A stretch of DNA of 64,000 nucleotides from Raillietiella orientalis (Eukaryota): the NCBI GenBank assembly GCA_036172245.1, contig JAYWIR010000024.1, positions 2,170,001 through 2,234,000 on the forward strand, in the 5' to 3' direction. Of the stretch, positions 1-64,000 are shown piece after piece. Below the pieces are notes generated by a model, which was given only the letters and a program-made list of their open reading frames with translations, was not told the DNA's origin and did not search any database. Both the position numbers and the translations under genes were made by a program. The stretch's first letter is position 1; each line of letters begins with the position of its first letter.

Positions 1-1
1 A

Positions 2-1036
2 GCACTTCCTTCACCGGGAGCGCCTCTCCCCATCACCGAGTGCGATGCGCACCGCGGCCGTGGCCCGACCCTGGCGGCAATCACGAGGCGTCATCTCGTT
101 CTGGAGAGCTACAGACGCAGCATCTCGACACCTTTTCCTTTTCGCGGTTCCCCCGGAACGCCTGATGCGCTCCCTCGACATCCAAGCGCAGTCGGTTCAA
201 CTTACCGACTAGCGTACTCTCTCCCATTGCTTCCCGAAAGAATGCGACAGGCGCTTGTATCCATGCAACGCCGGAGCTCAAGCTGGCAGCCCTCGCGTAG
301 AGCTCCAAACACCCCGCCCGAAAGGACGACAGTTTCCAGCTGCAGATCGCAACACCCCACAACAACATCAAACGCCACCTTCGCCGACCAGCCACTCTTG
401 TTGCACTCGGAGACCACGCCGGATAACCCCGCGAAAGGGTGGAAGATCCTTTCCCGCTCGAGCGAGCATCCAGCAGCCTGCGCGTCTCTGGGCGACGCTC
501 ATCCTTCCCGCCTTTTCCATGCACCTCCCTGCCCATCCGCCCTCGGAGCCGCCTCTCTGACTCAGCCACCCGCACTCGCACCGTCGCAAAGGACAGCAGC
601 AGAAAGCCCGCTCCGCGGCTGCGTACCATCTCGGAGCTCGAAGGATACGCAACCGCCAGGCCGCACTGCCTACGCACCCACGAGCAGTGAGATCCGGCGG
701 GAACTCGGTCGGTTGCTGCGGCGAGAAGAAGGAAGAGGCTGGAATGCAACTCGGAACCCATCCGAGGAGGCTGCCAACTTCCGCCTCAGGGACGGACGGA
801 ATGGGAGTTCCTCACGGTTGCCTGGGGAGGTATCCTCGGTGCCTCGAACGGGCGCGAGGAGAGCAAAGTCTGCGCCCCGGAGGGACACCCGGCAGACTGG
901 CTCGCTGAACGAACGGAACGCAAAACACAAAAGCGAAAGTCAGCATCACCACGCCGCTCCGAATTCGCCTCCAGCGCCGGCCTCTATGCAAAAGTCAGAC
1001 ACACATCTTCCGAGACACATGGATCATCGCGTCTAA
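2..1036 (+). CDS. Partial (5'-truncated) Ser/Pro/Arg-rich low-complexity ORF, probably the terminal exon of a gene starting left of the window
   Basis: The frame of the 227..1036 ORF is stop-free back to position 2 (344 sense codons). It ends in TAA at 1034-1036, followed by a drop in GC and AATAAA at 1232-1237. No recognisable domain. Confidence 0.45.
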   Translation, partial: ALPSPGAPLPITECDAHRGRGPTLAAITRRHLVLESYRRSISTPFPFRGSPGTPDALPRHPSAVGSTYRLAYSLPLLPERMRQALVSMQRRSSSWQPSRRAPNTPPERTTVSSCRSQHPTTTSNATFADQPLLLHSETTPDNPAKGWKILSRSSEHPAACASLGDAHPSRLFHAPPCPSALGAASLTQPPALAPSQRTAAESPLRGCVPSRSSKDTQPPGRTAYAPTSSEIRRELGRLLRREEGRGWNATRNPSEEAANFRLRDGRNGSSSRLPGEVSSVPRTGARRAKSAPRRDTRQTGSLNERNAKHKSESQHHHAAPNSPPAPASMQKSDTHLPRHMDHRV

Positions 1037-4000
1037 GAATTTTTTTGAAGTAAAGCACACACAGTCATCTCTCGGTACCACCGGCATCTGAAGCAAGCGC
1101 CTGTTCAAATTTCATTCTCAAAAACACCACAAGCCGTGCGTCCAATGAGAGCATCGAACTGCAGCCAGAGGATAACTTTCGCATCGACAGCATTTTACTA
1201 CCCACAATGACTGCTCACCCCTATTTCTATTAATAAAGTTATTAGAATCAGAAACTACTGCCGACCCCTCACTTTATCTCCTTTCTCTTTTGTCTGCTGT
1301 TGGAAAACCAATCGCGAGCGGCCACTTTAACTCCAAAATGCTATTTCCATTCGGCAGTTCCCTTCAACACACATGATCGGATAACACTCGGCAAGGAACC
1401 TTGGATTGACTGCCCGGTCCACTGCTTCCATGAAATCACATTTCGATGTGATTTCCCCAGAATGACCATATGACCATGCGGACCAGTCAGCCTACCTTGT
1501 GAAGGAATCTTGCACGACCTAAAGCTGTTTATCCTCCTTCATCGGTACACCGATGGGTTCCACCGGTGCTTCCAGATATGGAAATTGGTCCCATTCTGCA
1601 AGTCACGGAGTCCAGTACTGATATGCTCCCTTTCAAACTGGCATCCTTTTCCCATGCCCGCGTCGAAGGCCGTGTGGTTACAGGGGTCTCCGAGCGTGGC
1701 ACCATACGTCGCGGGTTCGAATACCCCGAACTGAATCGACGCAGTGCATCATGGGTTCCGAGTTCATCCCGCAAGATGACGCTGGTTGGCCTACATTCAT
1801 CCGGGTGCGGCACTGGTAGCAGTTAAAACCGGATGCCCCCGATGAGGGCCGGGACAAATGGGAGTCGACCTCCGGGTCCTTCCAGGAATCACGGAATGGA
1901 GAGTTCCCCCTCCAGTTGTGAAGGAGTAGACCCCCCATTCCGGGGGGATCCTCCAAGTTGTACTGATGGAGTAGGTGTGTCGCCACCCCCTCTCCAGGGA
2001 GTGCAGAGAAGTGAGCCGATCCCTTCGGGGAACCAGCGCCCTTCTGAAATTCGGAAGCGTCCCTTCGAGGTTCTCTTCAGAGGAGTGAAAACAGGAGCGG
2101 ATCCCTTGCGGGGGATCCCTCCGGAGACCAAATTCCAGGAGCGGATCCTTTCCGGGTTCCCTTCGGAGAAGAAAGAGTAGAGCGGACCCCCGGTGGTCTC
2201 CTGGAGAGAATATGGAAGGCGACTCCCTTCTGGATTCCCCTTCGGAGACAACCAGGGTGGAGGTGATCTCCATTTCCGGGGATCCTTTCCCACGCGTGAG
2301 AGGAACGGACTCCGAGTCCTTCCTGGATTCACAGGGCGGACCCCTCCCGGGGTGCCCCCTATCTTGAAGAATTATCCACCCTCGGGTGGCGTGGAACTGT
2401 GTCGAAGAACTGCGAAGACGGAAAAGAAAGGATTTCCAGCATCTTCTTCTCTTCTACGACTCTTTCCAGGTAGCCGCTTCTTGTGTTTGGAAACGCAATG
2501 AGCATCCTCATATTTCTGCTCCAGAATAGAAGAGGGAATCTGGCCAACTAGGCTGCCGCCACTCTTACACAGAACACGTGATTCCTTGGTCAGCGAAACA
2601 CAACGAGACCGGCGTTATGGGTTGCTGGGTGCTTCCGCGCAACTGGGAAAACGGTTCGTGCCGTTGTCGAATCCAGCAACTTCTTGCTGTTCCTCTGGGA
2701 AGCGTCGCCCGCAAGTGCACTCCCCGGCTTGCGAAAACCACCCGATGCGTTCCAGAATTTCAAGCAAACTAGTGTCTACACAGTCACGCAGAAGAAGCTG
2801 GAAGTTATCAAGAAAACTGCGTTGATCAACTGGAGAATTATTTGCCAGAAGCTGAGACTCCGTCCTCTTAGCCGATCTAGTGCTCACTACACGATGGCGA
2901 ACCCGTTCTGGCGACTCGTAGATGCAGTCAAGCGGTGAGCGGAAGGCAGTTCCAAATTTCCTGCAACAGAGCAAGATTTTGGACCCGAATTCTCCAATGG
3001 AGGAGGTGGGCGCATCAATCATGAGTCGACACGTTTTCGCACAGAGACCTCGCCTGAACACCAACCGATAAAGCAAAGACGGAAAGCGAGAAGAAAACAC
3101 GCAGAATTCTGCTGGACAAAAGTCGAAGTACTGTCGAGTAAGTCGAGCATCCCATGGAAAGATGCTATGATATATCATCCGCAATGCATGTGAAGGTGCA
3201 AGGCAAAGAACTGTCTCCATTCGCAACAAGAGGCTACGCATCACAATTCCAAGACGTAGACGTAGTTCTCGGAATTTAACTGAGCCGGTATGGCAACCGA
3301 ATGACATCATCCCAATGGAAACTTGGAAAAGACACTCACTGAACCTTCCTTACCTCCGACATACCCTTCTTGCCCCTTACCGGTCACGACAAACCCAGCT
3401 TGAGATGCAGAAGCGTTAATCTTTTGTCTCCGGACTGTTCCGTGACCAAGGTCAAGTTGGCAATCATGACGCTTTGACGTTTTCAAATGAAGGTAGTAAT
3501 CACGTGCAGATATTCAACAGCCCACCCCGGAGAAGGTGCTCACCAAATTGGCATCTGGACTCACCCTAACTCAGAAGCATTTGACTCAATCCGACACACC
3601 TCGACCCAGAGGCTGCCCACAATTCACAGCTTCCACTGTCTTCGTGAGGTACGGCTCAGAGCTCGGACATCCAACACTTGCTTGATTCCCAGCTCAAGGG
3701 TTTTCAAGTCTTCCCACCACCCCAGGCTGTTCGCGTCAACACTTTTCGGACTGGCACGCGTATCGCTGCAGCCCGCATGTGATCGATCGAAACAAACTGC
3801 GCGAGGGAATTCCGAGGCATCAGGCGAAGGTGGTTGAGTTTACTCAGCTCCGATTTCATGCTGTCTCTAAACAGATGGCGGTGGCGAAGGGATGCTATTT
3901 TCCTCAAGCGTCATAGCAAGCATCCACGTTAACATCTGCAAGGTAGAACCTGGGATGTTAACGTGGTTCTACCTCGTTCCGCGTTTCCATTTTCTACTCG

Positions 4001-4116
4001 ATTCATTGCGAGCATCTCACGAAAAAGAAAGGCCACTGCTGCTTCTCGTACTAGTGATGGGCAGGAAGCTCGACCGTGACATAATCAAAGGTCAACAAAA
4101 TCAAAACAGCGAATTA

Positions 4117-4437
4117 TTAACATAAGGATGTACAGAATGATTGTGTCACGATACCGGGATAAGCTAATCGGGAGATCACGGTACATATGCGGAGTAGATC
4201 CGCCGAACTTGAGGGGGGAGGGGGACCGTAAAAAATTTGGGAAGACCTCTTCCCGTGAAGATTTACTGGAAAATTCGAATGGCAAACAACGGGTTTGAAA
4301 CTTTCCAGCAATTCCCACAGCACAATCACGAAATTACCTTGTAGCTGCTCTTGGGCATCTGCTCTTAGTGCAAGTCCACTGCAAGCAACGAAGATGGCGA
4401 ACAGAGTTGCAGGAGCGAGCACTTCCTTCGCGCGCAT
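4117..4437 (-). CDS. Putative small secreted peptide precursor, 82 aa, 2 exons (4437-4338, 4265-4117)
   Basis: MRAKEVLAPATLFAIFVACSGLALRADA is signal-peptide-like with an A-x-A end. A 72-nt intron at 4337-4266 has donor AG|GTAATT and acceptor TTTTCCAG. The spliced product continues QEQLQVNLH-GKR-SSQIFYGPPPPSSSADLLRICTVISRLAYPGIVTQSFCTSLC*. Confidence 0.55.
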   Translation of the reverse strand: MRAKEVLAPATLFAIFVACSGLALRADAQEQLQGNFVIVLWELLESFKPVVCHSNFPVNLHGKRSSQIFYGPPPPSSSADLLRICTVISRLAYPGIVTQSFCTSLC

Positions 4438-5508
4438 CTCGACTTCGGGAAGATTTCGCCGCACGAGTGAAGGGGCAAAAATGCAATTCAAGGTTACGTC
4501 ATGGACCGACGGAGAGGCATCCACCCAAAGCGAGCCCAGCCTCGGAATAAAAAAGAGAAACGGAGATCGACGTGCTCTCCCCTTCCCTCCCACGTTCAGG
4601 ACGGGAACGAGCGAAGAGCGCAAACACTGGAATTAAATCTTCCAGGGGAACACAGCGACTCTTCCGCCGCCGTTCGCGCGACGCGAGATTGAAAGTCGCC
4701 GGAAGCAGACGTGCGCACAGACCACACGAAGCGTGAAAATTTTCCAAAGCAAGACGAAGATCCCTGGCATCCGGGATCTGCAACGTGAGGCGCCCTCCGC
4801 CAGTATCGGAGGCGCGCGAGAGAACGCACGCATCGGATGCCCCCTGTCGAGGCGCACCGGAGAGGAGGCCGTTGCTCCAAGTCAGGACTTGCTGCCGACG
4901 GCCCTTCTGCAACTGGACGTGCATCTCAGTGACAGATGCGCGTTCCCCTGCCAACGAAGAACGCCGGCGGAGGACGGTTCCGTTCCGAATCGGAACCAAA
5001 TGCAACAAATCTGATCCAGGCCACGTGGAGAAAGCTGCACCGTCGGATGATCCGCTCGCGGTTCGTGCTCGACGGGTGCCTCCTCATGCTGGAGTTTGGA
5101 TGAAGCATTGCGAAATCAATCCGCTGCGGCCGATCTCTGGCCCAATCGCCTGCACCAGTAACGAAGAGTTCCAATACAGCTGCTTCACATCGCAGGAAAA
5201 CCTCTCGACGACTGCGATGCGGCGAAAACACGGCGAGCTCCATCGCACGGGTTTACGGGGCGGAGAAAAACTTTTGCTGCTTTCAAGGTTCTGGAAATTT
5301 ATTTCTCCAGCGTAAACTCTGGGCGATATCGCGGCAGGACCCCGAACTTCGCTGCATCACTCCCTGAGACCTTTCGAGAGCTTATGTTTCACGCGCCACT
5401 TTCACTGCATTCAAGGTTCGATGGGTTCTCACAGAGCCTTCGTCTTTCCGTGTCCGATGCCAACAGGGCAGCGCCTAGCGAGGAAGCGGTCCTTTTACTA
5501 CGAAGGCA

Positions 5509-8500
5509 TCAGGCTATATTGGTTGGATTCCAAGACAACTTGGGCCTGGTCTGAAGCCCGTTAAGAAAGTTGATGTCGTTTTCTTCTAGCTGAAAATCCA
5601 GCTGGATGTTTTCACGGATGTGCTCCGGGTTGGTCGACTTGGGTAGAACGCCTACGAGAGAAAAAAAAAAAAAAAAAAAAAATGGGTGTCTTACTCTGTT
5701 TGCGACCGTTTACAAAGTTTTACAAATTGATGGGGGGGGGGGTCCGATCCGGGTTCGAGGAACAAGGGATTCTTCCCAGCTCGAGGGGGAAGATGCTTAA
5801 GGAAAACGCGTCCGTCGGCAATGAGTAACATCGGAATTCCGGCCGCCATGACGTTCTCTTCGATCCGCGATGATCCCGCCCGCGCGCGAATCCGAATGCC
5901 TGCGGAATGGCTCGAGCGTTTCCAGGAGGGTCATGCCCAACCGATCTCCATCGCCTCACACCCCTGATCTCCCATGCCGCTCACGTGCTTTGGCCGTCCG
6001 TTTTGGGACGTTCCGTGGGGTTTTCAGACTGCACGCAAACTTTGGTTAGGCAGGCCGATGACGAACTGAGGATAAACTGGGTCAACGCCCAGAAGCTCAT
6101 GCCCGTCACGTAAGTGCCACACCGGCGACGCGCGTTGTTCCGGCAGCGTGCAAGAGGAAGCGCAGCCGGAGAAAGGAAGTTTAATTCCCAGAGGTTTCCC
6201 TCTCACGGGGGTCTGCGAACACGGACCACGAGAAGATCAGATGTCGAAAGTCCCGAAATCACGTACACACCGCAGTCCGACGGGACAGCACGCTGGCGTC
6301 ACTCGATGGTTCCGTGGCTACGGGCAACCGACGAGCCGAACCCGATGCGGAACCTTGCGTTGCTGGGGAGGTTCACAATACCGTCAACACGATAGTACCA
6401 ATGTTTTGTTGCACGGCCCATTTCAGAATGACTTGGGCCGGGGTCCTATTGTATTTGACGGCGAACTCCTTGATGAACGGATCGTTTAAGATCTCCAGGT
6501 TGTGTTCGCTGGTGCCTCCCAACGTCGAATAGGACTGGAAGTGAATATTGTGCTTCGAGCAAAAATCAACGATCCCCGGATGAGTGAAATAGGGATTGAA
6601 TTCGTTCTGAAATCGAAATATCACCGCATGTTAGTTCATGAGAAGAAAGGGGGGAGGGGAGAAATAAAGTAAGAGCAATTCGGATTAACTGAGATGCATG
6701 TGAACTGAGCACTTCCGAGGCAGAACAACAAATGAGAGACTGCACTTACTTGCATGAGAGATTGGCATGATGGCTCTCCTGGAAACCACCGATCGAATCG
6801 ATGGGCCGCGCAGTGGGAATGCAGGACGCACAGGAGGAACCATGTTTGACGCGCATGACAAAAATACGGGAGAGCCCAGCAGCTTCGACGGAAACCGTTC
6901 CCACCCAGCGAAGCAAACTAGTGTCTACACAGTGTCTAAACCGAGCGAAGTGTAGCAGGAGCGGTGTCCAGAGAAGAAGGGGGAAGGGCCATTTTGAAAG
7001 TGCATCGGTAGCAATAGAGCGCTCGAAAAGGGAAGCGACCGGACTTCCATACGAGATAATGGGTTGGCACTGCGGGATGGGTGCGTGTGCGTGTGTCGAA
7101 GAGAGAGAGAGAGAGGGGGGCTTTGTGGTACAAGAGTTCAAAAGTACCTGCAAGACTTGCGGTGTAACGCTGCAGTAAGAAAACAAATCCTTCAGATGCT
7201 TCTCGGTGTAGTTGGAAACCCCGATGCATTTCAGCGTGCCATCTTTGTAGAAGCTTTCCAGCTGCAACCAAGTTTCCTTCCTGTAAAGTCTGTTCAGTGG
7301 ATCCCCAGGTAAAATGCCTTGGATACCTTCAAAGAGAGAAAATTGCTTTTATGCAAAGAAAAGAGCGCGGAACCACACGCCTCCCCTTCCGAGTTGGCCA
7401 CTTGCAAATCAAATGATGCTACCCAGCTTGTGTTATTGAGGAATTTCAAAAGTCTGTCCCCTCCCAACTGATTTGCTGGAGTCCCGGGAATTCGCCTCCC
7501 CAGGGTGGGTGGGACTTGACTGCCACGCACAAAGGATCTCCCCAACAGCAAAAACCAACACCCCAACACTGCTGCCAACCTTCCAGCAGATCAGTTTTCA
7601 TGACGAGACAACTTTCAGGCCGAAACCAAAGGCTTGCCGTCCACCTCGCTCGTCTCAAGCGAAGAGTCCGCAAAACTTTCCGGCCGGATGCGCGTGGAGT
7701 CGCACTCGAGACACGACGAATCATCCTTGGTTTGTCTTGAGTATCTCGCTGCAACGGAAAGAAATTGCTTCGCTGAAGGATCCGAGGTTGGTAGGTATAT
7801 GCAAGAAACTCCTGGACGAAGACCGATGCAGAAATGTGATACCGATCTCTTATCCGCAGAAGCCTCTGGTCACAAAGAGCATCCCTCAAACCCGCCGCAT
7901 ATGGCAAACGCAAAGTTTCTCCCACCTTCACGGAGGGTGAGTTATTCCGTGCTCAGCAGTGCACGGAAAAACAAGACGACTTGCAAACAGAGCGGTATAT
8001 TTCTACCACAGATCTCATGAATCAGCTCCAATCGGAGATTTGTTAAATTCCGGCATTTCAACGTGCATCTCCTTGGCGATGGAGCTTGCTTCCTTGGAAA
8101 AGACTATGTCTCTTAGGTTGGGGAAGGCGTTCCGTGGAATTTCTCCGACACAATGGAGGGAGAGGTAGGCGTAGATGATGAGAAAATCCGCGAGGGAAAA
8201 AGTATCTCCTACGATGTACCTGTTCCCTCCTCTCGGACTCGGTTTGGAGTCAACGAAGGTCAAGTATTGATTCAACTTCCGAAAGTACGGGTTGTGGTCA
8301 CCACTTGCCTCCTTGTCGCCACCGTCTATGGGATTCAGTTCCAAACCCTTTATCAGGGTTCCGTCTTGCAGCGTGCTGAAAAATTTCCGCACCAAATCGT
8401 CTACGAGCAAGGTCTCGTGGCTGTTACGTCCGTACATGTTGTGCTCGCTCGCTATGAAACGGCAAATGACGGGCGTCTGCCCAAGTACTTTGCTATCGTC

Positions 8501-11500
8501 CACTAGGAGCAGTGGCATCTTGGCGAAGGGAATCAGACTCTTCACCGCGGGCCAGTCTTCTTTAGTCACGGACACGATCTCGTGATGAACACCGATGACA
8601 CGGAGGAGGAGCAGAGGAATGGACGGGATGGAGTCCAACGGGCGGCACATTTTGAAATCGATGTACTTGAACGACGTGTGCCTCATTTTCCTCTGGATGA
8701 TTTCGTAGTGAAGCTTTTCGGCTCTCTTTTCCTTAGCCAACACCGCCTTTCTCTTTTCCTGCAGCCCTTCGACGGCTTTCTGCACCGTTTTGTACAAGAA
8801 CGAACTCAACGCGATCAAGAAACTGCAGGCCGTTATCCACAGTGCAGCGCCCATGTTTCACACAACTTTTGAGCTTCCTGGTCTCTCAGAAATCAGTGGT
8901 ATCGCTGCTAGAAACTTGCCAGTTGCATCAAAAGAAACACTACGCCACAGAAAGACCAACTGTGGTAACCATGACAACCCTCCTGCGACCTCGCTTCGCG
9001 ATGCAAACTCCAGGAAACCCGAAAATTTTGCAGGGAGATGTAAACACTTACTCCATTAATCAACGAATCTGTTTTTTTTTTTTTTTTTTTTTCTTTTCTT
9101 TATGGTGCCTCTGCAGCGTACTTTGAAGATGAAGCACGCGGCGAAAACGTAGGTGCAAAAACGACTACTGCGCGCAGGCACCGGAAGCGAAGGTCGACGA
9201 AACGTGTTGAGGACGGCAACTCGGCTGGAGCCTGAATTCCATGACTGAGAGGGGATTCCGAAAGAAAGAAGCGATAACGAGCGGTGAGCGCAGTTCAGCG
9301 ACACGCCACCCACACAAAACCTGCCATATTTGTCAAATTTGCATTACGTTCGAGACTCTCCACCCACCCACCCACCCCACCGAAGCGAACACTTCGACAT
9401 GGAGACGATGGCGCAGCGCGCACACCACGATGAGGCATGCCGGGATCTGATGACGTCCAAGCGGGTCGGAACCGAGGCTGAGATCTTCTCGGCGTGCGGA
9501 AACCCGGATGAGCAAGACGGGGGGGGGCGGCTTTTGAAGGACAAACCAAACTTGAAGAACGAGAGGGAGAAACATGTGGATGGGTGGAGTCGAGATGCCA
9601 AGCCAAAGCTTCGTTTCCTTTCAAGGAAAACGGATAGTGCTGTTGGCTGCACAACCAACAACACTTTCGGACTTTCGACTAGCGGATCGGTTCCCTCCTT
9701 CCCCCCCCCCCCCCCCCACCCGGTCCCACACACCTCACCCCCTGCCACCAACGCAACTCGATCCCAATCGCGCGCCCGATGGGTGAATCGTACTCCTGAC
9801 CTTTCCACTTCCCGTTTGCTTTTGTCAAATTTGCATTACGGCGCACCTTTGGGATAAGCAACGCCAGGTCAAATGACCCTAATTGCGCATTGCCTGAGAT
9901 AAGCCCTCCCTTTTCAAATGCCTCGATTATTACTTTTTCCTTTTTCGTACAAAGCAAATTACCTGGCCAATGTATTAGATACAGATCGATGTACTCCAGC
10001 TGCAAGAGTGATAGGGAATTCTTCACTGCATTGAAACACTTTTCCTTTCCTTGAGAAGCAGGACCTGCAAAGAACAGTCAAGAGTAAGTTGACAGTTTGA
10101 AAGACAAACACCGAAGACAACTTCTATGCCATGCCAGCATCTAGGAGGTACACTGTACGCTTGCAAGAGATGCACGGATGGACAAAAAACACGGGAAAAA
10201 AAAAACTCCCCAATGGAAACAAAGAGGAAAATTTTTCAATCTTTTGCCCCTTCAGTGTTTCGGGAAAAAAAAAAAAACATTTCCTCGCTTACATAACGCA
10301 TTTTTGCTGAAACGGAAGCCACCAAAAGATACGACGGCAGAGAAGAATCGCTCGGTACGATTTCAATTCCACGAAGAATTTTCTGATTACTGTGCTGAAA
10401 GAAAAAAACCCAACAGGTTGGATGGAACGCAATCGAAAATCTCGGGAGTTTCGACCCCAGCCACCATCCAGCCACGCTCACCGAAATATCCCCAGCTATT
10501 GAAAATCGAGACCGTGAGGTAGGTGGTGACCCGCAGCAGGAAGCTTTACGTGGAGATTCAAACAGAAACTGCAGCAGCCCGGAATGGGATCTCACTGGGA
10601 CTTTGCCGTATTAAGAAAAACACACACGCGACTGTTAACAAGAAGCCATACGCTGAAAACAAAATACACGTCGCAAGCCCAAACCAATGCGAGCATTCGG
10701 AAAGGTTACAAACCAACTTTGGATGTGATGAAGACATCTTCTCTCTTCAGCCCATGTTTCGACAGAAACGCCTTCAGCGCCGCCCCGATATCTTCTTCGT
10801 TCCCATACACTTCAGCAGTGTCTACGTGAGAGACTCGAATAGGGTGTCCCCTCTTGCGAAAGCCCAACCACACTCCACTTACCGATAGAACGGTACCCAT
10901 TTTCGAGAGCAGAGTCGACGACTTTGAAAACGAGATTCGTTCCTTTGATGCGATAGGTTCCAACTGAAAGCACATACAAAATGTTACCAGTCGACATGTT
11001 GCACACTTACGGCTACTTGGAATAAAACAACAGCAGCATATTGGATACAGCAATAGCTATTAAACGAAACGTGGGTTAGGATCGAATAAAAAAAAATAAA
11101 ATGAAATGAAATTATCCATACTCATAAAAAGAAGCAATCTATTGAAACGAAATCTGTGAGCCGAAGTAAACCGATGGATTCTTGAGCATTCGTTTCGAGC
11201 TCACTTTTCCGAATAACACTACTGAACGAATCCTTCTTTCCTTCCGTAAGAAATAACCGTGGACTTTCCTGTCGTCACTTCCGATATGCAAAACCTCATC
11301 GAAAGAATAGCCAAAGAAAAAAAAAATTTAGCTCACCTCTGTGGTTTTTATGACGCTTCGTTCCCATTTCATATTCAGCACTGCAATCAGAGAGCGGAAT
11401 GACAAAATCACGCAAGCATTTTTTCACTTTGGCTACTGAACTCCTCGAGATACTGGAAAACCATCAGGAAAAAACTATTTGCCCCTTCGTTGCAAACTAA

Positions 11501-14254
11501 AAGTCTCAGGTAAAAAAAAAAAAAAAAAACGGATTTTCCTTTGACGCCGGAACATCGGGGAAGCGTCCAGAAAGTCTGCAGCCTCAGAGACCTCGTTTCG
11601 GACAAAAACGCGGGATGCCCCTTGGACAGAACGGAAGCGCACCACTGATGGCTGGGAACCTCCGAGGCGAGAAACACCATTTGGAAGCTCTCTGGAAGTG
11701 TTTGAAACACACTGGATGGGTTCGTCTGCGGAAAGCCCAGGCGATTCCGTGAGAAGGACGAAAGAGGAACTCGAGGTGCGTGGATCTTTGCGAAACTGCT
11801 TATGAATTTTGAGGTACGGCCTCGCAGACTTTCGAATTATTCCCGAGTGAATCTCGCATGTTCAGTTTTTTTTTTTTTTTTTAAAAAAAAAAAATGACTA
11901 CTTTTCTTGAAACTGTTTCTCGGAATCGTAATGAGGAATTCGGTTAGCTTCAAAGAGAGTAAGAACGAATGCACTTGTTGCTGCTGATGCAGAGACCCTG
12001 GTTCTGATGAGGTTCTCAAAGGAGACACTTGAGCACTCAAAAGTTGAAATTGAAGAATGTGGTTACAGTGTGTGTCCAGGAAAACGAGTGATTGACCCAG
12101 CATTAAACATGGGGCCGTTCCTTTACGATTTTCACTTAGCATTCCTCCACGTGGCTCATCTCTTTCCTGTTCCCGAAAAACTTTCCTGGTTCGCTTCGTA
12201 TTCCCGCTATTCGGATTTCGATTTCACATCCGCAGGGATACTTTTGGTTGAATTAAGCGTGGCCCGGTAAGTCCGTTAACCCGAAAGACAAAATTCCGAA
12301 ACAAAACTTCTCAAAGATGCGATCCTGCACCTCCTCCAGCTACTACCCAACTCTTCTATCCATATCGATCCACAAGAACAAATCGTAAAAAAAAAAAAAA
12401 AAAACCATGCATGTTTTGGAAGAAATCAAAATTTCTCGTCCCCCTCTGCTAGGATTTTTAGAGTTGGCTGGTCACTTTCCAGCAGATTCAGAACATGTAC
12501 TCCTGTCGATACCCCATGTACCTTACACATAAGTAAACACAAAACACGCTTGCAGGAACACCTTCAGATGGTGCGACCCGGTCAAACAAGGCGTGGATGC
12601 AGATTCGTTTTGAGAATGGTTATGCACCTTACTTGGACCGACTCTGTTCCACTATGTTCTTTAGTGTTCACCTGAATCTTGAATAACAACCACCACCCCG
12701 AGATTTCAACCACTATGTTTGCCAATGCATTACTTTGTGCACATTTTGTGTACACACTTGCACGTTAATTTTGAGCTACATCTTATTGAATGTAACTTTG
12801 TAGCTGACTGCATTACTGTCGTGATTGAATGTGTTCTACTAACTTTGTAGTAGATGTGTCTGTGTGAAACTCTGCCTCTTCAAGTTTCGTAACAGTGGGA
12901 AGCTTTGGAATATTTTTATTCCTCATTAGTTTTCAAATTACCTTCACTTTCATTAGAGGAAAGTGAAAGACGAGGGAAAATTTTGAATTCCAATTTATGT
13001 ATGAAAATTGCAAAACTTTTCCTAATTCTCTATATTTTATGTTTTGATATTTAAATGCATAAAGATTTTCTTGAGATGATGAATGATTCAAAGCATGTAA
13101 AAAAAAAAACACATGTTCAAAATAAGCTTTTCAGAAAGACATTCAGTGGTTACTTGTACATCACTAGTACAACTCGTAAAAAGCACACATTTGCGCAGAC
13201 TTTAGATATACAACTTGAAAAAAAGTTAGACAAAAAACACCAGAATTGGTACTGGTGAAAAAATGCATTAAGCTGCTGTCTCATAGATGATCCAATGGTT
13301 TTAATTATATTTTTCATTTTAAATTTTGAAATTGTTAAAATAGTAGTGTTACATAAAAAACACCACTATCCACATGAATAACTTGAATGTTGAAGGGCAA
13401 CAGAAAAATAAAACAAAAAAAAAAAACCTTCTTCTATGCATTTGATACTTTTGATTTCCTATCAGAATCTTAAAATTATAACGGATTTGCTTCACACTGA
13501 GTAATTAGCTTCAATATAATCTCAGTTCCTTAATAACTTATAAGGATGATCACCTTTACAGTTTGCAGTGCCTGGTGAAAATTACACCACATGTTTTGGT
13601 GTGATTTACATACTTTGGGTGTTTCATATTGACATTATTATGTACTACATAAAAAAATTAGGCATGTCTACTTCAGAACATCAGTTTTAGACAAGAGAGC
13701 ACTACAACACACAAAGGATGCAACCTTTGGTTTTATATTTTTGCTGTGGTCGGAAAGTTCTTAAAAAATTTTAACCAATACTACATAAAAAATAGTATAA
13801 AGTACACCGAAAGGTACGGTGTACTCTATACTATTTTTGATTTACAGTATAAGTTTCAACTTCTCCTGGTATCTTTTTTCCTTTTAATCGAATCAGAAGC
13901 ATTTCCAAAAAAAAAAAAACATTTGGATTTCAAGCTTCAGATTTTACAAACTCATCAAAAAATAGACACTACTTTTTAATTTCGCGTGACATAATTATTC
14001 AATCACATGGATAGCATAATCAGGGCTGTACTTGGTGTAAATAAAGGACTAAACAATAAAAAAAACACTGTCCACATTCAGACGAATGTTACAATTACAA
14101 TGCACCTTTATTTACTGGTACAATTTGGTTATGATTGTTTCCTATCTCTATTTATTACATTGCACAATATAACCTTTAAATACTTAGATTACACGGATTA
14201 CTCACAGCCAACGAGAGGCATTGACACTCCATTATTTAACGTGACAGATCCCAT
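5509..14254 (-). CDS. Aldo-keto reductase family protein, 289 aa, 7 coding exons: 14254-14206, 10963-10883, 10821-10714, 10064-9963, 7326-7148, 6606-6399, 5651-5509
   Basis: Exons join in phase through GT-AG introns (870 nt). Motifs are MGSVTLNNGVSMPLVGFGTY, GYRSIDTAEVYGNE, FITSK, YIDLYLIHWP, IGVSNY, QVILKW and VLPKS. The AKR catalytic tetrad D-Y-K-H is intact. Confidence 0.95.
8015..8854 (-). CDS. Divergent glutathione S-transferase-fold protein (sigma-class-like) with N-terminal hydrophobic anchor, 279 aa, single coding exon, nested in AKR intron 4
   Basis: EDWPAVKSLIPFAKMPLLLVDDSKVLGQTPVICRFIASEHNMYG fits the GST N-domain pattern. YIVGDTFSLADF fits the GST C-domain N-capping/hydrophobic-staple motif. 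Residues ~3-21 are hydrophobic. Lies wholly within intron 7327-9962. Confidence 0.8.
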   Translation of the reverse strand: MGAALWITACSFLIALSSFLYKTVQKAVEGLQEKRKAVLAKEKRAEKLHYEIIQRKMRHTSFKYIDFKMCRPLDSIPSIPLLLLRVIGVHHEIVSVTKEDWPAVKSLIPFAKMPLLLVDDSKVLGQTPVICRFIASEHNMYGRNSHETLLVDDLVRKFFSTLQDGTLIKGLELNPIDGGDKEASGDHNPYFRKLNQYLTFVDSKPSPRGGNRYIVGDTFSLADFLIIYAYLSLHCVGEIPRNAFPNLRDIVFSKEASSIAKEMHVEMPEFNKSPIGADS

Positions 14255-17200
14255 TTTCAAACAGGTGATTCGTACACAAGAAATCAATAAGGCGGTCCAA
14301 ACTTCTGCATTGCCAACACTCGTATTAAAAGATCCAAAGACAAACTGCAAAAAGTAAGGCTAGCATTCAATTTGATTATGGCCCTTGTTTCTGTTTTAAG
14401 TTTAAGTTATTTTATCTTTAGGCTTTAAAACTTAAAGATAAAATAACATTTAAAATACGCATTTGTTAAAACTTATAAACAAGTTTATCTCATAGATAAG
14501 AGCATTTATTTATCAGATTCTGAAAATCTGTTATTCAAGTAGCTATCAAGACTGCATTTAGAATGAAGGAGTATTAAGGATAATTATATAATTTAAAATT
14601 TGCATGAATTCCGATACCATCAGATAAAATTAAATTGAGTCATATGGTTCATATTTTCCTCAACTTTCATTAGTTATTATTTATTGTGAAAACTGCTTCC
14701 TCAATGGAAAACTGCAATCTGCAACCTTTCTAATGATTTATTTTCCCTCTTCAATTATTTTTCGACACTTAAAATTCCCTTATTTCCCTTTCATTCATGA
14801 CTTATGCTCTTTGTAATAGATTGATAACCTTAGATTATATTAGTAGTTTCGCCAACGATGAAATAAAACTAAAATTATAGAATCAAGTCCAGAATTATTT
14901 ATAAGAATATGGCCTTAATTTTTTAAAGGTGCACACTCCTATCTTCTTTTATTTCTGTTAAGAACTTGAAGCAGTGAAGAATGTGTAAAAACAATTCTCC
15001 ACTTGTTTCCATATGATATGATTACGACCTATATGATCATCACTATTATTTCCATCATTACATGGAAAGCATATCTGCAATACACAAAAAGTTGTCTCTC
15101 AACAAAATATTTAGTGTATCGAAGAGAATTTTGTTTCTAACTTAGGTTTTCTTACCTAACCAGTTTTTTGTTTATGTTTTATATGATAAAGTGGCTTCTT
15201 TTTCACTTATCCTATAATTCACAGTGAAAGGTAATGAGATAGCCTACGGATTCGGTACTGTTCGTGTTTTTTCATTCAGCTTGCTTATTTCTCTTTAACG
15301 CATTTAGATTTATACTAAATTAATGAATTCTCCTGTTTTCTTTATCTATTTATTTCTGTATCTTTATTTGAATCCATAAGGATAGAATTACTAATGAAAG
15401 TTTGTTTTAGTCAGTTTTCTACGATTAGTGTTTTGAAATTCCAAAAATTAATCTTAATGCAATATTGTAGCATCTGTTCTTATAATGTTTGAATTGAAAA
15501 TGAATACATGGTTTCGAATTAAGGTTTTGGGTAATGGACAGTTTGCAACAAATTCGTAACATGATGAGTATCACTAATTTGCTGATGTGCATTTCAGTTT
15601 GCGAATTGAATAGCTTATGAAATTAGTTTATTGTATACGTTTCCACAGCACTGGTTTTCCAGATAGCAAAGATAATACTACGGAAATTTCTCATGAGGAA
15701 TACAATAAAGCAAACTCTTTGGGCAACTCATTCCTGTACTGTAAAAAACAGAATTTTCGAAACAGCAGGGAACATTAAAGAATGGTCCATCAGATTCTAA
15801 CCATACGAGTATCAAGAATGTATACGCATTTTAAGAGTAATGGACAGTTTATAATTTTAAGAGTAAATGGTGCTATGGATCAGTGAAGAAAATCTGCTGC
15901 TTGACGGGCTCTATATCACAACATTGGGTCGGATTAGAAGTGCAAGAAAAATAAGTCCTTCCTAATGAGGTTCTACTATTTGTTTAAAATCAATTATCAG
16001 CTGTTTCAATGAGAATTCAATAAGCAAGATAACTTAGGAACAAAATAAGATAAAATCCCGGGTTTTCTGAAATAATATTGAATAATTAATTGATAGAAGA
16101 AAGAGTACCTTTGAGAACAGGTGTTAATTGTTGTTCAAAAGAGCACGCTGAAGCTAAACTGCTATATATGAGGTATACATTAACTCAAATTATAAAAGAA
16201 CATTTTCTTTCATAATGAAAAAGCTATACCTTCTTAAAACTGATTCAAAACAGACTTCAAATGGATAGCATGATTCGGCATAAAATTGTGACTTAATTTT
16301 TTGGTTTGGGCGCCATACATGGAAGGCAACATAAATGTTAATCTTTTTGTGGTGTGGGAAAGAACTCCCATTTACTTCCGTCTGAGCTTGACAAAGCAGT
16401 CGTATAACTTTTCTCTGATGTACACTGCAAAAGTGTACTTCTAGCCTTCAAAAGTTTCGATGGATTCTCGAATGTTTTAATATTCAAACTTTGCATATCT
16501 TATGGGCACCTCACTGGCTTTTTGGAATATAACAGACTCTTTAAAAAATTCTATGTTTTCATAAAGAAAGTCACATCATTCATCGAACACATTAAGAAGA
16601 TAAATTTCCATCAGAATGAAGACTAGTAGAAATGTAGCTGTTCATAGACGCATCACCAGGGTAGATTTCGCGATCAAAAGGATCAACGTTTTGTTTGACT
16701 AGATCATAAATTTAGAAAACAACCGGCTCATTACTATTTAATTCCTATTTTGTTAATTAGGATTAATATTAAGCACGCAATCTCTTCATGCCAAGTTGAT
16801 TTTCACATTTAAAAATTCCTGAATACTTCCTATATTATTTTGTGCGTATGTGGTCATTTTTGTTTTGCTTAAGTCCAAACTGGCTATAATTAATTTCATT
16901 CTTGGTATCTGAGATTGGTATTCTCATCAGCAAGCACTGAAAATGTAGAAAGTTCGTGCTGAAGAAATATTGCCTTCTCAGATTATAAAAATTCCCGTTT
17001 CTTCCTTTTGTCGCTGTTCTCGCTATCCATTTTGAATGTCTCCTTAAAATCATCGCACTGCTGGATATCGCTGTTAAGTATTCTATATGATAAATAGTTC
17101 ATAAGGCCAAAAATATCCTTTTTTCCACAAACTTTGTTGCTACATCCAGAATTGGAGTTGTTGAACCAGATGTGGTCCCAACATTTGGAGAGGCAGATTG

Positions 17201-17517
17201 AATTTCATTATTTGCATTCACCGGAGTTCATGATTGTGCCTGTTACAAAATATGGCAGTTTGAGTAGAAAATGGTTTTGCGATCGTGCTCGTTGCCACAT
17301 TTGAGAAATCGGATATCAGAGGTTATACCGCTTTTGTGCTTTTTGGGACCTTGATCCATCGTAAATTCTAATGGTAACCGTTAGTGCATATATGTCTAGA
17401 GTTTTTTTTCTCCACAGCATTAATGTTCTTCCTTATTTCGCCATATCATGAAGGCATACAGCGGAAAAGTGGTGAAAAAAGCACCGAAATTTATTGTCAT
17501 GACAATGGAGCTATGCA

Positions 17518-18843
17518 ATGAAAAGAAATCCTTTGTTCATGGAGCCTAACTTTCCCTATAAGATCACCAAATTATGTTATGATCATTATTTTGATAATTT
17601 GAAAAAAACTGGTAAGCCACAAGTAGGCAAAGAATGGACAGTAATGGCAGCCATAATTAAAAGTGATGACTTTAAAGCAGAAGAAGAAATGTTTGAAGTA
17701 GTAGCATTAGGTACAGGAACTAGTTGCATTGGGCAAACCCAGATGAACCATGGAGATATACTAAATGATAGTCATGCTGAGGTTGTAACAAGAAGGGCCT
17801 TTATTAGATATTTGTCTTATGAAATTCGCAAGCTATACATAGAGGGAAGTTCAGCAACATTAATATTTTCTGCTTCATTTAACATGTGCACTGTAAAACC
17901 AGGAATTCATTTTCATTTTTTTTGTACACATACACCATGTGGCGATGCATCAATAATTGACCAGGATCTAAACACCTGTGATAGTGATAATGAAGTAGAT
18001 TATGTACAAAACTACTTCCAAGATGATGCAACCATCTTTACTTCAATTCCTTCTTCAAATGAACATAAACTCTCACATGCTTTGGATATTTACAGGACTG
18101 GAGCAAAGTGCTTGCCTGGGAGTACACAAGATTCCAAACAACCAGGTTCTGCATACCATGCCCGTGGCTCTTTGAGAACAAAGCCAGGAAGAGGTGATCC
18201 TACTTTATCTATGTCTTGTAGTGACAAATTAGCAAAATGGATTATGTTGGGCTTTCAGGGTAGTATTCTAGCGCATTTTTTGGAAAGACCTGTTTGTGTA
18301 TCAACTGTGACAATTAGCAAATGCCCATATGACATTACTACAATGAGGCGTGCACTTTGGGAGCGTTTTAAACTAAAGCAATCATTGGAAATTAAGTATC
18401 TAAATATGGATTGGCCACTGTTATTATATTCAGATTTACCATTTGCACACAGCAAAAGTGAAACAGAAAAAATATGCAAGAAACCTGTGCCTTCACCTGC
18501 AAGTATTATTTGGAGTAAAGTGCCCATGAGTCCATTTGAAGTTTCTGTGAATGGATACAAACAAGGACTTACACATAAAATGTTGGAAACAACAAAGATG
18601 AGAGTTAGCATTTGCAAAAAATTGTTATATCATTCTTTCATATCACTTGTAGAAGAGATAGATAGCGATTGTTTACCAAATACCATATACCTTTTAAAAA
18701 GTCATTTATCAGAACTGTGCTATATGGATGTGAAACAGTTGAGCCCTTGGTATCATAGCATGTGGATGCACATCAAAAAGCAAGTTTTTAAACACTGGAG
18801 TGAGAAACCAGAAAGTTTTTCAAGGTTTACTTTGAATGATTAG
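17518..18843 (+). CDS. ADAT1: tRNA-specific adenosine deaminase 1 (A37 of tRNA-Ala), 441 aa, single coding exon
   Basis: ADAR-type deaminase domain with no dsRNA-binding domains. Motifs are KTGKP..EWTV, ALGTG, LNDSHAEV, TPCGDAS, YRTGAK and RTKPGRGDPTLSMSCSDK. A likely 5'UTR acceptor TTCTCCACAG ends at 17417. Confidence 0.93.
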   Translation: MKRNPLFMEPNFPYKITKLCYDHYFDNLKKTGKPQVGKEWTVMAAIIKSDDFKAEEEMFEVVALGTGTSCIGQTQMNHGDILNDSHAEVVTRRAFIRYLSYEIRKLYIEGSSATLIFSASFNMCTVKPGIHFHFFCTHTPCGDASIIDQDLNTCDSDNEVDYVQNYFQDDATIFTSIPSSNEHKLSHALDIYRTGAKCLPGSTQDSKQPGSAYHARGSLRTKPGRGDPTLSMSCSDKLAKWIMLGFQGSILAHFLERPVCVSTVTISKCPYDITTMRRALWERFKLKQSLEIKYLNMDWPLLLYSDLPFAHSKSETEKICKKPVPSPASIIWSKVPMSPFEVSVNGYKQGLTHKMLETTKMRVSICKKLLYHSFISLVEEIDSDCLPNTIYLLKSHLSELCYMDVKQLSPWYHSMWMHIKKQVFKHWSEKPESFSRFTLND

Positions 18844-21800
18844 TTATTTTCATATTTTTTAAAAAATGTGTTTATAATTTGTAATGCAGCTATTCTAAGT
18901 ATGTCACTTGGTAAAGAATCAAGACATAAGTTCTTATGTATGTATAAAGGTCAAGATTGTGCTAAACCAAAAGATTCATAGCAACACTGATTCTGTTATT
19001 TGTTAACCTAGTGATCATCCACTGTACAAACATGTTATTACCTCCAGAAGGATTGACTAATCTAAATCTTATGCCTTTTTTAGTAAAGTTTATAAAATTG
19101 TTTAAGTAACTGGGTATCTTAGTAAAAGTAACCAACAAGAGAAACCAAAGATTTGATGGATTCTTTGCAGTTATATCTGAAAAAAACAATTTTTCTTATT
19201 CAGCATTTCTTATGTTGCTTTAATCATTGATTTGCTGATATCTAATGAGTAAAAAACAGTCCATTGTACAATTTGTTATCAAATATATTTTGCATTACAT
19301 ATCGAGGGTCTTACTTTGGTGAGTTAAATAATGGTATATGGGGTAGCAAATAAGGTAGCAAAAATATCCAAAATCAGGCCTGAGACCTATGAAGAAAGGA
19401 TGTTACATCAGTTTATCATCAAAAACATAAGAATGTTGTCAAAGAGCAGCAACTTTTTGCTGGTTTGATGCCTAGGAAATAATGAAATGGTCTGAATACA
19501 GCTTCACCAGCATTCATTCAAATTTCCCGTTGAAACTTTTGTATTTAAAGAAAAAATCATTCAATCTTAGGTTAATCACATTCCTGAAAATGGTCTCCAT
19601 CCTAGAAATAACTACAGATAAGTAATCTGCATATGTAGCCATGCAGCAGAAAAAACTGTCAGAAAACTACAACAGCCACCTAAATACATTGCACTGATAG
19701 CTAAGGCAAATGGAAAGCTCAAGCAAAGTTCTGAAGTACTTGAGTATTTCTTTATATTATAGTTTCAATTATTTGCAAAAATGGGTTTTAAGCGTAAAAA
19801 GTGACATTAATCTTAAACAGATGTAACATATTTATGTATCAGCAAAAAGATTTGAGCAAAGCTTCTGATTGTGTAAGCTATTCATCCCTGAGGCTACAAC
19901 AAAACCTGATCTTTTTGCATCATTAGAAAAAACAGAGAACCAGAAAAAAGTCAAGCTCAGTCAAGTGATGCTTAGAATGTATTCTATATACATTTTTTAA
20001 TTAGAAAAAGAAGGAAATAGTGTAGATATACTTCAAGTAAACCAAGATTTTCTTTTTTGTCTTTTTTGTTTTTTTTTTTTTTACAAAAGTGCACAAAAAT
20101 CGGAACAATTTGTTGAAGTGGAATATTTTGTTTGGCACAAAGGGGAATGACTCTTTGAGTGTTGAGCAACATGAAATTAAAGTCTTGTGAAACTGAACAA
20201 ATATAGAAGGAATACGTGTATTAAATTTAGGAACTAGTTGTGCTTGATTCAAGGTCTTTTGTTTTAATATGAAACCTCGGAAGATTATGATTTTGTTTAT
20301 GTTTACAAAAAAAAAAAACTAAGAAAATGGTACTCTGAGGCAAAATTCTTCGTTAATTCGTAAATCTGCTGCCCCGTTATGACGTTCTTTCATTCAGATG
20401 CACCCATGGTTTCCAAAGAAATTGTTTCTCGGAATCTGTTGATACCCTTTCTTCCAAGCAGGGTACTTTAATTTCATTGAAGTACAGTTCACTGCATGTT
20501 CCAGAGTCTTTAAGGGAGTGTTTTTTGCTTGGTTTCTTCTTGGCCTCTTTCCTGTGGTGTTAGAATTTCGTTAAGTACTGTTTAGACGAATCCATGTAAA
20601 GCCATTTATGATAGTGGAACATGATTCACAAGAAATGCACATGATTTTACAGAGTGCTTTTCAGCGATTAATCCTATCACACTCAAGCAAATTGTTTCCT
20701 CATACCGAAGACCTGAAGATAACCCTCCAAAAGCAAGAGCACTTCTCCAGCATGAAGCAGACCCTTCATTACAAGTTCGGTGAAAATGACAGAGTCCTCC
20801 GTTTTTCGGAAACCGTATGTTTTGTGAATCCAATACAAGCGCTCCTAAATCCAAACGTTTACCCCAGACCGTGGTGAATTGGAGCTTTGGTATGCAAGTG
20901 AGGGATCGAATTCTGCTTTCGAAATCACGGCTTAGTTACTCTCCAGTGAATTAGGTGCAATTTCGTCTTCAAGACGACTGTTTTCGATTCCTTCTATGCT
21001 TTCAGCAGTTCTTTCTTTCGATCGCTTCACGAAACACCACCGTAGTGTTCCTCCCGGAAGCATCGCGAGCCGGTGGTACACCCTCTACCAGATTAAGCAA
21101 TCTTCTCGGCGAGCTAAAACGGATTGACGAACCGAAATATTTTCTTGAGCTTCCAACCTGGAACCGCAGTATACGTTCCCGACACATGCCTGGAACCGTC
21201 TCGTTTAGATAAGGGTGCAACGAGCAGTGAACAGTAATAAGACAACCCACATTACACTTGCGAGCACGTTCCTTCTGAGAGGCCACCATATCGGAATCAC
21301 TCCCCAAGAGCTGGCAAACTTCGAAACTTCACAGTCCCTAACCGTGCATTGGGTCCTTGCATTATTAATGTTCCTTTTCACCTGTTCCCGAAGGGCAACT
21401 GTTGACGATGGGAAGTTCTGAAACTCGATAACTGGGGAGAACTCTCATCTGCTACTTTACGAGCTGCTCGCAGTCCGTTTGCAGGAAACACCTCTATTTG
21501 TATGCAGCGAGATCTCGGTTTGCATGGTATTTGAGTCCCCTCTCCGAAGATTTGCCTTCCAAAGTGCATCGCCGATACCCTTTTGCCTTCAAAAGCACTC
21601 GGCAAGGCGATACACAAAGCAACTTGCAATTCAGCTTTGCTTTTTGTTATAGGTACATTAGTGCTCATCTAGAGATTATTCCAGAATGCCTGATTTCTTT
21701 CGACCTAATCACGTTGGTGATTAGGTCCAGTAGAGCTCATAAGGTTGGATAGGGGAGTTCCAACGGGTTGCCATGTATGCATTTGCTCAGGGAAATACTT

Positions 21801-24800
21801 GCCAGCAAAATGCATGTCACATTAGGTGCGATCCACAAAGTGCTCTGGCAAACGATAAAATGAATCAAATTGCAGGCAACGCTCCATAGCAACTAATGAA
21901 TAAAAAAAATCATCAAGAGAGAGACGAATGAATAAGTGAGTGAACCAAGAGTTCTTGCTGTTAAATGGATTAAAGAGCCGCATCAGCTGGAGGTAAGTGG
22001 ATGACGTTCGTTCGTGGTTAGGCAAAAGTTTCGAAGGAAATCAAAAATCCATCGTCTTAAATTGAGTGGCCAGTAACAGGATAAAGTTACTAAGCAGAAA
22101 TGCCCGTTTGCTATCAAATTTCGGAAGCCATGGACGCGACTTGCCAAAATGAAAGTGGTGCAGTCCGTGGAGATACAGCAAAAAAAAAAAAAGCCTCTAT
22201 TGTTTGCGATGGATTTGAAATTTGGGACACAGTCGTAAAGTGAAATTGGCATATCTGTTTTAATACTTAGTAATGCTTTTTCATTATAACTAATCGCAAA
22301 ATAAAATTTCTTCCCTCCTCCCCCCCTCCCCTCCAAGGAAAGCATATCAAATACGTTCACGATTAGGTCATCTACTCATGAGTTCTTTATTTGTAAATGT
22401 ATTATTATTATTACATGAGCTTTAGACTGAAAACCCCTATCATAAGGGAACAAATGCCACCATTTTCTCAGCCAAAAGATAAGGACTGAAGGTTCTTTCA
22501 GATTTTCGTATCCTTGGATATTGCGTGGGAAAGTAGCAAAAACAAGGGATAGGGAAAGTAGCAGAGAATTGTTTCTCCTTGTCATTTTTCTAGGTGAGGT
22601 GTGTTTCCTTTTCATGTGACGTCATTCGTCATGTCATCACCACGTATTTCAGAATATTCTAAAAACGATCCTTACTTTCAATCCCCGAAAAGTATTTCTC
22701 CGAAAACATAATCGGTTTTCCCTTCAGCAAAGCATTCGACTCGACAGACATCTAATTTATGCAATCCACACTGTCGAAGGTGCAGTCCAGAGCATCTGTA
22801 GAAACAGTGCATTCCTCTAACAAGAAATAGCAGCATCAAGGATCTGAAGTTTTGCCTCGTGGAAGATTACTTGTGCAAACACTCAGCTCTTAAAAGGTGC
22901 TAATAAAATTTTCGATCGAATTTGTAGCTGAAACGGCTGTGACATTGGAGTTTCGCTGGTTGAATGCCATCTGCAATTTTCAAGTGTTTCCATAGCTCGA
23001 TGCATGTTGCTGAAGAGAGTGCCTTCTGTGGTTTGTTTGTTCATCTTTCAGCAAAGCAGTTGCTTTATTTAAGCAAGTGCAGTTCTTTCGTGTGGATGCC
23101 ATCAAGTTGCATTCGAAATGTCTTGCAATAAAAGAATTTTTTCCCTCACATGTATTGAATTATCTTGAGGATTTTGAGATTCGTTTTGAAAGTTTAGAGC
23201 ACCATTTTGTCGTTAGGATTCATTAGAAGAACAGGAATTGCCTCGCCATGTTTTCGCAGTTCCTTTAGTGAACCGATCCTTGAATTTGTATATCACAAAT
23301 GAGCTGCCAAGCATAAATTATTGCTGTTTGCCTCCTCCTTCTACAGATTTTGCCTTTATATTTATCATGACCTTGCAGACATGAATTTTACATGAGTTTA
23401 TAAAAAAATTCTCGTTGCTCATTTCCAAGTTTATGAATAACAAACACCAAACAAATGAGAACTGAAATGATTTGCCTCTTGCTTATTTTTAAGCCATGAT
23501 TATTATAATATTATCCCATGCTACTTCACCGTAGTAAGTTCAGAACTGTGGATTTCATCCAAGCATGTGCAAAAAGTATTTAGGCTCAGCTTTTTCCGTT
23601 GTACGGATTTTTACTTTGACGGCACTATTCTGTTTTAATCACCTTTCTGCAGACTCTTATGTGGAGCTTGTACCTTCATTTGTATGTTTCTTTTATACCA
23701 TGTAACTATGAACTTCCAGAGAAAATGGCTGTATTTCATTTTATCGTGTTTGGATGCAACAGTATTTATCGGGGCTGTTCATATGCAAAAGATTGTTCTG
23801 ACATATGAGCAAACAAGCGATCAAGGCATGGTTTGAAGGGACAAATTTTTTTTGATGCCAAGAAAACCAGATCAAGTCCAAGTTTGGATACCTGGCTTTT
23901 CAAAAGAATGATTGGATTTTAACATGAGTCTTCGACCCTAACAAAATCCGCCTCCTTAACGTATTGTGGATTCACTGCTAAGATTTCACCTGCAAACCCA
24001 AGCAAAATGTTGAATACTGAACACTTTTGAAACTCACCAGCTGCCGAAAAATAATTATTTTTCCCTGATTCGTTTTTCTAAAGTACGAAATCAGTATGAC
24101 CTTCATCCATTATTTTAGTTGCCATCATTTTTACAGTTGCTTTTCGCTGCCACTTTCGTCTGTCGGCTTTCTCATCTACCGGCTAATAAAATGTGGTCCT
24201 TTCTCAGACAGATTTCTCCGAATAGGAATCTGAAATCAGATTTCTCAGTTTTCCGAAAATGTGATTTCTTGTGCATGCTGGACACGTGGAATAAGTTGGG
24301 AAAATGATTTTCGTATAAATCAAGGTACCAAATTAATTCTAATTTGTTTATTTTTTGCTTGTTTCAATGTTTTCCTCAAAAAAATATCGTTCAAAGCAGT
24401 GAACAAAGGGGAACTGGTGCCCTATTGAACTAAATCCTTATTGGTAATCTGGATTTTTAAACTTCTCATTAGACGGCAAGGTATCGAAAATTGATATCAA
24501 TCGTTGCAGCCGTGTTGGAACCTTCAATAGCTTGTAATGGGATAAAATATTCTACTGATTCCTCCTGATTATACAGAAATTCTGTGATTATCCTCATCAT
24601 TTACTAATAAAAACAGCAAATGTGAACAAATTGAAGTTGAGCTCTCCGAAGAATACAGTACAGATTAAACCCACTAGTTGCGAATCTGAGAGGATTTAGT
24701 ATTAAGGATCCAGAGTTATAGGAATTTTAGAACTCATTACAATAAAAATTTTTAACTTCTTAAATGCAGTGCCAGTTAGCTTATTTTATTACATAAATTG

Positions 24801-27800
24801 ATTTTCGATTTTTCCTATGGAGTTACGATTTAAATAAGTGTATATGGTTTTGCAGAAATCTCACTGCATTCTCTCAAAAAAACAAGAACAAAAACAAAGA
24901 ACTTCATAATTGCTTCGCAAGATCTGAGGCTTAAAAATACTTTTCAGGATGGCTGTTTACTCATTTACACATTTCGATTCTTGCATTATTAACAAATATT
25001 AAGTGAACCTGTTTGGAAGTCGGAGAATAATCGATCGCATGACAAAAATTCTTAAACCCCAGGAAAAGCTATTTTTTTCAAGTGTAATGAAAGCCGTTTA
25101 ACTTCTATCTTCAAAACTTAATTTTGCTCTCAGTACTGAAGAAATTTTTTGTTAATTACATGCCAAGTAGTTAAATCCGTAGTGATGAGGAAACCGGAAG
25201 CTAATGATTTCATGTTGTCTAAGGGATCGCAAGCAGGGAAAGTGGATTCATTTGAATTAGTACATGGCAATGGAATGCCTTTTCATTTAATAGGTTTCTA
25301 AGCCAATGTGCTTGGAATTGCAGAGATAACTTTTATTCTACAAATTCCTGAAAAATCTGAACGATTTTATATGAATTCACTTTGGCTGTGATGTGTACGA
25401 TATTTGTATTTTCTGAAGCTTCAAATTCCTTGCATAAATGGCAACCATGTCGCGAAATGAAGAATAAAACACGTTGTCACTCGTTCTACGTGTATATTCA
25501 CTTTCCTTATTAGGAGGATGCAACGAAGTTTGCATAAGATAATCTGATACTCAAAATGAGTCATAATTAGGATCTTCCCTCTTGTACTTAGTTTGCCGTT
25601 TTCTTGATGGTTCAAAGCTTCAGACGAAAATACTTACCAAAGGAAGTGCCAATATAATATTCACGAATTAAAAAAACGCTAGTAGTTATTTTGATTGAAA
25701 TCATTTTTCCCTTGGAATTAGCTAGGATTATCCTCTTTCTTTGAAGAGCACTTTATGGCCATTAAATGAGAACACGAGCTTCTAATTTTTTTTCTTTTTA
25801 GTGTTCTCTGTGATAAGCTAATAACCAGTTATATTGAAAGCAATTATGAAATCCTCATGAAGAAGTTCTCTGTACTGAATCCCGTGCTAAAGTATTTGCC
25901 TCCTCTTTTAAAGTAGGAAGTTGAAACAAATACTGAACGAAATGAAAATGCAAAAATACATTTCATCTGCCACTTGTGATTCATTTTTTGCTTTCCAAAG
26001 AGCCCTATGATGATCCAGATATCTCCTTGTTTCTTTGTTCTTTTCTCGAGATACCTTCAATTGGACGCCAGTCTTGAGTTATCTTAACAGAGTGAATATA
26101 TCTTTCCTCTGAGTTTTCTTCATAAGTAGCAGCAAAGGTAATCAATCAATAAGGATCAGTTGACAATCAAAATCGACTTTCAAAATATTTCATTTCGTAT
26201 CACCCTATCCACCTCTAAATGAGTCCACGAACAGCACTGCACCCGATTATTCCCATCTAACATCATAAATGATTTTTGCTTCCCTTGCAGTTCCCCCGAA
26301 AACAAAGGTTTTAAAGTATTCATAAGCACGCGTGCACTTTATTCGTGAACGTTTGCGGTTCGTACAGGGAACAAAAAGCACAGGCGATCCCATCCCCCCT
26401 TTCATCCACGACTGGTAGGAAGATCCCCCACCCCACCCATTCTGAGCAGGGCCGTGGACTCTGGACGGGGGGTTTCGGCGCTTTTGGCTTCGCCGATGGC
26501 CCACCACAGAAAGGCATCGATCTTTGGCATTTCTGCAAGGAAATGGCCGAACAGAACGTGCGCGCAGGTGTGTCTGTGTTTGTTTGTGTGTGTGTGTGTG
26601 TGTCAAAGGCAAAGAAACCAAAGAAGAACCGTGCGCGACCAATTCCTTGAACTGTGAAGTGAGATGGTGGTGTTCCGTTCCCCTCTGAATATGTAATGAG
26701 AAAGTGACGTAAGAGATGCGCAGGATGCGGAAATGTATCATTCCCGAATGCATTATTGCACGTAAAATTCAAAAAGAAAAAAAAAAGGGGGTTTTCACGG
26801 TAATAACAGAATTGCTCAATATATTGATCAATTCTGCTGTTTGAAAACTGAGAACTGCATGTTGTCGGTTGAGAGTAATTTTACAAGTGTGGCAAAAATT
26901 GCAGTGAACGTGCATGGCTTCTTTAAGAGCCTGGGCAACAGAAAAAAAAAAAAAAGTTTGATGAAATGGAAAAAAAAAAAAAAAATGGCGTGCGAATTTC
27001 CTGCAGTGTGTGCAAAATCTTCTTTGGTATGATGAACCTGGTCGTGAAAACTTTGTAGGATAAATTAAAAAAATCCATGGATGCAGTCAGCGGAAAGCAT
27101 GAGTGAAATGTAACAGAATGAGTCGCGACCCTTCTTTAATTTTGAACTCTTTTTTTCGATCACTCAATCTGAAATTCACTTCACCGCACATTGCCCACTC
27201 TTTCTCTTGTGCTTTGCAGAATTTTTAAGGAAGCGGAATTCGTGCCGACACTTGGAGTAGACTTTCCGAGCACCACATTGCTACCTAATGAAATTTAGTG
27301 TTCTGCATCCCGTTGTCCGAGTGTTGTTCAGGATTTGCAAGATGCTGGAGATACGTGACGAACTCTTGCGTTTTCGTTATCTAAGTTCCCACTTGTCGGT
27401 TGTGCAGTTCATCTTGAAATATTCTCAGTTACTGTTGGATGATGCGAGGATGACTTGCAACTTCACCTATCCTGCAACCTTCCCCCGAAATCTCAAGGAA
27501 CTGGAAGCACTCATCACGAAAGCCAGGGAGATCATAGAGATTCAACTTTTCATAACACGCACTTCACCCAACCTGGTTGATATCCCTTCTCTCCTTATCA
27601 ACACGAGGAACTACGGGTGAAGTCTCAAAATTTATTTTCGAAATCTTCTTTGCGAAACAATTTTTTTTTTTTTTTCCTTTACAATAAGACAAAAAAAAAA
27701 AAAAAAAGGGAAACTCCCTCTGTGGATTTAACCGATAAGTGCACTCATGAAATCAGTTCTGACGCAAAACGAGGATGAAAAGTGACGAGTCTTGATGGAT

Positions 27801-30800
27801 CTTTTAACTAGATGCGCCATGTGCTCTGTCTGTGTTCCTGAAGAAGCTCGAGAGAGGTTCCTTCCGTAGATGGACGCTGGCGACGTCGCGTAGCAAGGCG
27901 GCTCAGCAACGCCATCACTTGGATGATTGAGCTGAGGGGGATCAAACTTTGATCGGAATCGTTCGGTTTTTGAGTTTGATGCAACTGCGTTCTTGGGTGC
28001 CATGCAGTTGGTATCTCAATGTTGAGAACTGGTGGCCTTTCCATTTCTTCTTGCATTTGACCATGAGGAACCTTATTGGAAGAAAGCGAAATCGAAAGAA
28101 AGCTCATTAAAGGTTATCGCACGATTCACAATGGAATTATACTCTTGAAGAATTTAAAAAGAACAAGCAAGTGGACATTCGATGGAAATAGAGAGGGTTT
28201 CTGAATTTCCCACCTCCATGCATTCAGTCATGGTAGTTTCGATGTATGCCGTAGGGATTTGCCTTGAGAGGATATTTGTCAAAACAAGATATGCCTGACT
28301 TACTATCGAACTCGTCAAGAAACTGGGTGTGGTTTCAGCAGGAAACTTTGATTTAATTTTCATGAAATTCCTTATGAAAATTGGGCAGGGCGTGATCCTG
28401 TGACACCATGCGCATGTTTGCCTGACTTGTGTATGTTGAGGGAAAGCTTCATCGGAATAATTTTTTGTGGGTCCAATAAATCACGGTTCCCACGAGATCC
28501 CTGCCCTGAATAGTTATGTGCAGTTCTCGGAAAAAGTGGAGAGAATATTTGCTGACGAAAAGATACGGTCTTCTTCTGATCTGGTCTCCTCCGCCAGAGT
28601 CCGTCTGGACACGATTTGTTTTTCCCCGCGTTCCCAGAATCTCCGGAGAAGTTATTGGCATGTATGTAGGCAAGAAAGGCGATGCGCTGCCTTCATCATG
28701 AGCTGGGCAATCGATTTCTGGGTCCTTCGCAGTGACCAAGGATTTTCCCATCTTCCCTGCAGATCTGGGTTCACAGGCTCCGACTGCACGAATCCCTCGG
28801 ACGGGGGGAAAGTCAACCACCACCTTGTTGCAATTTCTAGCATGTCTTCGGCCACATTTGCGAAATCGACGGTCGCTGCTTCCGACGATTTCATGGGCCA
28901 CCTTTACCGCACCGTTCGCCACGTTATCGGGGATCGGTTGCTTTCTTGTCAGCCATTTTTCGGGTCCAGCGTTTTTTAGAGCCCTTGCACTGAATTTCTC
29001 AGCCGCAAAGGTTTCGTTTCGCAGGATTGAAAAGGGATCAAAGCTATGGATTTTTCGTACACAGCATATTTGAAAAGCAGTTATTTTTTCATCTCCTATC
29101 TTTTTGATTATTGGCCGATTTTAATTCGTCTTTTTTTTTTTTTTTTTTTCTCCTTCCTGTGTATACACATGCAAAAAGATGATCAATGAGTGATCTCGTA
29201 CGATGAGAGACCATCATTATCCGAAATGGGTATCGTACCCTAAATTGCCATTCTGGATCACGTGAGAATGCAAATAATGTATGAAGGATGCGAATTTGTA
29301 TTTGCTGGAGGATTTTCATCATTCAGGCGCATTAAGAGACGGCATACGTTCTTCCTTTCTTTGGTACTTCTTACTGACGTTCGTATCTTCAGTGAGAAGT
29401 TCAAGTTTTGATAAGCTGACGGAGCAGAATCGGCGAGAGAATCGCTGTGCTCCCAACAGCTATTCCAAGTAGAAGAATTCTTCTCATTCGACATCGAATG
29501 CGTACGTCCTATTCTTTCTCCAACATCAAATGTAAATGTTGCTCGTTAAAAAATCCTAGTGCAATAATTTCCAATTATACATTTATGACTAATACTAATG
29601 CGTGACGACATTCCATGTCAAGTAAAAAAAAAAAAAAAAAAAAATGTGTTTGGTAATCTTGAGATCTTAACATTTCGGTGCATATCTATATCATCTGAAA
29701 TGTTAAGCTAGAGAAAAGAACTCTTTTGAGTGCTTAAAGCACATTTTAAAATGGATCTGCAAAATGTGGAGCACATTTTGATAAGTTTCTTCAGTTGGGA
29801 ATTGAATTTAAGGAACCTCAGAGTCACAGATTAAAATAAGTGACTTGCCTTAGCAAGTTGGATCTGTCCGAAAAAAATCAGTGCACGCGTAAGGTGGTTT
29901 TCTCAGGAGGAAAACTTTCTTCGGGAAAGAGGTTATCTCGTATTCCAGCAGTTAGGTTCTGCTCAAAATGGCAGTTCTCTCTGTCGGACATTCATTCCGG
30001 TTCTTTGATAGACGTTTTTGTTGCTTTTTCCGGACGAACAGCACTGGTTTGAAGCATCTTTCGCTTCCTTGCTGATCTCGAATTCCTTATTGGCCAGAAT
30101 AGATCGAACTCCAGGTCCAGGAGACTGATTCAGCGTTGCCACCGGTTTCGCTCCTTCGAGATCCATGTTCTTTCGAGATGCGAGTGTTTCATGCTTTTTG
30201 TTTTCCTTTAAGGAAAAAAAGAAAAGAAAATTCGATCCGATGTATCCCCGAAGCTTTCGTACTTTGCAAGTTAAAGATCCCTGCCTAATTTCTATAACCC
30301 ATTCAGTTTTTCTACAGGCTTGTCGCGTAACCCTTTCATCTAAAAAAAAATATACACTGCTTCTCTAAATTGCGCTTTCGAATATTCCAATTTGAAAGAG
30401 CCTCTCTGCTTCTTCTAAATCAATCGTCTTTTGGAAGCGTGCGTTCTATTTCTAAAGAAGGATGATTCCTTTTCTGCATAATTGTGAGCATGAAAGCTGT
30501 CATAACTGTCAGCAAAAAATAACACAGTTGTCTTAATGCGTTCCCTGATGAAAGTATCGGGTAAAGTTTTTCGAAAGTAATCTTGAACAGCAAGGAGGCC
30601 AAAAGAGGTGCCTTCAAAATTAAGAGTAAATTAAAAATGACACGAGCATCCGAAGGTTGCAATCCTGCGAATCGTTCTGAGCGTCATCACCTATTCTGTC
30701 CCATTAGCACCTCTTCTCTCGTTCCTACAGCCGAATGTTGCAAAAGGACAAATGAGGAACAACTGATCGCGTATCGACTTGGCGGGTACACCCCTGGAAA

Positions 30801-31240
30801 TCGAGGGAGGTCACGTTGGTCTTTTATGAAACCATGGAAAGATGGTTTGCAAATATAAAACGTAATGTAAAAAATGCCAAAGAATGACTGCATTGGTTAA
30901 TTATCAAAGCAGAGCGTGCGTATGATGAAATCCAATAGCTGAATGGCTTTCCGAGCTTTTTCTGTACGACTTTATGAGATGAAAAGTATTTCGTTTCTCC
31001 CATCCACAAAGTAATCATTCAGGTATTGCCGTCTAAAATGCTTCCGATGTCTGGCTGTTACAAGCACTGTTCCTTGAATGCTGGATATCTCTTAAGTACT
31101 GTTTGAAATGGAATGTGTACATTAGAAGGAAAAGAATCGAAACGTTTGTTTGTTTCATTCGTTTTTCCGATCATTGCTCCTCCAAGAAAATTCACGAATT
31201 CTTTTTTTTCCCTCTCCCCCAAAGAGGTTTGGTGCAAATA

Positions 31241-32275
31241 ATGATTTGCAGCAAAGGAGCCGAAAAGGAAATAGAAGGACTTTCTGTTGCTCGTCTCGAA
31301 AACCTGGATTCATCGCACATCAGCCGCTTAAAGAAACTTTTAGAACTTCTTCTACCATTCGTTAAAGATGCTCTTCACAAGGGCATGTCCTATACCTACT
31401 TGAAAGATGCTCAGTTGGTGTATAAATTGATACGGCACATATATTATGCAAAGGCAAAGAAGAACGAAGGCGTCATGCATGTGGAATCAAGCATATATCT
31501 GCGTTCCGCTTACGCTCTGGAAGAGGAATCCATGAATAAAATGGACAGCGTGCAAAAGATCCTTGACCAAGCATACATAATCGAGTGGACATCCTGGTGC
31601 ACCCAGACGTTGCGCAAGTGTGAATTCGTTAATGTTCTGACAGAATTCGTTTTTGAAACCTCTGATACCATTTCCAACATGCTTGCTGCGGATGGAAGTC
31701 GTCCCGATGACAGTTACCATGACAGAGACCTCTCTCAGATGACACACCTCATGCAAGTTCTTCGAAACGAAATCGAGCTGCTAACCGCGTGCTCCGTGAA
31801 CAATAACGTATTTGGTACGTGGATTCTTTGCGATGTGATGCATACAATCTCTTGTAAACTCTGGTACTTGTGCAAGCGCGCTTTGAAGCACTTACACAAG
31901 AACAGTTGTGTATTCCCAAACTTGGCGAACCACGAACCGTGTTGCCAGACGATTGCGGAGACCTTATCAGCAAATGTTAATCAGATACTGAAAAAGACCA
32001 AATTCTACATGAAGAGTTGTTCCTTCGGAGCGAGGTCGAAGTGGCGGTGCTTGAAGACGGAGTGTTCCAAGTTCCAGCAAAAATCGCATTTCATGTGCAC
32101 GCACTGTCTTCACAAAAGAATGCAGAAGAGAAAGACCAACAGATACGAGAACATGTACGGTCAGTGTAAAGAATGGGACAGAGCACAGGAAGGAGCGTCA
32201 CCAAAGTGGACTTCAAGAGAGGGGAAATTCTACAAGAAATGCCCAAAGATCAACTCCGCCTATCTTGACATGTAA
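31241..32275 (+). CDS. Uncharacterised ~344-aa protein, helical-looking N-terminal part and Cys/His/Lys-rich C-terminus
   Basis: Frame open 31103-32275 in moderately AT-rich DNA, too long to be likely by chance. First ATG is at 31241, just after a pyrimidine tract and AG (~31201-31226), so upstream exons are possible. Confidence 0.65.
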   Translation: MICSKGAEKEIEGLSVARLENLDSSHISRLKKLLELLLPFVKDALHKGMSYTYLKDAQLVYKLIRHIYYAKAKKNEGVMHVESSIYLRSAYALEEESMNKMDSVQKILDQAYIIEWTSWCTQTLRKCEFVNVLTEFVFETSDTISNMLAADGSRPDDSYHDRDLSQMTHLMQVLRNEIELLTACSVNNNVFGTWILCDVMHTISCKLWYLCKRALKHLHKNSCVFPNLANHEPCCQTIAETLSANVNQILKKTKFYMKSCSFGARSKWRCLKTECSKFQQKSHFMCTHCLHKRMQKRKTNRYENMYGQCKEWDRAQEGASPKWTSREGKFYKKCPKINSAYLDM

Positions 32276-32586
32276 AAAGCCATACAAGGGGATGGAGATT
32301 CCTATGTGAAACATCAGGCGTGCATAAACGGTTCAGGTAAACTCAGTGAACTATGATTATGAAATTGGGATGAGCTCGAGCAGTGCATTCAAATCTCACA
32401 AAAGCGTTATAAAAAAAAAAAAAAAAAAAAAAAAAAGTGTGCAAGTTGATAGGCTCACTTTTTCCTATACACTTTCCTAAATCAGTTTTCCCTAGTGTGT
32501 GCAGCCCGTAAGCTCTGTTTTGGCTAATTGTACTTTAATAAATGAAGATTCATTCAAAAAGGGGGAATGTGCTTGTACACACACAT

Positions 32587-32619
<33 letters not shown>

Positions 32620-33642
32620 GATCTCCCGGTTCGCGGCTGTCGTCGGCGTTTGGAAGCCAGAATCCGGTGATCTTGGTGAAACCGTTCATTACGGTTGAGC
32701 TGCCTAATAAGTGGTTCCAAACAAGTCGGTCACCCGTTTTTGTAGCTTGCAGCGTGGTGGTGGTGGTGGTGGTGGTGCAAAACGATCCAAAGCAAAAAAG
32801 ACAAAGATCATTGTTTGTGTTTCAGAAGCATTACTTCGCCTCGTGTGTTTCTGTGAAACTTTCACCGCCCTTTGCATTCCATTTTTGCAGGGAAAAAGGA
32901 AGAAGGAGGAGGAGGAGGAAAAAGTCTTCAATAAACCGAATCGGAAAAATCGGAAACGATTGCAGCCTTATTGGCACTGCAAGCGAGTGCGCGTTCCAAC
33001 AAGAGGGGCGTCTTGGAGAAGTATCCTCCAAGAAACGAGATCTCTGTCCTTCACTGACTCTCTTTGTTTGATTCCGATCATCGATTCAGCTCGGGACGGT
33101 GTGTTTAATTGACGGATTGGACGGGAAATCGAATTCAGGTACTTTGAAATCTCATTCAAGGGAATTTTTTTTTTTTTTTTTTCAAACGTCTGCGCGCTCA
33201 ACAGGCGTCATATATTTGCGATCGCGTTTCGTCTCGTTTTCCGACCAGCTTCAGGTTCTCACAAAGAAGGGAAGAATCCCCATCTCGGAATTTCGAAAGT
33301 TTGCCGCAAGTGCCCCCCCCCCCTCCCTCCCTCCTTCCTTGTGCTGTAAAAATGGGGACAAGTGGAAATCCTGAATGGAAAGGCCAACAAGTATCCGAAC
33401 CAGAGGCTGGAACCAAATAAATAATGATTTCATGTTCTCTAAGAATAATAGGAAACGTCTGTCCTCCGTCGCTGCTGCTGCTGCTGTTTTTCGAATCATT
33501 TCGAAAGACTGCCATGTTAGAATTCGAAGACATTATCGGGAACGCTTCCATTCTTATCAGGAAAGTACACGTGGATGGGAACACTAGTAGGGGGCAAGCC
33601 AGCAGTGAGGAAATCTTTAATAAGAGGAAACCTCTCAAGCCA

Positions 33643-34218
33643 TTAACCCTCCGTGGTCAGAATTTTCTTTAAGGCTATAAAAAAAATTCATGTAACGTGA
33701 AAAAAAACAAAACAAAACAAATATCAACCTCTAAACACAAATTAATAATGGATTCAGTGGTTCAAATGATTTTATGATAACGAATATGCTTTGTAACCTT
33801 GGCCTACAACGTCTGCACTTGAGCGTATGGAATTCCGTGAAACAATCCGTAAATTGACATAAAAAAAAACAACAGCCAAAGAATTTTTCCATTTCATTAG
33901 ATGACACACCTATGGATTTTGCTGGATTACGTCGCAGTGCATATTGCTTATAATTTCATCATCGAATAATTTTCGGAAATAGGTCATAGGAGAGTAGGGT
34001 CCCTCAGGATCTACAGGACAATTTCCTTTCCAAGGAAGATGAAGACTGCTTTTCGGATGATATACTGATTGCCCAGAAATTTTTTGTGATTTTGAATTTT
34101 CATCATCTGATGACGATTGCCCACCAAATTCATCGTTTCTATCAATGATGTTTGAACGTCGTCGGGTAAACTCTGTTGGCTGATCTTCGTCCGAGTCAGA
34201 TTCGACTAAAGAATCCAC
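33643..34218 (-). mobile_element. Decayed, internally deleted piggyBac-superfamily DNA transposon
   Basis: An acidic N-terminus is followed by SPMTYFRKLFDDEIISNM and, across frameshifts, VSSNEMEKFFGC..FMSIYGL. These resemble the conserved N-terminal blocks of piggyBac/PGBD transposases. TTAA|CCCT at 33643-33650 matches a piggyBac target site plus terminus. The other terminus was not found. Confidence 0.7.
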
Positions 34219-35859
34219 GGATCCATTACCTCGAATGCTTCTTGTTCTTACTACTGTTTTATCTTTGTATTATGCTTTGGTATTCCTGTTTTAGACCTCC
34301 AGTATATAAAACTAAAAAAGAAGAAAGAAAGAAAACACAAGCGTCATCGCAAATACACCGAATCCTACCATTACAGCTCATTACGACTTGAAAGTCACAA
34401 GGCCATATCACGTGAAAATAATAACAAAATGATTCTTTAAATGCAAACAAATGAGGGATGACGGATATGCAAACCAAGAGCTATTACGTAGGTTTTTTCT
34501 CGTTTATCAAAACACCGATAGAACGAAAGATAATAACAACTGCACAGGATGGTTCCCACAACTTTCATCTATAGGCAACTCGCAAAAGCATTTACCCCTC
34601 GATATCTCGGGTTAGAGTTGATATCCGTCACCAAGACTGCCATTGGTTACCAAGGAGACGCTATACAACAAGATGTACATGCCGCCTTGAGGTAAAAAAT
34701 CAAATACATCAATAAGATACCGATATATTAGTATGTGGCTGTAAATGGCTGTAAACCAGCCGTCGTACCTGTTTTGTCACATCCGCGTTGCTGGGCAACG
34801 TTTTCCGGCAAGAGCGCCCCGTTACAAGCCTTGGTTCACACTCGCAACGGGAGGCGCGAACCTCCTGCTTCCCCAATCCCTCCGCCGAAGACCTACAGGA
34901 AATGCTGATCTGAAAAAGATGGAACGCTCTCGCAGTTGTCCCAAACTCTCGGAATCCGTTGGGTTAGCGTTCGCCGACGAAGGTTTCTAAATAATCCGTA
35001 AATTAGCCTGCCCCGTGCGCACGCTCTTATCTCTGGACATTGTATTTCATCTTCCTTCCTGTTATCAGCCCCACTCCTAATTTCTCCCTGATTTCTTTTC
35101 CACTTTTTTTTTGTTTTGTTTTTGCTTTGCTTTGTTTGTTTGAGATGGGCCTCGTCGGTTTTCCTGGCTGCTTTGAGAGATGCCCTGAGGATATATACCT
35201 GTGCACATGTGCCCAACACGCTGGTTGAGGTTGGAAGCTCAGACGTCACTCGAAATGGGTCACGGATTTGAAAGTGCGGACGGTTTCGCTTTTGCGATTT
35301 TCCGAGCTGTCGAGCGATTCCGGTTGTAGGCAGTGGTGGTGCTCAGGAGCTTCCTGTTTGCTCTTGATCAACTGATAGGGTGGTGACTCATCGTCCGCGA
35401 ACATAAGCAGGCCGGTGAAGACTTCCCCCAAATTACTCGGAACCGGACGCGGCTCTCGACAACTGACTGGGTGACTCTCGGTATTGAATGGCTGAGGATG
35501 AGAAACCAACTCTTGCTTTCCTAACAAAAGAGGACACGGAAAAGCCGCGAGTAAGAAAGGAGAGAGTGCAGACCTATGACGAAGGCACGGATACAAATAA
35601 GTTGGAGGTTCAAGCAATTGAAGAGTTACCGAACCGCAAACAGGAATAAGAGAAAACGAATCTTGATCAGAAAGAGTTGTCAACGGAATCCAACCCCCCT
35701 GGTAGTTGTGGTGATGCCGATGGGCATCTGGTGAAGAGAGCTTGGGAACCAGCCCGATGCAAGATGGTGCATGGCGCATTCTTTTAGTGAAAAAGAGAGG
35801 GTCGAGTTCCCGTTTCGAACTTTCGAATGGGCAGGCGACATGCAGGTCCACAATTTGCT

Positions 35860-37680
35860 ACACGTGCCTTACCGACCATAGGATGCCTTTTTGAATGGGA
35901 AATGGGGAGCCGGCACCCGGTATCCCCCTCTGCTCCCTCCCAGAGCATCGGGGAGCCTCCGAGCTCTGGGAAACGGTGTCGCATGTGTGAGTCGCTTGGG
36001 GGCTCCCAGTCTCCAGTTCTTCCGAGTAGCCTCCACGGTCCATTCCATTCCATCATTCCGTCCGGTCTGCAGTCCACAAGGAGTTGCTTCTTCGAGGCCG
36101 CCGACCCAGCCGATGCTTCCAGCGCTGTCGTGGGATAAAGGATAACGCACCGTCTTCCTCCTCTCGTAAGCAGCCTCTGCACTTTTGGATTGGAAACAGG
36201 TGGCTTTCAAACGGGCAGCGGCTAAGACAGGAGGCGAGGAAAGACGATGACTCCCCACCACCGTTTCTCGGAGTGGACGAACCGCGAACACCCCGCTGCT
36301 TTCTTCGATCCGGAGAGGAGTGGCTCCTGTGGGAACGGTCGGGAACGTCATACGTGCCGCCGGACGGACTTCAGGGCTCCGCTGCCTCAGCTCCGCGTGC
36401 CAGCTGTCTGTTGGCAGAGTGACAACGGTAGCTTGGGGAAGACCTCGCAGCCACCTCGTCTTCCACATGACGATCGCTTGCCACCGAGGTCCTGACAGCA
36501 CTGTCTGCACCGACTGAATGGGATGCAGACGGAGCCCTAGGGAATGGGGGGGAGAGGTCGGATGCTTTCGCGATGGACGTTCTTTCGAAGACCTCTGAAT
36601 GCTGTTCTTCCCTGCACCTCTGGTACTTTCTTATTGTGCCTGTGGAAACCTTCTGGTAGGCAAAGGCCATTCCACGTTTTATCCTCTCACGTGCATGCCA
36701 GGCCATCCATCGTGGGGCTCAGCTGCCACCTGATCCATGTGGCTGGAGTCGCTCGCACACGAGTGGAATGCATACTGCCTGTCACCTGGATCCCATTCAA
36801 TCCACGCTGGTGCCTCATCACGGGTCGACTCCCAAAGCAGTCTTCATGCGCCGTCCTCTTAGCTCTGCTGACTCGACCTTCTGAATCCGCAATTTTGGAT
36901 TGGAAACGGAGGGATTCAAATGGGAAGAGAAGGCGGCAGACGAGGGAGGACCAGGCGACCGTCCTAGGATTTGAATGCCTTGCATCTTCCTGCATCCTCC
37001 TCATCAGTCCTGGGATCCTCCCCGCCGCAGTTCCCCAGAGCAGTATTGCAACGGGCTGGCTGTTCGCCCATTCGTTGAAGCACAGATCAAGAGAGGCTGC
37101 TTGAAAGCAACGGAAGATGGCCATCTGGGACTGCCTGGTCCATCCCCTTCTTCGATCAAGCTCCCTGTTCAACGAATGAGGCCGACGCCGTCGAGGCCTC
37201 CTGCCGTCTCACAAAGCCCCGCGGAGATCTTGAGAAGAAGCTGGACTCCGAAGACCAGCTCTCTGCTCTTCGAGAGGAGCTTCGGCCTCGCTGCGGGTGC
37301 CCGTCGCAGGTTCCTCGGAGATCCTGGGACCAGGGGGAAGGGCTGGTGCTGATGACCTTCAGCGGCGACACACGAAAGGAAGAAGGTGGTGCGTTCCGAC
37401 GTCCGGTTATCCTACGACAGCCGCTGGAAGCATCGGCTGGGTCGGCGGCCTCGAAGAAGCAACTTGTGGACTGCAGACCGGACGGAATGGTGGAATGGAA
37501 TGGACCGTGGAGGCTACTCGGAAGAACTGGAGACTGGGAGCCCCCAAGCGGCTCACATATCGTTTCTCAGAGCTCGGAGGCTCCTTGATGCTCTGGGAGG
37601 GAGCAGAGGGGAATAGGTACCGGGTGCCGGCTCCCCACTTCCCATTCAAAAAGGCATCCTATGGTCGGCATGGCACGCGT
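35860..37680. repeat. Long inverted repeat: arms ~35860-36138 and ~37407-37680, spacer ~1.27 kb
   Basis: Manual reverse-complement alignment gives about 11 substitutions and 4 short indels over ~280 nt. The same peptides (e.g. WNGPWRLLGRTGDWEPPS) appear on opposite strands in the ORF track. Confidence 0.95.
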
Positions 37681-40600
37681 CGCAGGTTCCTCGGATATCT
37701 TGGGACCCGGGGAAGAGGGCTGAGGAGCCGAAAGAGCTGAATATCCCAGCAGGTTCCGGTGCAGAGCACACCCGGGGTAGGGAGGCGTGTTCCAGCATCG
37801 AGCTCTCCCGCGACACCCAGAGGAGGCATCGGATCCCCATCTGATGCTCGCCGAGAAGCGGCAACTCATCGTGCACTGCAGCAGCCTTCACCGGTTGAGG
37901 AGATGGTCGTCGCCCGGCAAACGACGGAGTGTTCTCCTACACATACCTACGTAAACCATACCTAAGCAAACACAATAAGGGAAAATGCTTTCTCTATGGA
38001 GTCCAGGCTTAGAGAAAGTTCTGACGCGCGTCCACCGAGGAGGAAGGGTAAGGAGAAAGTCGGAGGGACGGAGAGGAGAGGTAAATGAATAAAAGATCCG
38101 CATGTATTTTTCCGAGGAGGAAAGGACCACCGGGTCCCCGAACCGTGGGAGATTCCACTCCAGGTTCCCTGCCGCAGGCGTCCTTCCTCGCCAGGTAGGT
38201 GCCGAGGGGTGTGAGGTCGCTGCCCTTCTTTCAGATGCTGGCAGACCGTGGCGGACTCCGCGAACCCGGTGGTGCGGGATGGCCGTAGGGGCAGTCCCTC
38301 CAGGAAGGAAGAATCTTCTTACCTGACCCCTTCTGCTCATGTGGGGGAGAGCTCGGAGAAATCAGCGCCCCGCTGCAATCGGGTAGAAGAGCGGGAGCGC
38401 TCCCATGCCCGGCGCGTCCCCGGAGCGATGCCCTCCGCCGCTGCTTTCCCGCCCTCGTCTCGCGGTGTCGGCGCTTGCTGCTCGGCATGGCGAAGGAAGA
38501 ACACTCGCTGCGTGCTGCTGCCGCCGCCGCCGCCGTCTGGATCTGTCTGGGAGGCTACCAGGTCTCCGAGGAAGAGTCCCGAGAGCTTCTCCTGTTGCGG
38601 ATCAGCCCCTTTGCCCTGACTCCAGAAGTCGCCGCTCTGGACAGCTGACCGGAAGACCATTCCCCCAAGGAGCTCGGTCGCTACTTGCAGGTCGTCTTCG
38701 AGAGAGGTCGCAGGGGTAAAAGGAGAGAATCTCCCTCTCCATCCCATCGGAATCGCTCTTTCTCACGTCTCCCCTTTGAAGTGACTTCTTACGGTGAAAA
38801 GTGAACGAAAGATGGTGTTCCCTCCTCCTCTGCGTTCACGTGACCCGATTTTCAGTCAAACCTGTTCCGGAAGAGGGTTGCGCGCCGTTTCCGCCGTTGA
38901 CAGTGAGGCTCCCCTGCTGCCCCGGCCGCACGTGCGCCATCTGGCTCTGGTCGGTCGAGCAAGAAAGGCGGGAGAGGGGGAGGCTGCAGGGATTTGAACC
39001 CGAAGCCTTTTCCCTCAAGCACCGGGCTGTGCGAGCAGGGGATCGGGACTATCAGTCGGAGGAGCGTCGAAGGTTGACCTGCACCCTGGTGAACGCCTCC
39101 TCTCCCCCCCCCCCCCATCTCCTCCAAAACGAACCCAAGAGCGGCCCCGCCGCAGTCACGAGGGACTGCTGAGGGCGTCCCCACTGTCGTGCCGCGGTGC
39201 TGAGAGCTAGATGGCCAGAGCGGGAGCGAAAAACCGCTGCGTGACAGCAGCACCCCTTCCCTGCCTCAGAGGTCTCGGTACGGGATCTCAGTCCGGGCGC
39301 CACATTGCTCAAGAACCCGGTTCGGGATAGGAGGTGAGGGTGGTAAGCGGGGAGGAGGAAAACACGTCTGGCGTGTGCGTTGCTTTGTCCTCAGGAAGCT
39401 GCACGGCTCCTCGAAGGGAAAAAGGGGATTGGGACACCAGGGGTGTTCGTTCGAAGGCATCCTCCTTTCTCGCCCCGTCTCCCTTCCGAGGTCGAAGGGG
39501 GTCTTTCGAAAGAGCCCCCTCAGGGCTCTTCCCGAGCGGATGAACGCAAAACCAGAGGCGCTTCGCGCTTTGAGGAGGTGAAGGGGGCAGGAGAAGGCCT
39601 CGGGGTCTCGGAAGCGGAGGGAGGGGGGAGATGCTCCTGCGTTGGCAGAGAGGCGAAGGCGCCGGAGGCTCCTCGAAGCCCACGCGCTCCAGGCAGGTGG
39701 TCTGAGGGGTTCCCTGTGGATGACGGGAAGAGGCAGGAGGAGGAACCAGGGGTAAAACTAGGGGTCCACGGCTGGACACCTCAAGAGTACGAACTTGATG
39801 GTCGAGAGGACCCTGCGGTGCGATCGCCTCCTCCTCCACGGACCGGCTGAGCACTGAACTCGACCGTCGTGACTTCGAGAGATTCTCCTTCCTTTTTGAC
39901 GCAGGAGGTACTTTGGAGTAGCCTCCGGGACAGGAGTTCCCCCTTGCTCAGCGAATCCGTGGGAAGACCTACTCTTCCTCAGGGGAGGATGAGAAGAGGA
40001 GGTTGGAGGAAGGGACCCGCCAGGAAGCTCATGCCCTGCGTGCGTTCCGGGAGGGCTAATTTCTCCGGGGACTTGGGAAGATCGACTGGACCGCGTGCGG
40101 GGACCGTTCCCGCGGAGCGCTCCTCCTGACAAGACCTCCAGGATACCTCTCTGGAGCGTGGGCTGCCTCTGAGGCGATTCCGCACCGACGGCGGACCCAG
40201 GCGATCGTCCTTCTCCCGCAGGAGCACAGGGAAGGGAAAGGTTCTCTGCCATCCCTGCCGCGAACTGGCAGGGATGGCCTTTTCCGGGGGCGCACGCATG
40301 GATGCGTCTCCAGGGTCTGTGACACCAGCGGGCAGGTCGCGGCGGGCTGCGCAGCAGAGCCCGACTTCCGCACGGTCGCCATGCGTCCTGCTGCCAGTGG
40401 CAGCCGGCAGCGCAGTCGGGAGCCTCAAACAGGAGGCCGACTTCGTCCCGCAGCTCGCCCTATCGGGGGGACGCCCACGGAGGACCAGGCTCCACACTTG
40501 TCCAGAGTTCGGGAAAAGGCGGGGAAGTGCTCCGCGTGACGGGAGTCTCATCCCAGGGGAGGTTCGGCTACCGGATGCTTTGCTTCGCCTCCCAACCCGC

Positions 40601-43600
40601 GCTGCCAATCAGCCGAATGAAGAGGAGGAAGGAGGAGGAGGAGAGGAAAGGAGGAAGGAGAGAACACACGCGCCCACCCAGGAACCTACCTGCTAACCAG
40701 CTCGCCTCGAATTTCCCTTCGCCGTGCCTCTCCAACCGGATTCGGGGATTTTTTTTTTTTCTTTCGACCATGACCGCCAACCCGCTTGGCGTCCCACAGG
40801 CTCCTTCCCTCCTGCCATCCTCCGTTCCCGGGGGAAAGAGGAGGTCTGAGGAATGGGAGGCGGTGCGGCAGCACCCAACCGAGCCGCTCAGGACTCGCGG
40901 GCCTCTGTGGCGCACTGCCCTTCGGAAAGGAGCACCGAATGGGCGTGTCCGCTCTTGGAAATCTGGGAATCGTTTTCTTGGTGATGGTGCTCCACCAGAG
41001 GAAACCTTCCTGCCCCCACTGACACGTTCGCAGCGGCCGCTGATGAGCCGTCCGATTGGGATGATGCGAGGCACAAACGAGTGGAAACGGTCTGCTCCCG
41101 AGCCTAAGGGTCGCCCCTTTCCTTTGAGGTGCCTCAGAAGAAAAAATAGGGCGGAACGGCGGAGAGGTGAAGGGGAGCTATACTCTGGCTGACGTCCCTC
41201 TGCGTACAGGAGGCGCATCTGCTGCTGCTATTGGTTATACATTGTGAAAGACGCTTCGCTTTCGAGCATCCTGCTGATCTTGGAGATTGCGGTCGGCAGT
41301 CAGGGGCGAACGGTCGCCATTTTGCTTTTCGACCACCCACCCCCTTCCCCCCCCCCGAAGTTCTCCAAAACATTCGCCACCGCCGACCGGTTCCCGGTTT
41401 GGACCGGAGGAGATCGGCGACGCTGAGTGATGAGAGGAGAACCCAAACCGTGCCCATGCTGTCCCTGCCCTCACTGGGCCAGCTTTGCACTGACCCGCCA
41501 GTATCACTACTTCCGGCCAGCTGAGATCCTGGCGCGTTGGTAGAAACGGACTTCTCGAGCTTCCGGACGAAAAGGAAGTCTGGGTGACATGAGAGCGGCT
41601 CTGGTCCGAGAAAACAACACTGGACGCACCAGCCAGCCTCTTGCAACAACGGAATGATTCGCGACGGCTCTTGCCGCTGGTTGCCATGCAGACGAATGTT
41701 TTCAGTCCTTGAGCTGCCCTAATTTTTATGGTCTCCAGGCCTCTCGGCAGATTCTGTTTCTGTGCACTGCCCTGCTGAAAGTCTCTTCGCTTCCCTCCTG
41801 CTCCCCCCTTCCGCAGAGCAGAATACCGTTTCCACGGTGCAGCATGCGAGCAATCAATCTCTACGCGAAAAAAAAAAAAAAAAAAAAAAAGAGAGAGGGA
41901 GAGAGGAAAACATCTTCCAGATTGGAGCTCTCAAGAATAGCAGACGGGAAAGCGGTTACTCCGGAAAATCGATCGTCCCTGTTCTTCGGGGAGTCATTTC
42001 TCCATCTCCCACCGCGCGTGCGCTGACGAGCCGCTTCTCGCCGGGCGTTGCGCGTCGGAACCTTGCGAGGAGAAAACACACCTCAAGGGAACACCCTTTA
42101 CGCTCGCAAAGAAATTTCAGGAATTTCACGGAAAGCACGGCTTCGGTTCTGCTGCTGCCGTTGCATGAACGATCGACTGCAAAATTGAGCGCGCGCGCGT
42201 GTCCGCCGCGGACCGAGGTGCGTCGCCATGGCGCCTCCTCCTTCTCCTCCCCCCCCCCCAGCTTTTTTGTTGCCGCGAATCTTCTGAACCTTTTGCCCGC
42301 GCGAGACGTAGCGGGAAAGCCCACAGGGTTTCTTTCTCCGTGCCCGTCGGAGTTTCGCTTGCCGTACTCGACTGCCCCACGAGGAGAGCACCTTCGCGGA
42401 TAGGCACGCGTTCCGTATCCGCCCCGGCACGGTGCGGTCAACGAGCCCATTTCGCGCAGACGAACCGGCTTTGCCTCGGCGTTGAGTTTTGGATGCGGGG
42501 GATGCTGTTGATGTAAATGGCGCCGCGCTAGCGTCGGTCGGGCCCCCTGCCCCTTCTGCAAGAGCTTTTTCGATCCCGTGAAATCCCGCGTTGATTCGCA
42601 CGCACGCTTCCGCGTGGGGAGGAAGGAGTACGCCAGCGTCGGTGGATTCGTTCGGTTCCATCTTGCAGCTGGAGGAGATTCCTGCCCTCGGGAGCAGACG
42701 ACGAAATGCCGTTTGGCTGTCTTGTAGGAGCAAATCACCGGTGCTGACGGTCGCAGGAACCGGACGGCTTCGGTGGATGGGTTGCTTCGTATCTGCTCAG
42801 AGATTATCTCGTCAGTCGTTCCAGTGCGTTGGCTCCATTCGTTCCGTTTTTTAAAGTTGTTTTGATTTTATGTCAAGGCGCGTTGTGCGTTGGCTCTGAA
42901 AGGCAAAATTTTCCTCCTGCGATCCGTTCAAGCTGGACGGAATTCCGTACATGCGGAATAAGAAACGCCTTTCCCTCCGTCAGCACCGAAACCGATTTTA
43001 CAGGTTGGACACTTTCTAGCGTACAGGAAAACGAAATGCTTTCCCGAGTTCGCAAGATCCGGTACGATCTTCTTCCTGTAGGCAGCCATTCCACGGAATG
43101 CTTTGAACAGGCCTGTTTCTGGAAGAAGGAAGGAAGGAAGGAAGGGGGTGGGGGGGGGGGAAGCGTCCCCTTGAGTTTTCAGTATGTAATCCATAGCGAG
43201 GTAATACATACAGAATCTCAGTTTCTCAGCCGAGGGCATTGCTCGAATTAGTCGGCCTAATTTGATTGAACCGGGAACTATTAATCTGCAGCTTGTACAA
43301 GAGCTTGGATTTGAAGGTCTCGACAGCCTTGCATGGTCTGCGTGTTATGTAAATCTCGTTGATAAAAAGTGCAAGGAAAACAGCTTGTGAGCCATTTTTC
43401 TTTCTCAGGTCGGCACCGGAGCGACGAGATACTAATACGTCGTGCTTTAGCAGACAGATCGATGAAAATCAAAACAACAACCCAGCTTGTTTTCATTAAA
43501 AATATTTGCTTAATACTTCGGAGCACTCTATTTGCCTGCTGACCCCTTTCAATTCCGACACCTCAAGTGACCCGTTGAACAGCACCAAGAAATGGACCAC

Positions 43601-45784
43601 ACATTAAGGCAACCAACGGCAGCCAGAGATGCACGTTTATTAGATTAAGTCTTGGATGGGCTTCATAACTGGCTATCGACTTTAATACTTTCTGTTAAGT
43701 ATCCCTGTAATCTTGGGGTTCCAAAAACTCTGCGACGCATTTGCATCAGAAGAAAGAAGTTCACCACAGCTGCTGTTTAACAGTGAGCAAACTTCGTGCA
43801 GCATCATTAGTCATCGTTGCTGAGGTCCGATGTTTCCGCTTTTGCTTCAAAACGTAATCTTCAACATAATCCCTGAAAGTAGTGATGACCACATGTACGT
43901 CGGCCTTCAGTGAGATGCCTCTGGAATCTCGTAGCAAACGAGGAAGAGTTTGAGGACGACCGGCGACGTTGAGAATAGTAATTTCCGTTCTAGTTATTCT
44001 GTTTTTAAGTGACCAGTCGCACACTAATGTGACGGTAAAGGTTACGCAAAGTGTATTCATTGGAGACCAAGCAGCTGAAAGAAAATGTGAACTTCGCCAA
44101 AGGAGAGGTGAGATGAAGAAGTTGTTGAGAACCGTAACATGTTATGAATAATTTCATATTCATAACTCCTCCAAAGTCAGCTTTACGAATCAGTAATCGG
44201 GCAATCTAGGTTCAGATAATTAATATCATACACTAAACATATGCATATATGTGTGCATGCATGTATGTGTATACATGAAGATTGCAGCAGCAGACCAATC
44301 TATATCAGCATTTGCATGTATATATGGGTATTATGCATGCTACCTGAAAACCTGTGCAGACATTATGTAAAGACATTTTGCATAAGTGTCGACAAGATTC
44401 GTAAATTTCGCTTTTTTGTGAGTTATTGGGAAAGTAGGTGGCGAGCTATTTGAAAAATCTTCTGCTCCCCCTCTCTCTCTCTTTCTGCCTTTCAGAAACC
44501 TGAATGGGGCTGTCATTTACTTCGTGAGCACTCCAGGAAAAAAAAAAAAAAAATCCGGAAATCACTGGGAATAATTGTACACCTTATACCACGATCACAA
44601 AATGAGGCCGTTGGAAAATACGTTTCTTCAATCCTTTTGCTTATCCTGGAAAACTCCGGTTGGAAAAAAACAGAATGGCGTGAAGACGTGTGATTCGGAA
44701 AGTCACTTCCGGCTGATTTATCCACCAATTTGTAATTTATGATGATGAAAAGAGAAGCTGGTTCCTTAACTGTATTTCAAAGGAAAGCCGTTACATATGG
44801 AGCAGATTCTCTGGAGAACGTGACTTTGAACATGTTGGCAATATGCAAATTTTTCTTTTTGAGATATGAAAGAGATTTATTTCCAGGTCTCGAGCTAACG
44901 TTTCGGAGATATCTGCTAATAACCATGATGTGCTCTCATAATATGATTGTACTTTGACACCGCAGCATCCATCCCCAGTATCAAGTTGCAACAGCATCGT
45001 TTTGCACATTGCAGTTCTTTTCTAAATGCATTTTTTCCTATTTTTCCATCCTGTTCAAAAAGGTCTATGAGGTAAGCAGAGGTATTGGAAGTTTCCTGTG
45101 GGAAGCTTCCAATACCTCTGTTTCCAAAAACACTCTTCCTGTGGGAAGTGTTGTTTTTTTTTTTCTTTTTCCAGCTGGTTTTTAACACGTAAGATTTTAT
45201 TCAAATCCAAATCTTCCAGCGGACCTCTGGCAAAACGAATTTACCTTTTTTTTTTTTTTTTTTAAGGAGCAACAGACAAAGAATATAAGGATGCAAATCT
45301 CCCCATGAGCTGTTTACAAGAGTTGAGCTACATTTTGCTGTCTTTATGATAGAATTAGATGTGATTCCTTGTACTTCGAATGTGTTCAACCAAGATTCTT
45401 TATAATAAGAATAATAAAAGAGCTGGCGTCGTTCCGTGTGCAACCGCTAGAATTTTCTCGAAAATCCGAAGATGAGCGTGCGATTCTGAAATATTATGTC
45501 AAAGCTATGGAACCCCAAGCATTTGCGAATTCGATGAATTTTGGATATTTTCAGGCTCATCTTTTGCCTTTTTGCAACACAGAAATCCACCACTTGAATC
45601 TGCTGGTGATTTTTTTTTCTTCCTTCCGGCCGTTCGGATTCTGCTCTTGATTTTGAAACAAATTTTACGGACCGAAATTTGTTACAGTCTGACACATCGT
45701 CGAAAAATATTCAGTTACGAAAATTGCGTCGTCATTTGCCTTTTTTTCGGTAAGTCGTGGTGGATATTCCAACAGTCATTCCAA

Positions 45785-45829
<45 letters not shown>
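45785..45829. repeat. (AAT)15 microsatellite
   Basis: Read directly. Confidence 0.95.
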
Positions 45830-46299
45830 CGCTGTTTGATTCTGGAGATAAATCTCTCAAAATCGAGCTGGAACTCGCGAGAGGGGGGGGGGGGAGGGAA
45901 CCTTTAAATCGAGACGCAACTTATTAAAAATAAAATACTGCTCTTATTTTGTTTGAAAGAATTAGCAGCTTTGCAAAGCCGACGGCACTTTTTCCCCGGG
46001 TTTTTGGCGACGTGGGCTCGGGCAGAGGGAAAAATTAATTACCACATGTATGTATTTTTCCCCGAGTAATTCCTGAGCGGAACTTTAATTCCGAAGGTTT
46101 CCATGGCATTACACAATTTTCTTCGGCTGTACGTCTGTACGCATGCTCTAAGATTTGTGGAAAGCGTAGTGATTCAAGTATTATGTTTTAGCACGCCATT
46201 ACAATTTATGCTGAATTGAAATATTTTGGTGATTGCAGCCCGGCATCCGAGGGAATATTCAGTGTACGATAAGTATTTGCATGCTGCTGGAAGTGTTTT

Positions 46300-46604
46300 T
46301 TGGTGATTGCGATTTCGTCGGTTCGTTTTTTTTTTTTTTTTTTCCTTCTTTGGGAAAATTTCATTTAGATCGACGTACGATGTGAACCGCACAAATTAGA
46401 TCTACATATTGATTAAACGAGCTTCGAAGCACCGCGTGTTCATTTATTTATTTATCCTGTGTCCGTGTTTTCGTGTTTTGTGGAGTTTCGTCCGACCGAC
46501 CTCCGTTTTTGTTTTGTGTGTGTGTGTGTGTGTGTTTTTTTTTTTATTTAATCGGGGTGTCATCTGTAGTGACAATCATGAATGCCCCCGTTTTTCCATC
46601 AGCA

Positions 46605-46635
<31 letters not shown>

Positions 46636-47700
46636 AAAAAAAAAAAAAATGCCAACGTAGCTGCCTCGTTGTCGCAATCGTATTCCGTCGTATTTTAAAA
46701 CCAAATTAATTTCGACGGTTTTTCGTCGGACGCGTTATTTATTTGCGAAAGCACGAAGCCAATAAGCAGGCGAATTACGTACGCCTCGGCTTCGTTAATA
46801 TTTAAGATTTCCGATGTACGTGCTAAATGAAGACAATGGTTCTCCACCAAGAGCGTTGCAGCATCCGTGTAAATGTCAACTGAAGTACGTCTTTGCAATT
46901 TAATAGTTTTCCTGTGCGGATTTAGGAATGCGATCGTGCCTGTGTACAGTTTTTTTTGATATATATATTATTATTATTATTGTTGTTGTTATTCCCCCCC
47001 CTCTCTTTTTTTTTTTTTTTTTTTTGCATCTTTGGCATATCCGCACGTTATCACTGTTTTCGTGTCAATGTAGTAAGTTTTCGAGAAGGATTGTGCCGTG
47101 TTCACGATTATTCCCAGTGTAATGCTGGCATTTTCTTCCTCCTCCTCCCCCCCTTTCCCCCTCACTTTGCAAGTATCGATAAGAGCAGTGTTCTGCAACA
47201 ATTGGAATGCAAATGAACACCAAAGTGTAGTAACGAGTCGTAAATTGCGTGTTTCGTGTCGGCCTCCTGGTAATTTTGAGTGTGTGTTTCCTTTCGGACA
47301 CGTTGTGTTTCGGGCTGTCTGCATATTTTTCCAGATAACATGTTACGTTTAAATAAGTAGCGCCCGTTTTGCGGAATGTTATAATGTAATTATTATACAG
47401 TGACGTGTGTTTTCAGTTCTGGAAGATCTAGGTCGTTGATTTTGTCGAGACCTTCTGTGTTCCACCATGACGGAGAGTGTCGTAGTGAGCAAAATGTTTC
47501 CGTGTATTTGCATAACGAAATTTCTTTTTTCTTTCGTTTTTTTCCTCCTTTGCGTTGGGGGGGGGGGAGGAGGAGGAGGAAAATAACTACATAATGCGTC
47601 CGTTGGCAAAAATGTAGCTTTGCAATTTTTGTTTTTTCGGACGATTCTTGCAAGGGCTTTTTATATGAAATATTGTGTGCCGGACGCCTTCCGTTGAAGT
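46300..47700 (+). promoter_or_regulatory. CpG-rich non-coding region, probable promoter and first non-coding exon of the ZC3H10-like gene
   Basis: CpG-dense although AT-rich, and directly upstream of a CpG-poor block leading to acceptor TTTTTAG at 50048. Donor-like GAA|GTACGT at ~46885 and a DRE-like TATCGATA at 47174-47181. Confidence 0.35.
46606..46635. repeat. (AAG)10 microsatellite running into a poly-A tract
   Basis: Read directly. Confidence 0.9.
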
Positions 47701-50142
47701 TTTTCCAAGAGACCACCTGAAAAAAAGAAAAAATAATCCTTAATTCCAGCGATGAAGTAGCTTTTGGTGCAGCAATTTGAGCATATCCGCATCGTGCAAA
47801 AGAAAAAAAAAAAAAAGGGAGAATTTATTTATTTGTTTATTTATTTATTTTGATATCAAGCAGTATAAAATCTATCTTGATGTTATATTTGAGATTTTGA
47901 TTTTAATTTCCTCGCGTACGGACTTTTTTGGTTTGTTGTGTATGATTAAAAAAAATATAACGCATTTAGCCCAAAAAGTGCTTTGAATTTGAGAACAAAA
48001 GTTCCTTTAAGATTGTGCAGTTTAAAAAATTTTTTTGATAATTTCAGCATTTAGTCTACAAAAACTGATATGTTAAATTTGCATGTAATCATTTGGGTAA
48101 TGTATTCACATGCTTAATGTTTTCATTGTATAACATGATTTCTGCCCACTTGGAGTCTTTGTAGTTGTGATATATTGGTTTGTAATGTTGAAAGATTCTG
48201 TTTGCCCAAATTGCTTTCTGCTTCAAGTATCCATAGGGAGCATAATAATTATGCGTTAATATAACCTACATTGTATTATTGGAAAAATATTTACAATTTA
48301 TATTATTCCTTAATTAAGAGTCAAGTTTCTTGGAGGACTATTCTGTAGTCAAAAGCAGCTTAAAAAGTTGATATAATTAGTTGAAGGTTTGTAAATCGAA
48401 AGATCCTTTTTCTTCTCATTTAATTGGTATTTTTCCAAGTGAACATGTAAGTGGCATTCATAAAGATTGATGAGATTTGTGCAAGATGCATATTGGATAA
48501 GATGCCTTGTGGAATGAAACAGATATTATTGTTCCCTTTTTGTCATTCTACATTTTCAATGTGTACATGCATATGATTATTTTAGAAATTAAGGATGTCA
48601 AAGAATGTAAGAGTGAGATCATCTGCTTATCTGATGGAAGTGTGCTAGGTATTTGTACATGCAGTAACAACAGAATGTTTTTTTGGTTGAAAGTGAATTT
48701 TGATTTAGGAAATGGTAATTCTCTTTGACAAGTCTAGCAATGTTTGATTGTGGTATGATTGATTTTTGTGTATGCTACCAAAATTATCATCAGACTTGAT
48801 GCATTTGCACTAATTTACCCTACACAAATCGTGTAAGAAATTCTTGAGGAATTTTCATTGCCCATTACAAAGTTTTAAGGTAACTGTGATTTGTGTTATG
48901 AATTTATGGAATGGTGCTGCATAAAAGTTTATTTGAATATTCTCAGTGTCCTGAAAATAATGAAAAATGAATGTCTTGCATACCCAAGCATATTAATAAT
49001 TGCTTTTTTAAAAAAAGTACACAATTTTCAGATATGTATTTCACCATTTAAATTCATTTACTGTTCATTGATCAGAATAATGTGTATTTAGGTTAATGCA
49101 GTACTTTAACGTAATTTCGAAGGATGAATTCGTCAAAGTGTTTCTAAAAATAAGCAGCCAGGTTTGAGTATGTTTCAGCACATTAATACAACAACCTGTG
49201 TTGCATAGTAGTCAGATTGAAAAGAAGCATGTCTTATGTTTTCAGTCTCCAGGAATCAGAAGTTGTATAAAACCTCTAGTCTTGTGCATTTCACAACTAG
49301 CATGTTTATAGATTAGTTGTTCACACAGTGAAGAATTCTTAAAGTGGCAGTGTGAAGCCAAGGTGTATTCCGTATTGTACACTCCTTTTTTATAAACCAT
49401 GCTTTGCAGTACAGGTTGTCATTTGCCATCTAAAAATATTTCCAGATGTTCCAAAATTCATCAGAAAATGCTTGTATTTTATAGGCCTTGTTAGTGTATT
49501 TTAAGTGCCTTCTGCTTAGAGAGGTCTTAGCAAATTGGTATTATCTGTTGCTAAATTAGCCAGTGTCAAAATTTAATGTTGACAACCATGTCAGCAAATA
49601 GCTGATTTTTTTTTTATTTTTTCTTTTCTTTGGCCTTTTAAAACTTGGTATTTGTACCTTATCCCAGTTCAGTTCATATTGGCATCTGAAACAACACACG
49701 CAGTCAGAAATTTTTGCTTCTTTGTTTAGGATTAATAGTATTTATACCTGCTAATTTTTTAGGAATTTATCTTTGAGAACTGTTATTTTGGTTTTGGATG
49801 CTACAGTTTCAAGTTCTATCAGTTGTGATTTTTCTCGATGTCTACTTCAGAATGCGCAAGTTTGTTCTAATTTGAACAACCATCAGTGTTTTCGCTTTAA
49901 ATGAATTTAAGTTAAAGTGTAACAGTGTATTCGTAGAATCAGCAGTATCTTTATCAAAGTAATTTGTAGATGTGTCTTGCATATCATTTAAATGAATTTT
50001 ATCATAAGCTGATGTTCTAATGTTTAAATCATTTCATGTAATTTTTAGAATTGAACCATTGCATCAGTATCTTGTCACCTATTACTGATAGCATTTGATT
50101 AGTTGGTTAGTCACCCTAATTCCTATTAATTATTTAAAATAC

Positions 50143-51294
50143 ATGGATGGAGAAGCAGAATTAGATGGAACAATTTGCCGAGACTATTTGAGAAATGTTT
50201 GCAAACGGGGCATTAAATGCAAATATAAGCATCCTAATGTAGAGGAGCCTGACAACACTCCAATGAAGCATACTGATTATATATTTTGCCATGATTACCA
50301 AAACAGAGAATGTCAGCGAGAAAACTGTCGGTTTATTCATTGCACATTTGAAGAAGAAAATCACTTCAAAGCAACAGGAGAACTTCCTCCTTACGTTCTT
50401 AACATGGCAATTCGCAAAGGAATTGCCCCAGATCTTCCTATCAAAAGGGGTGAACCACCGATTTGTAAAGATTTTCTCAAAGGTGACTGCAGACGAGGTA
50501 GCAAATGTAAATTTCGACATCTCAATTCACAAGAATACATTACTGAATTGTACACCAACTGTTTCAAAACTAAAGATCAATATGTCTTCAATGGATGTGA
50601 GAGAAATGATTTGTACGAACCAGAAACAAAAAGAATCCACTTTGAAAATGTAGTTGTAACAAATGGAACTTCTCTAGCCTCATTTCCATTTCATACTACT
50701 GCTGTGTCATTTAGTTCACAGCCAAATCCTGCAAATCCAACATTCACTGTAGATTTACATTTACAAACTCTAGAAGAGGAAAATAATTATCTTAAAAGAA
50801 GAATTCATGAACTTAAGAAACAAGTGGATGATCTAACTGCAAGCAATGAATTTTTGCTCGAGCAGAATGCACAATTCCGTTTGGGAAAACAAACAACAAC
50901 AACGGTCACTGCTGTTAATCTCCCTCCAGGTACCAACACAATGGCACCTGCACCATCTACAATAGCTCAGATATCTACTCAGTTGCCACTCACTAATGAG
51001 ATTAGTGTTGTTAGTGCTCCACCACCTACAGCTTCACTCACTGCAACACAAGTGGGTGCTTCTACAGTTGTCCCTGTTTCACTTTCCCAAAGTGCAGCAG
51101 TAGCTTTGGCAACAGCTCCAGTTTCAGTTACTTTGACACAACCTGTCACAGCTGTTTCAATATCACAGGCTATTCCAGCTCCAAATCATCCAACTATGAG
51201 CTTGAACAGTGCTGTGAATACTTCTCTGGTTTCATATCCAATTATGACTCAAGGAATGCAGCCAATGATTGCTAGCACAACTATTAATCCTTAA
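50143..51294 (+). CDS. ZC3H10: CCCH zinc-finger protein, ZC3H10-like, 383 aa, single coding exon
   Basis: Three C-x7-C-x5-C-x3-H fingers (CRDYLRNVCKRGIKCKYKH, CHDYQNRECQRENCRFIH, CKDFLKGDCRRGSKCKFRH). These are followed by a coiled coil LEEENNYLKRRIHELKKQVDDLTASNEFLLEQNAQFR and a T/A/P/S-rich tail. AATAAA at 51581-51586. Confidence 0.9.
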   Translation: MDGEAELDGTICRDYLRNVCKRGIKCKYKHPNVEEPDNTPMKHTDYIFCHDYQNRECQRENCRFIHCTFEEENHFKATGELPPYVLNMAIRKGIAPDLPIKRGEPPICKDFLKGDCRRGSKCKFRHLNSQEYITELYTNCFKTKDQYVFNGCERNDLYEPETKRIHFENVVVTNGTSLASFPFHTTAVSFSSQPNPANPTFTVDLHLQTLEEENNYLKRRIHELKKQVDDLTASNEFLLEQNAQFRLGKQTTTTVTAVNLPPGTNTMAPAPSTIAQISTQLPLTNEISVVSAPPPTASLTATQVGASTVVPVSLSQSAAVALATAPVSVTLTQPVTAVSISQAIPAPNHPTMSLNSAVNTSLVSYPIMTQGMQPMIASTTINP

Positions 51295-54200
51295 TTTTTG
51301 TAACTAAATGAATTCATGAGCATATTTCATTATATTAATCCAGTCTAGACAGTTATTGTAAATAGGTAACAGTGTGTGATGCAGCAAAATATATTTTATT
51401 TGTATGTTATGTAAAAGAATTTATTTAATCATTCTTATAATTATAATTATATAAATTCTTGCCACGTATCCATTCTTATAATTATATGCACTGTCTTGCC
51501 ATTCAGTAGCATGAACTTATGGCAACAGGTACAACAGCATGATATTTATATTTACCATTTTTCAAATGTGCTTAAGTGTTAATAAAAAAGAAGTGTTTCT
51601 TTTTGCTTCTCTTTAGATTATTTATTTTTGAAGCACATCTATTTGTCTAAAATGACTATGCTTGGTTTGGAACCGTTTTTGCAAATAGCAAACCAATGCT
51701 ACAACATGAAGAGCAAAATGGACTGCATCATCCAGGTGTATGTATGTAAGCACAAATTTCATTTCCAGTGTACCCCTACTTGAGGAAGCAGAGCTTATGC
51801 TGGTTTTAAGTTGGCTACCTTGCGACTGCTGTGATGCATCAACTTCTGTTTAAATTCTTTCAAAAACTCACGAAGCAGCATTATCTTTGTGAATAGCTCA
51901 CATGTATATTCAGAAACATATAAACATATTGGAACACACGATTTCTGGTGTATAGAACTTTACTCGAAAAGAGTTCACAAGTATTTCCCAATAACAGTAA
52001 AAAAATAATATTTTCTTTGAAAGAGTTGTTTCGACATCAGCATGTTTAAAAAGCATGCTGCTGTCAATTAGAATTAAGAGTCCTTATGTTCTTGAAATTC
52101 GTTATCTTGTCCATGTGATGAATTGGTCCCCTTAATTGTCTTCAGTAACTGGCAAAAGCATATTTGCATGAACACTAACCAAAATGCTGATTTATACCAT
52201 GATACTTGAATGAGCATTCAGTAGCTTGAAAACCAGTTTTGAAAGTTCAATTATTATGAAAATCTAAGAGTAGCAAAAATCATTGGAACCTACATTTCAC
52301 ATTTTCAGGAAGTCAAAGATACAGGGACATGATCTTGAACATTCAACTAAGCATTTGTGCTTCCAGTCCACATAAGGGCAGTTTCTTGTCAGAATTACTG
52401 CTCATTTCTTGTGCTGGTTATGTGCACTCCAGTGCTCGTCTTTCCCAAAGAACCAACCCGACCAGTCTTGTCATCAGTAGAGCAGCAAGTCTTGAGCAGT
52501 CTTGAGTTTCCTAATTTGGGGGTGTAAATTTCTTTCTCATGCTGGCTGTCATGCCTTTTTAACCGTATTTGTGTACATATTTTTATACTATTCCCACTTT
52601 TTAAATGTAAAACAAGTTCGGAAAAAAGTTGGCTTTTATGTGGAATCACATCAATTCTTGAACTCGTTTTGCTGTAAAGTTTTGCATCTCTCCAGACTAA
52701 GAATCGTTTCGGAGCCATTTATTTTAAAACCCATCGGCATGCGACAGTTGCAATCGACAGCCATATCCTCCACAAAGTATTCTACGGCTCTTCTATGTAG
52801 AAAGCCAAAATCCAGTATAAAGAATGCTGCATAATCAAATCATCGAAGCAGTCATGGGAGTTCTCAATAATGCTTTGAAAACTTTGAAAAGTATCCAGGA
52901 TGATAGTGTTCATTCCGAACACACGCTGATAGGGGATGGATTCACAGTGCTTTTTAGTGTTTACAGATGGCAGCCGACAGAAAAGTTTCCTCTTGCCAAG
53001 TTTCAACATTTCGCCATGAGCATGGCAAGCGTGCAAGCATACATACATCACAGCATTTCATAAATGCATTAGTGACCGATTCCATATAAGAAGTTTCGCT
53101 GGGTATCATCACATATCCAGTGTTGCTCCTCAAGTTCCTTGTATTCCAGAACTTAATTTGCAAGCCTTTTCCATAATTTATGATTTCGTCCCTCTTCACG
53201 TTTTAGAAAAGTAAAGCACATTGAATAATGAATACATATGCACGAATTATGATTGGAATTTGATAAATTTGATGCTTGGAGTATTTTCATTTGGCAGATA
53301 CGTTTATGAATTCTTCAGCTTAGCCTAGTACATAAGCAAAGCAACTTATGGCCCATAGATAAGTGACACTGTGCAAAGGAAACGTTCCAAGGAACCAACT
53401 CTGTAGAAAAGCAGTCAGATGAAAGTTGACATAGATAGTCGTCGGATACTTTTCATACATTGAGGTGGCATCAAGTGGCTGACGTAGCTCAGTTTTAGGT
53501 AGCTCTCATTTGAAGAAATTGAATGTTACTCGGTGATCCCCTGCAGTTCCATTGGGGCAGGAGGCTGCTCACTGAAAGCAGTTCATCATTGCCCCGAATG
53601 GATGGAATAGATGTGCAGGTGAATAACTTTACAAACAAATCTTCCCTACATATTTTTGGAACCGGGCAAAAAGTGCTTTGTATAATAAACGAATCGCTTT
53701 TAAATTGTGCAGTGCCCTTTTAGAAGTGAAAACAAATGCTTGAAACGGCTGTGAACAACTTTTACCAATTAAACATGGAATGTGAAATCGTTAAACTGGC
53801 ACAAAGTTGTAGTGGAAAATACTGGATCCGTTAGAAAATGTCGTTCAGCATGCTCCCTTAACAAGCAGGCAAAAGTAACCAACTAGCAGCACATTGGATG
53901 ACCAGTGTCTTTTGGAGCTATTTTATTTTGACTATATTTTGGGGTGAAATAAGTATATCAAATTAGAGGCACATCACATTCGAACTTATGAATACATTCT
54001 CATCATTCCATCAACTGTGCACAAACTGATAAAACAGCTGGACTGAAATTGACCTTGGCAACAGTTGCCTCCGCACTACCATTCTCTGTGCTGCGTCCGA
54101 ATGACAGCTTCTCATATTGGAACTTCTTGACGGCTACCTTTTTCAGTTTTTCAGCTTACATAAAGACTCTTGAGCTTCCCTGGTACAAGTACCAAGTTAG

Positions 54201-57200
54201 TTATCCCATTCCAGTCGTCTGCACTGAGAAAATGAATAAAAGTGGTGGAAAAATGAGTTGCTTTTGTTAAACAGTAATGCACCCGTAAAACAGGTAACAA
54301 AACACAGCCGTAGAATTAAAACTCACAAGTAAAGCCTTAGTAATCAGTTGTTTCTCAACCAGATCAAATTCCCACATAAATTTAATTTTGCTATTCCCAT
54401 TTGTTTTCCTGATGCAGACTGAATTTGTTATCTATATCTAAATACAAATTTCTTTCTTATAAGAAAGAAAAAGTTTACCTTCTTAAAAGTCTTCCTTTTA
54501 AAAGTGTGTCTGTAAAAACATTCATTAAAACAATTAAAAAAATAATCATTCAGATTTTGTTCTGTATCTTCACGGCATGAAGCACCCTTCCCTGTAGTGT
54601 ATGAGCTAATTAGCATCTAATCAAACAAAATCTCATAAAATGCTGATTTTTGGTAATTGGTTGTTCACGACTGTGGCTGATTAGAAATGCATCTTGATGA
54701 CCCTTCCACGTTCGTTTCTCCTGTGCAAGCTTGTTTGCATCGGCATTAAGACTCTGCAATGCCGAGTTGGCTACCAGTCTTTCTGTTGGAAGTGCGATTC
54801 CACCGCTGTTCGTACATCTTGAGAGGAAAAGGGGTACACCTAGCAAATTTCCTTTGCAGGGACGCAGGCTTCCCGAAATCCCGTCAGTGGAAGTGTAAAA
54901 GCAAATAGACCTCCAAGTGCCCAGACCGTAATCTTGTAAACCACTTAACTCAAGCTGAAATTTCGGAGTCATCTCTGGTTGCACCGAAAATGCAGCAGAG
55001 AATCATTGTAGTTCCTTCCTCTTGATGCTACTGAATGTTATTTAATACTCCTGTTGTAGTTTTCGAATTCTTCGCGGAACTTTTGACATTTCTCCCATAT
55101 TTTGAACAAGATGACGAGATTCAACGATTGAAGCAGGGCGAAATGTATTGAAAGTCGTTGTTAGCAGGCTGTTTTGCTCCCCTAACATGGGAAAATACCA
55201 AAGGTTCTCATATTCTGCCTTCGACTCGGAAAAAAATGTATCCTTAAACTGAAGAGAGCGCGCAGTAACTTTAATGAAAATCAACTTTCAATTAAGCTTA
55301 CACATTCAGTTACCAGAGGCATTACTGGATCAATGGTGAAGTCCCGTGCAGGAATATGTTGACATGTGACACACTGGAAGAACATTGAGCTTTCTGGATT
55401 GGACCTCTATACCTCAGTTTATGAAAATTGCTCTCCCGGTAAAGCTACACAACCATTTGTTTTCCACCACGTTTGAGGATCTCCGTCTGTAGCTACAAAA
55501 TTTGCGATTCCTTTTCTTCCACCGCTACTGTTTCATACTTCAGCAGGATCCTGTGTACACAGGCTTGCAATGCCGTGCCAGAAATCCTGAAACGACAAAA
55601 AATGATGAAACAAGCACATGAACTAAAGTACGCTCTTAAGGAGCTGCTGGACTTGCAGCTCTCCCCGAAGCTAAGATTCTGTGCACTGGTAAATCCCTTC
55701 GTGCGAGTGGAAGCTTTTCACGATGAAGCCCCATTCCCGAATCCTAAAGCCGTGAGGTAATGCATTTACACCAGGAAGCTTCATAGAGAGGAGGTCGGTT
55801 TCAAGTTTAAAACATCTCGGGAGCTGCAAAAGACCTTTGGGTCACATGCCTCCCGGGAACAGGGGATTCCCTAGATGGTCGACAGTGTTTTTGACGATCT
55901 GGTGCCAAAGTTTCGGCATTTCTTGTTATGAATATCGTATACTATTTCATTTTTGCCAGATAAATCGGGAACTTAACATCGACCTATGGAATTTCTTTGA
56001 GCACTCTCGTGTTAGCAGGTGTTCCTATGGTTTGAAAATGCCATGCATCATTTTGAGAAGTTTAGTAATAAAATACGCCAAAAAGTAATGTCTGTCAGCA
56101 ATAGTCAGATGTTCTTCCAGGCATTCAGCTGGAAATCATTCAAAGTGTGCAATGTTTTGGAATGATTTAGAATGACTCTTACAATAGAGGCTTCGATACT
56201 ATTGCTTTGTGACTGGGATGCAGCATCGTGTCAAAATATCTGTTACGTGATTTTTTTAAGACCAAAAAACAAAAAAACCCCTCACTGGGGCCGAGTGGGT
56301 CCGTTAATTAGTGTTAGTGATTCCGTCGGCCATTCCACCACACGTTTGTTCGCACGACTGTCAGAGTGAAACAGGATAGACAGGTCGATCATAAAAATTA
56401 ATAAAATTTGATATGTTTAAACTATGAAAGGTAAATATCAAACCTGGTAAAGCAGTGTGATTTCTATACTCACTAGACGGTTATGGTACTGTATATGCAT
56501 CGTTTTATCCACTCTGATAATCCCCGTTATTTGATCTTGCAAGCATTTTTGTGAACCAACAAATTTCAACTGTGGGAGTTCAGGTGTTGACATCTCCGTA
56601 GATGAAGTGTTAATTTTTGCTTTTTCAGTTTTGGAATCGAAGTTCCTCAAAGCTTAATGTACACTAATTTACAATTTCATGTGGGTGGATGATTTTGGGA
56701 AGCATATCATATGACTATTTTGGTATTAAGAGTTCGAGACAGAAGCAAAAAAAAAAAAAAAAAGAGGATGCCTCAGGAACATTTCCCTTAATCCAAATAA
56801 CTAACTACATTTAGCGACTGATAGCCAATATAGAGACGTTTTTTTTTGACAAGTAGTGACATACCTCCTCAAGAAAAACCCTTTCATTCTTCACAAAAGC
56901 TTGCAAAGGGATCTTCCCTGTGATTAGAGGCAACTTTCAATTTTCTTTCGGGTTTTGATTTTTTGGTGCTGTGCAAATTCAACAGAACCAATGTGTGTGG
57001 GCTGAAAAAGAGATTGTGTTCTCAGTGTATAATGGAAAATGACGATGGAGAAAATAATAAAGAGAACACCAAAAGGTGAACTGTGTGACCTAAAACAAAA
57101 TTAGCTGCAACCCGGCAGAGATGATGAATTGGTTTGGTATCAGCTCTTCATCCGGGATGGTCTTAATTTTGTGTTCAGCTTGGATTGCAAGATTATGGCA

Positions 57201-57579
57201 CAAGATAGTAGGATGGATCAGATTTTGTCACCTACAGTTAGTATTGTGTGAAACTCCTTTTCTGTAAGGTAGTTTCTCTAATTCATCTGAGCTTTCATGC
57301 ATCTCATACGGAAGATTTCCATTCTTATGAAGAGACGCTACTTGTATTTGAATGGACTATTAGAAAGTGTTCATGATGCTGCAAACGATGACAGATAACT
57401 TTTAAGAAATGAAGTCGAAGCAAATTCAGCGAAAATTGAAATTAGCTTCGATATTCTGCCCACACTTAGCGTGGACCAAGGAGTAAAGCAAGCAATATCA
57501 CAATTTTCCGACATCCCTTAGAATTCGTGGAAACAGATACAAATCAAAGACAAACCTTAATTCACGTGCCTGAAGTCCT

Positions 57580-57790
57580 GAGAGGCACAAAACCCGGAAA
57601 CCGGGATATATAACATATACCTGCAAAGAGAGCATACTATCATTCGCAGAATGCTTATTATATATAATGACGTCATGGCAACTACTTCCATTTTTAAGCA
57701 TCTTGTGATTGATGTAGCCGCTCCCATAACTTTTAGCGTAGTATGCGGCGTGTGCTTGCGAATGTCTTGTTGATAAAAATGAGGTTTACC
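57580..57790 (+). promoter_or_regulatory. Putative promoter and non-coding first exon of the G-beta gene
   Basis: Local CpG cluster with a perfect CRE palindrome TGACGTCA at 57668-57675 and a donor-like GAG|GTTTAC at ~57784. The first coding exon is preceded by an acceptor (TTTCTAG, 59168), which implies an upstream exon. Confidence 0.35.
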
Positions 57791-59177
57791 TTTTTAAAGA
57801 ATTGAAATTTCACAGACGAAGCTTAGTTTTCGACATCAGATCGTACATTTGTAGTTTGCTTATCGTGTAAGCCCATAGTTTCACTAACAGGGATTGATTC
57901 TGTGTTGCGAAAGTTGGTTATCTGTGATAATCTAACCGTTTGAATGTAGGTGAGTTCGGTAAGACAGTGAATTCGTTTATTCATTTGATTCTCCCAAATC
58001 TGGGAATCCACCAAGATCATGCATACAAGTAAAATTATTTGCATTTATGGTTATGCAACTTGAAAATTAGGGATGTTTTTGCCCAGCCACCATAAGAGTT
58101 TTTTTTAATGCAATATGTATATATTTGTCGTGGAATTGTATCGTATGAAAACCCTCAAATTCAAAATTGGGATTTTGAGCTTTATTTTCCTGAATCAAGT
58201 TTTTTCCCTTTGCAACCTTGAGTTCTCACAAAACAACAGTTAAATTTCAGGGTTGTACTATAAAGTTGCATTAATGGATTAGGGTGGATTTAAAGTTTTA
58301 GATTTTAGTTTTTGCAAGTTTACTCCTATTTAGAAGACAATCCATTAAATTCTTGGGTATCCATTGTAATGTAACAATATGTATTACATACAACGAGCAT
58401 GTGCAGATAAATTTGTTATGAAAGTTGCATGCACTTCATTTCCAGTTAATGCCATTTTAAGACGTTTTTGCCCCCGAAGCACGTGATAGATGTGAATTTA
58501 GTGGTTTTCCATTAAGGTTGAAGCATTTCTAGTGTTATACGTAAGAAAACGGAAACATAAAATGATAATTTCATCAGAGAATATTCAGTTTTGCTAATCA
58601 AGTTGTAATCCTTTAGTACAACTCTATAAATTTGTAAATGCTTGCAAATGAAACGTTAATCTGTAATCATTTATGGAGCGAACACTTGGTATTCATTTTA
58701 AATATGTCCAAGATTTGTATTTGTTTCAAAATAGCAACTTCATCCCAGCATTCCATTATTCACATTTCAGAGTAGCCGGTATTCACACCAAGTATCTGCT
58801 AATTCACATTATTAGCTGTAGTAATTAGTGTTTAATTTAGTTTTTAGGCGCATCATGCAGGCTACAGTTTTTTAATTGGTGATTCACTTTTTTAGTTCAG
58901 TATTTTAAAGTGTGAGAGTTATTTATGTTACCTGTGTTCAAGTTGATTAGATGATCCTAAAATCTTATACTCTTTTGTAAATAAAAGATTTCTTCGTACC
59001 ATACCTTCATTGTTAAAATAATTTCATTAAATGAAGATATTTTTTACCTTGTTATTTCTAAGCTTTAAAAATCTTGGTACATTTCATTGAATCACTGTGT
59101 GTGTGCATATATTTGTTTAAGTATCCATTGTTATCAATTTGTTTTATCTCTTAACTATTTGTTTCTAGATTCCCAAC

Positions 59178-63458
<4,281 letters not shown>

Positions 63459-64000
63459 GTTCGCTTCATCGGAAAAAAGAAAAAAAGAAAAAAAAAAAAA
63501 AACGAAATACCGGAACAAAAAGAGATATTTCTAGCTGTAAATCGGAACGCATGTTAGCCCTGTTGCTGCCCTACACGCATATTAGTGTCGCCATAATCTT
63601 GTTATCCTTCCTGAGGTTTCCGCGCCCATTGTGTACCATGTAACCGAAGACACTTCCTCCGTCGCACGACAAAGTGTGTTGGTACGATGCTGTGTCAGCT
63701 GCACCGTCATCAATCCCGTTTCATCCGATGAAAAAAAAGAAAGGAAAAAAGGGGGGAAAAAAAAGGGGGGGTGGGCGGTCGGTCGGTCGGTCGGGGGAGA
63801 GAGAGAGAGAGAAAAGCGCGATGTTCAAGATCCGTTACAGAACAGTGGTTATTATTAGTAGCAGACGTTCTCTTCCTGCAACCTGATTTTTCGTCTTTCT
63901 CAAGTTGATGGATCCCAAGTGCTGGCAGGGATGATCGTGTGACAAACAGAAGAAGTTGCGCGTGCATTGTACGTGTGTGGGAGCTTGTGTGCTTGCTGCG

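Follow-up and report, generated by a model that had tools for sequence, protein, structure and literature searches.

A peptide-precursor-like reading frame on a Raillietiella orientalis contig is probably a chance open frame in GC-rich DNA

Introduction

The precursors of corazonin, ACP and GnRH carry the peptide directly after the signal, with an N-terminal Gln, a GKR-type processing signal and conserved aromatic residues. A comparable arrangement is known for the AKH/RPCH family. In a published account, insect AKHs are described as peptides of 8-10 residues with a pyroglutamate N-terminus and a C-terminal amide, in which position 4 is aromatic, position 8 is Trp and position 9 is Gly (PMC9573411). 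The general principles of precursor processing given in that account agree with the ones assumed for the locus described here (PMC9573411).

The present work concerns a 64-kb window, that is, the whole stretch of 64,000 nucleotides of Raillietiella orientalis DNA that was analyzed, and in it one open reading frame (ORF) on the minus strand. The initial annotation had presented this ORF as a candidate neuropeptide-like precursor, with a signal peptide, a short amidated peptide starting with pyroglutamate (pGlu) and a Cys-containing associated peptide. If true, this would amount to a novel peptide hormone of an arthropod, one that has the precursor layout of AKH/RPCH and lacks the aromatic signature of that family, and it would bear on the co-evolution of peptides and receptors.

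Results

Organization of the reading frame

The ORF runs on the minus strand from an ATG at position 4437 to a TAA at 4119-4117 and encodes 106 aa when read without splicing; it is part of a stop-to-stop open frame of 171 codons (4117..4632, minus strand). The Kozak context of the ATG has a G at -3 and a C at +4. Removal of a 72-nt intron had been proposed to give a product of 82 aa with a junction at 4338/4265, and re-reading of the sequence bears out the arithmetic, the coordinates and the letters. The putative exon 1 (4338..4437, minus strand) comprises the ATG, an uncharged stretch, RADA, and QEQLQ with the first base of the next codon, and ends at 4338. The putative intron (4266..4337, minus strand; GTAATT...TTCCAG) has its GT at 4337-4336 and its AG at 4267-4266 and is, as had been claimed, in frame and stop-free. 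The putative exon 2 (4117..4265, minus strand) starts at 4265, supplies the two remaining bases of the split codon, and continues with NLH, GKR and a 42-aa tail that holds a PPPP/SSS run and three Cys before ending in TAA TAA.

All the elements that had been named (a hydrophobic leader ending in ADA, Gln29, GKR and a tail with three Cys) are present as letters. Residues 1-28 consist of MRAKE, an uncharged stretch of 19 residues (6-24, with a mean Kyte-Doolittle hydropathy of 2.19) and RADA, and Gln29 follows. The only dibasic site of the 82-aa spliced product is the KR at residues 39-40, which follows a Gly. After residue 28 there are three Cys in the spliced product and four in the unspliced one. 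The -3/-1 rule is satisfied by six sites between residues 19 and 28, and because cleavage between ADA and Q is only one of these six, a pGlu N-terminus of the candidate peptide is not assured. The 19-residue uncharged run is long for the h-region of a signal peptide and could equally be a membrane anchor.

Comparison with known peptide families

The candidate resembles AKH/RPCH precursors in its order of parts: a putative signal, a short peptide with Gln first, Gly-Lys-Arg and a Cys-containing associated peptide. With the 72 nt spliced out and a cut after residue 28, nine residues lie between Ala28 and Gly-Lys-Arg, which falls within the length range given in the AKH account, and the amidation signal GKR occupies residues 38-40 of the spliced product. 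The initial annotation had remarked that aromatic residues of the AKH or corazonin type are missing, and the letters agree, as positions 4, 8 and 9 of the peptide are Leu, Leu and His. Measured against the family rules in that account, the candidate has Leu where the family has an aromatic residue (position 4), Leu where it has Trp (position 8), and His where peptides longer than eight residues have Gly (position 9).

No similarity to AKH/RPCH precursors was found by HMMER (0 proteins at E <= 0.001), by word-indexed protein search (none at E <= 10) or by Pfam search (0 families). Since positions 4, 8 and 9 all depart from the family and no precursor shows similarity, the candidate is not a member of AKH/RPCH. 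Its likeness to corazonin, ACP and GnRH precursors is of the same kind, namely a peptide after the putative signal, Gln first and GKR; in contrast to these families, the candidate peptide contains no aromatic residues, and HMMER returned no match to any of their members.

Searches for homologues, transcripts and repeats

The word-indexed search yielded six word-sharing candidates, all beyond the E value given above, and the HMMER search covered 1.84 billion representatives of any length. A feature search of a protein atlas gave no usable match (recognition 2176), a result that says nothing on whether the gene is real. Within the 64-kb window, tblastn for a paralogue found the self match alone, with the next best at E 0.82, and there were no Rfam matches. 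A metagenome locus that had been seeded by the pattern CHSNFPVN has stops in frame and was set aside as a chance match. No paper was retrieved by a full-text literature search for the motif VNLHGKR.

How much weight these negatives deserve can be read from a conserved gene of the same window. The ADAT1 frame has 1420 relatives at E <= 1e-10 and yet a best identity of 43%, from which it follows that the protein collections lack both the organism and its close kin. With the lineage unsampled, missing homologues carry little weight either way, and a peptide precursor that evolves fast would escape a search of such collections anyway.

A search of sequencing runs with the stretch found no RNA runs and a single DNA run, X1, whose word share was 0.13. 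Over positions 1-12000, this run provided one 151-nt contig, which matches 4208-4358 without a difference and represents the unspliced genomic sequence; being from a DNA run, the contig says nothing on splicing, and over 4208-4358 it offers no sequence variation that could be used to assess constraint. There is no repeat or transposable-element signal at the candidate locus: blastn of 3400-5400 against the window returned the self match alone, and no inverted repeats of at least 16 nt occur in 2400-6000.

Expectation from random sequence

Signal-like leaders were scored with a home-made and crude heuristic, in which K or R precedes an uncharged 12-mer of mean hydropathy at least 1.9 that is followed by a -3/-1 site. 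The leader of the candidate passes, at a pass rate of 3 among the 207 ATG ORFs of at least 50 aa in the real window. As a null model, a second-order Markov chain was used, block by block, to simulate 1000 windows of the same local composition, and these held on average 209.6 such ORFs, 2.90 of them signal-like, as compared to 207 and 3 in the real window. The window has no excess of secreted-looking ORFs over random sequence. As signal-like ORFs are just as numerous in random sequence, a reading of the candidate as a gene is unlikely on base rates.

The further features narrow this expectation stepwise. At least one ORF with a leader and any dibasic site downstream was present in 782 of the 1000 simulated windows, and with G[KR][KR] as the downstream site in 146. 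When a Gln at a possible cleavage site was added to leader and G[KR][KR], 8 simulated windows contained an example; when an in-frame intron of the form AG/GTRA..YAG was added instead, 2 did; and with all three added features, none (0/1000). These features were chosen post hoc, with the ORF already in view, and other embellishments would have served equally. The full combination is rare at face value, and its post hoc selection tempers that rarity.

The length of the candidate ORF is at the level of chance. Stop-to-stop frames of at least 70 aa that overlap positions 1-14000 number 108, and ATG ORFs overlapping 3800-4800 encode 116, 141, 80 and 77 aa, the first two of which adjoin the candidate. 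Among 30 flanking frames in 1-6532, none reached the curated Pfam cut-off, and four gave matches at E 0.048-0.17 only. In length, number and leader-likeness the candidate is like the chance ORFs of GC-rich non-coding DNA, and its neighbouring frames of equal or greater length likewise belong to no family; it differs from such ORFs in that a good GT..AG pair occurs together with GKR and with a Gln that could follow the signal cut.

The putative intron

The putative intron has good splice sites. Neither its donor, CAAG/GTAATT, nor its acceptor, TTTTCCAG, falls short of the two real splice sites read for comparison in the aldo-keto reductase (AKR) gene, namely the donor ATTG/GTACTA of the exon at 6373-6630 and the acceptor of that same exon. 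The intron is also AT-richer than its flanks (GC 0.42, against 0.50 for the exons). Candidate introns of the type AG/GTRA..polypyrimidine-YAG occur in only 5 of 108 ATG ORFs of at least 70 aa, and in 4 of those 5 they are in frame. A second in-frame acceptor is present, with which the intron would end at 4164.

Multiple-of-three, stop-free introns are under-represented among real short introns, and we estimate the chance that a real intron is both at roughly one in ten. Because 72 nt is divisible by three and the intron holds no stop codon, its GT..AG pair gives no evidence of a restored frame, and as support for a gene the intron criterion is close to neutral.

Coding, promoter and polyadenylation signals

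The GC content at codon positions 1, 2 and 3 of the candidate is flat (0.55, 0.51 and 0.45), and the second-position value (GC2) is high beside the 0.31-0.42 of the window's homology-supported exons (one out-of-frame AKR piece excluded). A codon-usage log-likelihood model was built from about 1100 codons of the window that have homology support. Per codon, true exons scored from -0.19 to +0.29 (leave-one-out) and the candidate -0.09 spliced and -0.04 unspliced, so that the score did not separate true exons from the candidate and was dropped as a coding test. By this barely discriminating score, the frame of the candidate ranks second of 14 local ORFs.

Neither AATAAA nor ATTAAA occurs on the minus strand downstream of the stop, from 4116 down to 1; an AATAAT overlaps the stop of the candidate ORF. 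A nearby canonical poly(A) signal is also missing from two control frames of the window, the GST-like ORF at 8015 (within 1500 nt) and the ADAT1 ORF (within about 1330 nt), and for that reason its absence at the candidate is weak evidence. No TATAWA was found on the minus strand in 4438-5300. A CRE-like octamer, TGACGTAA (4494..4501, minus strand), starts 64 nt upstream of the ATG and is possibly a promoter element, possibly chance.

The exons of the neighbouring AKR gene extend on the minus strand from 11056 to 5509, and the last of them (5509-5651, minus strand) ends in ..NPTNIA and a stop. The AATAAA at 5298-5303, about 205 nt after the reductase stop, is the only one on the minus strand in 1-6700. 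The candidate ATG follows this signal on the same strand at a distance of about 860 nt, where the local GC content is 0.48-0.57.

Discussion

The 106-aa frame is probably, on our data, a chance ORF in GC-rich DNA in which no gene is recognizable. Its precursor-like features (hydrophobic start, Gln, GKR and GT..AG pair) would then be coincidences strung together by a pattern-seeking reader, and the frame, situated downstream of the aldo-keto reductase gene, would make no peptide and would presumably be neither transcribed nor translated. The letters reported for the locus are accurate; only the ORF's own sequence hints at a gene, and a gene here is, all told, unproven and unlikely. The simulation leads one to expect about three signal-like chance ORFs per window, while real orphan genes for secreted peptides may amount, by a rough estimate, to perhaps a tenth of one or less per 64 kb. 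A gene becomes somewhat more likely when GKR, Gln and the GT..AG pair are considered; most of this gain is lost again, as the features were picked post hoc and the intron is uninformative.

The main alternative is a real, lineage-specific two-exon gene for a secreted preprohormone of 82 aa, which we regard as unlikely. In such a precursor the signal would be cut after Ala28, Gln29 would cyclise, a convertase would cut after KR, and a carboxypeptidase and PAM would use the Gly, to release a nine-residue pGlu-...-His-amide and a Cys-bearing associated peptide. All the motifs stand in the right order and spacing for this, and signal, short peptide, GKR and associated peptide reproduce the AKH-type layout. 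The rarity of the combination (found in 8 of 1000 simulated windows without the intron criterion and in none with it) speaks for a preprohormone and against chance, and so do the good splice sites, of a kind present in few of the ORFs surveyed. Chance also leaves the AT-rich intron, the CRE-like octamer and the second rank in codon usage as coincidences, though that score barely discriminates, and the otherwise empty stretch past the poly(A) signal of the neighbour could fit a small gene. Against a preprohormone, however, neither a transcript nor a relative nor a paralogue was found in the searches made, and the required cut before Gln is one among several the leader would allow. The uncharged stretch, long for an h-region, would suit a membrane anchor, the number of Cys in the tail is odd, GC2 is high, and a canonical poly(A) signal is absent. 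The intron is moreover of the least informative kind, and signal-like chance ORFs far outnumber the real orphan peptide genes to be expected. A narrower version of the same idea, in which a lineage-restricted two-exon gene encodes a new amidated pGlu nonapeptide that has kept the AKH/RPCH layout and lost the aromatics and sequence rules of the family, appears to us highly improbable.

Two other readings take the frame as coding, or at least transcribed, in a different way. The frame is open without splicing, and it could encode a real 106-aa small protein, secreted or membrane-anchored, in which GKR and GT..AG are incidental. The length and hydropathy of the uncharged run and the even number of Cys after residue 28 would suit such a product; but transcript and relatives were again not found in our searches, the protein-atlas search had no usable match and ORFs of this length occur at chance frequency, so that we give this reading very little credence. 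Animal genes often encode the signal peptide in an exon of its own, and 4338-4437 might be such an exon, with the donor at 4338/4337 joined to a downstream exon either at positions lower than 4117 or beyond the window; the stretch might instead be part of a non-coding transcript. The good donor and the second in-frame acceptor are in keeping with a signal exon of a larger gene, whereas the 14 larger frames in 1-4125 show no Pfam match at or above the curated cut-off, and among the representatives searched with HMMER no longer protein contained this exon. Taken together, an exon of a larger gene or a piece of a non-coding transcript seems a very slim prospect, and a chance ORF is still the explanation we prefer.

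About one 64-kb window in seven of GC-rich animal DNA is expected to hold an ORF with a leader and an amidation site by chance (146/1000 in our simulation). Candidates that look like peptide precursors need RNA or comparative evidence before being taken up. An "intron" that is in frame and stop-free should not count as support for such candidates.

Genomic surroundings

Several features of the window were noted alongside the candidate. The last exon of the AKR gene (5509-5651) is preceded by a polypyrimidine tract with a T-run of more than 20 nt. An intron of the same gene, between the exons at 9679-10077 and 6746-7348, harbours a nested ORF with GST_N and GST_C domains (279 aa, 8015-8854, minus strand), the hydrophobic start of which could be a membrane anchor. 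The ADAT1-like gene (17503-18843, plus strand) is a single open frame of 446 codons, with matches spread over vertebrates, nemerteans, hemichordates, brachiopods, Daphnia and chelicerates. A CCCH zinc-finger ORF is located at 50092-51294, and a GC-rich island at 36000-43000 (GC 0.59-0.62) is crowded with long ORFs on both strands.

A dispersed repeat occupies 1600-2450, where the depth of contigs from DNA run X1 is 24-49, against about 1-3 in unique parts. It is represented by many variant contigs, with internal deletions, and the long frames over it belong to no Pfam family. About 150 nt downstream of the stop of the candidate ORF, a perfect 13-bp hairpin (approximately 3935-3975, minus strand) is interleaved with a 9-nt inverted pair, GGTAGAACC and GGTTCTACC. 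Its minimum free energy is -22.4 kcal/mol (z-score -2.1), 7 of 200 shuffled sequences fold as well, and its 20-mer is unique in the window.
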